Assembly (NCBI GenBank): GCA_963972425.1
Contig: CAXAUF010000010.1
Location: forward strand, 3,013-67,012
Length of the DNA: 64,000 nucleotides
Source: an uncultured Flavobacteriaceae bacterium
GTDB lineage: Bacteria > Bacteroidota > Bacteroidia > Flavobacteriales > Flavobacteriaceae
Direction of reading: 5' to 3'
The position numbers were made by a program, and so were the translations under genes. Position 1 is the first letter of the stretch. Every line of letters starts with the position of its first letter. The notes under the pieces are model-generated. The model did not search any database. It was not told where the DNA came from and saw only the letters and a program-made list of their open reading frames with translations. Shown here in pieces: positions 1 through 64,000 of this stretch.

Positions 1-895
1 CTAATAATGAAAACGGCTTTATTATAAATGCACCTGCGAGTTCAATAATTGCTAATACTGGACGAATCCACCATGGAGCATCTGGCATCCACAACATGTG
101 CATCCAATAATCCTTATTACCACTTGCTGTATAAATTACTAGTGTAAAGATTGCTAAACACGCTGTTACTGCTAATTGACCGGTTACATTAAATCCAAAT
201 GGCGTTAAACCTAACAAGTTTAAAATCCAAATAAAGAAAAATACCGTTAATAAATAGCCTGTGAATTTACGGTAGTGCTTTTCGCCAATATTTGGTCTTG
301 CAATTTCGTCTCTTACGTATAATACTAGAGGCTCTAATACACGTCCAAAACCTGTTGGAACTTGTTTTGTTTTGTATTGTTTTGCCAATCCAGCAAACCA
401 GAAAAACATGAGTAAACCAATTAATAAAACACCAACCACACTTTTAGTTATTGAAAAATCTAAAACTTTGTGTGCATTTGTTGCGTGGTGTTCTTCATCA
501 AAAGCTACAACATCTGCTCCAGCTTCTAATTCGAATATTTTAGAGTGAATTTTCGCGAATCTTAATCCGTCTTTTTCAACAATTACATGACCATCATCAT
601 TATGATGAAACTCTGAAGACATGAATGTCACTAAACCATTACTTGTCCAAATAATTACAGGCAATGGAAAACCAACATGCTTGCGTTCACCTGAATCACT
701 AGTATAAGAGAATAAAGAAAAATCGTGAGAATCTTGAATGTGATGCAAAATATATGCTTCAACTTTTTCTTTTGTATCTATTTGACCTTCTTTGCCTTCC
801 CCTGTTTTAGTAGTGTTTTCAGCCACTGCAAAAGCACTTGCGAAAAGCAGGACTACTAATGTGTAAAATTTAAAAGTTTGTTTAGCTACCTTCAT
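1..895 (-). CDS. atpB: F0F1 ATP synthase subunit a, 5' portion (gene runs off the left edge)
   Basis: Not in the ORF track because there is no stop inside the window. My translation of the minus strand from ATG at 893-895 gives MKVAKQTFKFYTLVVLLFASAFAVAEN... then ...YLLTVFFFIWILNLLGLTPFGFNVTGQLAVTACLAIFTLVIY...PWWIRPVLAIIELAGAFIIKPFSLL. These hydrophobic helices are typical of subunit a. It lies downstream of an AtpZ-like gene. Confidence 0.8.
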   Translation of the reverse strand, partial: MKVAKQTFKFYTLVVLLFASAFAVAENTTKTGEGKEGQIDTKEKVEAYILHHIQDSHDFSLFSYTSDSGERKHVGFPLPVIIWTSNGLVTFMSSEFHHNDDGHVIVEKDGLRFAKIHSKIFELEAGADVVAFDEEHHATNAHKVLDFSITKSVVGVLLIGLLMFFWFAGLAKQYKTKQVPTGFGRVLEPLVLYVRDEIARPNIGEKHYRKFTGYLLTVFFFIWILNLLGLTPFGFNVTGQLAVTACLAIFTLVIYTASGNKDYWMHMLWMPDAPWWIRPVLAIIELAGAFIIKPFSLL

Positions 896-935
896 TGTTA
901 AAAAAATCAAAAAAACTGTGTTTTTAAATTCGGTG

Positions 936-943
936 CAAAACTA
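936..943 (-). promoter_or_regulatory. Candidate Bacteroidota -7 box (TAGTTTTG on minus strand) upstream of atpB
   Basis: Plus-strand caaaacta is the reverse complement of TAGTTTTG and matches the TAnnTTTG consensus. It lies about 41 nt upstream of the atpB ATG. Confidence 0.3.
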
Positions 944-984
944 CGGAAAATATTGAAAAAACAATTACTTTTTTTTAATATTAT

Positions 985-1383
985 TTAGTACTGTTTTTTA
1001 CTTATTATCCTAGATATAAAATAGACTTCTAAAAATAGAAAGAGGAATACTGGTATCAGCAAATTAAAGCTTTCGGTTTTGGTTAAACTTTCCATTTCAA
1101 AAATGCTATTCTTAAAGAATATAGCAAAGAGCAAAAGTTTAGTAATAAAGGTGAACAGATACACAAAACCTAATTGATGTGACCATTTATCTGTTGTGGC
1201 AAGTACAACAAAACCAATACAAATAAGTAAGGATATTATAAGGTGAAACAGGTAAATAGAAAATAAAGGGACTCTTAAATAAATATCCATAGTATCTAAA
1301 ATACGGGTATGGATACCATAAGAAATTGCGAATAAGATTAAAAAACTAATCACATATAAAACTATTTTTTTAATCACTGTCAT
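985..1383 (-). CDS. Small polytopic membrane protein of unknown function in the ATP synthase operon leader
   Basis: 132-aa ORF with about 4 hydrophobic helices (VLYVISFLILFAISYGI, IISLLICIGFVVLA, LLLFAIFF, LLIPVFLFLFLEVYFI). It sits between the AtpZ-like gene and atpB and overlaps the AtpZ-like gene by 14 nt. Confidence 0.55.
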   Translation of the reverse strand: MTVIKKIVLYVISFLILFAISYGIHTRILDTMDIYLRVPLFSIYLFHLIISLLICIGFVVLATTDKWSHQLGFVYLFTFITKLLLFAIFFKNSIFEMESLTKTESFNLLIPVFLFLFLEVYFISRIISKKQY

Positions 1384-1621
1384 TATTGTCTTTAGATATT
1401 TTTAAAACTTGACTTATTACTAAATACATGGATATAAAAACAGCCAGAAGTGTTATGCTATTTTCTAAATAGGTAGTTTGATATTTAGTATCCAACCATT
1501 TCCCTACTAAATTGCCTAACCAAATAGTACCACCCATTTGGAATGCGGTAGATGTAAATTGTATAAATTTACTAGGCGATTTTCCCTTGTTCTGCTTGTT
1601 TTGTGGTTTTTTCGCGCTCAC
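1370..1621 (-). CDS. AtpZ/AtpI-family small membrane protein (GTG start)
   Basis: 83 aa with a lysine-rich N-terminus, then FIQFTSTAFQMGGTIWLGNLVGKWLD and a second helix LLAVFISMYLVISQVL. This two-helix layout and operon position are typical of AtpZ/AtpI. The start codon at 1619-1621 is GTG. No ATG precedes the conserved AFQM segment. Confidence 0.6.
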   Translation of the reverse strand: MSAKKPQNKQNKGKSPSKFIQFTSTAFQMGGTIWLGNLVGKWLDTKYQTTYLENSITLLAVFISMYLVISQVLKISKDNNDSD

Positions 1622-2000
1622 TTATATGCATTTCTTTTATAGCACCTTTCATGGTGCAATTTACATTAAATGTCGCTCCAGGTTCAACGGCTAGTTTACC
1701 TAAAGAAACATCGCCTTCAATATGTGCTGTACTTTTTAAAGTTAATGTACCTGTAAGTGTTAATGTACCTGAAAATTTACCTTCAAAATACGCATCTGCT
1801 CCAGAAATGGTTCCTTTTACAAATCCAGATTTTCCAACAACAATTTTGCCAGGAGTTTTAATGCTTCCCTCAATGGTACCATCTATTCTAAAATCGCCTT
1901 CACTTTCTAAATCACCAACCATATTAGTCCCTTGGGCTATTAGGTTTTGATTAGACATTGTTTCTAGGTTTAATTTGTTCTTTTTGTTTTCGGAAAACAT
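1572..2000 (-). CDS. Bactofilin (polymer-forming cytoskeletal protein, DUF583 type)
   Basis: 142 aa with repetitive beta-helix-like G-x-I/V-x-G pattern (GDFRIDGTIEGSIKTPGKIVVGKSGFVKGTISGADAYFEGKFSGTLTLTGTLTLKSTAHIEGDV) and a charged C-terminal tail. Confidence 0.75.
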   Translation of the reverse strand: MFSENKKNKLNLETMSNQNLIAQGTNMVGDLESEGDFRIDGTIEGSIKTPGKIVVGKSGFVKGTISGADAYFEGKFSGTLTLTGTLTLKSTAHIEGDVSLGKLAVEPGATFNVNCTMKGAIKEMHISEREKTTKQAEQGKIA

Positions 2001-2018
2001 GGCTAATATTTTTTGGGG

Positions 2019-4571
2019 TTAATTTACTACTAGATATGCATCCATATTTTTATGGATTTGTAGGGTTGCATAATTGGTTGAGGAAATAGCAAAGTGTTGA
2101 TGTTGTATTTTGTCTTTTTTTCTTTCTTCTAATGCTGATGCATAACCTAAAGCGCCTTCTTTACTTGTTAGCCCATGAATAATTACATAGGTTGTTTCGG
2201 GATTATAAATATCTACTGAAACGGTTAAATCAAATACTTGAACTTGGTCTGTTTGTTTTTTAAGTTTGGTTACAAATTCAGAAATTGCTTTTTCATCAGT
2301 TGCATTAAAATAATAAACGACTTTATAATTTGTTTCGGCAGGATTATCAATAAACTCGGTACTGCTAATTTTTGGTAATAAATTATCTACAATATCCTGC
2401 GCTTGGGCTCCTTCTTCTGTGTTAGCATAGTTATAAGCTACAAAATTCATAGCTTTACTATAGGCTTCATAACCATATAAACGTCCTGTAGCTCTGGCTT
2501 TTAAAAGCTCAAATTTAGGCACCATAGCTTCACCTTCAAAAATAGAAATATACCGATCTGTTTCATCTATAACTTCTTGGTATTGCTGGCTTCCTAATGC
2601 TGCATATAATTTTTCATAAACACTTTCTGGACTACTATCATCCTTCTCTGATGCCGATTCTGGATTTTTTAGAATTGTAGCATAACGTGAATCTGGATAA
2701 TTAGTAATTATATCGTTTTTAGCTATTTCAGCCTCGCCATTCTGACCTTCCAACATATATATCTTATACAAGTTATATTTACTAGGAACTACTAATTTCT
2801 GATCTGGATTAAAGGTTAAAAGTGTCTGAAACTTATTTTTAGACAAGCCATACTCTTTAAATTTCTCTTTATAAATAAGTCCTAATTGATAATAAGCACG
2901 ATCACGCTCTTTAGTTATACTATCAATAACTTTATCATCGGTTGGTATTTGAGCTAAATAGAATTCGGGTTTGAATAATTCATTTTCTTGTTCATTTTCA
3001 ACTAAATCATTAAAAACTTCGTTGGTTTTAGATTTGTTAATACTAGACCAACGCCAATTATCTTTTAATTCACGATCTCCCCAAATTTTTAAAAATTCAT
3101 TTTTACCATAAGAAACCGTTGTGGGATTATAGAAATAAAATTCAGCTCCTACCGTTGGACCACCCGCTTGTTTTATTAATGAGTTTGATGAACCAAAATT
3201 TTTGTCATTTACCTGAATAAGTCCTTGATTACGTTCGCGTTCTTCTTCTAGTGCTTTTTTTGCTTCAAATTGTAACTTCAACTCTTGGGTATAAGTTTCA
3301 AAATAAGCGGTTCTATCGTCTGTGGACATAGCAACTAAACCTAAAATACTATCGTTTACAATAGCAATGTCTTCATAATAAATAACGTCTTCTAAATTAT
3401 CGCGTTTGCGTTTGATAATTCTGTACGGTTTACTATTCATTTTCATGTTTAGCATGGTACTATCATAATAGGCACCTGCTACTTTGTATTCGGTATAGTC
3501 GAAAAAAATATCGCCTAAATTTTCATAGTCTTTGGAGACTAATATTTTATCTGATGGATTGGTGCGAAGGGATTTATTATAAAATTCAACAGCTAATGAA
3601 TCCGATTCATTTTTTAAATGATACTCGGCTATTTGATAATAAATTTTACTTAAAAAAGGTCTGTTTTCACGATCGTCCTTGAGTTCATGAAGCAATTCTA
3701 TTAAGGCTTGTTTATCGCCTTCCGTAAAATCGAAATTTCGTGCTTTTCCAACATAAGCGGCAATCCTGTATGGCCTTGGTGTTTTTCTATTTAATTCTAT
3801 AACACGATCAAAAGCTATGTTAGCACTATCGGTTTTTTGGAGTCTATTATAAAGTTGCCCTTGAATAAAACGGTATCGACCACGTTCTTCATGACTTTTT
3901 GTACTTTGTGCAGCTATATCTAATTGCCAAACAGCACTATCTAAAGATTTAGTGTTAATATAAGCCTGCGCCAACATGGAAGTCGCATCAGCTAAATCCT
4001 GACCTTCCAATTCTACTTGGTACATGAGGCGTTTTAAATTGGTTATGGCTAAATCATCATTTTCTAAACGAATGTTGGTTTTTTCGCGCCAAATTCTAGC
4101 TTGATTAATTCTATCACTCGCTGGATATTTATAAAGAATGTAATTAAAGGCCTCCAAGGCAGGCACAAAACGCTGGTCAAAATAGCGCGCTTCTCCTAAC
4201 AGTAAATAAGCTTCATCTATTTGTGGATTTTTTTCTTTTCCGCCAATATTCATTCCATGCTTCTGAACGGCTTTAATAGCTTTTTCTTCTGCACGCTCAA
4301 AATCTTGGTTTCTGCTTTGACCAGGAAGCATAATTTCTTCTGAAATCTGCATGCGTTCTATAGGAAGGATTTCCCAAAAATTGTCATCGTAGGAATCATT
4401 TACACCTTTTCGCCCACTTTCTAAAGCTAAATAACCATTATAAAGGATATTATACTTGGTAGACATGGCATGCATGTTGCGACTCACAAAAGAATCTTTC
4501 TTACGTGAACAACTAGTAAATGCTAGCGCAATACTAAAGAGAAATATGATGATTCTAAAAGAGGTCTTCAA
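2019..4571 (-). CDS. sprE: TPR-repeat outer-membrane lipoprotein, probably the T9SS/gliding component SprE/PorW
   Basis: 850 aa with a TTG start and a lipoprotein signal (IIFLFSIALAFTSC). The body is a long helical-repeat region. The N-terminal FVSRNMHAMSTKYNILYNGY resembles the SprE/PorW N-terminus as I recall it. This needs a homology search. Confidence 0.5.
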   Translation of the reverse strand: MKTSFRIIIFLFSIALAFTSCSRKKDSFVSRNMHAMSTKYNILYNGYLALESGRKGVNDSYDDNFWEILPIERMQISEEIMLPGQSRNQDFERAEEKAIKAVQKHGMNIGGKEKNPQIDEAYLLLGEARYFDQRFVPALEAFNYILYKYPASDRINQARIWREKTNIRLENDDLAITNLKRLMYQVELEGQDLADATSMLAQAYINTKSLDSAVWQLDIAAQSTKSHEERGRYRFIQGQLYNRLQKTDSANIAFDRVIELNRKTPRPYRIAAYVGKARNFDFTEGDKQALIELLHELKDDRENRPFLSKIYYQIAEYHLKNESDSLAVEFYNKSLRTNPSDKILVSKDYENLGDIFFDYTEYKVAGAYYDSTMLNMKMNSKPYRIIKRKRDNLEDVIYYEDIAIVNDSILGLVAMSTDDRTAYFETYTQELKLQFEAKKALEEERERNQGLIQVNDKNFGSSNSLIKQAGGPTVGAEFYFYNPTTVSYGKNEFLKIWGDRELKDNWRWSSINKSKTNEVFNDLVENEQENELFKPEFYLAQIPTDDKVIDSITKERDRAYYQLGLIYKEKFKEYGLSKNKFQTLLTFNPDQKLVVPSKYNLYKIYMLEGQNGEAEIAKNDIITNYPDSRYATILKNPESASEKDDSSPESVYEKLYAALGSQQYQEVIDETDRYISIFEGEAMVPKFELLKARATGRLYGYEAYSKAMNFVAYNYANTEEGAQAQDIVDNLLPKISSTEFIDNPAETNYKVVYYFNATDEKAISEFVTKLKKQTDQVQVFDLTVSVDIYNPETTYVIIHGLTSKEGALGYASALEERKKDKIQHQHFAISSTNYATLQIHKNMDAYLVVN

Positions 4572-4675
4572 CGTTGGTCGTGTTTAATTATACATAACTA
4601 AAAACAGCTACATATATTATGTATTGCCGTAAAAATAAGCATCTTTTTGAATTATTATAAAAAAAGAGCAGACTT

Positions 4676-5383
4676 TTAAACAGTTTCTGTTCCAGCAAAG
4701 TGCGCTTCTAGTTCTTTTAAGGTAGCAGCACTGGTTCTTAAATCTTTTACAACTTCGCCTTTTTCTAGCACTACTATACGTTCACATACATCTGTAACGT
4801 GCATTAAATCGTGACTAGAAATTAAAACGGTAACGCCTTTTGTTTCGGCTAAATCTTTAATAATTCCTTTTAAACGAATCTGCGTAGTTGGATCTAAATT
4901 AGCAAAGGGTTCATCTAAAATAATGACTTCAGGATTTCCAATTAAAGCAGCAACAATACCTGCTTTTTTTTGATTTCCTTTACTTAAATCTCGTAAATAT
5001 TTTTTCTGATTTAATATTTCGCCATGGAAAAAATCTTCAAACTGTGAAATTAAGGCATCAACATCCGATTTATTCTGACCACGTAATTCGCCTATGAAAT
5101 AGAAATATTCTTCAGCAGTTAAATAGCCAATTAAGAAACTTTCATCAATAAAGGCTGATGTAAATGGTTTCCAATCTTCACTTTCATTTACCAAAACATC
5201 ATTGTTTTTAATGTAACCTGTAGTTGGTTGAATTAAATCTAATAACAAACTGAAATACGTAGTTTTTCCAGCACCATTATTTCCGACTAATCCAAAACTT
5301 TGACCTTTAGGAATGTCTAAAGATTCAATATGAAGAACCTGTGTGTCATTATATTTTTTGGAGAGATTTGATGTAATTATCAT
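4676..5383 (-). CDS. ABC transporter ATP-binding protein
   Basis: Walker A GNNGAGKTT, signature-like LSKGNQKK, Walker B VIILDEPFANLD and H-loop SSHD. Confidence 0.92.
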   Translation of the reverse strand: MIITSNLSKKYNDTQVLHIESLDIPKGQSFGLVGNNGAGKTTYFSLLLDLIQPTTGYIKNNDVLVNESEDWKPFTSAFIDESFLIGYLTAEEYFYFIGELRGQNKSDVDALISQFEDFFHGEILNQKKYLRDLSKGNQKKAGIVAALIGNPEVIILDEPFANLDPTTQIRLKGIIKDLAETKGVTVLISSHDLMHVTDVCERIVVLEKGEVVKDLRTSAATLKELEAHFAGTETV

Positions 5384-5407
5384 GAGTAATTGTAATTAAA
5401 TGATTGA

Positions 5408-6880
5408 TTATTTTTTTTCGCTAAAAGCAGCAATGGTTTTGTATTTTCCATCTTGGTACACATTTTCAATTTTTCTTAAAAAGAAATTTTTGAAAACAAT
5501 TCCTACAATACCACTTAAGGCTAAAACGATAATACCTGTTTCAAAATTAACCAGTTTGTAAGGTATATAAAACAAACCCATTGGGAGTAAAAATTTTGGT
5601 AAACCAATAAGTAGTTGTGTTGGATTAAAGCCATTGGTGTTACTAAAGGCTTTAGCTTTGGTATTTAACTCCACCGGAATCCTATTTAAAGCACCTCCAA
5701 AAAGTGTAAGAAATGAATTTAAACCAATATTAAACAAAGCACCTGCTGCTATCATGCCAAAAATATCCCAACCAAAATAAATATAAGGCGTACTTAAGAC
5801 AAATGAAATAGCTACTGCCACTACCATTAAATACCATTTTGATTCTAGGTATTTCCGGTAAGGAATATTCTGGCTCATTAATAGTTTGTAATATTCACTA
5901 TCCCATGATGGAACCAATTGCCCGAAGGTCATTAAAAATCCACCAGTAACAAACATAGATGCAAATGCCAAAATAGCTGGCATTTCCCGATACATATCTT
6001 GAGTGTAAAAAACAAGTCCATAAAACAAAAACATGAAAGACATGAACATGGTTTGTTTTGGTCTAGCATTTCGCCAAATTAATTTGATATCGTTCTTTAA
6101 AAATGGTGCAATGCTTCCAAATCTATCAAACCATGATAAATCGGTAGCTTCTACTGCTTTGACTTTTTTAGAAACAGCATCATCTAAATAAAATCCACTC
6201 TTAACATATTTGAAGTTTAATTTATACAAAACAACCAAAAGTAGTAATGGAATTACAGCTAAATACGGCTGACTATATAACGTGTTAAACGCAATACCCA
6301 TTGGCTCTGAAGCGGTATAAATACCATAAAATTCCAAAGCAACTAAACCTAATAATAGAGGTGCCGCAATATAAAATACCGTATTACTTTTATTAACTAG
6401 AAAATTTAAAAAGTTAATGGATAATGTTAGCAGTATGATAGATAAAAACCAACAGACTACATTTAATGGAGAATAACCTTCTACTAACAAAACGATACTA
6501 AATGGCAGAAATAAAAACAGGGATAAAAAGTTAAAAAATGACAGCGTAGTTTTACCTAATAAATAGTGTATTACCGTATCTTTTTTTACAGGAATAGTCA
6601 TTAAAGGCTTGACATTCATTACAGGTAATTGCTGCATGAAATAGCGAATAAGAAGTTCAAATAAAAACCAATAAATTAAAAAATTATTAATGGTTACAAT
6701 AGGGTCAACTTCAGGAATTGCTTTTCTAGCAATAAAAAACATGCCAACGCCCATAAATAGAGCAATACCGCCAAAATATAAAGCTCCTAAAATGAGAAAT
6801 ATTTTTATAGCAAGCCCTTTTTGAAAGTACGAAGCCCTTTTAAACTGTTTCCATTCGAGGCTTAAAAATTGTTTAATCAT
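5408..6880 (-). CDS. Polytopic membrane protein, putative permease partner of the ABC ATPase (possibly DUF5687 family)
   Basis: 490 aa with at least 10 hydrophobic segments. It lies 24 nt upstream of the ATPase gene on the same strand. The family name is from memory only. Confidence 0.55.
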   Translation of the reverse strand: MIKQFLSLEWKQFKRASYFQKGLAIKIFLILGALYFGGIALFMGVGMFFIARKAIPEVDPIVTINNFLIYWFLFELLIRYFMQQLPVMNVKPLMTIPVKKDTVIHYLLGKTTLSFFNFLSLFLFLPFSIVLLVEGYSPLNVVCWFLSIILLTLSINFLNFLVNKSNTVFYIAAPLLLGLVALEFYGIYTASEPMGIAFNTLYSQPYLAVIPLLLLVVLYKLNFKYVKSGFYLDDAVSKKVKAVEATDLSWFDRFGSIAPFLKNDIKLIWRNARPKQTMFMSFMFLFYGLVFYTQDMYREMPAILAFASMFVTGGFLMTFGQLVPSWDSEYYKLLMSQNIPYRKYLESKWYLMVVAVAISFVLSTPYIYFGWDIFGMIAAGALFNIGLNSFLTLFGGALNRIPVELNTKAKAFSNTNGFNPTQLLIGLPKFLLPMGLFYIPYKLVNFETGIIVLALSGIVGIVFKNFFLRKIENVYQDGKYKTIAAFSEKK

Positions 6881-6925
6881 TTTTTAGTGTTTGGTTAATT
6901 ATAAGTAGTCAAAAAACATAATTTG

Positions 6926-7609
6926 TTACAAGGCATATTCAGGATATGTTTCTTGAAGATGAAAAGTAGCATTTTTCGGCAAAATAACAGCAGAGATATA
7001 TGTGTAAATTAAAATAACCGTAAAAACACTTGCACATATTAGCGGCATAAACCCACTAAAACTGTCAGTAAGATTAATTAATTGAAACACTTGAGGTCCT
7101 AAAATTAGAGTTCCAATGGATGCATTGCCATAAATGATGTCTTCTAAAAGCCACAATTTTTCCTTTGCTTTCCGCTTTCTTTTTATTTCCCTATTTATGG
7201 ATATGGTTCTTATAAATAAAAACAAGCAAAGTATTAGATAGGAAACGATAAATACATAACTCCCAATTTCCGTAGAGAAAACCGTGTAAAGGATTCCAAA
7301 AATAGCAGTAGTTAAAATAATTTGTGGTAATCTGAACCAGTCTTTGACATAGTTCCAGAGTAGTTTCATATAAATTTTAGACATGGCTTTTTGGCGTTGC
7401 TCTACGACTTCCATAAACCCAAAAATGCCAAATTTTTTAAACGATGCATCGCGCGTTTCCTCAAAAGTACTATGCGGATTTTTAACCATGATAGCTTCAA
7501 TATCATTTGCCATATGATCTACGAGTTCGGTTTGCAAATCGTAATATTCTACAAAGTGCTTTCTGGTAAAGGCATATAAATTTTCAATATGTTCTTGGGT
7601 TAATGCCAT
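6926..7609 (-). CDS. Membrane protein, paralog B of a PadR-associated pair
   Basis: 227 aa. The N-terminal soluble segment MALTQEHIENLYAFTRKHFVEYYDLQTELVDHMANDIE parallels the N-terminus of the upstream ORF. It is followed by about 4 TM helices. Confidence 0.6.
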   Translation of the reverse strand: MALTQEHIENLYAFTRKHFVEYYDLQTELVDHMANDIEAIMVKNPHSTFEETRDASFKKFGIFGFMEVVEQRQKAMSKIYMKLLWNYVKDWFRLPQIILTTAIFGILYTVFSTEIGSYVFIVSYLILCLFLFIRTISINREIKRKRKAKEKLWLLEDIIYGNASIGTLILGPQVFQLINLTDSFSGFMPLICASVFTVILIYTYISAVILPKNATFHLQETYPEYAL

Positions 7610-7612
7610 ATT

Positions 7613-8263
7613 TTATAATGCATGTTTATATTTGGAAAAATAAAAGGATCGTAATTGAAATGTATTAATAACAATCAAAAGAAATATCCATAATATAACC
7701 GTCGTAAAAAACATGATAGCCAAACCTGGACTACTTTCTAGAGATTGACTCGAGTTGTAACTACTATAAACCATGTTAACTATATGAAAGAGAATAGCAA
7801 AATAAAATCCAATACGTTCTAACAGTGAAAAACGCTCTTTTTTAATTTTTGTGAAAACGAAATAGATACATCCAAAAAGAATTAATATGATCATTGGCGC
7901 ATATTTTAAAATGGTATGTGTTACATCTGGTTCTAAATAACTTCTAACCGTTAAAAGAAGGAAACCCAAGCCTAAAAGTGATACTATTCCAAAAACAGAT
8001 GTCGCCTTTTTAAACAATGCTTTTAAATTACTTTTATCTGCTATTTTATAATAGCCATCGCTTCTTTTTAATAAATGTCGCTTGTTTTCAACCATGTAAT
8101 CCTTGAATATAAAATAGAAATCACGACAATCGCCATCGTTAACTCGTGTTTCAATTTCAGAAGCCACATGATCCACCATTTCCAGACGAATATCCATAAA
8201 TACAACTCCCGATTTTTTTAGGTATGTTTCTATAAAATGAATATTTTCTGTGCTTAATGCCAT
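7613..8263 (-). CDS. Membrane protein, paralog A of a PadR-associated pair
   Basis: 216 aa. The N-terminus MALSTENIHFIETYLKKSGVVFMDIRLEMVDHVASEIE is followed by about 4 TM helices. It starts 3 nt after the padR stop. Confidence 0.6.
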   Translation of the reverse strand: MALSTENIHFIETYLKKSGVVFMDIRLEMVDHVASEIETRVNDGDCRDFYFIFKDYMVENKRHLLKRSDGYYKIADKSNLKALFKKATSVFGIVSLLGLGFLLLTVRSYLEPDVTHTILKYAPMIILILFGCIYFVFTKIKKERFSLLERIGFYFAILFHIVNMVYSSYNSSQSLESSPGLAIMFFTTVILWIFLLIVINTFQLRSFYFSKYKHAL

Positions 8264-8266
8264 AAA

Positions 8267-8611
8267 TTAATAACTCAATTTAGGGTTAATTAATGATTGA
8301 AGTGTGGCAATATATTGTTCCAATTCGCTTAATTTATGAACGGTTTCAGTCGTCCCTTTTTCGGTCAGTTTATAATATTTACGTAAACGGTTATCTACTT
8401 TTGCTACCTCAACATCCAGCAAACCTTCGGCTTCCAATTTATGAAGTGATGGATACAAAGCACCTTCGGTAATTTTTAATTCGCCTTTGGTGAGTGCTTT
8501 TACTTTCTGTGTAATTTCATAACCATACATTTTATCATGCTCACTTAAAAGCTTTAAAATGATGGTAGTTAAACTGCCTTTATATAAATTGGAATTCGCC
8601 ATACTATTCAA
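8267..8611 (-). CDS. PadR-family transcriptional regulator
   Basis: 114 aa winged-helix protein with YGYEITQKV...GALYPSLHKLEAEGLL, the PadR hallmark. Confidence 0.9.
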   Translation of the reverse strand: MNSMANSNLYKGSLTTIILKLLSEHDKMYGYEITQKVKALTKGELKITEGALYPSLHKLEAEGLLDVEVAKVDNRLRKYYKLTEKGTTETVHKLSELEQYIATLQSLINPKLSY

Positions 8612-8679
8612 ATATATACATAATTTTCTTATGCATGCAAATTTTTAAATAATTATAAGCTAAAAATCAATGGCTTCAC

Positions 8680-8687
8680 TATTTTTG
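8680..8687 (+). promoter_or_regulatory. Candidate -7 box TATTTTTG for the reductase gene
   Basis: Matches TAnnTTTG and ends 14 nt before the ATG at 8702. Confidence 0.35.
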
Positions 8688-8701
8688 TAAAAAATCAATA
8701 C

Positions 8702-9760
8702 ATGTCACACTTCCATACACTTTCAGTTAAAGAACTTCATAGAGAAACAGACAAATCGGTTACCATTAGTTTTCAGGTTCCTGCGGATTTAAAATCGGTT
8801 TACGCATTTCAAGCTGGTCAATACATTACCCTAAAAACCAATTTAAACGGTCAGGAAGTTCGTCGTGATTATTCTTTGTGTTCCTCACCTAAAAGTGGTG
8901 AGTTAAAAGTAGCTGTCAAAGAAGTTAAAGACGGAACGTTTTCGGCTTATGCTAATAATGATTTACAAGTTGGCGACCAACTAGAAGTTGCACCACCAAA
9001 AGGTCGTTTTGTTTTTGAACCCAACGACAAGAAAACAAAAAACATAGCCTTATTTGCTGCAGGTAGCGGAATTACACCTATTTTAAGTATTGTAAAATGC
9101 GCTTTAGAAGAAGAAATTCATAGTAAAGTCATCTTGGTTTATGGTAACAAAACGACTAAAGACACGATGTTTTTGCAAGAGTTATTGGATTTACAACATA
9201 CTTATAAAGAACGTTTCACGATTCAATTTGTATTTAGCCAAGCCGATGAAACCGACGCTATTTTTGGTCGGATTGAAAAAAGTACGGTTAACTACGTCAT
9301 GAAAAACAAGTACAAACATATTGATGTGGATGCTTATTACTTATGTGGCCCAGAAGCTATGATTCATGCGGTAAAAGATGTTTTAACCGAACATAATACA
9401 CCTACAGATCGTATTCATTTTGAATTATTTAAAGCAGCAAAACCTGCTGAAGATATATCAACTACAACTATTGCAGATGGAAAAACCCAAATAACGGTTA
9501 TAGTTGATGAAGAAGAAACCACGTTTGAGATGAGTCAAAAACAAACCGTTTTAGAAGCCGCCTTAGATGAAGATTTAGATGCACCATATTCTTGCCAGGG
9601 TGGAATTTGCAGTAGCTGTTTAGCACGAATTACGGAAGGTGAAGCAACCATGCGACAAAATAATATTTTAACCGATAGTGAAGTTGCCGAAGGCTTAATT
9701 TTAACCTGTCAAGCACATCCAACCACACCGACTTTGAAGGTGGATTATGATGATATATAA
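8702..9760 (+). CDS. Ferredoxin-NAD(P) reductase with C-terminal plant-type 2Fe-2S domain (PaaE/PaaK-like)
   Basis: FAD motif RDYSLCS, NAD(P) motif AAGSGITP and a cluster-binding pattern CQGGICSSCLARI...LTCQA (C-x4-C-x2-C-x29-C). Confidence 0.85.
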   Translation: MSHFHTLSVKELHRETDKSVTISFQVPADLKSVYAFQAGQYITLKTNLNGQEVRRDYSLCSSPKSGELKVAVKEVKDGTFSAYANNDLQVGDQLEVAPPKGRFVFEPNDKKTKNIALFAAGSGITPILSIVKCALEEEIHSKVILVYGNKTTKDTMFLQELLDLQHTYKERFTIQFVFSQADETDAIFGRIEKSTVNYVMKNKYKHIDVDAYYLCGPEAMIHAVKDVLTEHNTPTDRIHFELFKAAKPAEDISTTTIADGKTQITVIVDEEETTFEMSQKQTVLEAALDEDLDAPYSCQGGICSSCLARITEGEATMRQNNILTDSEVAEGLILTCQAHPTTPTLKVDYDDI

Positions 9761-9851
9761 GCCCTCTCTGTCCTTCGGACATCTCTCCCAAAAGGAGAGA
9801 ATGCATCGATAGACAAAATAAATTGGGCGAATAGAAATTAGCCTGCTTTGC

Positions 9852-9872
9852 TTTTAGATTTTAGATTTTAGA
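9852..9872. repeat. Tandem 7-mer TTTTAGA x3
   Basis: Read directly: ttttaga ttttaga ttttaga, in the convergent intergenic region. Confidence 0.9.
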
Positions 9873-9940
9873 AGAAAGATTTTTTTTGACACGTTAAAAA
9901 CGGAATCCACGACTTAACAACTAATCAATAAACAACTTAA

Positions 9941-9982
9941 CGGCTTTGCGACTTTGCGGCTTTGCGGCTTTGCGGCTTTGCG
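9941..9982. repeat. Tandem 8-mer CGGCTTTG x5 (second unit CGACTTTG) plus a partial unit
   Basis: Read directly: cggctttg cgactttg cggctttg cggctttg cggctttg cg. It ends 10 nt from the stop of the GT9 gene. A degenerate copy (tgctttgc) sits at about 9844-9851. Confidence 0.9.
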
Positions 9983-9991
9983 AGAAATAAA

Positions 9992-11011
9992 TTAATTTAA
10001 AACAGCAGTAATCTTCGCAACAACCCTTTCCACAGAAACACTCCCAGCAGCATCCTTATAATCGCCTGGATATTTGTTTCCGTAAATAGATGTTGGGATT
10101 TTCGGGTACTGCTTTCTATCCGCTACCAAGGCGTAATCAACTGGTTGGTTAAAAGGTGCAAATCCGGCAAATGGATGCGTAACTCCCCAAATAGTCACCA
10201 CTTTTACGCCAAGCATTGCTGCTAAATGCGCATTTCCAGAATCCATAGAAAGCATAACATCTAGATTGGAAATCACATCCAACTCTTCACTAAATGATAA
10301 TTTTCCAGCCATATTAATAATACCGTCTGCTTCAGATTCGAAGTAATTTAAAATCTGAACTTCTTTTTTCCCACCTCCAAATAATAAAACCTGATGGTTT
10401 TTAGCCAATTCTTTAATAACCTGCTCCATGAGTTCCAATGGATATTTTTTTCCATCATGAGCCGCAAATGGGGCAATACCAATACGTTTCTTATTAGAAC
10501 CTCCTATTATATTTGAAATATTTGGGTTTAAAGCTGCCGGAATTGGGAAATTGGGTTTACTTAAATCTAACGGAAAACCGAGCGTTTCAAATACATCTGC
10601 ATAACGTTGATGTGTGGTTTTTAATGGTTCAAAGATCTTGCCTTTGGTGAGTTGTTTTTTGGCTTTTCGGCCTTTATCAATGGTAGCTACTTTACGAATA
10701 CCTAGAAATGGTTTTAACACTTTGGTTCGTAAAACCTTGTGCAAATCAGCAATGGCATCGCATTTTTCTTTTTTTAATTCTCGAGACAATTTATATAAAC
10801 CAACTAAACCTTTGTGTTTTCCTTTTACATCTGCATGAAACACGGTTACGTTTTTTAAATCGCGAAACAAAGGTGTGAAAAAATCACGTGTAAGAACGGT
10901 AATTTTCACATTAGGATATTGTTGCGTAAACGCGCGAAGCACAGGAACTGTCATAGCAACGTCTCCCATTGCCGAGAGTCGAATAACGAGTATGTGTTTA
11001 GGTTTGGACAT
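9992..11011 (-). CDS. Glycosyltransferase family 9 (LPS heptosyltransferase-like)
   Basis: The N-terminus ILVIRLSAMGDVAMTVPVL is typical of GT9. The C-terminal half contains DSGNAHLAAMLG. Confidence 0.85.
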   Translation of the reverse strand: MSKPKHILVIRLSAMGDVAMTVPVLRAFTQQYPNVKITVLTRDFFTPLFRDLKNVTVFHADVKGKHKGLVGLYKLSRELKKEKCDAIADLHKVLRTKVLKPFLGIRKVATIDKGRKAKKQLTKGKIFEPLKTTHQRYADVFETLGFPLDLSKPNFPIPAALNPNISNIIGGSNKKRIGIAPFAAHDGKKYPLELMEQVIKELAKNHQVLLFGGGKKEVQILNYFESEADGIINMAGKLSFSEELDVISNLDVMLSMDSGNAHLAAMLGVKVVTIWGVTHPFAGFAPFNQPVDYALVADRKQYPKIPTSIYGNKYPGDYKDAAGSVSVERVVAKITAVLN

Positions 11012-11062
11012 GCTTTATATCATCTTAAATGCAATGGAAACATTTAACAAAGATTCTTCAAC

Positions 11063-11078
11063 TCCAACAATTGTTGGA
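11063..11078. repeat. Perfect 16-bp palindrome TCCAACAATTGTTGGA
   Basis: Read directly in the 87-bp spacer between the DUF4254-like stop (11099) and the GT9 start (11011). Confidence 0.85.
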
Positions 11079-11098
11079 ATGTTCTGAATGACAAACTA

Positions 11099-11707
11099 TT
11101 ATTTTTGAGAACGTAACACTGGATTTAGTTCATCGTCATTGTACATTTTCATTTGCTTGTACACTTTCATGTATTTATCGCCTTTTTCAATGTCTGCTAA
11201 TAAGGTGTCAATTGCTGTAGAAAGATCAACTCTCTGCTCCAACAAAACATTCAATTTCGTTTGGCAAGCGGCTAAATGCGCATCAGTTGCGTCTGTACGT
11301 GTTGCCTCTTCATTCATGTGATACACTTTAAGCGCCAAAATAGATAATCTATCAACTCCCCAAGCAGGACTTTCGGTATTGATAGTTGCGTTCGCTTTGG
11401 GCTTTACATGATTGTATTTTTCTAGAAAATAGCTGTCAATATATTCTACCATATCAGTTCTATCCTGATTAGAAGCATCAATTTGACGTTTCAATTTTAA
11501 GGCAGCAACAGGATCAATTTGTGGGTCACGAATAATATCTTCATAATGCCACTGAACGGTATCTATCCAACATTTTCTGTACAATAAATGCTCTAATGTT
11601 TCTGAATCTTTATTATAAGGGTTGCTAAAAGGTTGATCTACCGTATTAATAACATGATATTTTTCTATAACATCTTGAAATATTTTATTGGCTTTTTCTG
11701 AAAACAT
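11099..11707 (-). CDS. Conserved hypothetical protein, probably DUF4254 family
   Basis: 202-aa soluble helical protein (WIDTVQWHYEDIIRDP, GVDRLSILALKVYHM). It lies directly upstream of a GT9 gene, a pairing I recall for DUF4254. Confidence 0.45.
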   Translation of the reverse strand: MFSEKANKIFQDVIEKYHVINTVDQPFSNPYNKDSETLEHLLYRKCWIDTVQWHYEDIIRDPQIDPVAALKLKRQIDASNQDRTDMVEYIDSYFLEKYNHVKPKANATINTESPAWGVDRLSILALKVYHMNEEATRTDATDAHLAACQTKLNVLLEQRVDLSTAIDTLLADIEKGDKYMKVYKQMKMYNDDELNPVLRSQK

Positions 11708-11779
11708 AATGTAAGAATTTTGAAATACAAATATAAACCTATTTATTAACTTTACAGTTCAAAACAAAACCAAAACACC

Positions 11780-12439
11780 ATGAATATTCATAATATCTCG
11801 CTTCAAAATTCCATTTTAAATACCTTTATTTCAGAAATGCGTGATGTGAACATCCAGAAAGATACTATGCGTTTTAGGCGGAATATTGAACGAACAGGTG
11901 AAATTTTAGGTTACGAATTAAGCAAATCTTTACAATATAAATCTATAAATATCGAGACACCTATTGGCATGGCTTCCGAATTTATAACATCTGATGATAT
12001 TGTTTTATGCTCCATTTTACGCGCAGGCGTTCCGCTTCATAATGGGTTATTAAATTATTTTGATAAAGCTGAAAACGCCTTTATTTCTGCCTACAGACAT
12101 CATAAACACAATCCGGAAAGTTTTGAAATTATTGTAGAATATTTAGCGTGCCCAAATTTAGAAGGGAAGACGCTTATTTTGGCCGATCCGATGTTGGCAA
12201 CTGGCCAATCTATGGTGGCTACTTTTGAAGCTTTAAAGCCATTTGGAAAACCTAAATCCGTGCATTTGGTAAGCGTTATTGGTGCGCAAGAAGGCTTGGA
12301 TTATGTATCTAAACATTTTGATGCCGAAACGCATTTATGGATAGCAACAGTAGATGAAAAATTAACAGATCTAGGATATATAACACCTGGATTGGGTGAT
12401 GCTGGCGATTTGGCTTTTGGTGTAAAACTACAAAACTAA
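11780..12439 (+). CDS. upp: Uracil phosphoribosyltransferase
   Basis: SILRAG and the PRPP-binding loop LILADPMLATGQS, with a C-terminal YITPGLGDAGD. Confidence 0.9.
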   Translation: MNIHNISLQNSILNTFISEMRDVNIQKDTMRFRRNIERTGEILGYELSKSLQYKSINIETPIGMASEFITSDDIVLCSILRAGVPLHNGLLNYFDKAENAFISAYRHHKHNPESFEIIVEYLACPNLEGKTLILADPMLATGQSMVATFEALKPFGKPKSVHLVSVIGAQEGLDYVSKHFDAETHLWIATVDEKLTDLGYITPGLGDAGDLAFGVKLQN

Positions 12440-13351
12440 ACTAGCAAAAGGTGCCAAAATAAGAATCCAAATTAAGACCTCACGGAACCATTTTTCAGAA
12501 ATTAACTCCATGTAATTCGTTACAATTATTGCTAAAGGTGCAATTAAGAAAATAAATTCGGCTCCCGTTTTTTCGGGTGAAATAATAATAATCACCAATG
12601 CTATAATAGCAGAAAAAAGAATGAGCATATAAGACGGTCTGTAACTTTTAGATTTATTTTTAAGATTCTGTAAGTAGTAAAACAACGACCAAATAAAATA
12701 GGAAAAGTAAATAGTTGCAGCTATGATAATTTGACGGTTGTTTAGCATACTGAAATCGAAATTCTTTCCGACTTCAAAACTGTTTATATAATCTGAAAAA
12801 TCAATATTAAATACAATTAAAATAGAATAGGTAATAACGGCTACCAAAAGCATTCCAATAAAAGGAATAATCCAATTTTTAATATCTGTAATTCCATATA
12901 GAAAAAGCGCTGCAAAAAGAACAATAAAAAACAACGAACTCCAAAAAAAGAGAAGTGTTGCAATAGAAATCCAAATGGTTGCATCCAAGATTTTTTTCTT
13001 TTGCTGTTTTTTTGATCGCAGGCTTACAATACGTCTTAACGCTAATAATATAAACAGATTGGCAATTACGAGTTTGGTATTTAAAAATGTTTGAAACATT
13101 AACACCATAAACAAACCATAAAACAACAGGTTATAACTATTTTTTTTTGTTAAACTATTCTTGCTTGTAAAGAAATCGAAGATAAAAAGCGAAAGCACAC
13201 ACACACCAAATAAAGCAAATTGCTTGAGCACAAATGCAAAGCTAATTTCAGGATGAATACGCAGTTTGGTAAGCATAAAACCCAAAAACAAAACCATACT
13301 CATTATTACAAAATGAATAGGTGTTGCTTTTTTAAAGAATTTTGAGATCAT
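12428..13351 (-). CDS. Polytopic membrane protein of unknown function
   Basis: 307 aa with about 9 hydrophobic helices and no recognisable motif. It overlaps the upp 3' end convergently by 12 nt. Confidence 0.5.
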   Translation of the reverse strand: MISKFFKKATPIHFVIMSMVLFLGFMLTKLRIHPEISFAFVLKQFALFGVCVLSLFIFDFFTSKNSLTKKNSYNLLFYGLFMVLMFQTFLNTKLVIANLFILLALRRIVSLRSKKQQKKKILDATIWISIATLLFFWSSLFFIVLFAALFLYGITDIKNWIIPFIGMLLVAVITYSILIVFNIDFSDYINSFEVGKNFDFSMLNNRQIIIAATIYFSYFIWSLFYYLQNLKNKSKSYRPSYMLILFSAIIALVIIIISPEKTGAEFIFLIAPLAIIVTNYMELISEKWFREVLIWILILAPFASLVL

Positions 13352-13444
13352 ATAATTAGGAGAAAATCACTTTTAGAGTTTTATTGATTCATGTAAATTA
13401 CTAATATTCTCTTCAAATTATTAAAATTTAATTTGAAAAAGATG

Positions 13445-13452
13445 TAATTTTG
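13445..13452 (+). promoter_or_regulatory. Candidate -7 box TAATTTTG
   Basis: Matches TAnnTTTG, about 60 nt upstream of the ATG at 13513. Confidence 0.3.
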
Positions 13453-13512
13453 CATCATAACATCTTAATTAAGATATTTCACGCGCTTTAAAAGCCTTAA
13501 AATTTATATATT

Positions 13513-13740
13513 ATGACCGATTTTTTTTACGCAATTGAAGACTTATTTGTAAATGTTTTATTTGCACCTTTTGATGCTTTAAGAGCTTTAGAGCTTGAAA
13601 ACTGGGCTGCTGCAAATACATTAAACTGGCTTTTTATAGTTGTTGGTTTTGTTGCATTTACCTATTGGATGCTACAACTGAAAAAATACAACGATAATAA
13701 TGAAGAGAATAAAACAATCTCTTCTCACAGTTATTTATAA
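13513..13740 (+). CDS. Small membrane protein of unknown function
   Basis: 75 aa with one clear TM helix (LNWLFIVVGFVAFTYWML). It has a plausible promoter and overlaps the purD stop by 6 nt. Confidence 0.5.
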   Translation: MTDFFYAIEDLFVNVLFAPFDALRALELENWAAANTLNWLFIVVGFVAFTYWMLQLKKYNDNNEENKTISSHSYL

Positions 13741-15006
13741 ATCGAAACCAATATCGTTTCTATAATACATCGTATCAAAATGTAGCTTGTCTATATTTTG
13801 ATACGATTTTTTTAGTGCCTCACTGTACGTATTTCCATAGCTTGTTATTGCCATAACTCGACCGCCAGATGTAACTACTTTACCATCCTTTAAAACAGCA
13901 CCTGCATGAAAAGGCAATACATCTACCAGGTTATTTAAACCCGTAATTTCTTTACCTTTTTGGTAAGCTTCCGGATAGCCTCCAGACACTAACATAACCG
14001 TTGTAGCTGCACGCTCATCAATTTCAATGTTTATAGAATCTAAAGTTTGATTAGAAATAGCTTGGAAAATTTCAACCAAATCATTCTTTAAACGTGGTAA
14101 AACCACTTCCGTTTCAGGATCTCCCATTCTAACGTTATACTCAATAACTTTAGGCTCATTACCTACTTTTATTAAGCCAATAAAAACAAATCCTTTATAA
14201 GGTAAATTATCTTTTTGAAGTCCACTTATGGTTGGTTTTACAACTAGTTCTTCTATTTTATTTAAAAATTCAGGCGTAGCAAATGGCACAGGAGAAACAG
14301 CTCCCATTCCTCCTGTATTTAAACCCGTGTCACCTTCACCAATTCGTTTATAATCTTTGGCAGTTGGCAAGATTTTGTAGTTTTTACCATCGGTTAACAC
14401 AAAGCAGCTTAATTCAATACCATCTAAAAATTCTTCAATAACCACTTTGGTGCTAGCTTCTCCGAATTTAGCATCAACCAACATGCTTTTAAGTTCCGCT
14501 TTCGCTTCATTTAAATCATTTAAAATTAACACACCTTTTCCAGCTGCTAAACCATCTGCTTTTAAAACATATGGTGGTTTTAAAGTTTCTAAAAACTGAT
14601 AACCTGCTTCTACAGTATGCGCATTAAAACTTTGATATGCTGCAGTAGGAATATTATGACGCATCATAAATTCTTTAGCAAATTCTTTGCTTCCTTCTAA
14701 TTCGGCTGCTGCTTTTTCGGGTCCAATAACTGAAACGTGTTTTATTTCGGCATCATTTAAAAAGAAATCATGAATTCCTTGAACCAATGGATCTTCAGGA
14801 CCAACAACAACCATAGTAATATTTTTATCAAGAACCAGTGTTTTAATAGCTTGAAAATCAGTAACACCAATGGCTACGTTTTCAGCTATAGCAGCCGTTC
14901 CAGAATTTCCAGGCGCTACATAAAGTTCTTTACATAACGGACTTTGCTGTAATTTCCAGGCAAAGGTATGCTCTCTGCCTCCTGATCCTAATATTAAAAT
15001 ATTCAT
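13735..15006 (-). CDS. purD: Phosphoribosylamine-glycine ligase
   Basis: MNILILGSGGREHTFAWKL and an ATP-grasp core (VLKADGLAAGKGV, EEFLDGIE, GPKVIEYNVRMGDPE). Confidence 0.95.
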   Translation of the reverse strand: MNILILGSGGREHTFAWKLQQSPLCKELYVAPGNSGTAAIAENVAIGVTDFQAIKTLVLDKNITMVVVGPEDPLVQGIHDFFLNDAEIKHVSVIGPEKAAAELEGSKEFAKEFMMRHNIPTAAYQSFNAHTVEAGYQFLETLKPPYVLKADGLAAGKGVLILNDLNEAKAELKSMLVDAKFGEASTKVVIEEFLDGIELSCFVLTDGKNYKILPTAKDYKRIGEGDTGLNTGGMGAVSPVPFATPEFLNKIEELVVKPTISGLQKDNLPYKGFVFIGLIKVGNEPKVIEYNVRMGDPETEVVLPRLKNDLVEIFQAISNQTLDSINIEIDERAATTVMLVSGGYPEAYQKGKEITGLNNLVDVLPFHAGAVLKDGKVVTSGGRVMAITSYGNTYSEALKKSYQNIDKLHFDTMYYRNDIGFDL

Positions 15007-16408
15007 GTTGTTATTGTTTGCTGCAAAAATAATTGCTTTTACGCTTAAAAAACAATTATTTTACAAAAACATCTTAAGCCAATTTCATTTGAATTTATTT
15101 GACCTTTCATTACAATTTAATGGTTTTCCCATAAAGAAAGCACAACAGATTTTGAAAGGTATCCAAACGCAATCAGACAGTGAATTTGAACGTTACATTG
15201 AAAAGAAAAAAAAGGAGATTGTAGCGTATCACATTCAAAATAATAATTTTTATAAAGAGTTTTTAAACGACGAAAATGTGTCTGATTGGAATTCCATTCC
15301 CATTATGACCAAACGTGATTTACAGAAACCGTTACAAGAGCGACTTTCCAAAGGTTACAATCTTAAAAACGTTTATGTGAATAAAACGTCTGGTTCTTCT
15401 GGTGATCCTTTTATTTTTGCTAAAGATTATGTTTGTCATGCGCTAACTTGGGCTGTTATAAAAAACAGATTTGGTTGGTATGGATTGGATTTCAACAGTT
15501 CCAAACAAGCCCGATTTTATGGTATTCCTTTAGATAAGACAGGTTATTACAAAGAACGTTTCAAGGATTTATTAAGTAGTCGGTTACGATTTTCGGTTTT
15601 TGATTTAAGTGATGCTGCTTTTGAAAATTATCTTAAAAAGTTTACATCTACTCCTTTTGATTATTTAAATGGTTATACCAGTTCCATCGTTCAATTTGCC
15701 AAATTTTTAGAACGGAAAAACCTCATTTTAAAGGCTGTTTGTCCAACATTAAAAGCATGTGTTGTCACATCAGAAATGCTTTTTGTTGCTGATAAATTAC
15801 TTATGGAAAAACAATTTGGTATTCCCGTAATTAACGAATATGGCGCTTCTGAACTCGATTTAATTGCATTTCAAAATGTAGAAAATGATTGGATAATAAA
15901 CAATGAAACATTATACGTTGAAATTTTAGATAGTAATAATCGCGTTTTACCTTTAGGCGAAGAAGGGCGAATTGTGATTACATCGCTTTACAACCAAGCA
16001 CATCCATTTATACGTTATGATATTGGTGATATTGGCATACTTTCAGAAAAAAGCACGTTTAAAAAGCTTATTCTGGAAAGGCTGATTGGAAGAACAAATG
16101 ATATGGCTGTTTTACCAAGTGGCAAAAAAGCAGCTGGTTTAACCTTTTACTATATTACCAAAAGTATTATTGAGGATGATGGTGTTGTGAAAGAATTCAT
16201 TATTCAGCAGACTAAAATAGATACGTTTAAAATTATTTATGTGAGTACAAATTCATTATCTGAAGAAAAAATGCAAGAGATTCGTAATGAAATGACACGA
16301 TATTTAGAACCCAATTTAACGGTTATATTCGAGCGTCAAGATGCGCTTAAACGATCTAAAAGCGGTAAATTGAAACAATTTTCATCTGTAATAAATTTAC
16401 CTTCATGA
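15005..16408 (+). CDS. Phenylacetate-CoA-ligase-family adenylating enzyme (CapK-like)
   Basis: Adenylation motif NKTSGSSGDPFIF, later YDIGD and a C-terminal SGKLKQF. The track ATG at 15005 overlaps the purD start codon, so the true start is more likely TTG at 15089 (..NLFDLSLQFNGFPIKKAQ). Confidence 0.7.
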   Translation: MLLLFAAKIIAFTLKKQLFYKNILSQFHLNLFDLSLQFNGFPIKKAQQILKGIQTQSDSEFERYIEKKKKEIVAYHIQNNNFYKEFLNDENVSDWNSIPIMTKRDLQKPLQERLSKGYNLKNVYVNKTSGSSGDPFIFAKDYVCHALTWAVIKNRFGWYGLDFNSSKQARFYGIPLDKTGYYKERFKDLLSSRLRFSVFDLSDAAFENYLKKFTSTPFDYLNGYTSSIVQFAKFLERKNLILKAVCPTLKACVVTSEMLFVADKLLMEKQFGIPVINEYGASELDLIAFQNVENDWIINNETLYVEILDSNNRVLPLGEEGRIVITSLYNQAHPFIRYDIGDIGILSEKSTFKKLILERLIGRTNDMAVLPSGKKAAGLTFYYITKSIIEDDGVVKEFIIQQTKIDTFKIIYVSTNSLSEEKMQEIRNEMTRYLEPNLTVIFERQDALKRSKSGKLKQFSSVINLPS

Positions 16409-17571
16409 TGAGAGATATTCTCATAATAACCAGTTATTTCCCACCTGAAACTGGAGCTGCTTCCAATAGGATTTTTCATTTAGCAACAGGTTTAGAAAAA
16501 CAACATTTTAAAGTGTCTGTAATTACACCTTTACCAAATTACCCAAAAGGTGAGATTTTTGATGGTTATCGTGGAAAATTTAAACAAACAACCACTGAAA
16601 ATAACATAACCATTCATAGATTATGGCTATATGCTAGTAACTCTAAAAATAAACTACTGCGTTTATTGGCTATGTTGTCTTATAGTTTAAGTTTAACTTG
16701 GTTTTTTATTTGGAACAAAATTCCGAAAACAGTTATTGTACAATCGCCTCCATTATTGGTTGCATTTACCTGTATGGTATGTTTGAGACGTAAAAAAAGA
16801 AAGCTTATTTTAAATGTGAGTGATTTATGGCCAATTGCTGGTTTAGAATTAGGTGCCTTAAAAAAGAATTTCAGTTATAAAATGCTAGAAAAAATTGAGC
16901 GATTTAATTACAAAAAAGCGGATTTAGTTTTAGGTCAGAGTAACGAGATTTTAACTCATATAAAAACGCTATTTCCAGAAAAAGAGACGTTTTTATATCG
17001 GAATTATCCTGATTTTGGGTGTCCTAAATTACAAGAACGGCCTGATAACATAGAGAAAATTTCTTTAGTTTATGCAGGATTATTAGGCGTAGCACAAGGC
17101 ATATATAAACTATGTAAATCGTTAGATTACAGGAACATTGTATTTCATATTTATGGTGCTGGCTCTGAACAACAACATATAATTAACTTTATTTCTGAAA
17201 ATCCGGAATTACCCATTATTTACCATGGCGAAGTTTCCCGAACTACATTACATAAAGCCTTATTAAATTACGATATAACTATTATTCCGCTACTAAATAG
17301 GATTTATGGCTCTGTACCTTCCAAGGTATTTGAATATGCCAGATTAGGGCTTCCTATGCTTTATTTTGGAGGTGGTGAGGGTGAAGATATTATTAAACAA
17401 CATCAATTGGGTTGGATAGCTGAAGCTGGAAATTACAGTCAATTAAATAAATCAATTCAAGAGTTAAGAAAGGATGAATTAGATTTAAAAAAGCGTAATT
17501 TGATTCAACAAACAGCAAAAGATAATTTCGACTTTAATAGTCAATTATTAAAACTAAAAGCTATGCTTTAA
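16405..17571 (+). CDS. Glycosyltransferase family 4 (WbuB-like)
   Basis: N-terminal ILIITSYFPPETGAASNR and C-terminal SKVFEYARLGLPML, typical of GT-B GT4 enzymes. Confidence 0.8.
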   Translation: MMRDILIITSYFPPETGAASNRIFHLATGLEKQHFKVSVITPLPNYPKGEIFDGYRGKFKQTTTENNITIHRLWLYASNSKNKLLRLLAMLSYSLSLTWFFIWNKIPKTVIVQSPPLLVAFTCMVCLRRKKRKLILNVSDLWPIAGLELGALKKNFSYKMLEKIERFNYKKADLVLGQSNEILTHIKTLFPEKETFLYRNYPDFGCPKLQERPDNIEKISLVYAGLLGVAQGIYKLCKSLDYRNIVFHIYGAGSEQQHIINFISENPELPIIYHGEVSRTTLHKALLNYDITIIPLLNRIYGSVPSKVFEYARLGLPMLYFGGGEGEDIIKQHQLGWIAEAGNYSQLNKSIQELRKDELDLKKRNLIQQTAKDNFDFNSQLLKLKAML

Positions 17572-18926
17572 TAGGCTTTTTCTTCCCCTTTAACCGCATT
17601 AATAAATGTTCTAATAATAATCTTTAAATCTAAAAGTAAAGACCAGTTTTCAATATAAAAGATATCATATTTTACACGACCAATAATATCTTTATCTGTT
17701 TCTACTTCACCACGGAATCCACTAATTTGAGCTAACCCGGTTATACCTGGTTTTACAAAATGGCGTACCATAAACTTATCAATGCGTTTAGCGTACATAT
17801 TGGTATGGCTTACCATGTGAGGTCTAGGTCCTACAACTGACATATCGCCAAAAAGTACATTAAAAAATTGTGGTAGCTCATCAATACTTGTTTTTCTAAT
17901 AAACTTACCTGTTTTTGTTATGCGTTGATCTCCACGAGTTGCTTGGTATAAATGAGCATCTTTATTAGGTGTCATAGAACGAAATTTATAACAATCAAAT
18001 TCCTTGTAATTAAATCCATTTCTAGATTGTTTAAAAAATACAGGTCCTTTAGATTCTAATTTTATTAAAATAGCAATAATAGGTGTTAACCATGATAAAA
18101 TAAAGATAATAACACATGAAGAAAACAGAATATCAAAAAGACGTTTGACGAATTGATTAGCAGACTCTTCTAAAGGTATATTTCTTAAAGATAGGATTGG
18201 AATATAATCGTAATACTCATACTTTAATTTTTTGGAATAAATATCTTTATTATCTGGAAGGAATTTAAGTATAATAAGATTATTATCAGCAAAATCAATC
18301 ACTTTCATCATTTGTGTATTTGAAAGTTCAGAAATTGAGCAATATATTTCTTCTATTGATTCTTTTTTCAGGAAATGTAAGCACGCATCCAAGTCAAACG
18401 TATCTTTATTTTTTAAATTGAATGTTTTTTTATGCTTATATCCATATTCGGGATTAGAATTAAAAAAATTCTCTAATGCAATGGTTTGTTTATTCTTACC
18501 TAAAATGGCAGTTGTTCTGTAATTACCACCAAAAGAAGATCGGTATTTTTGAAGTAAATAATAAAAGGCAAACTTAAAAACGGTAATTAAAATAAAGGAA
18601 AATAATACGTATTTAAATATAATTTTAGGGCGAATATCTAGATCGTGATAGAAGCCAGAATAAGCCAAAACAAATAAGCCAAAAAGTATCATTTGTCTAA
18701 AAACTAATGACAAAATGGTAATTTCTCTGGTATATCTGTACACCTCATAAAACTTCGAGTTTACAGATACAAACATCCAGGCAATAGTTGTAACAGAAAC
18801 AAAAATTAAAGGATATTGGAAATTAAAAAAGTATAAAATAGCTAAACCATTTATAATGCCTAAATCTACCAAATAAGAAATAGGCCTAATATAAATAGAG
18901 TATCTACCGTGTTTTATTTGGCTCAT
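17568..18926 (-). CDS. Polyprenyl-phosphate hexose-1-phosphate transferase (initiating sugar transferase, WcaJ/WbaP-like)
   Basis: An N-terminal multi-TM region followed by the bacterial sugar transferase domain (LFDILFS..., KFRSM, DELPQFFNVLFGDMSVVGPRP). Confidence 0.85.
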   Translation of the reverse strand: MSQIKHGRYSIYIRPISYLVDLGIINGLAILYFFNFQYPLIFVSVTTIAWMFVSVNSKFYEVYRYTREITILSLVFRQMILFGLFVLAYSGFYHDLDIRPKIIFKYVLFSFILITVFKFAFYYLLQKYRSSFGGNYRTTAILGKNKQTIALENFFNSNPEYGYKHKKTFNLKNKDTFDLDACLHFLKKESIEEIYCSISELSNTQMMKVIDFADNNLIILKFLPDNKDIYSKKLKYEYYDYIPILSLRNIPLEESANQFVKRLFDILFSSCVIIFILSWLTPIIAILIKLESKGPVFFKQSRNGFNYKEFDCYKFRSMTPNKDAHLYQATRGDQRITKTGKFIRKTSIDELPQFFNVLFGDMSVVGPRPHMVSHTNMYAKRIDKFMVRHFVKPGITGLAQISGFRGEVETDKDIIGRVKYDIFYIENWSLLLDLKIIIRTFINAVKGEEKAY

Positions 18927-19912
18927 TAATTTTTAATATGCTTGGAGAAATCTTTGTGTTCGCTTTTATTTAACTCTTCAGCAGATAATTGCTTAAAATA
19001 GCTAAACGTTTTAGCCATACCTTCTGCTCTGTCCACTTTAGGTGTCCAATTTAATAGTTTTTTAGCTAGGGTAATATCTGGCTGTCTTTGTAACGGATCA
19101 TCGGTTGGAAGTTCCTTATAAATAATTTTCTGATCAGTTCCTGTTAGTTTTATAATTTCTTCAGCAAAGTCTTTTATGGTAATTTCATGAGGGTTACCAA
19201 TATTTACAGGATAGGAATAATCGCTAAAAAGCAAGTTATAAATACCTTCAACTTGATCGTCAACATAACAAAAAGAACGCGTTTGAGAACCATTGCCAAA
19301 AACAGTTAAATCTTCACCTCGTAAAGCTTGTCCCATAAAAGCAGGAATAACACGACCATCATTTAGGCGCATTCGCGGTCCATAGGTGTTGAAAATTCGG
19401 ACAATTCGGGTTTCTACACCGTGAAACCTGTGGTATGCCATGGTTATGGATTCTTGAAAACGTTTGGCTTCATCATAAACGCCTCGTGGTCCTATGGTAT
19501 TTACATTTCCATAATAATCTTCAGTTTGTGGATGTACTAAAGGGTCTCCATAAACTTCGGATGTAGATGCAATTAATATTCTGGCATTTTTAGCTTTAGC
19601 AAGACCTAACAAGTTATGTGTTCCTAAAGAACCTACTTTTAATGTTTGAATGGGTATTTTTAGATAATCGATAGGGCTTGCTGGTGATGCAAAGTGTAAG
19701 ATATAATGCAAATCTCCTTCGATTTTTATAAATTCAGTTACATCATGCTCGATAAATTCAAAATTAGGGTTATCAAGTAAATGTTTGATGTTTTTAGAAT
19801 CGCCTGTAATATAGTTATCCATACCAATGACGTGAAACCCTTCTTTTATAAAACGATCGCTTAAATGAGAACCTAGAAAACCAGCCGCTCCTGTTATTAA
19901 TACCTTTTTCAT
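18926..19912 (-). CDS. UDP-glucuronate decarboxylase (UDP-xylose synthase) family SDR
   Basis: [12 protein letters not shown], catalytic YDEAKR and [10 protein letters not shown], characteristic of UXS-type enzymes. Confidence 0.8.
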
Positions 19913-21222
19913 TAATCTATTGTCTTTCTTCCTATTGAACTATAATAAAAGCCTTCATTTTTAATATCCTGAACGTCGTATAAATTTCTACCATCAAAAA
20001 TAACTGGTGCATTCATTTCAGATTTCAGTTTATTAAAATCTGGTGTTCTAAAGATACTCCATTCTGTACAGATAATCAAGGCATCGGCATTTTGAATTGC
20101 CGAGTACATATCTGATGCAAACGTAACTTGATTTCCAAATTTTCGTTCAACGTTCTCCATGGCTTCTGGATCGAATGCGGTTATGGAAGCGCCATTTTTA
20201 AGTAAATCTTCTATAATATATAAAGCTGGTGCTTCACGAATATCATCGGTTTCTGGTTTGAAAGCCAAGCCCCAAATAGCTATTTTTTTGTCTTTTAAAT
20301 CGCCTTTAAAAAACGCATCAATACGCGGTAAAAGTACTCGTTTTTGTATATCATTTACCTTAATAACTGCATTTAGAATATCAAAGTTATAATTATTGTC
20401 TTTTCCTGATTTATGGAGTGCTTTAACGTCTTTAGGGAAGCAAGAGCCACCATATCCAATTCCAGGAAATAGGAAGCGTTTACCAATTCTTGAATCGGTT
20501 CCCATACCAATTCGTACTTTATCAACATCAGCTCCAACTTTTTCACAGAAGTTTGCTATTTCGTTCATAAAGGTAATTTTGGTTGCTAAAAATGAATTAG
20601 CTGCGTATTTGGTAAGTTCTGCCGATTTCTCATCCATGATAATTATCGGATTTCCAGAGCGCACAAATGGCTTATAGAGTTTTTCCATAAGTTGAGTTGC
20701 TTTATCTGAACTGGAACCAATAACAATACGTTCTGGCTTTAAAAAATCTTCAACCGCAAAACCTTCCCGTAAGAATTCTGGATTGGAAACCACATCAAAT
20801 TCTACAGTCGTTTCATTAGCAATAGCTTCAGTAACACGATCGGCTGTTCCTACAGGAACGGTACTTTTATCGACAATTACTTTGTAGCTTTTTATTAATT
20901 TTCCAATATTTTTTGCAGCTCCTAACACATAGGATAAATCAGCCGAGCCATCTTCATCCTCTGGAGTTGGTAGTGCCAAGAAAATAATATCGCCATGGTT
21001 TAGGCCTTCTTCCAATGAGGTAGAAAACTTTAAACGATTTGCCTGTATGTTTCTATCGAAAAGTGTATCTAGTAATGGTTCGTAGATTGGTACGATACCA
21101 TCTTGCATTTTTTTAACTTTACTTTCGTCAATGTCTATACATAAGACATTGTTACCTGTTTCGGCTAGACATGTTCCGGTAACTAAACCTACATAGCCTG
21201 TTCCTATTACTGATATGTTCAT
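19912..21222 (-). CDS. ugd: UDP-glucose 6-dehydrogenase
   Basis: [16 protein letters not shown] Rossmann fold and the catalytic-Cys motif [10 protein letters not shown]. Confidence 0.92.
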
Positions 21223-21252
21223 TTATTGTATTTTAAGTAGCTTACAAATATA

Positions 21253-22395
21253 TCATATTCGACTATCTTCCTTAAAAGATTCTCTAATAATCAATAAGTA
21301 AATAGCAATGTTGGAATATGTAAAAAAATTTCCAGCAATAAAAATAATGCTTATTACCACAAAAAGAAATAAAGTAGATATTTTATTTAATTTAAAGGTT
21401 AAAAAGACTTTTGAGAGGGTTATTAGGTAGACTACAGCTCCAATTATTCCAAAGAAAAACAGAAGATCAATAAATCCCATTTCAGATTTTAAAGAAAAAT
21501 CATTTATACCTCCTATCACATAATTAGTCAAATGCCAATTATCTTTTAAAAAGGGTAAGGTATCATTCATTAAATTATAATTTCTGAAGGATAATAATGT
21601 GGTTAGAAAGCCATCATTCACTCTAATATCATTAAACACTCCGAATTGAAAGAAATTTAAATATCCGAAAATTATTAAAATAATTAGGAGTAACGATATA
21701 CCGATTATTATTTTCTTGTTTTTGGTGAATGCAAATAAATAATAGACTAAAATAAAAAATACGGATACATAAACAGCTTTAGTGCCTATTAACAAACTAC
21801 CCAATAAAATGAAAATGGCCATTGGTTTGACTATAAAATTTTCTTTGTATTTATTTAAAAAATAAAATAGTGTTATTATGTAAATATATGATCCGGTTGA
21901 CGAATTTACGAACAACCCGTTATAACCGAATCTATCACCAGTGTAAGACTTTAAAAAATGAATACTAAACAGGAAGCCAATAAAAACTAAAACCGTATTT
22001 AATGTTATAATGTATTCAAATGTTTTAAATAAAATATCACGTGCTTTTTCATTAAGCGGTTTTTCCTTAAAATAGAACAATAATAAAAGTAGAAATAAGT
22101 ACTTAAAAAAAAGACTAATAATATCAATCTGGAATGAGTTTGGAATAAATAATTGACCAAATAAGAAGCAACCTAATATGGCACAAAACAATAATTTAAG
22201 CTTTATATCTTTACTAAAAACCAACGAAATAGTGAAAAGACATAAAGCAAGACCCTTAACTATTATTTGTGTCATTGAATTTTCATGGAAATAATATATA
22301 GATATTTTACCAATATTTTCTGATATAAAAAATAATAGTAATAATAACGAGGCTAAATAATTAGTTATAAAAATTGTGGCCTTATTATTTATCAT
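21253..22395 (-). CDS. O-antigen polymerase/ligase-like polytopic membrane protein (Wzy-like no. 3)
   Basis: 380 aa with about 10 TM helices. It has a periplasmic-loop style segment (DRFGYNGLFVNSSTGS) and a late SEMGFIDLLFFFGIIG segment reminiscent of the Wzy_C/O-antigen ligase family. Confidence 0.5.
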   Translation of the reverse strand: MINNKATIFITNYLASLLLLLFFISENIGKISIYYFHENSMTQIIVKGLALCLFTISLVFSKDIKLKLLFCAILGCFLFGQLFIPNSFQIDIISLFFKYLFLLLLLFYFKEKPLNEKARDILFKTFEYIITLNTVLVFIGFLFSIHFLKSYTGDRFGYNGLFVNSSTGSYIYIITLFYFLNKYKENFIVKPMAIFILLGSLLIGTKAVYVSVFFILVYYLFAFTKNKKIIIGISLLLIILIIFGYLNFFQFGVFNDIRVNDGFLTTLLSFRNYNLMNDTLPFLKDNWHLTNYVIGGINDFSLKSEMGFIDLLFFFGIIGAVVYLITLSKVFLTFKLNKISTLFLFVVISIIFIAGNFFTYSNIAIYLLIIRESFKEDSRI

Positions 22396-22921
22396 TTCTA
22401 TATTTTAATATTTTGGCAGGAACACCACCTACAATAGCAAAATCCGGGATGTCTTTTGTAACTACGGCTCCTGCTGCTACGATTACATGGCTTCCTATGT
22501 TACAGCCTGCCGTAACAATAACATTTGCACCTAGCCAAACATCATTTCCAATACATGTTTCAAAATAATTTTTCCCCTGTGCTTGTATTGGTATATCTAA
22601 ACTGTCATATCTATGATTTCTGGAATAGACTTTAACGTCTGGTCCCATTATAACATTATTTCCAATATGCACATTAGCCTGAATTAAACAGTTAGTTCCT
22701 AATTCTGAATAATTACCCAAGGTTGCATTCGGTGATATTTCGGCTCCTTTTTTCACTCGCGGTTTATGTCCACATTTCTTCAGATATTTGCGAACCAAAA
22801 AGCTTCTCAATTTTGGGAAAAATAGAGCATAAGGTCTATAATCTTCAGGTGTTTGTTTAAAAAATAAAACATATACTAAATATACTATTTTTCTAAAGGA
22901 AGATATATTATTGGTTTTCAT
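22385..22921 (-). CDS. Hexapeptide-repeat (LbH) O-acetyltransferase
   Basis: IGNDVWLGANVIVTAGCNIGSHVIVAAGAVVTKDIPDFAIVGGVPAKIL is a typical left-handed beta-helix acetyltransferase C-terminus. Confidence 0.85.
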   Translation of the reverse strand: MKTNNISSFRKIVYLVYVLFFKQTPEDYRPYALFFPKLRSFLVRKYLKKCGHKPRVKKGAEISPNATLGNYSELGTNCLIQANVHIGNNVIMGPDVKVYSRNHRYDSLDIPIQAQGKNYFETCIGNDVWLGANVIVTAGCNIGSHVIVAAGAVVTKDIPDFAIVGGVPAKILKYRNDK

Positions 22922-24137
22922 TACTTAAAGCTATTTTATTTATGGCAAAAAACATGGCAAAAAACGTTATTCCCATATTACGAACCAACACATTTTCAGT
23001 AGTTGAGATACAAATCACGAATACTATTAACAGTAATTGCTCATATTTTTTTGTTTTGATTGCTTGATAACTATTGAAAGTTAAGAAAAAGAAGAAGACT
23101 GTTAAACCCATTAATCCTAATTCTATCAAATAATTTAAATACTGATTATGCGAATTGTATTTTTTTTCAAAAGAAAAGAACATTTCATTTTCAATATAAG
23201 CTTCTTTTAACACTGTCATTTCCATTCCTGTACCATAACCAAAAAATGGTTTTTCCAAAACTTTTTCAACTGCTACTTGCCATCTTGCCATTCGTGAATC
23301 AGAAACTAATTTTTTAGTTGTATTACTATTACCTACATTTTCTGTTAAATCCCAAACAATACCTCGTTGCCATTTTTTAACGAAATATGTGTCTTTCAAA
23401 ACATAAAGCATAGACACCATTAAAAACAAACCCGTTCCTAGTACAATTAAACGTTGTTTTTTGCTTTTTAATTTTAGAAACACATAAAATAAAGCGTATA
23501 TAAGGGCTGCAATAAAAACAATACGGCTGTTCAGAAATAGTAAGCTCACGAAAAACACTGAATAAATTACTATCTGAATTTCTTTTGCTAATTTGTAGTG
23601 GTTAAATTCCCACATAGCAGAACTTACCAAAATGTATAAACCTAAATATGTAGGATGGGAATCATGCAAAGGCAGAACGAATTTTTGAGTTGTATACCTA
23701 TAACTAAACAAGTATCTTAAAGTGAAATTTTCTGCATCTATGTAATTTATGAGAACATTTATGAGTAAAAATAAACAAACAAAAAACAAGCTTATTGTTA
23801 ACCCAAAAAATAATGATTTCTGGACTTTTCGAAAATCTAATTTCGATTTAAAACCTAGAACTAAAGGTATTATTAGAAAAGTAGCTATCCTCCCTAAAAA
23901 ATTAAAACCAGTACTAAAATTGTCCGAATAAAAAACACCTAAAACATATGCAAAAAATAGCATAGCTGTGGATGTTAAAAAGAATTTATAATTGTAGGTT
24001 ACGTTTTTTTTGTCAATCTTAAAAACAACAATAAAAATAGATAATGCCAAAAAAACATTACTTGCTGGTAAATATATGGGCACAAAGAAAGAAAATAGAA
24101 AGAAAGGTATTAGTGAATATTTATCTATGTAATTCAT
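22908..24137 (-). CDS. O-antigen ligase/polymerase family membrane protein (Wzy-like no. 2)
   Basis: 409 aa and polytopic. It has a large loop followed by NSHNQYLNYLIELGLMGL, the H-x-N-x-Y-L..E.G motif of Wzy_C-domain proteins. Confidence 0.65.
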   Translation of the reverse strand: MNYIDKYSLIPFFLFSFFVPIYLPASNVFLALSIFIVVFKIDKKNVTYNYKFFLTSTAMLFFAYVLGVFYSDNFSTGFNFLGRIATFLIIPLVLGFKSKLDFRKVQKSLFFGLTISLFFVCLFLLINVLINYIDAENFTLRYLFSYRYTTQKFVLPLHDSHPTYLGLYILVSSAMWEFNHYKLAKEIQIVIYSVFFVSLLFLNSRIVFIAALIYALFYVFLKLKSKKQRLIVLGTGLFLMVSMLYVLKDTYFVKKWQRGIVWDLTENVGNSNTTKKLVSDSRMARWQVAVEKVLEKPFFGYGTGMEMTVLKEAYIENEMFFSFEKKYNSHNQYLNYLIELGLMGLTVFFFFLTFNSYQAIKTKKYEQLLLIVFVICISTTENVLVRNMGITFFAMFFAINKIALSNENQ

Positions 24138-25357
24138 TTAAATCCTTTTAAACTAAAATTAATCCTGTAAGTCATAATCTTTATTAATGCAATAATTATT
24201 AACATAATGTAAAACGTTAAATCAAAATATCCTGTGTGAATGCACATAAGTGTGTTAATGGTAAACAATGCATATAAAGTTAAAGAAAATGGATCCTTTT
24301 TTTCTTTCATTATTTTCTTTATGTACTCAATGAGAAAGGCAATTAGCAAGAAACCAAAAAACACCAGAAAATATCCACCGTCTATAAATAAGGCACCTTG
24401 TAAAGTAGGCGTTATACTCCATGGTTTTCCATTTGGCATTTTTCTTGCTCCAACAATTTCGCCTACAATATTTCTAACCCCTAATTGACTTCCTGGTAAT
24501 AATGTTTTAAAATTAGAAAAAGCTAATCCTAAATAATACGGCTTATTTTCTGTTTTTTCAATGATAGTTTTAACCATTTGCTGGTCAAATCTAAAAAGAG
24601 CGAGTGTTGGTATAAATTGTTTTAAAACAGGTTTATCCTCAAAATATGTTATGTCCATATTCTTGTAATAACGTGTTAGGCTATACTTTAAACTCACTCT
24701 AAAGGAAGAGATATAAGACATTAACATGACCACCACCAACAAGCCAATTAGGTTTTTTTTGGTAAAAATATTCTTATACCTATTTTGAAAATCATTTCTA
24801 ATTACAAAAAAAAGAATAACAGTACCTCCCACTAAAATTATTAAAGGAGATCTGTAACCTAAAGAAATTATAAATAAGGCTTGCGTTATGATGAAAATTA
24901 TATATTTAATTTTAAATTTTTTGTTTGCTAAAAGTCTTTCAGCAAAGAAAATTAATGATATAATGATGCTTGTATAAACTATAACATTTGTAATAGCAAA
25001 AGTCCCAAACCTTTTAGTAGCCGACAATATTAGTATGCCTCCATTTAGATAATGCGTTAAAATAATTAAGCAAAAACTGAATGTATTTATCAAAACAAAT
25101 AAAACAAAAATTACTTTAGGTTTAAACCTCCCTTTTATATTACTTTTAAACTTTATTTTTATTGTGCGTGTGAATAAAGTGCCTATTAAGAAGCCTATAA
25201 AGCCCAAAAAGCATAATATGTATAATTTCGTGTTTTCTAATATTTCAGAAAAAAAAGGAAAGTTTATAATTCCTGTCAAATTAACAGCAAGAAAAATAAC
25301 CAAAAATATTCTTAAATAAGGTAATGGTTTGATTTCAATATTTTCATTCATAATCAC
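24134..25357 (-). CDS. Oligosaccharide repeat-unit polymerase (Wzy-like no. 1)
   Basis: 407 aa with about 11 TM helices, no soluble domain, and a loop with charged residues (ARKMPNGKPWSITPTLQGALFIDGG). It is the first gene of the minus-strand operon. Confidence 0.5.
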   Translation of the reverse strand: MIMNENIEIKPLPYLRIFLVIFLAVNLTGIINFPFFSEILENTKLYILCFLGFIGFLIGTLFTRTIKIKFKSNIKGRFKPKVIFVLFVLINTFSFCLIILTHYLNGGILILSATKRFGTFAITNVIVYTSIIISLIFFAERLLANKKFKIKYIIFIITQALFIISLGYRSPLIILVGGTVILFFVIRNDFQNRYKNIFTKKNLIGLLVVVMLMSYISSFRVSLKYSLTRYYKNMDITYFEDKPVLKQFIPTLALFRFDQQMVKTIIEKTENKPYYLGLAFSNFKTLLPGSQLGVRNIVGEIVGARKMPNGKPWSITPTLQGALFIDGGYFLVFFGFLLIAFLIEYIKKIMKEKKDPFSLTLYALFTINTLMCIHTGYFDLTFYIMLIIIALIKIMTYRINFSLKGFK

Positions 25358-25369
25358 TTTTGTATACTA

Positions 25370-25377
25370 CAAAAATA
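25370..25377 (-). promoter_or_regulatory. Candidate -7 box TATTTTTG for the wzy-ugd operon
   Basis: Plus-strand caaaaata is the reverse complement. It lies 13 nt upstream of the ATG at 25357. Confidence 0.3.
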
Positions 25378-25408
25378 TGCAACTTAAAAAACAAACAAGA
25401 AATAAACT

Positions 25409-26482
25409 ATGAAATTATTTTTAATCTCAAATATGTATCCATCTGCAGCAGATTCTTTATTTGGAGTTTTTGTTCAAAACTTTAAAAATGAATTAGAAAA
25501 ACAAGGTGCTACATTTAGTAAATTAAGTTTAATAAAAGGAAAATCTAGTTCAATCTTTAAAAAACTATCAAGTTATATAAATCATTATTACAGTTGTATT
25601 AATAATTATGCATCCAATGATTATGATTTAATATATGTACATTATTTAACGCATCACATTCCTATATTATCACTCTTTAATTTAAACAAAAAGAAGGTGG
25701 TAATAAACTCTCATGGAAGTGATATTATTGGTTTACAAAATTCCCCTTTTTTAAATTTTTTTGCTAAACGGATTTTAAAAAAAGTACATTTGATAGTTGT
25801 TCCTACAAGTTATTTTAAAGCAAAAATTATAGATTATTATCCTTTTTTAGATTCAAACAAAATCTATGTTTCACCATCAGCAGGAATAGAAGCTCATAAA
25901 TTTTATTCAAAACAACAAAAAACATTTACCAGTAAAACCCTTTCATTAGGTTTCATTTCTCGTTTTATAGAAGAAAAAGGTTGGAAAACATACTTGCAGG
26001 CATTAGTTGAACTAAAAGAAGCGGAGATTCCTTTCAAGGCAGTAATGGCTGGGAAAGGTCCAGACGAAAGTCAGATTTTAGAATTTATTGAAGAAAATGA
26101 ATTGAGCACAAATCTCAATTATTTAGGATTGGTTAAACAAGACGAATTAATTGATATTTATAATGATTTAGACCTCTATATTTTTCCAACTTATAGAGAA
26201 GCTGAAAGTTTAGGATTAACAGGTTTAGAAGCCATGTCCTGTGGTGCTGCAGTAGTATCATGCAATGTTTCTGGACCAACAACATATGTTGAAAATAATA
26301 TAAATGGTTATTTATTCCCACCTAAAGACACCACAGAGCTCGTAAAAATCATAAAGCACTATTATAAACTCAACTCTAATGAAAAAGAAAAAATGTCACT
26401 TGCGGCCTTAGAGACTGCTAAACAATATGAAAGTAAACGTGTCAATAAAAAACTGTATGAAAAACTTATTCAAACGTTGTAA
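25409..26482 (+). CDS. Glycosyltransferase family 4
   Basis: GT-B fold C-terminus with REAESLGLTGLEAMSCGAAVV (EX7E motif). Confidence 0.8.
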   Translation: MKLFLISNMYPSAADSLFGVFVQNFKNELEKQGATFSKLSLIKGKSSSIFKKLSSYINHYYSCINNYASNDYDLIYVHYLTHHIPILSLFNLNKKKVVINSHGSDIIGLQNSPFLNFFAKRILKKVHLIVVPTSYFKAKIIDYYPFLDSNKIYVSPSAGIEAHKFYSKQQKTFTSKTLSLGFISRFIEEKGWKTYLQALVELKEAEIPFKAVMAGKGPDESQILEFIEENELSTNLNYLGLVKQDELIDIYNDLDLYIFPTYREAESLGLTGLEAMSCGAAVVSCNVSGPTTYVENNINGYLFPPKDTTELVKIIKHYYKLNSNEKEKMSLAALETAKQYESKRVNKKLYEKLIQTL

Positions 26483-26486
26483 AATA

Positions 26487-26759
26487 TCATTTATATATAT
26501 TCTTTCTTATATAAATAACACTCACCAGATTCCAAAAATCTAAACTAACTGACGTTGCAATAGCAACACCATTGACACCATAATTATTAACTAAAACCAA
26601 GTTTAGAGAAATGTTAATTAGTAAAGCTATAAAAAGTATGTTTTGAAAAGCTTTCTGGCTGCGTGTCATTTGTAGAATAGACCCAACAGGACCACAAACT
26701 GCATTGAACATTGGCCTACACATAAAATGATCAATGCTTTTTTCCTAGCTTAAAATTTT
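26487..26759 (-). pseudogene. Truncated, frameshifted 3' remnant of a second Wzx flippase gene
   Basis: The track ORF (78 aa, FNAVCGPVGSILQMTRSQKAFQNILFIALLINISLNLVLV...) aligns with the C-terminus of the intact Wzx at 29375-30655 (FNAVCGPVGSILQMTGRQKVFQNILFIALIINITLNILLV...). DNA similarity continues upstream to about 26759, with a 1-nt gap at about 26711 (gaaca-ttggcc versus gaacagttggcc). No 5' part is present. Confidence 0.8.
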
Positions 26760-26789
26760 AAGCATTTTTGAATTACGTTTTCTGAACAA

Positions 26790-29296
26790 TTAATTCTTTA
26801 TTAGTTTTAAATTGATTTTTGAATCATTCATTATCAATTGAATAATATATAATCCATTTGGAAGATTAGTGGCATTTATATATAATTGATCTTCTAATTC
26901 TTCAATAGAAACTAAGCCATTTAGATGCTTACCAAGCATATCATAAATATCAATTTTATAATTGCTATTAAAATTCATGCCTTTTACTTCAACAATATTT
27001 CTAGTAGGGTTTGGAGAAAGAAATATATTACTAGTATCTAATTCATACTCTTCAGTCCCCAGAGTAATTTGATTATAATTATACATGGATTCGCCATATT
27101 CGTTATAAGACTTTATTCTAAAGCGATATTCTACATTTGACAGTAAATTATTAGCAATTGTTAAACTATAACTTGTTAAATCTTTATCGGCCAAAATGTG
27201 AAATTCTTCTCCAGTGTTTTCATTTTCTAAAATAAATCCTTTGATACAGGGAGGGTTTGTTGCTTCCCAATTAAACAATATAGAATCAACAGTATTATCT
27301 AATACTTGACTATCAAAGTTTAACACCATATCTGGGTTTGTACATCTTTCAAAAAATGCTGTAATCTCAAGATTCTCTTCAGGTATCGTATAAAAATCCT
27401 CATTTAAAACTTCGGACCAATGACTTAATCTATATATGGCATTTTCTCCGTCAATAATCTGAAAATCAGGAGAGCCTATTTCCAATATTAAATTCTCTAC
27501 AAAAACCTTTGTTGTTGGTGTTTCATAGCTTGGACCATCTATATTTACTTGAAGACTTTCAGGTGAGGTTAAAAACGTAACTTCTGTTGTTTTAGGGAAA
27601 ATCTCAACAGATTCTTCAGTTATTTGACCAAAATTATCTCTTACCTTTACGATAAACCTAAACCAAACATTTGAAGACGTCTCGCCTGCATCTGGAATTG
27701 TATAGTATCCACTTCTCACGCCTGATGCCACTGAAGGTCCATCATGTATGTGATCATTATGAAGAAATTCAACAAACCACTCGAAATTTTCTGACGAAAT
27801 CTCACCATCAACTATATCTGTTGCGGAGGCTTCAAAGTATATTGTTTCACCTGCTTGATATAGACTAGTACTTAAAGGATAGCTCAAGGTTACATCAGCA
27901 GGTGCATCATAAGGGACAACTGTTAAATAAAAGAAATCACTCCATGCTTCGCCAAAGTTATTAAATACCCTTACTTGATATTCACCTTCATAACCCGAAT
28001 GTGTTCCGCCAAAACTATAAACATTAGAATTGGGTCCATTATTAAGTCTATTTCCATCTCTAAACCATTCATAATTTAAAGTTTCAGCCCCTGCTGCTCT
28101 TAACTCAAATCTAGTACGCTCCCCATCCATAGTAACTGTATCTTCCGGAGATTGAAGCACTATGGGCTCATTACCTTCATAATAATCAATTTTATAAAAA
28201 ACATTATATATACGACTAAAGTAATAGAAGTAACCATCTGGACTCAATTTTAGGTATACGCCTCCTCTTGGGATATCTGTGCCAAATGTTTCCCTAGTAT
28301 CAGATAAATCATGTATATGATCATGCCCATCGAATTCCGGCGTAATTGTATTAATCCATTGTTTATTAAAATCTATAAAAAAGTATTTATTTACATATTC
28401 TTGTGGATACATAGGAGTAATTGTTTCATAAAATGCGCCACCAGTTAGTGCGTCACCTGCCATTCCCTGTTCTCCAAAATGTGGATAAGCATAAGTTGGT
28501 TCATCGTATACTGAAGTAGAAGTAGTATTTAGACCCTCTTCGATAGGCCACCCAAAATTTCGATTACTTTGACTAGCATCATTAATTTCTTCCCATTCAT
28601 CTTTTCCAACATCATTAATAAATATCGTACTAGATTCTCTATGAATATTCATTGTATAAGGATTTCTAAGGCCAATCCCCCAAAATAACTCTTGTACACC
28701 ACCTTCTCCGTAATACGGATTGTCGGTTGGAACACTACCATCTTTATGAATACGCAAAACTTTACCATGAGTAGTATTCATGTCTTGCGCATTAGTTGGA
28801 GTACTATTATCACCTGTTGTTGTGAATAAATAGCCATTATTATCAATTACAATAGCACCACCTGTATGCCAAATAGCAGTTAATGGACTTAAATCTATTA
28901 GAATTTGTTCTGAATCTAAATCTATTGTTGAATTTAAAAATTCAAATCTAGAAACCCTATTGTGAGTTGAGTCCTCTGTGGTATAAGTAACGTAAATATA
29001 TGGTGAAGTTGGATAATCTGGATCAACTTGTATCCCAACTAATCCTCTGTCTCCTGATGTTACAGTAATTGTTGGAATTCTTACAATTGGTCTTCTATTA
29101 AATCATTATTTTGAATTAAATAAACATAACCACTTTGATTAGCGAGCAAAGCCGTGTCTTCATCTATAAATGTAAAGCAACTAATATTTTCTAATTCATC
29201 TGTCACTTCAACAAGTGAGAATCCCACAGGTAAATTTTGAGCTGTAGTGACATTAAAAAAAAGTATAACTAAAAAACTGCTAATAATGAATCTCAT
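26790..29296 (-). pseudogene. T9SS-secreted multidomain protein (PQQ-dependent sugar dehydrogenase-like propeller, Ig-like and Fn3-like domains, Por C-terminal sorting domain), interrupted by one frameshift
   Basis: A signal-peptide ORF at 29081-29296 (MRFIISSFLVILFFNVTTAQ). My translation shows the 663-aa frame is open up to 29102 (FNRRPIVRIPTITVTSGDRGLVGIQVDPDYPTSPYIYVTYT...). The frames therefore switch within 29084-29102. The total length of 2507 nt needs +1 nt to be in frame. Motifs include NFGWPIEEG and a C-terminal T9SS tail (LSPNPTRNIVEV...LPNGLYIIQL). Confidence 0.7.
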
Positions 29297-29333
29297 GTTT
29301 TAATAAATTTTCCGTTAATATATTGAAATCTTA

Positions 29334-29341
29334 CAAATATA
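29334..29341 (-). promoter_or_regulatory. Candidate -7 box TATATTTG for the T9SS cargo gene
   Basis: Plus-strand caaatata is the reverse complement. It lies 38 nt upstream of the ATG at 29296. Confidence 0.3.
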
Positions 29342-29374
29342 ATTTAACTTTTATTATTAACCATTTTTTTTGAG

Positions 29375-30655
29375 TTAAAACACGGTTTTACGAATATAAA
29401 TATAACTTGTAATGTTCCAAAAGGCTAAACTTATTGCTGTTGCAGTAGCAACTCCATTTATTCCATGTTTCTCAACTAATAATATATTTAAAGTTATATT
29501 AATTATTAAGGCAATAAATAGAATGTTTTGAAATACTTTTTGTCTTCCAGTCATTTGTAGAATAGAACCAACAGGTCCGCATACTGCATTGAACAGTTGG
29601 CCAACGCATAAAATGATTAATGCTGTCGAGCCTAACTTAAAATCTTCACCAAAAAACCTTAAAATAATGTCTTTAAATAATATAATTACAATAACGACCA
29701 ACAATGAAATTATTAAATTAACTATTGTAGAGAATTTAACCAACTTTTTAAATAAAGCCATATCATTATCATGGAAAGCAGATGATAGTTTAGGCGCTAA
29801 AATAGAATCAATAGCTTGAAAAGTAAAGCTGGTCACTGCAGCAATCTTTAAAACGACACTATAAACTCCTACAACACTACTCTCTCTATAAATACCTAAA
29901 ATAATAGTATCAGACCATCCCAAAAACACAATCATGGATGCAGAAAAAAGCATAGGTAAAGACTTTAAAACAAAGCCTTTCGATTTATAATTTGTGTGTT
30001 TTGAGAGTGGAAATAAATATTTATAAATATAAATAATCGAAATCAAAAATAACACAAATATACCTAGCGTATGAGCTATAATACTGGTTACTGGCGTTGA
30101 TTCATAAATTAAAATAAATACACCTAAAAAAAGCAATGAAAAAACAAAACGACCACCATTAAACAAAAAAGAATACAACGCATTTTTTTTTAACCCTCTA
30201 AATACTCCTGCATTTAAAAGAATAAATGTAAAGAACATAACACAAGGTGCCGTCCATTTTAAAAATATACTTAATTCTGGATCATTAAAAACATAATTAC
30301 TAATTTCATCTGAAAACACGAAAATTATGGTGGATACAATACATGTTAAGCCTAAAACAAATGGAACTATTTTAAAATAGATGCCTTTTGCATTATCATA
30401 ATTATTTTTAATTGCAAAAATTTTCACAAAATGGGTATCAACTCCCAATCTGCAGAACAAAGCACCAATAATCATAAATGAAAAACTTAAGGCTAAACGA
30501 CCTTGTGTTTCAGCGCCATAAAGTTTTACGGTATAAAAAATAAATACATATCCCGCTAAAAATCCTAGTACTCTAATAAGCAAAGCAACAAGACCCTTTT
30601 TCATTAGCTCAGAAAGGTCTTGGTTACTTATAGCTTTTTGTATTTTTGATATCAA
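29375..30655 (-). CDS. wzx: Wzx-type polysaccharide flippase (MOP superfamily)
   Basis: 426 aa with about 12 TM helices and the typical polysaccharide biosynthesis protein C-terminal region. Confidence 0.8.
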   Translation of the reverse strand: MISKIQKAISNQDLSELMKKGLVALLIRVLGFLAGYVFIFYTVKLYGAETQGRLALSFSFMIIGALFCRLGVDTHFVKIFAIKNNYDNAKGIYFKIVPFVLGLTCIVSTIIFVFSDEISNYVFNDPELSIFLKWTAPCVMFFTFILLNAGVFRGLKKNALYSFLFNGGRFVFSLLFLGVFILIYESTPVTSIIAHTLGIFVLFLISIIYIYKYLFPLSKHTNYKSKGFVLKSLPMLFSASMIVFLGWSDTIILGIYRESSVVGVYSVVLKIAAVTSFTFQAIDSILAPKLSSAFHDNDMALFKKLVKFSTIVNLIISLLVVIVIILFKDIILRFFGEDFKLGSTALIILCVGQLFNAVCGPVGSILQMTGRQKVFQNILFIALIINITLNILLVEKHGINGVATATAISLAFWNITSYIYIRKTVF

Positions 30656-30682
30656 TTGAGAATGGTATTTAATCGGTTATTT

Positions 30683-32071
30683 TTATAAATTGGTTACCCA
30701 AATAGGTTGACCTATAACACCTTGATATTTATCTTTATTATATAAAAACAATTTAATTTTTTCGAACTCTTTGATTTGTGTATTTATTTGCAGTAAAATT
30801 TCATTCTCTTTTGTTTCCTCTAATAAAACATTATGTAAATCAAAATCATTACCTTTTTGCTTACTTCTATCACTAATTAAATTTTTAAAGCTCTCTTCTG
30901 GATAAATATGTACTCCTAACCTATATTTTTTCAACTCCTTTTTGGAAGTTGAAGAATCAAAAACAATTTTAATATCGAAACCATTTTTTTTCTTAATAAC
31001 ATTATAACTACTAATACTTATTAAATCATTTAGTCTATAAGATTTGGATTTTGCTTGATAAAGTATTTCATTAAATTTACTAATATTCTTTTCTTTAAAA
31101 TCAAGTTTATCTAAATCAAAATTTAATAAAATTTTCTTTTCTATAATATTAGCAAAATGAGTTGATACTTTTTTTGCCCCTCTATTATTTAGGTGAGTAG
31201 GATCCTTAAAATCTTCTTTAGATAAAGATAATTCATCCCAATAATTATTGTAATCTAGAAATGGGATATTAATACTTTTTAGATATTTTGCAATTAAATC
31301 TTGATATAATAAATATTTATCACTAAAATTAATATTAAATGAAGGTGCGCTACAAAAAATTAATGGAATATCAGACTCTTTAAATTTACATATAATATCA
31401 TCTATTATAGCTTTTTCAACATTTGATAAATTCTTTAAATTCTTTTTACTTTTCTTATTATAATTATCTTGCTCTTTCTTGTACTTATTAAATACCTCAT
31501 CATTAAATGTATTATTTGAAGTATAAAACCCATTGTGAAAATATTTTTTATTTATAATATACTCTTTATTAAAGTTAGGCTCTTTCCAAGCATTATGATT
31601 TCTAATGGTTGGAAACATATTAGGAATATTTTTAACCCCATAAATAGAAATAAATCCTTTAACTTTAGACCAAGATAAACCTAAATTATCAAAGGTCTCA
31701 TATTGTAAATTTTTAGGGTTTTCATTAAGAACTGTTTCCAAGCTCATTGAAAAGATGTCTACAATAGCTAGTTTTATATTTTCATTATTTAGTACCATGT
31801 CAATGACAGGTTCTGTAGCTCTTAATCTTTGAGCTGAAGCTCCAAAATTAAAAGTATACAAGCCGGTTATAGAGTCAAACACTTTAGGATTATATGTAGA
31901 ATATGCATGAGAACTCCCAAAAATTGCTATTTCAACATTACCTTTTACTTGTTCATAAACACCATTAGTATATGAACTTTGTGTGTTTTGTTTAAAAAAA
32001 GGATCCGTAAAACTTAAAGTGACTAAAACAAGAATTAAAATGATACTGCTATTTATAATAAATTTTTTCAT
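30683..32071 (-). CDS. Membrane-anchored SGNH/DltD/AlgJ-like partner of the MBOAT (O-acyl transfer to glycan)
   Basis: An N-terminal TM anchor, a block-I-like IAIFGSSHAY and a block-V-like FKDPTHLNNRGAKKVS (D-x-x-H). It lies immediately downstream of the MBOAT. Confidence 0.6.
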   Translation of the reverse strand: MKKFIINSSIILILVLVTLSFTDPFFKQNTQSSYTNGVYEQVKGNVEIAIFGSSHAYSTYNPKVFDSITGLYTFNFGASAQRLRATEPVIDMVLNNENIKLAIVDIFSMSLETVLNENPKNLQYETFDNLGLSWSKVKGFISIYGVKNIPNMFPTIRNHNAWKEPNFNKEYIINKKYFHNGFYTSNNTFNDEVFNKYKKEQDNYNKKSKKNLKNLSNVEKAIIDDIICKFKESDIPLIFCSAPSFNINFSDKYLLYQDLIAKYLKSINIPFLDYNNYWDELSLSKEDFKDPTHLNNRGAKKVSTHFANIIEKKILLNFDLDKLDFKEKNISKFNEILYQAKSKSYRLNDLISISSYNVIKKKNGFDIKIVFDSSTSKKELKKYRLGVHIYPEESFKNLISDRSKQKGNDFDLHNVLLEETKENEILLQINTQIKEFEKIKLFLYNKDKYQGVIGQPIWVTNL

Positions 32072-32074
32072 ATT

Positions 32075-33531
32075 CTAAAATTGAAAATAAATAAATTCTG
32101 AAACACTATTTTCCCCATAAACACCGAAAATTAATATGATAAAAATAATAGTTAGGTAAATACCATATCGAAAAATCACCCCTTGTTTATTTAAAGCAGA
32201 AATTACACGTTGTTTTTTATGATAATAATCAAAACATATTAAACAAACAATCGATAAAATTGCAATTATAATTTCTACTTGCCCTAAACCTAATTCTATA
32301 ATTTTATGCTCATTTTTAGTACTCGTAAAATTACTTATTACATATAACGCATCTTTAAAACTATTTGCCCTAAAAAACACCCAAGCAAAGCAAACAGTAA
32401 CAAATGTAATTGTCATAAAAAAATGTTAGACCCAGCGCTATTAAGATTAAAATTAATAGTTTTCAAAAATCCATGAAGCTTTGGTTTGAACGCTTTTTCA
32501 AGAACAATAATTAATCCGTGAATTGCTCCCCAAATAACAAATGTAATGGCCGCTCCATGCCATAGACCGCTTACAAAGAACACTATAAAAAGATTTGCAT
32601 ACGTTCTATATGTTCCTTTACGGCTTCCACCTAAAGGGATATACACATAATCTCTAAACCATGTTGATAGTGAGATATGCCAACGTCTCCAAAACTCTGT
32701 TATGGATTTTGAAAAATAAGGACTATCAAAATTCTTCATTAAATCAAAGCCCATAGTCCTAGCTAATCCAATTGCAATATCAGAATAACCTGAAAAATCA
32801 CAATAAATTTGGAAAGCAAAAAATACAGTTGCAATAATTAAATCTAAACCACCATGATCCGTTGGATTATTATAAACCTGATTAACTAGAATAGCCAAAC
32901 GGTCTGCAATTACCATTTTTTTAAACAACCCAAAAGCTACAAGTAATAAGCCCGACTTTACTTGCTTGTAATTAAACTTATATGTTTTATAAAATTGTGG
33001 TAATAAATGAGAAGCGCGTTCTATTGGTCCAGCTACAAGTTGAGGGAAAAATGCAACAAACGTAAAAAATGACAACGCATCTTTTGTTGGTTTTAATTGC
33101 TTTCTATAAATATCAATAGTGTAACTTAAGGTTTGAAACGTGTAAAAACTAATACCAACAGGAAGTATAATATTTAAGGTTGATATTTCTAAATTCTCTC
33201 CAAAAAGTTTAAAGGAAGATACAAACGTATCAATGAAAAAGTTCGTATATTTAAAATAGACTAAAAACCCCAAGTTTACGAGTAAACTAACTAACAATAG
33301 TCGTTTTCTTTTCGCTTTTCCTTCTGTTTCATAGAGTTTCTTACCAACGTAGTAATCAACAAAAGAACTAAATGCTATTAAAAATAGAAAACGCCAATCC
33401 CACCAACCATAAAAGAAATAACTAGCAACTAATAAAAATATATTTCTTAATTTCAGGTTATCTGAAACAAGCCAATATAAAACAAAAAATATAGGAAAAA
33501 AGACAGCAAAATCAATAGAGTTAAATAGCAT
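32075..33531 (-). pseudogene. MBOAT-family O-acyltransferase (AlgI/DltB-like) split into two ORFs at a T7 tract
   Basis: ORF 32413-33531 carries the MBOAT core (FWRRWHISLSTWFRDYVYIPLGG, GLWHGA). ORF 32075-32416 carries the usual C-terminal end (FVTVCFAWVFFRANSF). They overlap as ATGA next to an A7 run at 32417-32423 (T7 on the coding strand). One extra T would give a single 486-codon frame (..SNIFFMTITFV..). Confidence 0.75.
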
Positions 33532-33547
33532 CGTTTTTTCTATTTAT

Positions 33548-34801
33548 TTAAACAATCATTCCTGCTGCAACAGTTTCATTGGTGGCATCGTCTACCAATA
33601 TAATACTTCCAGTTGTTCTATTTTCCCTATATGAATCGACCATCAACGGTTTTGTGGTTCTAATTTTCACTTTAGCAATATCGTTCATATTCAGTTCAGG
33701 ATTGTCCGAAATCCGATCTAAGGTATTTATATCATATTTATAAATAACCTCTTTTATCATGGCTGTTTGTTCGTTAGATGTGTGTCTAATAGAATATTTA
33801 GAACGTGGTTTTGCTGAATCATTATTTAACCAACATAACATAACTTCAATATCCTGGGATGGTTCAGGTTTGTTGTTAGAACGTACAATCATATCACCAC
33901 GACTAATGTCAATATCATCTTCCAATGTAATGGAAACAGACATGGAAGCAAAGGCTTCTTCTAATTCTTTATCGAGTGTATCAATAGATTTAATTTTAGA
34001 CGTAAATCCAGATGGTAAAACCGTAATATCATCTCCTTTTCTAAAAATTCCACTTGCTACGCGACCTGCATATCCTCTATAATCTATAAACCCTTCGCTT
34101 TGAGGTCTTAAAACGGTTTGAACTGGAAAACGAGCATCTACTTTATTAATATCGCTACTAATGTGCATGGTTTCTAATGTATGCAACATTGGTGCGCCTT
34201 GATACCAGGACATATTTTCAGATTTATTTACTACATTATCACCTAATAAAGCAGACATAGGAATAAAACGAACATCGGTAACCAATAATTTAGATGCAAT
34301 TTCTTCAAATTCTGAAACAATAGTATTGTAAACATCTTCTGAAAAATCTACTAGATCCATTTTATTAACACAAACAATAATATGTGGTATTTGTAATAAA
34401 GAAGCAATAAATGCATGTCTTTTAGTTTGCTCAATTACACCATGTCTAGCATCAATTAATATAGTGGCAACATTAGCAGTAGATGCACCTGTTACCATAT
34501 TCCGAGTATATTGAATATGACCTGGTGTATCTGCAATTATAAATTTACGCTTTGGAGTTGTGAAATATCTGTAGGCAACATCAATAGTAATACCTTGTTC
34601 ACGTTCATCACGTAAACCATCCGTAAAAAGCGCTAAATCTACGCCTTCATGCCCTTTCTTTCTGCTAGTATTTTCAATAGCCTTTAATTGGTCTTCAAAA
34701 ATAGATTTTGAATCGTATAATAAACGACCAATTAACGTGCTTTTCCCATCATCAACGCTACCTGCTGTAGTAAAACGTAATAATTGATTGTTATCTATCA
34801 T
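33548..34801 (-). CDS. cysN: Sulfate adenylyltransferase subunit 1 (GTPase)
   Basis: G1 GSVDDGKSTLIGRL, G3 DTPGH and G4 NKMD. The track start at 34867 adds 22 low-complexity residues across a hairpin. The ATG at 34801 (MIDNNQLLRFTTAGSVDDGKST) is the more credible start. Confidence 0.9.
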   Translation of the reverse strand: MIDNNQLLRFTTAGSVDDGKSTLIGRLLYDSKSIFEDQLKAIENTSRKKGHEGVDLALFTDGLRDEREQGITIDVAYRYFTTPKRKFIIADTPGHIQYTRNMVTGASTANVATILIDARHGVIEQTKRHAFIASLLQIPHIIVCVNKMDLVDFSEDVYNTIVSEFEEIASKLLVTDVRFIPMSALLGDNVVNKSENMSWYQGAPMLHTLETMHISSDINKVDARFPVQTVLRPQSEGFIDYRGYAGRVASGIFRKGDDITVLPSGFTSKIKSIDTLDKELEEAFASMSVSITLEDDIDISRGDMIVRSNNKPEPSQDIEVMLCWLNNDSAKPRSKYSIRHTSNEQTAMIKEVIYKYDINTLDRISDNPELNMNDIAKVKIRTTKPLMVDSYRENRTTGSIILVDDATNETVAAGMIV

Positions 34802-34826
34802 GTTTTGTATTTGAATTTTTAAAATG

Positions 34827-34847
34827 ACCTTTAGCTTCGCTAAAGGT
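34827..34847 (-). other. 9-bp-stem hairpin in the cysD-cysN spacer
   Basis: acctttagc-ttc-gctaaaggt, a perfect inverted repeat read directly. No clear U-run follows on the minus strand. Confidence 0.6.
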
Positions 34848-34876
34848 TGAATTTTGAAATTTAACAATTAAAATTT

Positions 34877-35782
34877 TTAAAAATAACCTTGTCGCTTTCT
34901 ATCTTCCATAGCGGACTCCGAACGTTTATCATCACTTCTGTTTCCGCGTTCTGTGTTACGCATTCCTGCAACTTCTATAGCAATTTTTTCTAGAGTATCT
35001 GCATCCGATTCATCACCACCTGTAATAGTAATATCACCCAAAGTTCTAAATCGAATTTTTTTAGTTACCACCTCTTCATGAGTTTCCAGAATTAAAAATT
35101 CGGAATTTGGTATCCATGTACCATCACGCTTTACAACTTCGCGCTCATGTGCAAAATATAAAGATGGAATAGCAATATTTTCTCTTTTTATATAATTCCA
35201 AACATCCATTTCAGTCCAGTTACTAATAGGAAAAGCTCTAAAATGTTCGCCTTGAAAATGCTTACCGTTAAATATATTCCATAATTCAGGACGTTGATTT
35301 TTAGGGTCCCATTGTCCAAAATCGTCTCTGTGTGAAAAGAAACGTTCTTTGGCACGTGCTTTCTCTTCATCACGACGTCCGCCACCAATGGCGCAATCTA
35401 TTTTATTAGATTCTATAGCATCTAGAAGCGTTGTAATCTGTAGCGCATTTCTTGTGGCATTTTTACCTTTTTCTTCAGTTACACGACCATCATCAATAGA
35501 TTCTTGAACGGATCCCACTATAAGATCAACTCCTAATTCCTCTATTATATCATCTCTAAATTGAATGGTTTCCGGAAAATTATGACCGGTATCCACGTGC
35601 ATTAATGGGAATGGGATTTTAGCAGGATAAAAAGCTTTTTTAGCCAAATGGGTTATCAAAATGGAATCTTTACCACCTGAAAACATGATTACTGGATTTT
35701 CAAATTGCGCCCAAACTTCGCGTAAAATAAAAATGGCCTCACTTTCTAACTCGTCTAAATAATTTAAATAATATTTACTCAT
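34877..35782 (-). CDS. cysD: Sulfate adenylyltransferase subunit 2
   Basis: PP-loop MFSGGKDS and typical CysD length and C-terminus (MEDRKRQGYF). Confidence 0.93.
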   Translation of the reverse strand: MSKYYLNYLDELESEAIFILREVWAQFENPVIMFSGGKDSILITHLAKKAFYPAKIPFPLMHVDTGHNFPETIQFRDDIIEELGVDLIVGSVQESIDDGRVTEEKGKNATRNALQITTLLDAIESNKIDCAIGGGRRDEEKARAKERFFSHRDDFGQWDPKNQRPELWNIFNGKHFQGEHFRAFPISNWTEMDVWNYIKRENIAIPSLYFAHEREVVKRDGTWIPNSEFLILETHEEVVTKKIRFRTLGDITITGGDESDADTLEKIAIEVAGMRNTERGNRSDDKRSESAMEDRKRQGYF

Positions 35783-36303
35783 TATTTATTGCTTTTATCA
35801 TCTAATAAAATATCTAATACTTTAAAACCTCCTAAATTACCAGAGCCTTTCCAATCTTTTCGTTTATAAATATATGCTGAAATACTATCAAAATATTTTA
35901 CCTCGTCCACTACTTTGGTTGCAATAATATATTTGCTTCCATCAATTTCTGATAAAACAGGCTCGAATGTCATTAACAAAGGCTTTTTTAAATTTCTATC
36001 AAAGCCACGAATACCTAAACTATAAGCTTCAACCGTTTCATTTGTTGTACTGTCATTTAATTTAAACACAAACCCTATAAGACTATCATTTGTTTTTTGA
36101 ATCCCAAATTTTTCAACTTTATAATTATCTAAAAATCGCTCATTTACGTCTCTATAGTCTAAAAGTGATTGTTCAAAAGACACTGCTTCCGGTTTCGTCG
36201 AGTCTGAAACTGTTTCATTAACATCAGCATTCTCATTATTCTTATCCGATTTACAAGCTATAAAAGTAATAGCTATTAATAAAATAAAAATTCCTTTTTT
36301 CAT
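35782..36303 (-). CDS. Small lipoprotein of unknown function embedded in the PAPS operon
   Basis: 173 aa with a lipobox (LLIAITFIAC). Its stop overlaps the cysD start (TAATG). It starts 3 nt after the cysC stop. Confidence 0.6.
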   Translation of the reverse strand: MKKGIFILLIAITFIACKSDKNNENADVNETVSDSTKPEAVSFEQSLLDYRDVNERFLDNYKVEKFGIQKTNDSLIGFVFKLNDSTTNETVEAYSLGIRGFDRNLKKPLLMTFEPVLSEIDGSKYIIATKVVDEVKYFDSISAYIYKRKDWKGSGNLGGFKVLDILLDDKSNK

Positions 36304-36306
36304 AAT

Positions 36307-36894
36307 TTATAATTTTTGGTTTATAAAATCTACGATGCGTTTTGATGCGTTTTCAACGCTTTCGTTTTCGGTTAATATTTCAATATCCGGATTTTCAGGC
36401 GCTTCATAAGGTGCTGAAATTCCTGTCATGTTTTTTATTTCGCCTGCTCGTGCTTTTTTGTAAAGTCCTTTTACATCGCGACGCTCACATTCTTCTATAC
36501 TCGTATTAACGTAAACTTCAACAAAGTTAACATCTTTAACGATACTTTTTATATTCTCACGGTCTTTTTTATAGGGCGATACAAAAGCCGCAAGCACCAC
36601 CAAACCAGCTTCTACCATTAAGTTAGCAGTTTCGGCAATTCTACGAATATTTTCTGTTCTATCTTCTGGTGAAAACGTTAAATCGTTGTTGATACCTTTT
36701 CTAATGTTATCGCCATCTAAAGTATAGGTTTTTATACCTTGCTTAAATAATTTTTGTTCTACCACATTAGCTATAGTAGATTTTCCAGAACCTGAAAGTC
36801 CTGTAAACCATATTAAAAAAGAGTTATGCCCATTTAAACTCCTTCTATCATTTACTGATATTTGATACTCGTGTGAAATGATGTTTTCTTTCAT
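36307..36894 (-). CDS. cysC: Adenylylsulfate (APS) kinase
   Basis: P-loop FTGLSGSGKSTIA and LDGDNIR, typical of CysC. Confidence 0.93.
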   Translation of the reverse strand: MKENIISHEYQISVNDRRSLNGHNSFLIWFTGLSGSGKSTIANVVEQKLFKQGIKTYTLDGDNIRKGINNDLTFSPEDRTENIRRIAETANLMVEAGLVVLAAFVSPYKKDRENIKSIVKDVNFVEVYVNTSIEECERRDVKGLYKKARAGEIKNMTGISAPYEAPENPDIEILTENESVENASKRIVDFINQKL

Positions 36895-37325
36895 TGTTCT
36901 ATATTATTACGTTTTGGTAATCCGTAATTAATTCTATACCAAGCGCGTTCATGAAAGTAATACAATAACATTTTAGTAATAACTTCGGCAAATCCTATCT
37001 TTAATGCAGCTAATGGATCGCCCGAAATTATCCATGCTAACGTCATGGTATCTAAAGTACCAACCAATCGCCAAGTAACTGTTTTTGCTAAATGCCGCTT
37101 TCTACTCTCAAGTGTTTCACCATCTTTTGTTAAGTTTATTTTATACCAAACACGTTCGTGCATATAATATAAAATAGTTTTAGTAGTAACTTCTGCAAGC
37201 CCAATTTTTAAACCTGCATACGGATCACCTGTAACAATCCACGATAATATAATGGTATCTATAGTTCCTATAAACCGCCAGGTAATTGTTTTAGCAATAT
37301 GTCTTTTATAAGATAAGTCTCCCAT
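36891..37325 (-). CDS. DUF2061-type membrane protein, internal tandem duplication
   Basis: 144 aa made of two homologous halves: KRHIAKTITWRFIGTIDTIILSWIVTGDPYAGLKIGLAEVTTKTILYYMHERVWYKI and KRHLAKTVTWRLVGTLDTMTLAWIISGDPLAALKIGFAEVITKMLLYYFHERAWYRI. It has an ATGA overlap with cysC. Confidence 0.6.
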   Translation of the reverse strand: MGDLSYKRHIAKTITWRFIGTIDTIILSWIVTGDPYAGLKIGLAEVTTKTILYYMHERVWYKINLTKDGETLESRKRHLAKTVTWRLVGTLDTMTLAWIISGDPLAALKIGFAEVITKMLLYYFHERAWYRINYGLPKRNNIEQ

Positions 37326-38134
37326 TACTTACTTACTAAAAAATAACTATTCAGTAAATTCTCTTTATTGTAAGCTAACGGTTTATTCGTTTCTTTTGAA
37401 ATAACTTGTAGTCCAACGGCATTACATATAGCATGTCCTGCAGCCGTATCCCATTCCATAGTTGGTGCATAACGCGGATACACATCAGCTTCACCTTCAG
37501 CTACTAAACAAAATTTTAAGGAGCTACCTTTAGAAACAATCTCAACCTCTTTTCCTTCTGCTATTAAGCAATCTACAAAATCCAAAGTATCCTGATTCAT
37601 GTGCGATCGGCTTCCAACCACTTGAACCAAATTCGCATTAGCCTTTTTTGCCTGAATTGGTTTTGAAATTTGTAAAACCTTATCAACTGTAATGTCATGA
37701 GATTCCAAATCTGCCTTAAATGCTTCATTTGTATCTACATTTGCAAAATATAAGGTCTTGGTTGCAGGCACATAAATAACACCTAAAACAGGGTTTCCGT
37801 TTTTAACCAACGCAATATTAACCGTAAATTCTCCATTGCGTTTAATAAACTCCTTGGTGCCATCAACAGGATCTACAATCCAACAGGTTGCCCAATTTTT
37901 CCTTTCAGAATAATCGGTTTGCTTATTCTCTTCAGAAATGATAGGTATTTGAGTTGGTATTAAAAATGTATTAATAATATCATTCGCTTTTTTATCTGCC
38001 TCTGTTAAAGGTGATTTATCATCTTTAATTTCAACAGAAAAAACAGTATCATAAACATCCATAATAACTTTTCCAGCTTGAAGTGATGCCTCTATTGCTA
38101 TTCTTAATTCACTCACTATCATTTTCTTTATCAA
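37325..38134 (-). CDS. cysQ: 3'(2'),5'-bisphosphate nucleotidase
   Basis: Inositol-monophosphatase-fold motifs SEE, WIVDPVDGTKEF and WDTAAG. Confidence 0.88.
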   Translation of the reverse strand: MIKKMIVSELRIAIEASLQAGKVIMDVYDTVFSVEIKDDKSPLTEADKKANDIINTFLIPTQIPIISEENKQTDYSERKNWATCWIVDPVDGTKEFIKRNGEFTVNIALVKNGNPVLGVIYVPATKTLYFANVDTNEAFKADLESHDITVDKVLQISKPIQAKKANANLVQVVGSRSHMNQDTLDFVDCLIAEGKEVEIVSKGSSLKFCLVAEGEADVYPRYAPTMEWDTAAGHAICNAVGLQVISKETNKPLAYNKENLLNSYFLVSK

Positions 38135-38153
38135 ATTAGTTTACAAAACTAAA

Positions 38154-38161
38154 CAATTTAA
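38154..38161 (-). promoter_or_regulatory. Candidate -7 box TAGTTTTG for the cysQ...wzx operon
   Basis: Plus-strand caaaacta is the reverse complement. It lies 20 nt upstream of the cysQ ATG (38134). Confidence 0.35.
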
Positions 38162-38209
38162 ATAATTGAAGTGTTTTACCCATAATTAATTTAAATATAT
38201 ACTATAAAT

Positions 38210-39088
38210 TTGCTAAAGACTAAAACAGTTTTTTTGAAAAAGAAAAATATCTTATACTTATTGGGTTCAGGTAGAAGTGGCACCACCCTTTTAGCAACCA
38301 TTCTGAATAGTACCAATGATATATCTACAACAGGAGAATTACATCAATTTTATACGTATTTACAAAACAAATCTTCCTGTTCATGTGGTGCGCTTCTTAA
38401 CGAATGTAAATTTTGGAGACTGGTGGTAAAAGATATGGATTTAAGTAAAGATGAAATCCAAAATTTCCAAAAAAGACAGAACAACGAAGAAGGGCATCGG
38501 TATATTCCATCCATTATTCTGGGCAGAAAAGCTAGTGAAGATTATATCCTATCACAAGAAAACCTCTTTAATTCTATCGAAAATCATACCACTAAAAAAT
38601 GGGTTTTAGACTCATCAAAGTATATTGGACGATTTTTATTATTAAAACAAATGCCAAGCCTAAAGTTAAAAGGTATTTATGTGATAAGAGATGTTAGAGG
38701 CGTTATAAACTCATTTAACAAACAGGTCCAAACGCCCAGAAAACCGATTAGTACTATTTTATATTATATATTAACTAATTGCTTTGGACAATTGGTTTGT
38801 TGGATGAATAAAGATGTCATAAAGGTAAAATATGAAGATTTTATTGATAATCCTCATGAACATGTACAACGAATTTACAATATTCTTTTAGATCAGAACC
38901 ATAATGATGATGCTCTTAATGATGTATTTCAAATGCCTCATATTATTGGAGGCAATAGATTAAAAAGCAGTAAAACCATTAAAATTAAAAAAGATACGGC
39001 TTGGAAAACTACTATTTCCAGACCAAAACAAATACTGTATTATTTGTTATGTTTGCCTTTTATGCTGCTAAACCGCTATAAACTATAA
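38210..39088 (+). CDS. PAPS-dependent sulfotransferase
   Basis: 5'-phosphosulfate-binding loop LLGSGRSGTTLLATIL and a later IRDVRGVINS (3'-PB-like). There is no ATG before the P-loop. Candidate starts are TTG at 38210 or TTG at 38234. Confidence 0.8.
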   Translation: MLKTKTVFLKKKNILYLLGSGRSGTTLLATILNSTNDISTTGELHQFYTYLQNKSSCSCGALLNECKFWRLVVKDMDLSKDEIQNFQKRQNNEEGHRYIPSIILGRKASEDYILSQENLFNSIENHTTKKWVLDSSKYIGRFLLLKQMPSLKLKGIYVIRDVRGVINSFNKQVQTPRKPISTILYYILTNCFGQLVCWMNKDVIKVKYEDFIDNPHEHVQRIYNILLDQNHNDDALNDVFQMPHIIGGNRLKSSKTIKIKKDTAWKTTISRPKQILYYLLCLPFMLLNRYKL

Positions 39089-39091
39089 TTT

Positions 39092-40078
39092 ATGAAAATT
39101 TATATTACCCTTGATTATGAATTATTTTTTGGCTCGAAAAGTGGTGGTATTGATGATTGTATTATTAACCCAACAAACGAACTTCTTAAAATCGCGGATC
39201 CTCATCAAGTAAAGATTGTGTTTTTTGTCGATGTTGGTTATATTGATAAATTGAATGAGTTTAAGGGAAAATACCCAGAATTACAGCAAGACTATAAAAA
39301 AATTACCTCTCAAATAAAATCACTTTCAGAAAATGGCCATGGTATAGAATTGCATATTCATCCACATTGGGAAAATACCATTTATGATGGCGAAAAATGG
39401 ATTTTTAATACAAGCCAATACAAGCTTCAAGATTTTTCAAAAAAAGAAGCCTATGCCATTGTTACCAAATACACTGCTCTTTTAAATAGTATTTCTGGTA
39501 AAAAAGCGATAGCCTACAGAGCTGGTGGTTGGAGCGCTCAACCATTTTCATATATTTCACAGGCTTTAAAAGATTCTGGAATAGAAATAGATAGTACCAC
39601 GTACCCAAAAGGTTTTCACCAATCCAAGCATCAGGAATACGATTTTAGAAACGTAGCGCAATACAAAACTACATATAGATTTGAAAACGATTTAACGGTT
39701 GAAGAACCAAACGGTCACTTTACCGAATACCCAATTAGTTCTTACAGATTAAGCCCAGTTTTCTTTTGGCGTTTTGCTTTAGAAAAGATTAAGAAAGATA
39801 AAAAACATGTATCCTTTGGTAATGGCTCAGCTATTTCAAAGCCTAAAATAGAAGTGATAAAATTAATGACACGTTTTTCAAATAGTGTGGTATCTATTGA
39901 TGGTTACAAGGCGTCTTATATAGCAAAAGCGTTTAAAAAGTATATAAAAAATACAGATAATAAAGGACATTTCGTGCTCATTGGACACCCGAAAGCCTTT
40001 ACGCCTTATTCGTTACAAGAGACTAGAAAATTTATTGAAAACGTGCACAAAAACCATACGTTCAGTATATTTAAATAA
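39092..40078 (+). CDS. Polysaccharide deacetylase-like (CE4/NodB-fold-like) protein
   Basis: The N-terminal ITLDYELFFG and HGIELHIHPHWEN metal-binding-like motifs resemble deacetylase-superfamily proteins. The assignment is tentative. Confidence 0.45.
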   Translation: MKIYITLDYELFFGSKSGGIDDCIINPTNELLKIADPHQVKIVFFVDVGYIDKLNEFKGKYPELQQDYKKITSQIKSLSENGHGIELHIHPHWENTIYDGEKWIFNTSQYKLQDFSKKEAYAIVTKYTALLNSISGKKAIAYRAGGWSAQPFSYISQALKDSGIEIDSTTYPKGFHQSKHQEYDFRNVAQYKTTYRFENDLTVEEPNGHFTEYPISSYRLSPVFFWRFALEKIKKDKKHVSFGNGSAISKPKIEVIKLMTRFSNSVVSIDGYKASYIAKAFKKYIKNTDNKGHFVLIGHPKAFTPYSLQETRKFIENVHKNHTFSIFK

Positions 40079-40086
40079 GATTCATC

Positions 40087-40827
40087 CTATTTTTTTAGGC
40101 GTTCTTTAAAAACCAAGTATAAGAATTTAGAATTACCAACTAAATACCGTTTCCACATACGTTGCGGTTCTTGGGCAAATCTGTAAAACCATTCTAATCC
40201 GTTGTTTTGCATCCATAAAGGTGCTCTTTTTACTAAACCAGAAACTACGTCAAAACTACCACCAACTCCCATGGTGAAACTAACTTTGGATAAGTGTTCT
40301 TTATTTTGATATAAGAAATTTTCTTTTTTAGGTGAACTGATAGCAACAAATAATAATTGGGCTTCACTAGCTTCAATATCTTTCGCTATTTCTGGTTCTT
40401 CTTCTTTTGAAAAATAACCGTTTCTATAACCTGCAATCAGGTCTTTACTATATTTTTCTGAATAATGATTGACAACTTTTGAAACAATCTCTTCTTTAGC
40501 ACCTAAAAAATATACTTTATAGTTTTTTTTATGTGCTAATTCAATCAGATTCTCCATTAAATCTATTCCAGCAACACGCTCTTTTAAAGGTTTCCCTAAA
40601 ACTTTAGATGCCCATACTACAGCCATACCATCTGCATTTATAACATCGCAATTATTAACGCTTTCACGCAGTTCTGAATCTGTTTGCAAGGCTACAATCT
40701 TACCTGCATTTACCACTACGTGCTGCAATCTATTTCCAGATGAAATAGATTCATTAATCAGCATAACGGTTTCTTGCATGGTTAAATTATCAACCTGTGT
40801 ATTCAGAAACTTAACTCTTGAGGACAT
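40087..40827 (-). CDS. WecB/TagA/CpsF-family glycosyltransferase (GT26, ManNAc(A) transferase type)
   Basis: 246 aa with VINADGMAVVWA, KVYFLGA and GVGGSFD motifs typical of GT26. Confidence 0.85.
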   Translation of the reverse strand: MSSRVKFLNTQVDNLTMQETVMLINESISSGNRLQHVVVNAGKIVALQTDSELRESVNNCDVINADGMAVVWASKVLGKPLKERVAGIDLMENLIELAHKKNYKVYFLGAKEEIVSKVVNHYSEKYSKDLIAGYRNGYFSKEEEPEIAKDIEASEAQLLFVAISSPKKENFLYQNKEHLSKVSFTMGVGGSFDVVSGLVKRAPLWMQNNGLEWFYRFAQEPQRMWKRYLVGNSKFLYLVFKERLKK

Positions 40828-40840
40828 ATTTATTTTCTAT

Positions 40841-40874
40841 TAAAAAAGGATTATTCAAAATAAGAATAATCCTT
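40841..40874 (-). terminator. Rho-independent terminator after wecC
   Basis: An 11-bp stem aaggattattc / gaataatcctt with a 7-nt loop. On the minus strand it is followed by TTTTTTA. It begins 24 nt after the wecC stop. Confidence 0.7.
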
Positions 40875-40897
40875 GAATATTTATTTAAATCATGGCT

Positions 40898-42112
40898 TTA
40901 AGCCATAGCATTACAAAAATCTAAAACCACTTTATTACTGCCTATTTTTAACGTTTTAAATTCTTTATGCGCTACTAAAAATACAACAATATCAGCTTTT
41001 TCAGCTGCTTCCTTATAATCCGTAATTTTAAATACTTTATGTTCTTCAATATTTGGTTCTACAATAAAATACTCTTCATTGTTAGCGTTTTGAAGTACTT
41101 TTTGCGCTATGTATTTTGCAGGTGATTCTCTTAAATCATCAATATTGGGTTTAAAAGCTAATCCCATTAAGGCAATACTCGGTTTGCGTCCTTCTTTTAA
41201 TTCGAATGCTAATTTAGCGGTTTGTACTTTTTCAGCACACCAAAACGATTTGTAATTATTAATCTCTCTTGCCTTTCCTATAATTTGAGATTCCATAGGA
41301 TATTCAGCGACTATAAAATAAGGATCTACAGCAATGCAATGACCACCAACACCACAACCCGGTTGTAAAATATTAACCCTTGGGTGTTTATTAGCTAACG
41401 CTATAAGTTCCCAAACATTAATATCAGCTTTATCACAAATTAGCGATAACTCATTGGCAAAAGCAATTTGAACGTCACGAGAAGAATTTTCAACCAATTT
41501 ACACATTTCAGCCGTTCGTGCGTTTGTTCTGTGTAAATCGCCTTCTATAAAATCGCGATAAAAATCAATGGCTTTATCTGTCGATTTTTCATCAACACCA
41601 CCAATAACACGATCATTATGAACTAATTCATACATGACATTTCCTGGTAGAACGCGTTCTGGACAATAGGCAATATTAATTTTACCTTCTAATTCTGGTC
41701 TTTCAGAATAGATAAGCTGCATCATCTTCTCAGTTGTTCCTACTGGTGACGTAGATTCAATGATATATAAATCGTCTTCTTTTAACAAAGGTAAAACAGC
41801 TTTAGTTGCTGCTTCTACGAACGAAATATCTGGTTCGTTTTTAGCCTTAAATGGCGTAGGAACAACAATTAAATAGGTGTTTGCTTCAACAGGAGTCGTG
41901 GCTGCTTTTAAATAGCCATTTCCTACGGCTTCTGCTACTGCAGTATCTAATTCTGGTTCTACAATATGTATTTTTCCCGCATTGATAGTTTCTACCACTT
42001 TCGGGTTTATATCTACACCGTGAACGTATGTTTTATTTTTTGCTATTAATGCTGCTGTTGGTAGGCCTATATAACCCAAACCAATCATGACCACACTGGG
42101 AGTTTTACTCAT
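40898..42112 (-). CDS. wecC: UDP-N-acetyl-D-mannosamine dehydrogenase
   Basis: VMIGLGYIGLPTAA Rossmann fold, catalytic-Cys region GCGVGGHCIAVDP, and a position directly after wecB. Confidence 0.85.
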   Translation of the reverse strand: MSKTPSVVMIGLGYIGLPTAALIAKNKTYVHGVDINPKVVETINAGKIHIVEPELDTAVAEAVGNGYLKAATTPVEANTYLIVVPTPFKAKNEPDISFVEAATKAVLPLLKEDDLYIIESTSPVGTTEKMMQLIYSERPELEGKINIAYCPERVLPGNVMYELVHNDRVIGGVDEKSTDKAIDFYRDFIEGDLHRTNARTAEMCKLVENSSRDVQIAFANELSLICDKADINVWELIALANKHPRVNILQPGCGVGGHCIAVDPYFIVAEYPMESQIIGKAREINNYKSFWCAEKVQTAKLAFELKEGRKPSIALMGLAFKPNIDDLRESPAKYIAQKVLQNANNEEYFIVEPNIEEHKVFKITDYKEAAEKADIVVFLVAHKEFKTLKIGSNKVVLDFCNAMA

Positions 42113-42114
42113 AA

Positions 42115-43239
42115 TTATAACTTTGAAATAAATTCAATAATTCGTTGACAAGCCAGACCATCTCCATATGGATTATGCAACTTGCTCATTTTTGTATATG
42201 CGTCTGTACTATTTAATAGTCTATTAGCTTCCGTTACTATTTTATTGGTATCTGTACCAACTAAAAGTACCGTTCCTGCTTCTACGGCTTCTGGTCTTTC
42301 TGTTGTATCTCTCATAACCAATACAGGTTTCCCTAAACTTGGTGCTTCTTCCTGAACTCCTCCACTATCTGTAATAATAAGAAATGATTGACTCATTAAC
42401 CAAACAAATGATGGATATGAAAGTGGTGCAATTAATTTAATATTGTCAACGCCTTCTAAAAGCTCATAAACTGGCTTTTGTACTTTTGGATTTAGATGAA
42501 CTGGGTAAATAATTTGAACGTCAGGATTCTCTAATGCTATTTTTTTTAAGGCATTACAAATATTTATAAAACCTTGTCCATGATTTTCCCGTCTATGTCC
42601 TGTAACTAAAATAAGCCTTTTATCTGAATCTAGAAGTGCTCTCAATTCTTCAACTTCGTCATCAGAATAGGATGCTGAAGTTACTTTATTAGAGCTATAC
42701 TGAAGTGCATCAATAACCGTATTTCCAGTTACCAAAATAGAAGATTTATTAATGTTCTCATTCAATAAATTTTGTTCCGATGTTGTGGTTGGAGCAAAAT
42801 GATAATCTGAAACAGAACCTGCAATACTTCTATTTATTTCCTCTGGAAAAGGGGATCGTTTATTAAATGTTCTTAATCCGGCTTCAACATGACAGACTTT
42901 AGCGCCAGAATAAAAGGCTGCAATACTTGCTGCCATAGTGGTTGTTGTGTCACCATGAACATATACATAATCTGGTTTAAATTCTTCTAAAACGGGTTTT
43001 AAACTCGTAATAATATCAGCCGTTAATGTGTACAAATTTTGATTTGGCTTCATTAAATCTAAATCGAAGTCAGGTGTAATTTCAAAAAAAGATAAAACCT
43101 GATCTAACATTTCCCTATGCTGTGCCGTAATACAAACTTTAGTTTCAAAAGTATCCGAGTTTTTTAAAAACGCTTTAACTAAAGGCGCCATTTTAATGGC
43201 TTCTGGACGTGTTCCGAAAATGATTAGGTTTTTCTTCAT
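42115..43239 (-). CDS. wecB: UDP-N-acetylglucosamine 2-epimerase (non-hydrolysing)
   Basis: IFGTRPEAIKMAPL, HVEAGLRT and DSGGVQEEAPSLGKPVLVMR. Confidence 0.92.
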   Translation of the reverse strand: MKKNLIIFGTRPEAIKMAPLVKAFLKNSDTFETKVCITAQHREMLDQVLSFFEITPDFDLDLMKPNQNLYTLTADIITSLKPVLEEFKPDYVYVHGDTTTTMAASIAAFYSGAKVCHVEAGLRTFNKRSPFPEEINRSIAGSVSDYHFAPTTTSEQNLLNENINKSSILVTGNTVIDALQYSSNKVTSASYSDDEVEELRALLDSDKRLILVTGHRRENHGQGFINICNALKKIALENPDVQIIYPVHLNPKVQKPVYELLEGVDNIKLIAPLSYPSFVWLMSQSFLIITDSGGVQEEAPSLGKPVLVMRDTTERPEAVEAGTVLLVGTDTNKIVTEANRLLNSTDAYTKMSKLHNPYGDGLACQRIIEFISKL

Positions 43240-43281
43240 TCAATAACTTCTTATAAAATTCAATACAGTAATTAAAGTTAG

Positions 43282-43289
43282 CAAAAATA
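43282..43289 (-). promoter_or_regulatory. Candidate -7 box TATTTTTG for wecB-wecC
   Basis: Plus-strand caaaaata is the reverse complement. It lies about 43 nt upstream of the ATG at 43239, in the 109-bp gap after rfbD. Confidence 0.3.
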
Positions 43290-43348
43290 CCATAATAATT
43301 TGTTTATCCTATTTTAGACATTGAAGAATCTATTTGATGAACAGGTGT

Positions 43349-44209
43349 TTAAGTGTTTTGTAAACAGTTTTTTAGACTATTAAGCACAGGTTTTTTTTCT
43401 AATTTTAAATTATGAATCATTTTTGTTGAAGATAATACAGAATATAATGGTCTTTTAGCTGGTGTAAAATATCCCGATGTTGGTATTGGTTTGACTTTAA
43501 TCTCATTTTTTGTGAAACTAAAAATAGCTTTTGCAAATTCAAACCAACTTAAAATTCCTTGATTACAATAATGGTATAATCCGAATTGTTTGTTTTTACT
43601 TTTAATAATTTCTAAAACAACTTCTGCTAAATCTTTGGCATAAGTTGGACTGCCTATTTGATCATTTACAACACTTATTTCATCTTTTTCAGCACCTAAA
43701 CGCAACATGGTTTTTACAAAATTATTACCAAATTCAGAGTACAACCAAGATGTTCTAATTATAAAGTAATTATTTAAAGTTTGCTGAATATATCTTTCTC
43801 CTTGTAGTTTGGACGTGCCATAAACATTAATAGGATTGGGTTTATCCGTTTCTAAATAGGGTTCTCTTTTAAAACCATCAAACACAAAATCTGTAGAAAT
43901 ATGAATTAGAGTAACACCATATTTATCACAAGCTTCAGCTAAATTTTTAACAGCTGTTGCATTTATTAAAAATGCCTGTTCTTTTTCTTCTTCCGCTTTA
44001 TCAACAGCTGTATACGCTGCACAATTAATACAATACTGAAAGTTATTTGATTGGAAATATGTTTCTACTTGCTCTTGATTTGAAATATCTAAACTAGTTC
44101 TTGTTGTAAAAGTAAAATTGATTGACTCACTATTTTTAGTGTCACTAAATGCTGATATAGCTTTACCAAGCTGTCCATTAGAACCCGTAACTAATACATG
44201 TGTTTTCAT
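43349..44209 (-). CDS. rfbD: dTDP-4-dehydrorhamnose reductase
   Basis: VLVTGSNGQLG, YGTSKLQGE, and the last position of the rfbBACD string. Confidence 0.88.
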   Translation of the reverse strand: MKTHVLVTGSNGQLGKAISAFSDTKNSESINFTFTTRTSLDISNQEQVETYFQSNNFQYCINCAAYTAVDKAEEEKEQAFLINATAVKNLAEACDKYGVTLIHISTDFVFDGFKREPYLETDKPNPINVYGTSKLQGERYIQQTLNNYFIIRTSWLYSEFGNNFVKTMLRLGAEKDEISVVNDQIGSPTYAKDLAEVVLEIIKSKNKQFGLYHYCNQGILSWFEFAKAIFSFTKNEIKVKPIPTSGYFTPAKRPLYSVLSSTKMIHNLKLEKKPVLNSLKNCLQNT

Positions 44210-44751
44210 TTGAAAAAAGCCTCAAATGTTGGTAGCATTTTATCTTTATCAGACAAAAGTAATTCGTTTTCTGACAGCTGCCAATCAATATTTAACGTTG
44301 GATCGTTATAAATTATTCCAGCTTCGGATTCCTTGTTGTAATAATTATCACATTTATAAGCAAAAATAGCTGTGTCACTCAATACCACAAATCCATGGGC
44401 AAAACCACGTGGTAGAAAAAATTGTTTTTTATTATCTTCAGATAATTCTATAGTTTGATATTCCCCAAATGTTGATGAATCTTGTCTAACATCAACAGCA
44501 ATATCTAAAACACGTCCTTTTATAACTCGAACAAGTTTGGCTTGGGCAAAATTACCTGTTTGAAAATGTAGTCCGCGTAAAACGCCTTTACTAGAAAACG
44601 TTTCGTTGTCTTGAATAAAATTAACATGTTGACCAGTAGCTTCGAAAAAGCTTTTCTGATTAAAACTCTCAAAAAAATAGCCTCTTGGGTCCTGAAAAAC
44701 TTGTGGTTCCAGAATAAAGCAATCCTTTAATTTCGTTTCTGTAATTCCCAT
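44206..44751 (-). CDS. rfbC: dTDP-4-dehydrorhamnose 3,5-epimerase
   Basis: FQDPRGYFFESF, GLHFQ and PRGFAHGF cupin motifs. Confidence 0.92.
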   Translation of the reverse strand: MGITETKLKDCFILEPQVFQDPRGYFFESFNQKSFFEATGQHVNFIQDNETFSSKGVLRGLHFQTGNFAQAKLVRVIKGRVLDIAVDVRQDSSTFGEYQTIELSEDNKKQFFLPRGFAHGFVVLSDTAIFAYKCDNYYNKESEAGIIYNDPTLNIDWQLSENELLLSDKDKMLPTFEAFFK

Positions 44752-45614
44752 TATTTATTCAACATATCTAAAAGATTAATGCCATAACCACTTTTTAATA
44801 AGGGTTCAGCTAATGATCTAAACTGATCCTCTGAAATATAACCCATTTCAAAAGCAGCTGCTTCTATGGAGCCTATTTTTAAACCTTGACGTTGCTCTAT
44901 AACCTCAACAAATTGAGCAGCTTGCATAAGGGAATCAAAGGTTCCTGTGTCCAGCCAAGCTGTTCCTCTATCCAGTATACTAACACTTAATTTGCCTTGC
45001 TCTAAATAGGCTTTATTAACGTCCGTTATTTCTAACTCTCCTCGATGACTAGGTTTAATGTTTTTTGCGACTTCAATGACTGAATTATCATAAAAGTAAA
45101 TACCTGGAACGGCATAGTTAGATTTTGGTTTTTCAGGTTTTTCTTCAATAGACATAACTTGTCCTTCATCATTAAAATCGACCACACCATAACGCTCTGG
45201 GTCATTAACGCGATAGGCATAAATAATACCTCCATCGGGATTATTATTGCTCTGAAGTAATTTTGCCAAACCAGAACCATAGAAAATATTATCACCAAGT
45301 ATTAAGGCGACTTTATCTTTTTGAATAAAATTTTCGGCTATTAAAAACGCTTCAGCTAATCCATTTGGATGTTCTTGAACGGCATATTCAAAGGTGCAAC
45401 CAAACTTCTTTCCATCACCTAATAAATCTTTAAATAAAGGTAAATCTTTTGGTGTTGAAATAATGAGTATTTCATGTATTCCAGCATACATTAATGTTGA
45501 TAGTGGATAATAAATCATAGGTTTATCATAAACAGGCATAAGTTGTTTACTAACCGATAAGGTTAGTGGATGTAGCCGTGTTCCTGATCCGCCTGCTAGA
45601 ATAATCCCTTTCAT
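44751..45614 (-). CDS. rfbA: Glucose-1-phosphate thymidylyltransferase
   Basis: [18 protein letters not shown] and LGDNIFYG. Confidence 0.95.
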
Positions 45615-46642
45615 TTATTTTTATATTTATCTAAATACCAACTAATTGTTTTTTTAATTCCAGACTCAAAATTTTCATTTGCTTTCCAGCCTAAATCGGT
45701 TTCAATCTTTGTAGCATCAATAGCATACCTAAAATCATGACCCGGTCTGTCTGAAACAAAGGTAATTTGTTCCTTATATGCTGTAGCTTTTGGTTTTAAT
45801 TCGTCTAATGCTTCACATATTGTATGAGCAATATCTAAATTATTCCTTTCATTTTTCCCACCAATATTATAGGTTTCTCCAGCTTTTCCAGTTTGAAACG
45901 CTAGATGAATTCCTTTACAATGGTCTAAAACATACAACCAATCCCGTATATTTTTACCATCACCATAAATTGGAATATTTTCTCCAGCGATGGCTTTTCT
46001 AATGATGGTTGGTATCAACTTTTCATCATGTTGTTTTGGGCCGTAATTATTAGAGCAATTGGTAGTTACCACATTCATTCCATAGGTATGAAAATAACTA
46101 CGCACAATAAAATCTGATGATGCTTTAGACGCGCTATAAGGACTGTTTGGTGCGTAAGGTGTGGTTTCTGTAAATAAGCCTGTTTCACCTAATGTTCCAT
46201 AAACCTCATCGGTTGAAATATGTAAAAATCGATTATACTCACAGCCAGATTTGATTTGATTTGGACCATTCATCCAGTGGTTTTTTGCAACATCTAACAG
46301 GTTAAAAGTTCCAAAGACGTTTGTCTCTATGAAGGCGGCAGGATTTTTAATAGAATTATCTACATGAGATTCTGCAGCAAAATGAATGACACCATTAAAC
46401 TGATGTTTTTGGAATAACTCTTCAACTAATTCTCTGTTACAAATATCTCCTTCCACAAAATAATATCTATCGTTATCAGCTATTTCGTTTAAATTAGAAA
46501 GCTCACCTGCGTAAGTGAGCTTGTCTAAATTTACAATGGATATATCTTGAAAATTTTCAAGTAAATGAACTATAAAATTTGAGCCAATAAACCCAGCACC
46601 TCCAGTTATTAATAACGTGTTATGCTTCATAGTTATTGACAT
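45611..46642 (-). CDS. rfbB: dTDP-glucose 4,6-dehydratase
   Basis: [18 protein letters not shown] and YSASKASSD. The start may be the internal Met at 46630 ([11 protein letters not shown]). Confidence 0.93.
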
Positions 46643-47687
46643 ATAATACGGTTTTCCTTGTTAGGTAAATTATACAAAGCAATACGAATGCTATTATTGG
46701 AAATAATAAAGAATAACGTTGGTTCCATTTAATAGTTTTTTTACCAATTTTCTGAAAACTTGAAATTACATCATAAAAAACGTCTTCATCCACCTTTTTC
46801 TCTTGTAACTCCCGTAATTGATTCCTTAAGCTAATTTCTTTTTCTAATAATTCGTATTCCCGTGTGTTAGATTTGTCTTTACCTAATGAAAACCCTTCAC
46901 CACCAATAGTAAATTCTGGTGCTTTGGCATTAGACTCACTCTCTAAAACATTAATATATATATTTTGTAATGAATCTACTTGTGCTAGCTGAACTATAAG
47001 ATTATTCTTTTGTATTGTAATTAAAGAATCTCTTTTAAGCATTCTTTTTTCTGAATAGGAATTTGTAAACGAATTTGTAATACCTTGCTCTAGTTTACTA
47101 AACACGTCTCTTTCGGAAGAAAAAGCGGATATTTGAAACAACTCCCCACTATAAATACTTCTGTTCTCGATAAAATCATCATAACTTAAAACGTTTGAAT
47201 TTATACTATCTAATGAGTTTATAAAATTACTATATTGAACTAATTTATCCGTTTCTGTTTCTGGTCCTGGTTCTATTTCAAAACCAAGAAGTACCGATGC
47301 ATCCTCTTTAGGTATTTCAAATATATTAGAAATATCTTCATAGTTCTCGTTAACTAATAAAGCGTTATAATAACCAATATTATTTACAAACTGATATTTA
47401 GAATCAAAATAAGGTCGGATCAGCATAGAGGAACTATATACATCAGGCTTACTGCGTTCTAAAATGTAACCAAGAATACCAGCCAAAATCATAACTATAA
47501 CAATAATTTTTATATTTATAACTACAGCCTTTAAAGTGTAAATTAGAACCGAAAAAATTTCTTTAAAAATACTGGAAATAAAATTAATAAATCTATTAAA
47601 AATGTTCCCTATGGCATTAAACAACTGTCCTAAATCAACTTCTTCCGAGTCATTTTGTTTGTTAGATTGTGGAGAATTCTCGTTCAT
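46620..47687 (-). CDS. Wzz-like chain-length-determinant protein without a kinase domain (tentative)
   Basis: 355 aa with TM1 (IIVIVMILAGILGYIL), a roughly 250-aa coiled/soluble loop and a C-terminal TM2 (LLFPIIAFVLLCIIYL). This is PCP-like topology in a glycan locus. Confidence 0.45.
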   Translation of the reverse strand: MNENSPQSNKQNDSEEVDLGQLFNAIGNIFNRFINFISSIFKEIFSVLIYTLKAVVINIKIIVIVMILAGILGYILERSKPDVYSSSMLIRPYFDSKYQFVNNIGYYNALLVNENYEDISNIFEIPKEDASVLLGFEIEPGPETETDKLVQYSNFINSLDSINSNVLSYDDFIENRSIYSGELFQISAFSSERDVFSKLEQGITNSFTNSYSEKRMLKRDSLITIQKNNLIVQLAQVDSLQNIYINVLESESNAKAPEFTIGGEGFSLGKDKSNTREYELLEKEISLRNQLRELQEKKVDEDVFYDVISSFQKIGKKTIKWNQRYSLLFPIIAFVLLCIIYLTRKTVLYVNNYEA

Positions 47688-47692
47688 ATAAA

Positions 47693-49387
47693 TTATTGAT
47701 TATTAAATATTTGTTGTAATATCTTTCTGGTTATTAAATAGGTTGGTTTTACACCTGATGTTCCTAATCCACCCGATGCTAATGTGCCTCCTGTTTCTAA
47801 AGGATTATCACTAGCATAATACGCATAACGCACTTTAACGTCTGGATTAATTGTTTTTCTTACTTTGGATGCCGACTGAATGGCTTTTTGATAATGTGCA
47901 CCTTCCATTTCAAGTCCTATAACATGCCATGTGGAGTTATAGAAAAATCTTAAAATATCTTTATTTTGTAATGATGTTCCTAAAACCGTTATCATGGAGC
48001 CTTCAAAAACAGCCAAACCATGACCATCTAAATCTGATTTAGATAATTCATTTACAAATGGATAATTATCTGCTGTACCTTCAAAAATATGAGCCGACGG
48101 TATCATAATATCTCCTTTTCCTCCTTCTAAAATTCCTGCTTTACCCATTATTGAAATAGAGGCTACTTGTAATTGAATATCCTTATTATCTATAAATGCA
48201 GGCTTTAGCAATTCGTCAATAGTTTCATAGGCTTGCTCTCCAAAAGCATAATCCATAACAAATATAATAGGTTTTTCGGTTTTCTTGTCGGTTTTAGTAA
48301 TTTCTAAATCAGTTTTAGTTAAATCTAACTTTTCTGTGTCAAAAATTTGAACATCAATATTAGTTCCAGAAGTATCTGGTATATAAATCATACCATTTTG
48401 CAAGGCTTGTTTTGTTACCTTGTCACGTAACGATTCATTTTCTTTTTTACTTATTTCTTCGTAAACCTGAAAAATGGTTTTTTTACCTAGTAAACTTTTT
48501 AAAGCTGTTGGTGCATAAAGTGTATTCATTACACTATGCATATTAGCACTTATAATATGAATGGGTCTTTCTATAAGGTTGTTTTTATGCAAAACATCTT
48601 TAATATTATCAGCCCAAATTTCACCATGAATATGATGCCCTAAACGTTCTCTTAAAACAGGACTAAATGTAATAGTCCGTTTATTATTATTAACAACTTC
48701 CTCTATGGCTAATTTTCCCAACCAATACACAATATGTAATAAACGTTCAGGTTGTTCAGGGGTCTGAAATTGTGAGTAAACAAAACGTAACTCATCAAAA
48801 GTTCTTCCTAAAATATTTGCTGTGTGCGTAATTGCAACTTCACGCTCATTTTGCGTGAGTTTCTTTTTGGACAAAACAGCTTTTTCTAACTTAATCCAAT
48901 CCCGAGTGGTTCCACCTGACTCATCTATTAGAACGCGTTTGCTAATTTTATGGGACTCCACAAACATAAACGTCAAGTGCGTTAGAATATCATAAATTTC
49001 CGATCGTCCTCTGGTAATTTCAATATTCATTTGTTCATCGTCTATACGATAACAATTTCTGCGTCTTTTTGGTGGAATAATGGCTTTAAAATGTGAATTT
49101 CCATAACCTTCATCACTAGTTAGGTTAATAAACATGCACTCTTCTATACCTTGTGGTAATCTATCAATTACATACAAAAGGCCTTCTAATTCTGCCTTTT
49201 CATCACCAATAGATCCATAAATTTCAGGACGCAAAAGTAATAAAGCCTCACGAAGCGTTTCACCTGAAACACCCATAGGCTTATAAAAACCACGATTGAA
49301 CAAATGTCTCATGGTAATGTACATTCTTTCTATTGCATTTGAGCTTTCTTGGGCTCTCGTTCTAGCATGATGCTTTTTCTTATTCAT
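47693..49387 (-). CDS. Large conserved hypothetical protein with a C-terminal nucleoside-phosphorylase/MTAN-like region (possibly DUF6909)
   Basis: 564 aa. The C-terminal third has IIFVMDYAFGEQA, ISIMGKAGILEGGKGDIMIPSAHI and VIGLEMEGAHY, resembling PNP_UDP-fold signatures. The N-terminal ~350 aa are unassigned. Confidence 0.45.
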   Translation of the reverse strand: MNKKKHHARTRAQESSNAIERMYITMRHLFNRGFYKPMGVSGETLREALLLLRPEIYGSIGDEKAELEGLLYVIDRLPQGIEECMFINLTSDEGYGNSHFKAIIPPKRRRNCYRIDDEQMNIEITRGRSEIYDILTHLTFMFVESHKISKRVLIDESGGTTRDWIKLEKAVLSKKKLTQNEREVAITHTANILGRTFDELRFVYSQFQTPEQPERLLHIVYWLGKLAIEEVVNNNKRTITFSPVLRERLGHHIHGEIWADNIKDVLHKNNLIERPIHIISANMHSVMNTLYAPTALKSLLGKKTIFQVYEEISKKENESLRDKVTKQALQNGMIYIPDTSGTNIDVQIFDTEKLDLTKTDLEITKTDKKTEKPIIFVMDYAFGEQAYETIDELLKPAFIDNKDIQLQVASISIMGKAGILEGGKGDIMIPSAHIFEGTADNYPFVNELSKSDLDGHGLAVFEGSMITVLGTSLQNKDILRFFYNSTWHVIGLEMEGAHYQKAIQSASKVRKTINPDVKVRYAYYASDNPLETGGTLASGGLGTSGVKPTYLITRKILQQIFNNQ

Positions 49388-49415
49388 TTAAACTGTTTAA
49401 TTCTCAAATATACTA

Positions 49416-50918
49416 TTATTTAATCAAATTCAAATCGTAGATTTTATCTGCAATTTTCCTATCGTTTGATAAACGCGGTAGTTTATTCTGTCCTCCTAAT
49501 TTTCCTATGGATTTCATGTAATCTTGAAAGCCATTTTTATTAATCTCTGTTATTTTTAAGGGTTGTAAAACCTTACCCTTAATTAAATCCAAATAATAAC
49601 TATTTTGATTTTGAAGAGCAGCATCAATTTTTGCTGCTAATTGTGAAACATCCTCAACGTTATTCTCAAACTCTATAAACCACTCATGAAACGGTAAACC
49701 TGATTCTGGCGTAATTTGCGGCGCAACCGTAAATTCTGAAATTCGAAAATTGGTTCCTTCAATTGCTTCTTTTAACGCGTGTTCTACTTCTTTTCCAATA
49801 ACATGTTCTCCGAAAGCTGAAATAAAATGTTTTATCCTTCCTGATACAATTACACGATAGGGTTTTATTGATGTAAACATAACGGTATCTCCAACATTAT
49901 AAGCCCAGAGTCCTGCGTTTGTTGAAATAATCATGACATAATTAACGCCAATTTCAACATCTTTAAGCGTTAATCTGGTTGGTTTTTTATCGAAAAAAGT
50001 GTCAGCTGAAACAAATTCATAAAAAATCCCGGAGTTTAAAAGCAACAACATCCCTTTTTCATGCTGTTTATCTTGATAAGCGAAAAAGCCTTCGCTTGCT
50101 GGATATAACTCGATACTATCCACTTGTCTACCTATTAAATTTTCAAACTTGGCACGATAGGGTTCATAATTAACACCTCCAAAAATAAAGAGGTTGAAGT
50201 TTTTAAAAACATCACCAACCTTCTTACCTGTTTTCTGCTGAATTTTCTCAAAATACATTTGTACCCAAGATGGAATTCCAGAAATAACAGTCATGTTTTC
50301 TGGAAGCGTTTCTTTAACAATAGCTTCAACTTTGGTTTCCCAATCTTCAATACAATTAGTTTCCCATGAAGGCATGCGGTTTTTTTGAAGATATTCTGGT
50401 ACAAAATGCGCCACAATTCCTGATAAACGACCCAATTGAATACCGTTCTGTTCATGTAAAACAGGACTTCCTTGTAAAAATATCATTTTTCCAGAAACAA
50501 AATGTGAATTACCCGTTTCGTGTATGTAAGATAAAATAGCATTCCGCGCAGCCGTAACATGCGTTGGCATACTTTCTTTGGTTAACGGAATATATTTAGC
50601 GCCAGATGTGGTTCCAGATGTTTTAGCAAAATACAGGGGTTTTCCTGTCCATAACACATCTAGTTCGCCAGCAACAACCCGTTCCACATACGGTTTTAAA
50701 TCTTCGTAATCTCGGATAGGTACACGTTTAACAAAATCGGAATAATTATTAATACTTACAAAATCATGATCGGTTCCAAAAGCTGTAGAAGTTGCTTGAC
50801 TAATAAGTTCCTGAAATACGTGTTCTTGTGTTTGAATAGGGTTATCAATCCACTTTTTTTCTTTTCTAATAATATAACTTGCGAATGGTTTCGCTAGTAA
50901 AGCTTTTAGTGAAACCAT
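49416..50918 (-). CDS. GH3-family acyl-adenylate/amido synthetase homolog
   Basis: 500 aa with FAKTSGTTSGAKYIP (the GH3 and ANL-like P-loop) and a later YNVGD. It is the bacterial GH3 auxin-responsive-promoter family type. Confidence 0.75.
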   Translation of the reverse strand: MVSLKALLAKPFASYIIRKEKKWIDNPIQTQEHVFQELISQATSTAFGTDHDFVSINNYSDFVKRVPIRDYEDLKPYVERVVAGELDVLWTGKPLYFAKTSGTTSGAKYIPLTKESMPTHVTAARNAILSYIHETGNSHFVSGKMIFLQGSPVLHEQNGIQLGRLSGIVAHFVPEYLQKNRMPSWETNCIEDWETKVEAIVKETLPENMTVISGIPSWVQMYFEKIQQKTGKKVGDVFKNFNLFIFGGVNYEPYRAKFENLIGRQVDSIELYPASEGFFAYQDKQHEKGMLLLLNSGIFYEFVSADTFFDKKPTRLTLKDVEIGVNYVMIISTNAGLWAYNVGDTVMFTSIKPYRVIVSGRIKHFISAFGEHVIGKEVEHALKEAIEGTNFRISEFTVAPQITPESGLPFHEWFIEFENNVEDVSQLAAKIDAALQNQNSYYLDLIKGKVLQPLKITEINKNGFQDYMKSIGKLGGQNKLPRLSNDRKIADKIYDLNLIK

Positions 50919-51796
50919 TATTTAAAGTCTATAAAATTTGTTGGATTAATTGGATATCCATCACTCCACAATTCAAAATGCAAGTGAGGCCCTGTGGTCA
51001 TTTCGCCTGTATTTCCTGTTGTAGCAATCACTTCGCCAGCGGTAACAACATCACCTTGTGCTTTTGTCAGCATGGCATTGTGTTTATAAACTGAAATTAA
51101 ACTCTGACTGTGTTCTAGAATAATAACATAGCCTGCTTCGGTTGTCCAATCTGCAAAAATGACGGTTCCATCTGCTGTTGCTTTTACTGGTGTGTCTGTT
51201 TCTACAACAATATCTACTGCAAAATGTTTTTCTTTAACGTTATATTCTTGAGAAATACTACCTGAAACTGGTGGAAATAATATAAAACTGGAGTTGAGTT
51301 TTGCCGACTCAAACAAATTATATTTATCTTCTTTTTTTACTTTTTCTCGTAATAAAGAATCTTCTTTCGTTGGTGATAAATCATAGGATTTAGCCTCTTG
51401 TCTGGTGGCTTCAATAATAGAATCCTTATTAAAATCTATTGTATCTACTTCGCCATAAAGTACTTTTTTTATGGATGAAAAATATTGTTCATTTACTGCT
51501 ATTACTTGCTGTAAAGAATCTGTTTTATAATTCAATTCGGTAGCGCGCTTTTTTAGTGCTACGGATGAATAACCAGGAATATATTCCCGAAGTGGTGTAA
51601 AAGCAATTAGAATGGTTGTAGCAACAATTAAGAAAATAGCCGATAATGATAATAAAACAAACACATTCAGTCGTGTTAATTTTAAAGATATACGCTCTTC
51701 AAAAGTATCTTCGTTTAAAACAACTAAACGGTACTTATTAAGTAGTTTCTTGGTAAACTTTCTGGGTTTCTTCTTTTTATCAGCCATAGGTCTCAC
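50918..51796 (-). CDS. M23-family metallopeptidase with an N-terminal membrane anchor
   Basis: TM anchor LSLSAIFLIVATTILIAF. The C-terminus has HFAVDI and GNTGEMTTGPHLHFELW (H-x-H). Confidence 0.88.
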   Translation of the reverse strand: MRPMADKKKKPRKFTKKLLNKYRLVVLNEDTFEERISLKLTRLNVFVLLSLSAIFLIVATTILIAFTPLREYIPGYSSVALKKRATELNYKTDSLQQVIAVNEQYFSSIKKVLYGEVDTIDFNKDSIIEATRQEAKSYDLSPTKEDSLLREKVKKEDKYNLFESAKLNSSFILFPPVSGSISQEYNVKEKHFAVDIVVETDTPVKATADGTVIFADWTTEAGYVIILEHSQSLISVYKHNAMLTKAQGDVVTAGEVIATTGNTGEMTTGPHLHFELWSDGYPINPTNFIDFK

Positions 51797-51905
51797 AAAA
51801 TTAATTAAAATTATGGCACAATCGTATTTAGTTCATGCTAAAGTTGGTGTTAAAACGTTTATATTAAACTTTAATTATTAACTTTGTACTTTAAAATAAA
51901 ATACG

Positions 51906-52082
51906 ATGATTTCATTAAGTATATTTTTAGCCCCAGGACCATGGCAAATTGTTTTAATTGTCGTGGTTGTTTTACTGTTGTTTGGCGGTAAAAAAATCCC
52001 TGAATTAATGCGTGGTTTAGGTAGCGGAATTAAAGAATTTAAAGACGCTAGTAAAGAAGAAGAAACTGATAAAAAAGAGTAA
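51906..52082 (+). CDS. tatA: Twin-arginine translocase subunit TatA/E
   Basis: Not in the ORF track because it is 58 aa. My translation is [58 protein letters not shown], which contains the canonical LLFG..K(I/L)P.L...LG..I..FK signature. A strong terminator follows. Confidence 0.85.
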
Positions 52083-52100
52083 TCTTTTTTAATACATACG

Positions 52101-52135
52101 AAAAAACCCAACCTGTTATCAAGTTGGGTTTTTTT
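52101..52135. terminator. Bidirectional rho-independent terminator between tatA (+) and the lipoprotein gene (-)
   Basis: aaaaaacccaac-ctgttatcaa-gttgggtttttt. The GC core cccaac/gttggg is flanked by an A-run and a T-run, so it works on both strands. Confidence 0.8.
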
Positions 52136-52157
52136 GTATTTTGTAATGACTATATTT

Positions 52158-53135
52158 TTACTGAAAATCTATCGATTTAATAATCGCTTCCAACTCAAAC
52201 ATATAGTCGCGCTTTTCAACTGAAGGTGCAAAAGCAAAACCTTCAATTACTAATAGTCTATTATTGGCTTTATCATCTATAACATAGTTAACAAATGGCC
52301 CAGACATAAAGGCATTTTTTACATCCCAAATTCCTCTAGTTTCAATGGCTGGTTTATCATTTATAGTTGTTTTTGCTAAAAACGGCGTGTAAGCATCTTC
52401 GGTTATCATAAACGAACCATCTAGAGGTCCAGGAATGTGTACTTTTCCAATGGAATCTCTCATTTTAATTATCTGACTAACAACACTATCATTATCTTTA
52501 ATGCCATTGTAAGGCAACTCATACAATAAAATATTGGTAGTTCCTGTGGTAATATCTTTACGAATCCAGTAGAACTTTCCGTCTTCTGTAGCAATTCTAT
52601 AAGCTGATGGAAATTTAATAGTAATTCCAAGTTTTTCTTTTATGGTATTATTTTCATGAACAGATAATTTAATACGACGCTGTTGTTCTTTTATTTCTTC
52701 ATTTTTTAAAGCCATAACAATTTGTTCGGCATTGTCTCTTAATTGTTGTGAAATGATATCATTAGATTTCCCTGAAACAACTACAACGCGTTGTGGTCTG
52801 GCAAATAGATTATTAGCAATTTTTACATTTGATGAATCGCTTTTTTCAATTTTTAAAACAATACGACTTTGTTGTGCAAAACCCGTAAAAACAACTGGTG
52901 GAAGCTGACTTAAAATAAAAAGCGGTTCGTCCTGCGGTAAGCCATGAACTGGTGCAGCTAAAATACTTCGTATGGTTTCTCCTATTTCCCCTTCCCATAA
53001 ATCATTATCTATAACAACTGATAAATTATTAATTTTACCGGAAGATTGTGACAATATGCGTTTATTTGAAGATTTACCTTCGTTACATGACGTCATTACT
53101 AGGAATGACAAGAAAACAAGTAAAAATTTTTGCAT
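52158..53135 (-). CDS. Lipoprotein of unknown function (possibly DUF4837)
   Basis: 325 aa with a signal and lipobox (LLVFLSFLVMTSC) and no catalytic motif. The family name is from memory. Confidence 0.45.
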   Translation of the reverse strand: MQKFLLVFLSFLVMTSCNEGKSSNKRILSQSSGKINNLSVVIDNDLWEGEIGETIRSILAAPVHGLPQDEPLFILSQLPPVVFTGFAQQSRIVLKIEKSDSSNVKIANNLFARPQRVVVVSGKSNDIISQQLRDNAEQIVMALKNEEIKEQQRRIKLSVHENNTIKEKLGITIKFPSAYRIATEDGKFYWIRKDITTGTTNILLYELPYNGIKDNDSVVSQIIKMRDSIGKVHIPGPLDGSFMITEDAYTPFLAKTTINDKPAIETRGIWDVKNAFMSGPFVNYVIDDKANNRLLVIEGFAFAPSVEKRDYMFELEAIIKSIDFQ

Positions 53136-53157
53136 GATAATAAGAAGTTTATATTAA

Positions 53158-54756
53158 TTAGCCTTTGGAAAGTTTTAATGTCATTCCTGGTTTTAAATTA
53201 TTACTGCTAATATCGTTCCAATCTCGAATATTTTGAACAGAAATACCTGGGAATTTTTGCGAAATACTCCAAAGGGAATCACCACGCTTTACAATATAAG
53301 TGTTTGGTGTTGATTTAGAGCTGGTTGAGCTAGTTGTTGAACTACTCGTTTTGGCGACTGGATTTCTTGGATAAATAGTTAAACGTTGCCCAATTCGCAA
53401 ATTATTACTTCGTAATCCATTCCATTGTTTTATTTGACTGACACGAACACCATATTTTCTAGCTATTAAACCTAAATAATCGCCAGATTTTACTTTATAA
53501 CGGACTTTACTTTCACTTTCAAAAAACTGTGGTAATGGTTTTTCTTTTGCATCAAATTCCGTTTTTGCTGCTGTGTAAATCGTACTTTCATTTGCAACAA
53601 AAGTGCCTACAGCTGTAATTGGCAAACGCAAGGCATAATTTTCTGCAGGAATAAATGGTATAATATCCAATTTATAGGACGGATTTAAAAACTGCAACTC
53701 TTCCATATTAACACCTGTAGCCTCAGACACTTGATCTAACGTAATCATTTGTTTTACACGAATAGTATCTGTTTCAAAATGATGAAATGCTGGCTTTTCA
53801 GCAACTAATCCGTGTTCTTCAGCATACTCAAAAATATACATAGTAGCTAAAAAAGCGGGAAGATATCCTGCTGTTTCTCGTGGTAAATTATGGCGAATAT
53901 TCCAGTAATTCTCATAACCACCAGAACGTCTAATGGCCTTTAACACATTTCCTGGTCCTGAATTATAAGCTGCTAATGCTAAATCCCAGTCGCCAAACGT
54001 GGCATATAAAGCTGATAAATATTTTGCTGCTGCTTTCGTGGATTTTATAGGATCGCTACGTTCATCCACATAACTACTCACATTTAAACCATATTCTTTT
54101 CCGGTTGCAAACATAAACTGCCATAAACCTGTTGCACCAACTCGCGATCTTGCTCTGGGTTTTAAAGCAGATTCCACGATAGCTAAATATTTAACTTCTA
54201 AAGGAACGTCTTCTGCATCTAGTTCTTGTTCAAACATGGGAAAGTAAAAATGACTCAAACCCATGATTCGTTCAAAATAACCACGCCTGTTTTTTAAAAA
54301 CCCTTTAATTACGCTTTCTAAAGATGGATTATAAGCAATATTAAAAGGTGTTTTAGCATTTAACCGTTCCAAACGTGCTTTTAATGTATCAGTTGGTAAT
54401 TCTGGAAAATAAACTTCTTTGTAATCTAACTCTGAAATAACATTATAAAGCGTATCGTACAAAGCATTACTGTATAGTTCTTCGCGCCATTTTTGGTCTA
54501 ATTCCGCAGTAAATTCTAAATCTGTTAGCGATTTAAGATCTACTGAATCTGTTTCAACTTCAATTTGTTTGTTATAAACCTGTTGACCATCAACTATAGT
54601 GTCCTTTTTATATGTTTCAGCAGCTTCTAACGGTTGAGACGGAATATGGGTTTTTACAACTTTCTTTGGAATAGAATCTTGCGCATATATCATTCCGACA
54701 GAAAAAATCACTGTAAAAAGGCTTAAAGCGACTTTCTTTTTAGTTATACAGTTCAC
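53158..54756 (-). CDS. Lytic murein transglycosylase (MltD-like) with two C-terminal LysM domains
   Basis: SLT motif AIVESALKPRARSRVGATGLWQFM and AYNSGPGN. LysM repeats YKVKSGDYLGLIARKYGV and YIVKRGDSLWSISQKF are separated by a Ser/Thr linker. Confidence 0.88.
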   Translation of the reverse strand: MNCITKKKVALSLFTVIFSVGMIYAQDSIPKKVVKTHIPSQPLEAAETYKKDTIVDGQQVYNKQIEVETDSVDLKSLTDLEFTAELDQKWREELYSNALYDTLYNVISELDYKEVYFPELPTDTLKARLERLNAKTPFNIAYNPSLESVIKGFLKNRRGYFERIMGLSHFYFPMFEQELDAEDVPLEVKYLAIVESALKPRARSRVGATGLWQFMFATGKEYGLNVSSYVDERSDPIKSTKAAAKYLSALYATFGDWDLALAAYNSGPGNVLKAIRRSGGYENYWNIRHNLPRETAGYLPAFLATMYIFEYAEEHGLVAEKPAFHHFETDTIRVKQMITLDQVSEATGVNMEELQFLNPSYKLDIIPFIPAENYALRLPITAVGTFVANESTIYTAAKTEFDAKEKPLPQFFESESKVRYKVKSGDYLGLIARKYGVRVSQIKQWNGLRSNNLRIGQRLTIYPRNPVAKTSSSTTSSTSSKSTPNTYIVKRGDSLWSISQKFPGISVQNIRDWNDISSNNLKPGMTLKLSKG

Positions 54757-54792
54757 GTATTTAGGTTTTAAAATTTGGGATGTTATTTTATA

Positions 54793-55980
54793 TTATTCTA
54801 AAATTGCAGCAATTCCAGGAAGTGTTTTACCTTCTAGACTTTCTAACATAGCGCCTCCTCCAGTGCTTACGTAACTAACTTGATCATCAAAACCAAATTG
54901 CTTTACAGCTGCAACAGAATCGCCTCCTCCTACTAACGAAAAAGCACCTTCTTTTGTTGCCTCTGCAATGGCATAACCTAATGCTATTGTGCCTTTTGCA
55001 AAGTTTGGCATTTCAAAAACACCAAGCGGTCCATTCCATAATATGGTTTTAGATTCTTTAACCACTTGTGCGAAATTTTCTTCAGTTACAGGACCAACAT
55101 CCAATCCCATCCAACCATCTGGAATTTCGTTTACTGCACAAGTATTAGTGTGTGCATTATTATCAAAAGCATCTGCTATAATGGCGTCTACAGGTAAATG
55201 GACTTGTACATTTTTAAGTTTAGCTTTTTCTAAAATGGCATTAGCAAGTTCCATTTTGTCATCTTCCACAAGGGAATTTCCTATGTTACCACCTTGGGCT
55301 TTTATGAAGGTAAATGTCATACCACCTCCAATAATTAAATGATCAATCTTGTCTAAAATATTATCAATAATCGTAATTTTACTGGATACTTTTGCACCTC
55401 CTAAAATAGCACATACAGGCTTTTCACCCGTATTCATAACTTTATCAATACTTTTTATTTCTTGTGCTAACAAATAACCAAAACACTTATTGCCAGGAAA
55501 AAATTTAGCTACAATAGTGGTGGATGCATGCGCTCTATGAGCTGTTCCAAAAGCATCATTCACATAAATATCTCCTAATTTAGCTAATTGATTTGCAAAA
55601 TCTTCATTTCCAGACGTTTCTTCTTCGTGAAAACGTAAATTTTCTAATAAAATAATCTGACCTGGTTCTAATTTATTTACAGCGTTTTCAGCCTCTTCAC
55701 CCACGCAATTAGGAACAAATATTACTTCAACTCCTAAAATATCTTCTACTTTATCAGCAATATGCTTTAATGAAAATTTATGCTCAACACCTTTTGGTCT
55801 GCCTAAATGCGACATTAATACACAACTTCCGCCATCTTCTAAAATCTTAATAATTGTTGGTTTTGCCGCAAGAATACGTGTGGTATCACCAACATTGAGG
55901 TTATCGTCTAAAGGCACATTAAAATCTACACGAATTAAGGCTTTTTTGTTTTCAAAATTAAAATCATCTAATGTTTTCAT
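54793..55980 (-). CDS. pgk: Phosphoglycerate kinase
   Basis: [16 protein letters not shown] and a full-length 395 aa. Confidence 0.96.
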
Positions 55981-56167
55981 ATTGAAATTGTTGTATAATT
56001 TTTTAAATTAAAATTTTATTTAATATCAAAGTTTCACAAATATATATTTTTCAGCTAATACTAACTTAAATTTTAGGCTTACTTTAATAGTATTCTATCA
56101 AATTAAAAGCGCCTTTCTTTTAAAGTCTGTTCCATAAAAAATGAAAAAAAATATGTAGGTTTGCTAT

Positions 56168-57322
56168 ATGCTATTTAGTGATATTCTAGGTCAGGAACAT
56201 ATAAAAAATCATTTAACTCAAAGTGCTGATAACAGCCGAATTCCGCATGCACAATTGTTTGTGGGACCAGAAGGGTCAGGTACTTTACCTATGGCTATTG
56301 CCTATGCGCAATATATACTTTGTAAGAATACTCAAGGCGAAAACACTAGCGGAAACGACGCTTGTAATATTAAGTTTAAAAATTTTGGTCATCCTGATTT
56401 ACATTTTGCTTTTCCTGTAGCAACCAATCAAAAAATTAAAAAACACCCTGTTTCAAGTCATTTTTTAGAAGAATGGCGTGAATTATTAACCCAACAACCG
56501 TATGGAAATTTATTTGATTGGTACAAAAAATTAGGTATAGAAAAAAAGCAAGGACGTATAGGTGTAGACGAAGCTAAAGAAATTGTAAAAGATTTAACCT
56601 TAAAGTCTTATGAAGGTGGTTATAAAATAACCATTATTTGGATGGCAGAAAAAATGAACACGGAAGCTGCTAATAAATTGCTAAAACTGATTGAAGAGCC
56701 ACCAAATAAAACCATTTTCATATTAATTGCTGAAGATGAAGAGCAACTAATTAGTACCATAAGATCGCGTTGTCAAGTATTACATTTTCCACCTCTTCCT
56801 GAAGATGTTATTACAGAAGGTTTAATAAATAGCTATCAAATTGAAGCGCCTATTGCAGCAAAAATAGCGCATCAAGCACACGGTAATTATAACAAAGCAT
56901 GTGATTTGGTATATCATGATAGTGAAGACACCCAATTTGAAACCTGGTTTATTTTCTGGATTCGGAGTGCATTTAAAGCTAAAGGGAATAAAGCTGCCAT
57001 TCATGATTTAATTTCATGGAGTGAGGATATTGCTAAAACAGGACGAGAAACACAAAAACAGTTTTTACAATTTTGTTTAAATTTTTTCCGTCAAGCTATG
57101 TTACTAAATTATGGTGCAGAAGATTTGGTTTTCCTGGAACCAAAAACAGATGGTTTTAAGTTGAAAAATTTTGCGCCTTTTGTTCATGGAAATAATATTC
57201 TAGATATTTCAAATGAAATTCAAGATGCTATTTACCATATAGAACGAAACGGAAATGCTAAAATTATTCTAACAGATTTATCTATTAAACTCACGCGTTT
57301 ATTACATAAAAAAGCCAGCTAA
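56168..57322 (+). CDS. holB: DNA polymerase III subunit delta'
   Basis: HAQLFVGPEGSGTLPMA (a degenerate P-loop), a Zn-module-like cysteine region and SRC motif IRSRCQVLHF. Confidence 0.8.
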   Translation: MLFSDILGQEHIKNHLTQSADNSRIPHAQLFVGPEGSGTLPMAIAYAQYILCKNTQGENTSGNDACNIKFKNFGHPDLHFAFPVATNQKIKKHPVSSHFLEEWRELLTQQPYGNLFDWYKKLGIEKKQGRIGVDEAKEIVKDLTLKSYEGGYKITIIWMAEKMNTEAANKLLKLIEEPPNKTIFILIAEDEEQLISTIRSRCQVLHFPPLPEDVITEGLINSYQIEAPIAAKIAHQAHGNYNKACDLVYHDSEDTQFETWFIFWIRSAFKAKGNKAAIHDLISWSEDIAKTGRETQKQFLQFCLNFFRQAMLLNYGAEDLVFLEPKTDGFKLKNFAPFVHGNNILDISNEIQDAIYHIERNGNAKIILTDLSIKLTRLLHKKAS

Positions 57323-57335
57323 ATAATAACTGGCT
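57308..57335 (-). terminator. Rho-independent terminator of ompH, overlapping the last codons of holB
   Basis: Stem agccag/ctggct with an 11-nt loop. On the minus strand it is followed by TTTTT (the plus-strand A-run at 57308-57312). It lies 25 nt after the ompH stop and covers the holB stop codon. Confidence 0.55.
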
Positions 57336-57359
57336 CATAAATTTTATAACCTATAAACC

Positions 57360-57881
57360 TTATTCTGGTTTCTTATAGTTAGCATTTAAAGCTGCTAAAA
57401 TCTCTTTTGTTAAGTCATTTTTTTCATCACCATACATAACACTTCCTGCTTCATTACTACCTAAAATGTAAGTGTAGCCATTTTTCTTACCGTAATCTTT
57501 TACGTAATCACGTACCTTTTTAATTAGTGTATCAATAGTTTGTTGACTTTCCTCTTGAATTGTACTTTCTTCCAATTGAATACGTTGTTGTAACATTTGC
57601 TGTTTCTGACCTAAAGCTTGGTATTCAGCTTGCGCTTGATCTTGTTTCATACCTTGCGCTTTTAGTTGAAAGGCTTGCGCTTCTTGTTGAAAAGCTTGAC
57701 CAATACTATCAGTTCTTTTTTGAAATGCTTCAATTTTAGTTTTGAATTTAGCTTCAATATCTATTTTTTCTTGGTAGTCATTTACCAAGTCTTTATTATT
57801 TACAAAACCTATTTTTTGACTTTCGGTATTGCAAGACATTAGTGTTAAAAATAATAAGAATACTACGAATATGTTTTTCAT
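57360..57881 (-). CDS. OmpH/Skp-family periplasmic chaperone
   Basis: A signal peptide followed by a Q/E/A-rich coiled-coil (QAFQQEAQAFQLKAQGMKQDQAQAEYQALGQKQQMLQQ). 173 aa. Confidence 0.85.
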   Translation of the reverse strand: MKNIFVVFLLFLTLMSCNTESQKIGFVNNKDLVNDYQEKIDIEAKFKTKIEAFQKRTDSIGQAFQQEAQAFQLKAQGMKQDQAQAEYQALGQKQQMLQQRIQLEESTIQEESQQTIDTLIKKVRDYVKDYGKKNGYTYILGSNEAGSVMYGDEKNDLTKEILAALNANYKKPE

Positions 57882-57910
57882 GATCTGATTTTTAATTTTT
57901 TAAATCGGCA

Positions 57911-57918
57911 CAAATGTA
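57911..57918 (-). promoter_or_regulatory. Candidate -7 box TACATTTG for ompH
   Basis: Plus-strand caaatgta is the reverse complement. It lies 30 nt upstream of the ATG at 57881. Confidence 0.3.
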
Positions 57919-57973
57919 ATAAAGTAAATAGATTGTTTTTCAAAAAGACGAAAATTTTACACTATAGTATAAA

Positions 57974-57999
57974 GTTATTAAAAAATAATTTTTAATAAC
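57974..57999 (-). terminator. AT-rich 11-bp-stem hairpin, possible terminator of the methyltransferase gene
   Basis: gttattaaaaa-ataa-tttttaataac, a perfect inverted repeat. On the minus strand it is followed by TTTATAC. The stem is almost pure A/T, so its stability is modest. Confidence 0.35.
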
Positions 58000-58113
58000 T
58001 AATACTGATCAAAAAGTGATTATTTATTTAGTGTTTTAAAGGCGTTTTAAAAATTTTGCAACAACAAACGTCTCACGCGTTTAAAACATGCTTATTTTGC
58101 TTAAAATTGCGTT

Positions 58114-58965
58114 TTAAGCCTTTTTAATGATATAAATAAGAGAAGAATGCTCACCCGAACGCTTTGCTGCACGATTAGATTTAAAACCAATGGCAATTGC
58201 TTTTAAAAAATTCATTTTACCTGTTTTATATTTTTCAGAAAGTAAACTCACATAATACGCATCAAAAATCATAGGTTTTGTTTCAATAACTTTTAGTCCA
58301 TGAGATTCCATTAATTGACTCATTCCTTTTTTTGAAAAATGCCAAAGATGTCTTGGCACATCATAAGCTGCCCAGAAGTTTTTATAGTATTCCGCATCAT
58401 AACTTTGATAATTTGGAACGGCAATAATTAACGTACCTGAATTTTTTAAGAGTGTTTTATAAACACGTATTTGTTCTTGTAAATCTGGTAAATGTTCCAA
58501 TACATGCCAAAGGGTTATAACGTCAAAACTTTCTTTTTCTAAATTAGAAAGTTCAACTATATCTTGAACTGAATTTTTGGTTTTAATATTAGCAATGTTT
58601 CGAGCTTCTAGATTAGGTTCAATACCGGAAACTGTCCAATTATCTTGTTGAGCTGTTTGTAAAAAATCGCCAGTTCCACAGCCAATGTCCAGTAAGTTTT
58701 TATCGGAATTACAGTATGAATTAATCAATTTCAATTTACGCTTAAGTGCAATAGACCGAACTACGTGATAGGCTTTTTCAAACAAATTTCGTTTAGAATC
58801 TGTGTGCGAAATATAATCTTCACTTTTATAATAAGCTGGTAATTTTTCTAATTTAGGTTGTGGTGTTGTTACCAGAATTTCAAAATTAGAATGCATTTCT
58901 AATTGAAATATTTCTTTGGAAACGGAATAATCTGGAACCTGAAAATTGTAATTACTGTCTTTCAC
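58114..58965 (-). CDS. Class I SAM-dependent methyltransferase
   Basis: Motif I LLDIGCGTGDFL, followed by FDVITLWHVLEHL. Confidence 0.85.
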   Translation of the reverse strand: MKDSNYNFQVPDYSVSKEIFQLEMHSNFEILVTTPQPKLEKLPAYYKSEDYISHTDSKRNLFEKAYHVVRSIALKRKLKLINSYCNSDKNLLDIGCGTGDFLQTAQQDNWTVSGIEPNLEARNIANIKTKNSVQDIVELSNLEKESFDVITLWHVLEHLPDLQEQIRVYKTLLKNSGTLIIAVPNYQSYDAEYYKNFWAAYDVPRHLWHFSKKGMSQLMESHGLKVIETKPMIFDAYYVSLLSEKYKTGKMNFLKAIAIGFKSNRAAKRSGEHSSLIYIIKKA

Positions 58966-58974
58966 GTGTGCTAA

Positions 58975-59490
58975 TTAATATGCATTAAAACCCATTCGCA
59001 TATCATTCAAATATCTTGAAACAATATATCTATAAAATGAATCTACTTTCAAACAGTCTTCACCAGAATCTGTTTGAGCAACAAAACTAATAAAATATTT
59101 ATCTTTTCCTTTTTTATACACTTCAGGATCGTCTTTCTTAAAAATAACATCTGTAAAGTCGATATATTTTGATGAATCTTTACCACTTAAAACCCTAAAA
59201 TTAATCCAAACATCTTCTACTTCTACTCTAAAATTGTACGGATTAAAACCAACTTCATCGGAATATCTAGAGCGCAAATATCTAGAAAAAACCGCAGGGC
59301 TTTTATAAATCTGAAACGTGAATTTATTTAGTTTACCTAAATCATCTTCGGCATTTTCATCACCATCTATAATATGATATCCATTAACATCTTGGACATT
59401 TTTAACGGGAATACACGATGAGATATTCAAAACAAAGAACACAAAACACAAGGTAAATCTGTGTCCAATTTTTGAAAATCTAAATCTCAT
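58975..59490 (-). CDS. Lipoprotein of unknown function
   Basis: The track ORF starts at 59526 (MFHVERF...), but those codons are the palindrome GTTCCACGTGGAAC. The Met at 59490 gives a clean lipoprotein signal, MRFRFSKIGHRFTLCFVFFVLNISSC. Confidence 0.5.
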   Translation of the reverse strand: MRFRFSKIGHRFTLCFVFFVLNISSCIPVKNVQDVNGYHIIDGDENAEDDLGKLNKFTFQIYKSPAVFSRYLRSRYSDEVGFNPYNFRVEVEDVWINFRVLSGKDSSKYIDFTDVIFKKDDPEVYKKGKDKYFISFVAQTDSGEDCLKVDSFYRYIVSRYLNDMRMGFNAY

Positions 59491-59510
59491 TTGATATACA
59501 TTCTTAAAAC

Positions 59511-59524
59511 GTTCCACGTGGAAC
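59511..59524. repeat. Perfect palindrome GTTCCACGTGGAAC (copy 1), 10 nt after the mnmG stop and 21 nt before the next gene
   Basis: Read directly. On the minus strand it is followed by GTTTTAAG. It may be a hairpin terminator and/or an operator. Confidence 0.7.
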
Positions 59525-59533
59525 ATTATTAAA

Positions 59534-61405
59534 TTATCGTCCCATATACACTAATAACACCGAAATATCACTAGGCGAAACACCACTTATTCGTGATGCT
59601 TGAGATATGGTTACAGGTTGAATTTTATTTAGTTTTTCCCGAGCTTCTGTGCTCATAGATTGCAGTCCAGAATAATCAAAATTCTTGGGTATTTTGATGT
59701 TTTCTAGCCTACTTAATTTATCAGCATTATTCTTTTCTTTATTAATATAACCAGCATATTTAACTTGAATTTCAGCTTGCTCAATTTCTTCAGTATCTAA
59801 ATTATTATCTAAAACATAAGCATCTACACTTGCCACTTTTCTCATATCATTTATCGTGATATTTGGTCGCGCAAATATTTTAAACATCTTATCAGACTGC
59901 GTCATTGGTGCCGAATCATTCGCCTCTAAAATAGGATTAATCTCTTCTGGCTTAACACTTGTATCTCTAAAAAAATCGACAAAAGCTTCTGCTCTTTCGT
60001 GCTTTTCTTCCATGCGTTTCAAACGCTTTTCTGACGCTAACCCTAAATTAAAAGATAAAGGCGTTAACCTAATATCTGCATTATCTTGACGCAATAAGGT
60101 TCTATATTCTGCTCGTGATGTAAACATTCTATACGGCTCTTCAGTCCCTTTAGTAATCAAATCGTCTACTAAAACACCTATATAAGCTTCACTTCGAGTT
60201 AGAATAAAAGGATCGCGTTCTTGTACTTTTAAGCTCGCATTTATTCCAGCCATTAACCCTTGCGAAGCTGCTTCTTCATAACCCGTAGTTCCATTAATTT
60301 GACCTGCGAAATACAAACCTTCTACTAACTTAGTTTCTAAAGTATGTTGTAATTGTGTCGGCGGGAAATAATCATATTCAATAGCATATCCTGGACGGAA
60401 AAATTTCACATTTTCAAAACCTGCCACTGAACGCAAAGCTTTAAATTGTACATCTTCTGGCAAGGATGTAGAAAAACCATTTACATAATACTCTACCGTA
60501 TCCCAACCCTCTGGTTCTACAAATAATTGATGTCTATCCTTATCAGCGAAACGATTAATTTTATCTTCAATAGACGGACAATAGCGTGGCCCTAAACTTT
60601 GAATGCGACCATTAAACATGGGTGATCTATCAAAACCTTCGCGAAGTAAATCATGAACTTCATTACTGGTATACGTTAAATGGCAAGAACGTTGTTTGGT
60701 TAACGGTTTTGTAACATCCAAATACGAGAATTTTTCTGGAACAGCATCACCAGGTTGTTCTACCATTTTAGAAAAATCCAACGAACGTCCATCTACACGA
60801 GGAGGCGTTCCTGTTTTCATTCTACCAGATTCAAAACCTAACTGAACAAGTTGTTCGGTGATTCCTGTTGCAGCGCGTTCGCCTGCTCGTCCACCTCCAA
60901 AATTTTTATCACCTATATGAATTAAACCATTTAAAAACGTCCCATTTGTCAATACGACACTTTTACATTTAATTTCAATTCCTAATGATGTTTTAACACC
61001 AACTACTTTATGATTTTCTACGATTAAGACAGAAACCATTTCTTGATAAAAGTCCAAATTCTTGGTTTGCTCCAACATGTTTCTCCAGTCTTCAGCAAAA
61101 CGCATACGGTCACTTTGTACGCGTGGACTCCACATTGCTGGACCTTTTGATTTATTGAGCATTTTAAACTGAATAGCCGATGTATCACTTACAATACCAC
61201 TATAACCACCAAGCGCATCTATTTCACGAACAATCTGACCTTTTGCAATTCCACCCATGGCAGGATTGCAAGACATTTGCGCTATGTTTTGCAAATTCAT
61301 GGTTATAAGCAGCGTTTTGCTCCCCATATTAGCAGCAGCAGCAGCGGCTTCGCTACCTGCGTGACCACCTCCTACTACTATTACATCGTAAACTTCGTTA
61401 AACAT
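59534..61405 (-). CDS. mnmG: tRNA uridine-5-carboxymethylaminomethyl synthesis enzyme MnmG (GidA)
   Basis: YDVIVVGGGHAGSEAA FAD motif, 623 aa, and conserved GidA segments (GPRYCPSIEDK, FAGQINGTTGYEEAA). Confidence 0.96.
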   Translation of the reverse strand: MFNEVYDVIVVGGGHAGSEAAAAAANMGSKTLLITMNLQNIAQMSCNPAMGGIAKGQIVREIDALGGYSGIVSDTSAIQFKMLNKSKGPAMWSPRVQSDRMRFAEDWRNMLEQTKNLDFYQEMVSVLIVENHKVVGVKTSLGIEIKCKSVVLTNGTFLNGLIHIGDKNFGGGRAGERAATGITEQLVQLGFESGRMKTGTPPRVDGRSLDFSKMVEQPGDAVPEKFSYLDVTKPLTKQRSCHLTYTSNEVHDLLREGFDRSPMFNGRIQSLGPRYCPSIEDKINRFADKDRHQLFVEPEGWDTVEYYVNGFSTSLPEDVQFKALRSVAGFENVKFFRPGYAIEYDYFPPTQLQHTLETKLVEGLYFAGQINGTTGYEEAASQGLMAGINASLKVQERDPFILTRSEAYIGVLVDDLITKGTEEPYRMFTSRAEYRTLLRQDNADIRLTPLSFNLGLASEKRLKRMEEKHERAEAFVDFFRDTSVKPEEINPILEANDSAPMTQSDKMFKIFARPNITINDMRKVASVDAYVLDNNLDTEEIEQAEIQVKYAGYINKEKNNADKLSRLENIKIPKNFDYSGLQSMSTEAREKLNKIQPVTISQASRISGVSPSDISVLLVYMGR

Positions 61406-61428
61406 GTCTACTAAATTTATTTATTTGA

Positions 61429-61448
61429 ATTGTTCCACGTGGAACAAT
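61429..61448. repeat. Perfect 20-bp palindrome ATTGTTCCACGTGGAACAAT (copy 2; same 14-bp core), 24 nt upstream of the mnmG ATG
   Basis: Read directly. The core GTTCCACGTGGAAC at 61432-61445 is identical to the copy at 59511-59524. Confidence 0.7.
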
Positions 61449-61521
61449 AGATTTATCGTTTTGTTTTTTCTTCAGAAACTAAAAGAATTCCCAAATAAAA
61501 AGTCTGCAAATATACGATATA

Positions 61522-61941
61522 TTATGAGATATCTTTTAGTAGTTTCAGATAGTGATTTTCCATACTTCTCATAGCTTTAGATTCAGCTTCAGTTTTGTCT
61601 TTATAACCACAGTAATGTAACACACCATGAACCATGACGCGATGTAACTCGTCACTAAAACTCACCTTAAAATCGGCCGCATTATCTGCTACACGTTCTG
61701 TGGAAATATATACATCACCTTGTATGATATTTCCTACAGTGTAATCAAAACTAATCACATCTGTTAAGGTGTCGTGATCCAAATATTCCACATTCAAATT
61801 GTGTAGATAATCATCATCACAAAATATATAATTGATTTCACCCAATTCAAAATCTTCAGAAACAATGACACGTTCTATCCACGTTTGTAGTTTATGGATA
61901 TTTTCTATTTCAAAATCGTTTTCGTAATTAAAACTAATCAT
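61522..61941 (-). CDS. ybeY: rRNA maturation endoribonuclease YbeY
   Basis: Zinc motif HGVLHYCGYKD (H-G-x-L-H-x-x-G-Y). 139 aa. Confidence 0.93.
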   Translation of the reverse strand: MISFNYENDFEIENIHKLQTWIERVIVSEDFELGEINYIFCDDDYLHNLNVEYLDHDTLTDVISFDYTVGNIIQGDVYISTERVADNAADFKVSFSDELHRVMVHGVLHYCGYKDKTEAESKAMRSMENHYLKLLKDIS

Positions 61942-64000
61942 TGGCTTTCTTAAAATACTCTTGTACTTTCTTTTTATAAATGGGTTGCAAAGGTAAACTT
62001 TGACGATTTAAAATCTCTGTTGTGTTGAAATATTCTTTTGCTGTTGGTATTTGATTATTGGTATTATTTTGAAAATCCTTACGGTTGGTTTCAGATTTTC
62101 GCTTGGTATCCTCGCCTTGCTGCATGGTTGCATTCTCCATTTTTAATAATTGATGCTGTAAATTCATCATTTTTTGAAGCGTTTGATTAGTAAACCCTTT
62201 ATTTAGCAAATCCATTTCTACCTCTTCCATCTGTTTTAAAATAGCATTGCCAACTCCATTTTTTCCTTCTTTTGCTAATTTATCTTGTAAGGCTTGACGG
62301 ATTTCCTGTTGTTGCTGGTATATTCTAAATAATTCACCTTTACTTATTTCACTGCCTTCTCCTTCACCCATTTGGCTACCTTGCTGTTTTCCTTCGTTAC
62401 CTTGTTCCCCCTCTTTACCGCTTTTGCCATCCTCACCAGGTTTATCACCTTCTTTTTTACCCTTTTCACCCTTTTCTCCTTCGTCTTTAGGCTCACCTTG
62501 CTCACCTTTCTTCATGCCATCTTGCATTTCCTTATTAAGCTCCTCTTGACTCTTAATAATATCGGGCAAACCTTGCTCTGGTTTTCCACCACTACCAGCT
62601 CCAGAGGATTGCATCTGCATCTGCATTTGGTTCATAATATCACTCAAAAAATTGGCTAAATTATTAGCGGCTGTTATCGTGTATTGTTGATTAGCAATTC
62701 CTTGATATAATCTATTTTCTGAAAACTGTTCTAGTGATTTGTCGATATTAAAAAACACGTCTGAAATCTCTTTATTTACCGATTCTGAAAGTTTTGGCTG
62801 ACGTAAGGATAAGGCAAATAAACTATCATCAATATGTGAGAAATGTTCCTTTAAATCATTCTGCTTACGTAAGTAGGTGGCATATTTATTGTGATTAATT
62901 TCAATTCCTTTAAAACGATCCATTAAATGTTCTTGGTCGAAAGAAAACAGAATCAAATTATCTAAAATTTGGCGCAACATCTCTAAATCTTCTTGCATTT
63001 GCTCACCACCTCCACCTTGCATGGCCATTTTCATCTTTTCGCCCATTTGCTTCATTTTCTCTGCAGCCTGCTTTTGCTTCTTTTGGGCATTTTGCTGATT
63101 TTTTTCAGCATCTTCTTCTTGACTTTGCTCTTCGTTTTCTTGTTTTTCGCCTAACTCATCAGACGCTTCTTGTTGGTCTTTTTTAATGGATTCCTCTTGC
63201 TTTTCGTCATTTGGAACATCCATAGGCTGTTTTAAATCTTGATTATCTTTATGTAAGTCTTCCAAAGCTTTTTCAAAATCTTCGAACCTTTTATTTAATT
63301 CGTCCTGTTCTTCTTTGGTGTTTTTTTCTTCAGATTCTTCGGAAAGCTTTTCTTGTTCTTCAGCTAATTTTTCAAGATCCTGTTGTAGCTTTTCTAATTT
63401 TTTAGCCACATAATATCGTTTGGTCAATTCCAGTAATTGCTCTAAACTCCGTTTCTGATTCTTATTTTGCTTGGCGAGTTCTTCTAATTTTTGAGTTAAC
63501 TCCTCTTTATTAATTTTCTCTTGTAATTTTTCTAGCTCCTCCAAAAGTTTTTCATCTTTTTTAAGCTGCTCTTCATTTTCTTTTAACCGCTCCTTTAAAT
63601 CCTCCTTAAATGTGTCTTCTTCTTTATTTTCCTTTTGAAATTCTTCTAAATTTTCTTCCAATTTCTTATTGAAATTCTTCATCATTTCCTCTTGTTCTTT
63701 TTGACGTTTAAGGAAATTTTCGAATTTCTTTTTATCGTTGAAATTCAATTCAGATTTTTCTTTTTGTGTTTTAGAAAGTTCTTCCAACTCTTTTTCACGC
63801 TCGCTCATTTTCTCTAAAGACTTATTTAAATCCTTAATGGTTTCGTTTTGCTGTTGAAGTTGTTTGTCCTCGGTTTCGTCCTTCGTTAACTTTCTATATG
63901 AGAAAATTTTACTTTTGGTACTCTTAAAATTATTAATCGCATCGTTATCAAAAACCTGAAAATATAAATCGTAGCTCACACCTTCTGTTAGTTCTAAATT
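61934..64000 (-). CDS. Very large Lys/Glu/Gln-rich coiled-coil protein, 3' part (5' end beyond the right edge; possibly DUF4175 family)
   Basis: The reading frame stays open to the window end. The track Met at 63979 is a GTG, and upstream codons NLELTEG continue in frame. It has a long KE-rich low-complexity region, a GGGGEQMQEDLEMLRQILDNL segment and a G/E/K-rich tract (GEKGEKGKKEGDKPGEDGKSGKEGEQGNEGKQQG). Confidence 0.55.
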   Translation of the reverse strand, partial: NLELTEGVSYDLYFQVFDNDAINNFKSTKSKIFSYRKLTKDETEDKQLQQQNETIKDLNKSLEKMSEREKELEELSKTQKEKSELNFNDKKKFENFLKRQKEQEEMMKNFNKKLEENLEEFQKENKEEDTFKEDLKERLKENEEQLKKDEKLLEELEKLQEKINKEELTQKLEELAKQNKNQKRSLEQLLELTKRYYVAKKLEKLQQDLEKLAEEQEKLSEESEEKNTKEEQDELNKRFEDFEKALEDLHKDNQDLKQPMDVPNDEKQEESIKKDQQEASDELGEKQENEEQSQEEDAEKNQQNAQKKQKQAAEKMKQMGEKMKMAMQGGGGEQMQEDLEMLRQILDNLILFSFDQEHLMDRFKGIEINHNKYATYLRKQNDLKEHFSHIDDSLFALSLRQPKLSESVNKEISDVFFNIDKSLEQFSENRLYQGIANQQYTITAANNLANFLSDIMNQMQMQMQSSGAGSGGKPEQGLPDIIKSQEELNKEMQDGMKKGEQGEPKDEGEKGEKGKKEGDKPGEDGKSGKEGEQGNEGKQQGSQMGEGEGSEISKGELFRIYQQQQEIRQALQDKLAKEGKNGVGNAILKQMEEVEMDLLNKGFTNQTLQKMMNLQHQLLKMENATMQQGEDTKRKSETNRKDFQNNTNNQIPTAKEYFNTTEILNRQSLPLQPIYKKKVQEYFKKAND

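Follow-up and report, generated by a model that had tools for sequence, protein, structure and literature searches.

We consider it probable that an operon for the supply and recycling of PAPS lies inside the main Wzx/Wzy surface polysaccharide locus of a member of the Flavobacteriaceae close to Bizionia, and that it serves the sulfation of a glycan. If so, this marine flavobacterium would make a sulfated surface glycan. The evidence comes from a contiguous stretch of 64,000 nucleotides (the window), and lies in the identity and order of the genes, in the conservation of both the module and an adjoining sulfotransferase-deacetylase-WecG cassette, and in the predicted folds of the proteins.

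Table 1. Features of the polysaccharide locus, with positions numbered from the start of the window.
Feature	Position	Strand	Support
Whole Wzx/Wzy-type polysaccharide locus	15005-47687		profile matches; between purD and the DUF6909 gene
purD, locus flank	13735-15006		
Wzx-type flippase, end of the co-directional run	29375-30655	minus	PF01943 E 6.1e-13, PF01554 E 1.2e-15
Putative SGNH-like MBOAT partner, 462 aa, membrane-anchored	30683-32071	minus	motifs and position beside MBOAT
MBOAT (AlgI/DltB-like membrane O-acyltransferase)	32075-33531	minus	PF03062 E 9.9e-32
cysN, ATP sulfurylase GTPase subunit	33548-34801	minus	TIGR02034 E 2.9e-167
cysD, ATP sulfurylase small subunit	34877-35782	minus	NF003587 E 7.6e-132
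Lipoprotein, 173 aa	35782-36303	minus	signal peptide, lipobox FIAC; no family match in Pfam or NCBIfam
cysC, APS kinase (APS to PAPS)	36307-36894	minus	PF01583 E 4.9e-68, NF003013 E 9e-85
Tandem DUF2061 protein, 144 aa	36891-37325	minus	PF09834 E 8.9e-44, two stretches
cysQ, 3'(2'),5'-bisphosphate nucleotidase (PAP to AMP)	37325-38122	minus	TIGR01331 E 8.5e-78, PF00459 E 2.3e-45
Divergent intergenic region, cysQ/sulfotransferase	38123-38233		one TAnnTTTG -7 box per direction
PAPS-dependent sulfotransferase, 284 aa, predicted cytoplasmic	38234-39088	plus	PF13469 E 1.2e-10
CE4/NodB-fold deacetylase-like protein, 328 aa, predicted cytoplasmic	39092-40078	plus	fold, CE4 residues
WecG/TagA/CpsF-family glycosyltransferase, convergent with the CE4 gene	40087-40827	minus	PF03808 E 7.1e-63
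wecC-like UDP-ManNAc dehydrogenase	40898-42112	minus	PF03721/PF00984/PF03720
wecB UDP-GlcNAc 2-epimerase	42115-43239	minus	PF02350 E 4e-122
DUF6909 gene, locus flank	47693-49387		

Profile HMMs reproduce the minus-strand order cysQ, DUF2061, cysC, lipoprotein, cysD, cysN given in an earlier note on this DNA. The run is headed by cysQ, whose ATG at 38122 gives a product of 265 aa, the same as that called in public assemblies; the longest ORF starts with a TTG at 38134. The assignment of cysN stands and the protein carries no fusion to CysC, but the start previously placed at 34867 is an upstream TTG. We prefer the ATG at 34801, giving 417 aa and matching the length of the Bizionia protein.

From the ORF coordinates, there are overlaps of 1 nt between cysQ and the DUF2061 gene, 4 nt between the latter and cysC, and 1 nt between the lipoprotein gene and cysD, with a gap of 3 nt between cysC and the lipoprotein gene. 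The description of overlaps of 1-4 nt or very short gaps is therefore correct for most junctions; cysD and cysN are 9 nt apart using the TTG start, but 75 nt apart using the ATG. Beyond cysN the spacings are 16 nt to the MBOAT gene, 3 nt from there to the gene of the 462-aa protein, and 27 nt to wzx. The intergenic gaps from cysQ through wzx contain no terminator-like hairpin on the minus strand, in agreement with the run-on into MBOAT, partner and Wzx proposed before. The spacing and the absence of predicted terminators suggest that cysQ to wzx would be co-transcribed. Transcription does diverge between cysQ and the sulfotransferase gene, but the distance of 75 bp applies only to the longest ORFs (that of the sulfotransferase begins at 38210), and is 111 bp for the starts adopted by gene callers and seen in homologues. 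This region has -7 boxes of Bacteroidota type at 38205-38212 (plus strand) and 38144-38151 (minus strand). Across the whole window the TAnnTTTG motif occurs at chance frequency (115 observed, 115.4 expected), and the boxes are thus weak evidence for promoters.

The surrounding locus contains rmlBACD, glycosyltransferases, three Wzy-like genes, an initiating sugar transferase and a UDP-glucose dehydrogenase. It is flanked on one side by purD, DUF6427 and DUF4254 genes, and on the other by genes for DUF6909, GH3 and an M23 peptidase; the locus has the same flanking genes in Bizionia, Olleya, Lacinutrix, Oceanihabitans and Flagellimonas. WecB and the WecC-like protein probably supply UDP-ManNAcA, because the combination of WecB, WecC and WecG is that familiar from enterobacterial common antigen. 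The claim that the window has no gene for a PAPS/APS reductase or sulfite reductase is upheld, with cysH, cysI, cysJ and sir all absent among the 56 ORFs scanned with Pfam, from a total of 61 of at least 100 aa. The other five comprise three lying inside or antisense to called genes, one of 114 aa, and the 113-aa C-terminal piece of MBOAT. The lone PAPS_reduct match is CysD itself.

These components suggest a pathway. CysD and CysN would convert sulfate to APS, which CysC would phosphorylate to PAPS, and the divergently encoded sulfotransferase would transfer the sulfuryl group in the cytoplasm to a glycan precursor, with CysQ clearing the inhibitory by-product PAP. The likeliest acceptor would be a repeat unit linked to undecaprenyl diphosphate, or else a sugar precursor, of a ManNAcA-containing glycan made with WecB, WecC and WecG; we infer both the acceptor and the N or O position of the sulfate. 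The CE4-fold enzyme would work on the same intermediate, most likely removing an N-acetyl group. There is a precedent in ArnD, a CE4 enzyme acting on a lipid-linked amino sugar at the cytoplasmic face. Wzx would then flip the unit for polymerization by a Wzy protein. Outside the cytoplasm, the MBOAT may O-acylate it together with its partner and possibly also the 173-aa lipoprotein, provided that the frameshifted gene still yields an active enzyme.

The sulfotransferase does have the clear PAPS-binding loop ascribed to it. In addition to the PF13469 match, the 5'-PSB loop GSGRSGTT (GxGRSGTT) is invariant in 15 homologues, as is an RDVRGVxxS motif. In all, 267 homologues were found, mainly in marine Flavobacteriaceae, and the AlphaFold2 model has a mean pLDDT of 87.8. 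The deacetylase-like nature of the following gene, which begins 3 nt past the sulfotransferase stop codon, is likewise confirmed by its modeled fold (mean pLDDT 92.7). The match to PF01522 scores 21.2 bits, under the cut-off of 23.1, and the best PDB matches of the model are HP0310 PgdA (3qbu), a deacetylase from M. smegmatis (3rxz) and Salmonella ArnD (8t0j), with E values from 5e-7 to 6e-7. Residues D8, E10, H88, H92, R143 and H299 are invariant, compatible with the CE4 motifs.

This pair is of greater interest than the PAPS module, and was underplayed in the earlier note. In all 38 evaluable loci the sulfotransferase gene is followed on its own strand, at a distance of no more than 2.1 kb, by a CE4 gene (directly adjacent in 28). 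These loci come from organisms in several phyla, including Fodinibius, Nitrosomonas, Thiodiazotropha, Chitinophagales and Kordiimonadaceae, and a WecG-type transferase is usually next. How the two enzymes cooperate can be read in more than one way. One possible reading would couple N-deacetylation to N-sulfation in the manner of animal NDST. Opposed to this, and itself a variant of the glycan sulfation that we favor, the sulfotransferase might O-sulfate a hydroxyl group while the CE4 protein de-N-acetylates another residue, or plays a part tied to WecG, either non-catalytic or of deformylase type, so that the pairing reflects a shared substrate and not sequential chemistry. We give this slightly less than an even chance. 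Bacterial sulfated polysaccharides characterized so far are O-sulfated, on rhamnose in the example of Vibrio KMM 8419 (PMC11641403), and the NDST1 N-sulfotransferase domain comes only at rank 34 among the fold matches of the sulfotransferase. Moreover, the CE4-WecG pair persists in one locus where the sulfotransferase is 5 kb away (L131) and in another where it belongs to a different family (L130). Independent action is harder to reconcile with the frequent translational coupling of the sulfotransferase and CE4 genes, seen in the 3-nt gap here and in overlaps of 1 nt and 4 nt in L132, L133 and L012. In Galbibacter pacificus, an amine N-acyltransferase accompanied by a dedicated ACP and KASIII takes the slot of the sulfotransferase, a replacement compatible with a free amine as the shared intermediate.

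At least eight genera (Bizionia, Olleya, Lacinutrix, Oceanihabitans, Formosa, Winogradskyella, Muricauda/Flagellimonas and Moheibacter) carry cysQ-DUF2061-cysC-cysD-cysN in the same conserved-flank locus. Among Flavobacteriaceae such an arrangement is not unusual, and the earlier note overstated this point. The DUF2061 protein has 3216 database matches (E <= 0.001), and among the best 120 (73-94% identity) every named source is from the Flavobacteriaceae or related flavobacterial genera. This far wider spread than that of the sulfotransferase could indicate that the cell has no other ATP sulfurylase or APS kinase and that the module feeds both cysteine synthesis and sulfotransfer, with a PAPS reductase encoded elsewhere and the location in a polysaccharide locus being a habit of the lineage and not dedication. 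CysQ, which had been taken as a sign of sulfotransfer, does not discriminate between the two, because classical PAPS-based assimilation, as in E. coli, also needs it. We nevertheless regard such a general role as unlikely. The tie between PAPS and glycan loci put forward earlier is supported. Glycan genes are sometimes interleaved in the module: in Olleya, MBOAT and its partner separate cysD from cysN, and in Lacinutrix LPG_synthase_TM and GT2 genes separate cysC from cysD. In 13 related modules the neighbors include nucleotide-sugar enzymes, Wzx flippases and sulfotransferases, and the 25 most frequent neighbor families contain no reductase. Among 80 metagenomic relatives of CysD, cysC lies directly upstream in 26 of the 27 with at least 72% identity; at 80% identity or more, DUF2061 is present in 17 of 19 and cysQ in 16 of 19. 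A context like cysDN-cysH (with an ECGLH motif), beside a possible ABC transporter, appears only at 68% identity. Kordia, also of the Flavobacteriaceae, separates an assimilatory cysND-cysH-sir lacking cysC from an extra cysND set with cysC elsewhere (PMC7477175). The module would, we infer, be an additional, dedicated copy and not the sole route of sulfate activation. Physical linkage of sulfotransferase and cys genes is frequent but not obligatory, since cys genes lie within 10 kb in only 11 of 39 genome loci selected by the sulfotransferase.

The best PDB matches of the sulfotransferase model are the CurM sulfotransferase (4gbm, E 4.2e-7), the olefin synthase sulfotransferase (4gox) and TPST1/2; these closest solved folds have a polyketide intermediate or peptides as substrates, and not sugars. 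Together with a PSB loop GRSGTT that resembles that of TPST in sequence matches, and a gene order (cysQ, membrane protein, cysC, cysD, cysN, sulfotransferase) similar to that of the PAPS cluster BT_0411-BT_0416 beside a cholesterol sulfotransferase in Bacteroides thetaiotaomicron (PMC9417993), they could suggest sulfation of a lipid, metabolite or peptide, yet this is very improbable given the constant CE4 partner, accompanied by a WecG glycosyltransferase, across phyla, the invariable position of the sulfotransferase within polysaccharide clusters (Wzx, Wzy, glycosyltransferases), and the absence from the window of nearby lipid or peptide biosynthesis genes.

Two genes of the run had been called unknown. 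One of them encodes the DUF2061 protein, which consists of two repeats of about 60 aa, alignable with each other over 60 residues, with a peak Kyte-Doolittle hydropathy of 1.26 (19-residue window), and no related solved structure was found. It is a conserved, translationally coupled component of the module, with its gene flanked by cysQ and cysC in Bizionia, Formosa, Winogradskyella, Muricauda and all six further contexts inspected; in L134 a 147-aa gene intervenes before cysC. The PAPS cluster of Bacteroides has a putative sulfate importer in this slot, and a role in sulfate uptake would be a guess only. The lipoprotein can be tied to MBOAT partners and not to PAPS metabolism. A set of 1.84 billion proteins contains only 51 cluster representatives related to it, and two of the matches are the C-terminal ends of proteins of 460 and 505 aa (E 2.4e-23 and 1.4e-16) bearing GSSHS and DxxHLN motifs. 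The cysC-cysD slot holds unannotated genes of similar size in Bizionia and Winogradskyella (tblastn 61% and 38%), Oceanihabitans and L134; the lipoprotein gene is missing from Formosa, Olleya, Muricauda and Moheibacter. By sequence, the lipoprotein appears to be a stand-alone homologue of the C-terminal domain of SGNH-like MBOAT-partner proteins, and so probably is an accessory of a glycan O-acylation/acetylation system.

The MBOAT family assignment stands, but a -1 frameshift in a T7 stretch (32417-32423) breaks the gene into ORFs of 372 and 113 aa. Against the intact 485-aa Bizionia protein, residues 1-370 align in one frame and 372-485 in another, and T8 would repair the frame. A T9SS-tailed gene nearby is likewise broken, and the two may therefore reflect partial decay of the locus or assembly errors. 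The identification of an SGNH partner depends upon GSSH/DxxH motifs and position: the 462-aa protein has no match in Pfam, NCBIfam or PDB sequences, but has a hydrophobic N-terminal anchor and GSSHAY and DPTHLN motifs, and in Bizionia and Olleya the MBOAT gene is followed by one of similar size. The C-terminal region of the 462-aa protein shows weak similarity to the lipoprotein (E 0.067).

A literature search found no chemical evidence of sulfate on any Flavobacteriaceae glycan. The principle of a sulfated-glycan operon is not novel, having been published for the capsules of Vibrio KMM 8419 and Cobetia marina KMM 1449, where PAPS genes and sulfotransferases in a polysaccharide cluster accompany a sulfated polysaccharide of demonstrated chemistry (PMC11641403, PMC11766843). 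The present locus points to a system not studied in Flavobacteriaceae, but of a kind already described in other marine bacteria.

Profile searches reproduce the gene order read from the sequence in the earlier note, in which cysQ, a DUF2061 gene, cysC, a small lipoprotein gene, cysD and cysN form a module for the supply and recycling of PAPS on the minus strand, with a sulfotransferase gene (the protein is called ST below) and a deacetylase-like gene (CE4, after its CE4/NodB-type fold) transcribed divergently from it. Profile HMMs find cysD, cysN and cysC all present together in the window. From cysQ to wzx, neighboring genes overlap by 1-4 nt or stand 3-27 nt apart; the one exception is a gap of 75 nt ahead of cysN if its ATG start is taken. 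The earlier note saw no obvious terminator through to the flippase gene wzx, and we too find no terminator-like hairpin on the minus strand in the intergenic gaps from cysQ to wzx.

Positions of the PAPS module, its neighbors and the locus that holds it, with the evidence for each assignment
Feature	Position	Strand	Evidence or remark
cysQ	37325-38122	minus	TIGR01331, E 8.5e-78
Tandem DUF2061 protein	36891-37325	minus	PF09834, E 8.9e-44
cysC	36307-36894	minus	PF01583, E 4.9e-68
173-aa lipoprotein	35782-36303	minus	without family
cysD	34877-35782	minus	NF003587, E 7.6e-132
cysN	33548-34801	minus	TIGR02034, E 2.9e-167
MBOAT	32075-33531	minus	MBOAT domain, E 9.9e-32
462-aa membrane-anchored protein	30683-32071	minus	GSSHAY and DPTHLN motifs, position
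Wzx flippase	29375-30655	minus	profile search
Sulfotransfer_3 protein (ST)	38234-39088	plus, divergent from cysQ	PF13469
328-aa deacetylase-like protein (CE4)	39092-40078	plus	start 3 nt past the ST stop
Wzx/Wzy polysaccharide locus	15005-47687		about 33 kb; holds the PAPS module

The divergent gap measures 75 bp, as first read, when the longest ORFs are taken; the starts chosen by gene callers widen it to 111 bp. A sigma-70 promoter scan is uninformative for Bacteroidota, and the Bacteroidota -7 motif is as frequent across the window as chance predicts, so that two boxes in the divergent gap (38123-38233) are suggestive at most. The sole strong hairpin in the intergenic gaps of the scanned 28.7-40.9 kb region has a perfect 11-bp stem (40846-40874); it sits in the 70 bp that separate wecG from the wecC-like gene and is terminator-like on both strands.

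The window has a G+C content of about 32%. Its public matches are a marine metagenome-assembled Flavobacteriaceae contig, DIAL01000089.1 (GCA_002414705.1), and Tara-derived contigs, and the nearest named genus is Bizionia, with an ST identity of 81%. The ST gene lies inside a locus with Wzx, Wzy, glycosyltransferases, and rml and wec genes. This locus contains rmlBACD, wecB, a wecC-like dehydrogenase gene, a WecG/TagA-family glycosyltransferase gene (WecG below), UDP-glucose dehydrogenase, GT4 glycosyltransferases, three Wzy-like genes and an initiating sugar transferase. Its borders are formed by purD, DUF6427 and DUF4254 at one end, with DUF6909, GH3 and an M23 peptidase at the opposite end, and an equivalent variable locus with identical boundary genes is found in Bizionia, Olleya, Lacinutrix, Oceanihabitans and Flagellimonas. 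The three Wzy/O-antigen-ligase-like membrane proteins (380, 409 and 407 aa) are encoded consecutively on the minus strand at 21253-25357, with a hexapeptide acyltransferase gene between the first two; two or three Wzy_C genes occur also in several related loci from other genomes, for example L131 and L025. Beside DUF6909, a 355-aa protein (46620-47687) has a sub-threshold match to the chain-length determinant Wzz (E 0.0033), and the position of its gene is kept in all related loci. At the purD end, a 467-aa protein (15005-16408) has no family match at all.

The reading of the module as a sulfuryl donor supply for glycan decoration, rather than for cysteine synthesis, depends in part on what is missing. 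As the earlier note held, the window carries no PAPS/APS reductase or sulfite reductase: there is no homologue of cysH, sir or cysIJ among the 56 ORFs scanned with Pfam, out of 61 that reach 100 aa. Of the other five, three lie inside or antisense to called genes, one is of 114 aa, and one is the 113-aa C-terminal piece of the MBOAT. The linkage of cysH and sulfite reductase to cysDN that marks an assimilatory sulfate reduction operon is thus not seen among the scanned ORFs.

The order cysQ-DUF2061-cysC-(x)-cysD-cysN stands in the same polysaccharide locus in Bizionia, Formosa, Winogradskyella, Muricauda/Flagellimonas, Mesonia, Urechidicola, Olleya, Lacinutrix, Oceanihabitans, the weeksellacean Moheibacter and another metagenome-assembled genome. 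Olleya has an MBOAT gene with its partner inside the module, between cysD and cysN, and Lacinutrix has genes for an LPG_synthase_TM protein and a GT2 between cysC and cysD; the glycan and cys genes are thus physically interleaved. In a sample of 80 metagenomic CysD relatives, cysC lies directly upstream of cysD for 26 of the 27 with at least 72% identity, and at an identity of at least 80% the module includes DUF2061 in 17 of 19 cases and cysQ in 16 of 19. A cysDN pair followed by a CysH-like ORF (with an ECGLH motif) is seen only at 68% identity, in locus L102, beside a possible ABC transporter called from gene sizes alone. The neighbors of 13 close modules are for the most part nucleotide-sugar enzymes (16), Wzx-type flippases (6) and sulfotransferases (4), and no reductase family is found among their 25 most frequent neighbor families. 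Within the same family, Kordia has an assimilatory cysND-cysH-sir cluster that lacks cysC, and an extra cysND and cysC set elsewhere (PMC7477175). Taking position, CysD lineage and the Kordia literature together, the link of the module to glycan synthesis is well supported by context, and that it is a dedicated set serving a sulfated glycan is a prediction. The cysC-linked lineage of CysD and the separate sets of Kordia lend indirect support to the cys genes being an extra copy beside an assimilatory set. A literature search on sulfated glycans, or on PAPS genes with sulfotransferases, in Flavobacteriaceae returned no paper, and no chemical structure of a polysaccharide from this organism or its relatives came up; coverage was incomplete and this is not proof of absence.

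The earlier note counted two genes within the module as having no known function, and these now part company. In each of the modules that we looked at closely, the DUF2061 gene stands between cysQ and cysC, and it is truly a conserved extra component. Its protein is 73-94% identical among the best 120 listed homologues, which come from many genera, and consists of a tandem of two repeats of about 60 aa, rich in conserved charged residues. On the Kyte-Doolittle scale its hydropathy over 19 residues peaks at 1.26, short of the customary value of about 1.6, so the Pfam label of membrane protein is not secure. A PDB search found no solved relative, and the literature found on DUF2061 consists of incidental mentions, none of them functional. 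The conserved position gives a first functional context, that of PAPS metabolism, to a family with no known role. In the BT_0411-BT_0416 cluster of Bacteroides thetaiotaomicron the gene in the equivalent slot has been proposed to be a sulfate importer (PMC9417993), and the PAPS genes of Cobetia are accompanied by a sulfate permease (PMC11766843). By analogy of position one might guess that DUF2061 has a part in sulfate uptake. The Bacteroides gene is a proposed importer; DUF2061 is a tandem protein of weak hydrophobicity. In one related locus (L134) an additional 147-aa gene (3338-3781) separates DUF2061 from cysC. The same locus has an IS1595-family transposase (10484-11131) inside the adjacent sugar-nucleotide genes, which suggests that such loci are actively rearranged.

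The second of these genes, encoding the 173-aa lipoprotein, has 51 cluster representatives in 1.84 billion proteins. Two of its matches are the C-terminal ends of proteins of 460 and 505 aa (E 2.4e-23 and 1.4e-16) that bear the GSSHS and DxxHLN motifs of MBOAT partners, and there is a marginal match (E 0.067) to the C-terminal part of the 462-aa protein of the window. Formosa, Olleya, Muricauda and Moheibacter have the module, alike in all other respects, without this gene. A function in PAPS metabolism was considered and rejected, both because so many otherwise identical modules do without the lipoprotein and because of its homology to the C-terminal domain of MBOAT partners. We conclude from these similarities that it is probably an accessory of the O-acylation machinery that stands by chance between cysC and cysD. 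AlgX carries a carbohydrate-binding module as an additional domain, and by likeness to it the lipoprotein may bind glycan.

The O-acylation genes themselves were first read as an MBOAT and its SGNH partner. The MBOAT domain is there, but the gene is split by a frameshift into ORFs of 372 and 113 aa, and the intact 485-aa Bizionia protein aligns across the two frames. The shift (-1) lies within a T7 run at 32417-32423 (region 32413-32425), where T8 would restore the 485-aa frame. The 113-aa ORF has an ATG start that overlaps the stop codon of the upstream MBOAT ORF (ATGA). The split may stem from an assembly error, or the gene may be a pseudogene, code for a naturally split enzyme, or undergo slipped-strand phase variation that affects O-acylation. 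The gene next downstream of wzx (26790-29296, minus strand) is frameshifted too. It encodes a protein like PQQ-dependent sugar dehydrogenases, with a GSDH domain, Ig/fn3 domains and a T9SS C-terminal sorting domain, in the middle of the polysaccharide locus; a 71-aa N-terminal ORF (29081-29296) holds the signal peptide, the remainder follows in another frame from about 29090, and a TAnnTTTG box lies upstream at 29334-29341. The two broken genes reflect either homopolymer assembly errors or a partly decaying locus. The assignment of the SGNH partner rests on its GSSHAY and DPTHLN motifs and its position, since the 462-aa protein has no Pfam, NCBIfam or PDB match and a PDB search found no solved relative. 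The arrangement resembles those of AlgI/AlgJ/AlgX and DltB/DltD in that next after the MBOAT comes a protein anchored in the membrane that bears GSSH and DxxH motifs, and the partner has an extra C-terminal domain as AlgX does. It differs from the AlgI and DltB systems in that the partner belongs to no Pfam family, the MBOAT is frameshifted, and the extra domain occurs also as a stand-alone lipoprotein encoded between cysC and cysD.

The ST family numbers 267 matches, mostly from marine Flavobacteriaceae, and its genomic context is exclusively polysaccharide. In 15 sequences the 5'-phosphosulfate-binding (PSB) loop GxGRSGTT and the 3'-phosphate-binding motif RDVRGVxxS are invariant, as is E35, and the cluster of H37, C49, C51 and C58 is conserved. 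These last residues lie in a segment just past the PSB loop (residues 37-58, HQF...CSCG...C.FW) that looks, from its sequence, like a small metal-binding or disulfide insertion; we know of no characterized sulfotransferase with such an insertion. Searched against the PDB by sequence, ST gives weak matches, to the CurM sulfotransferase (E 7.4e-5) and to the PSB loop of TPST. The AlphaFold2 model (pLDDT 87.8) has 23 PDB matches with E at most 0.001, nearly all of them sulfotransferases, and the best are the CurM and olefin synthase sulfotransferases and TPST1/2, which act on non-carbohydrates. NDST1 (8ccy), one of the animal enzymes (NDST) that combine N-deacetylase and N-sulfotransferase activities for heparan sulfate, is ranked 34 (E 2.3e-3). 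As far as the model goes, the fold confirms the enzyme class and does not settle the acceptor.

The CE4 protein falls below the Pfam gathering threshold for Polysacc_deac_1 (21.2 bits against a cut-off of 23.1), although some homologues have a precomputed PF01522 match, and comparison of the family with the PDB by sequence gives nothing meaningful. The predicted structure (pLDDT 92.7) is a distorted (beta/alpha) barrel of CE4/NodB type. Its best fold matches are Helicobacter pylori PgdA (HP0310), the mycobacterial deacetylase 3rxz, Salmonella ArnD and Bc1974, with E from 5e-7 to 7e-6 and target-normalized TM scores of 0.52-0.62 for the top matches. The invariant residues D8 and E10 (TLDYE), H88 and H92 (HIHPH), R143 and H299 fit the metal-binding and catalytic CE4 motifs (1, 2, 3 and 5) by their position in the sequence, with motif 1 being TLDYE and not TFDD. 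Neither ST nor CE4 has a signal peptide on reading of the sequences, and both are therefore predicted to be cytoplasmic, where PAPS is made.

The pairing of ST and CE4 is constant. A scan of a genome collection with the ST family gave 39 loci, and in all 38 that could be evaluated a CE4 gene lies downstream of ST on the same strand within 2.1 kb, directly adjacent in 28. A WecG-family gene usually comes next after CE4. The ST and CE4 genes often overlap by 1-4 nt, and no fusion protein of the two is found among 240 listed homologues. The pair is found together in Fodinibius (Balneolales), Nitrosomonas, Thiodiazotropha, Chitinophagales and Kordiimonadaceae; being kept across phyla, it moves as a unit.

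Starting instead from the CE4 family, we sampled seven contexts (L128-L134). The same ST family stands directly upstream of CE4 in four of them (L128, L132, L133 and L134), and in L131 a sulfotransferase gene lies 5 kb upstream. In L130 (3697-7763) a sulfotransferase of another family is followed by a D-glucuronyl C5-epimerase homologue (PF06662, E 4.5e-44) and then CE4. L014 (390-4464) has a window-type ST, a C5-epimerase (PF06662, E 2.7e-42), CE4 and WecG in that order. These two Flavobacteriaceae loci thus hold the enzyme types of heparan sulfate maturation. The seventh context, L129 from Galbibacter pacificus (JAPMUA010000001.1, 7079-9990), has no sulfotransferase upstream of CE4-WecG. In its place are an ORF the size of an acyl carrier protein (ACP; 91 aa, with no Pfam match on record), a KASIII-like gene and a gene of the aminoglycoside-N-acetyltransferase family, which looks like a swap of N-sulfation for N-acylation. 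Downstream in this locus are a formyltransferase and a second deacetylase (Polysacc_deac_1/DUF3473).

A gene for a heparinase II/III-like protein lies 0-2 kb upstream of ST in eight loci. Such proteins, of 620-633 aa, are found in L012 (6787-8688), L015, L018, L023, L026, L033, L038, L132 and L133, Fodinibius included. Encoded among biosynthetic genes, a lyase-fold protein of this kind may serve as a uronate epimerase. A tblastn search of the window, with the L130 C5-epimerase and the L012 heparinase II/III-like protein as queries, found no match.

We propose that CysDN and CysC would make PAPS and CysQ would clear the PAP released, with ST transferring sulfate to a building block of a glycan that contains ManNAcA, either its lipid-linked repeat unit or a precursor. 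CE4 would act on the same intermediate as ST, probably as a de-N-acetylase, for which ArnD offers a precedent at the cytoplasmic face. Wzx and Wzy would then export and polymerize the unit, and the MBOAT system would O-acylate it. What we observe are the identities of the genes, their order and conservation, and the predicted folds; the acceptor, the order of the reactions and co-transcription are what we infer. Overall we consider it probable that the module supplies PAPS for a sulfated, lipid-linked glycan repeat unit.

A more specific possibility is that ST and CE4 form a split prokaryotic counterpart of NDST, CE4 taking the N-acetyl group off an amino sugar of the lipid-linked repeat unit and ST then N-sulfating the freed amine with PAPS from the adjacent operon. 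In Galbibacter the amine N-acyltransferase, accompanied by an ACP and a KASIII, is in this one locus what would be expected if a free amine were the shared intermediate, and this swap and the translational coupling of ST with CE4 favor such an intermediate. The C5-epimerase of L014 and L130, or the heparinase II/III-like protein, would extend the parallel with heparan sulfate maturation. Caution comes from the lack of specific similarity to NDST and from the persistence of CE4-WecG with no adjacent sulfotransferase. In all characterized bacterial cases that we know of the sulfate is on oxygen. We regard N-sulfation by this pair as unlikely, though if it is true marine Flavobacteriaceae would make a glycosaminoglycan-like, N-sulfated acidic surface polysaccharide.

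The principle of a PAPS operon within a polysaccharide cluster is already published, and the arrangement is common in Flavobacteriaceae, so the earlier note overstated its rarity for this family; what is added here is the family-wide conservation, the context for DUF2061 and the ST-CE4(-C5-epimerase) cassette. If our reading of the module is correct, sulfated surface glycans would be a common genome-encoded trait of marine Flavobacteriaceae and not a rarity, and the order cysQ-DUF2061-cysC-cysDN provides a simple genomic marker for producers. Flavobacteriaceae are major degraders of algal sulfated polysaccharides, and sulfated glycans of their own would bear on surface charge, interactions with phage and grazers, and marine organic sulfur. 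ST and CE4 would be two small soluble bacterial enzymes for glycan sulfation, joined in some relatives by a C5-epimerase. A review records no known bacterial glycosaminoglycan with both sulfation and C5-epimerization (PMC3068255), and the cassette is a testable lead to glycosaminoglycan-like modification of the kind listed there as unknown. Expression of active NDST in bacteria is described as a bottleneck for bioengineered heparin (PMC13353177), for which reason a natural bacterial N-deacetylase and N-sulfotransferase pair would be valuable.

Like NDST, the cassette would bring together a deacetylase and a PAPS-dependent sulfotransferase on a glycan of amino sugar and uronic acid, and the deacetylase of NDST is reportedly of a similar metal-dependent type. 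The modification set of heparan sulfate is mirrored further in L014 and L130, where a C5-epimerase homologue lies between sulfotransferase and CE4. In contrast, NDST is a single bifunctional Golgi enzyme, whereas here there are two separate small proteins predicted to be cytoplasmic, neither of which matches the Pfam NDST deacetylase family, and NDST1 is absent from the top 50 fold matches of the CE4 model. Salmonella ArnD (8t0j) is likewise a CE4-fold protein that lacks a signal peptide; its lipid-linked amino sugar substrate is modified on the cytoplasmic side, ahead of flipping. ArnD is a deformylase of undecaprenyl-phosphate-Ara4FN and the third-best fold match of CE4 (E 6e-7, TM 0.49/0.58). 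Identity is however 13%, and ArnD functions in lipid A modification with no sulfotransferase partner.

Within the same phylum, BT_0411-BT_0416 of B. thetaiotaomicron is a PAPS cluster beside a cholesterol sulfotransferase and is regarded as a dedicated PAPS supply (PMC9417993). Compared by its description, the order is near-identical, with a cysQ-like gene, a membrane protein, cysC, cysD, cysN and an adjacent sulfotransferase. That cluster serves a steroid acceptor and lies outside any glycan locus, whereas the module of the window is within one; and its sulfotransferase gene is downstream, where ours is divergent and paired with CE4 and WecG.

The nearest published systems are the capsule clusters of Vibrio sp. 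KMM 8419 and Cobetia marina KMM 1449, in which cysD, cysN, cysC and sulfotransferase genes lie together with rml genes; the Cobetia set includes cysQ, as here. The products of both strains are chemically proven to be sulfated, and the combination of PAPS and sulfotransferase genes is considered by the authors a hallmark of sulfated polysaccharide synthesis (PMC11641403, PMC11766843). The cys genes of the Vibrio cluster are explicitly a second copy (PMC11641403). Those are Gammaproteobacteria with capsules exported by an ABC transporter (Kps), whereas ours is a Wzx/Wzy-dependent system of Bacteroidota, with a putative sulfated product. In Cobetia cysN and cysC are fused and a sulfate permease is present, while here cysN and cysC are separate and DUF2061 stands between cysQ and cysC. 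The conserved ST-CE4 pair is unreported in either cluster. Thus the locus differs from those published by its phylum, by Wzx/Wzy export, by DUF2061 and by the conserved pairing of ST with CE4.
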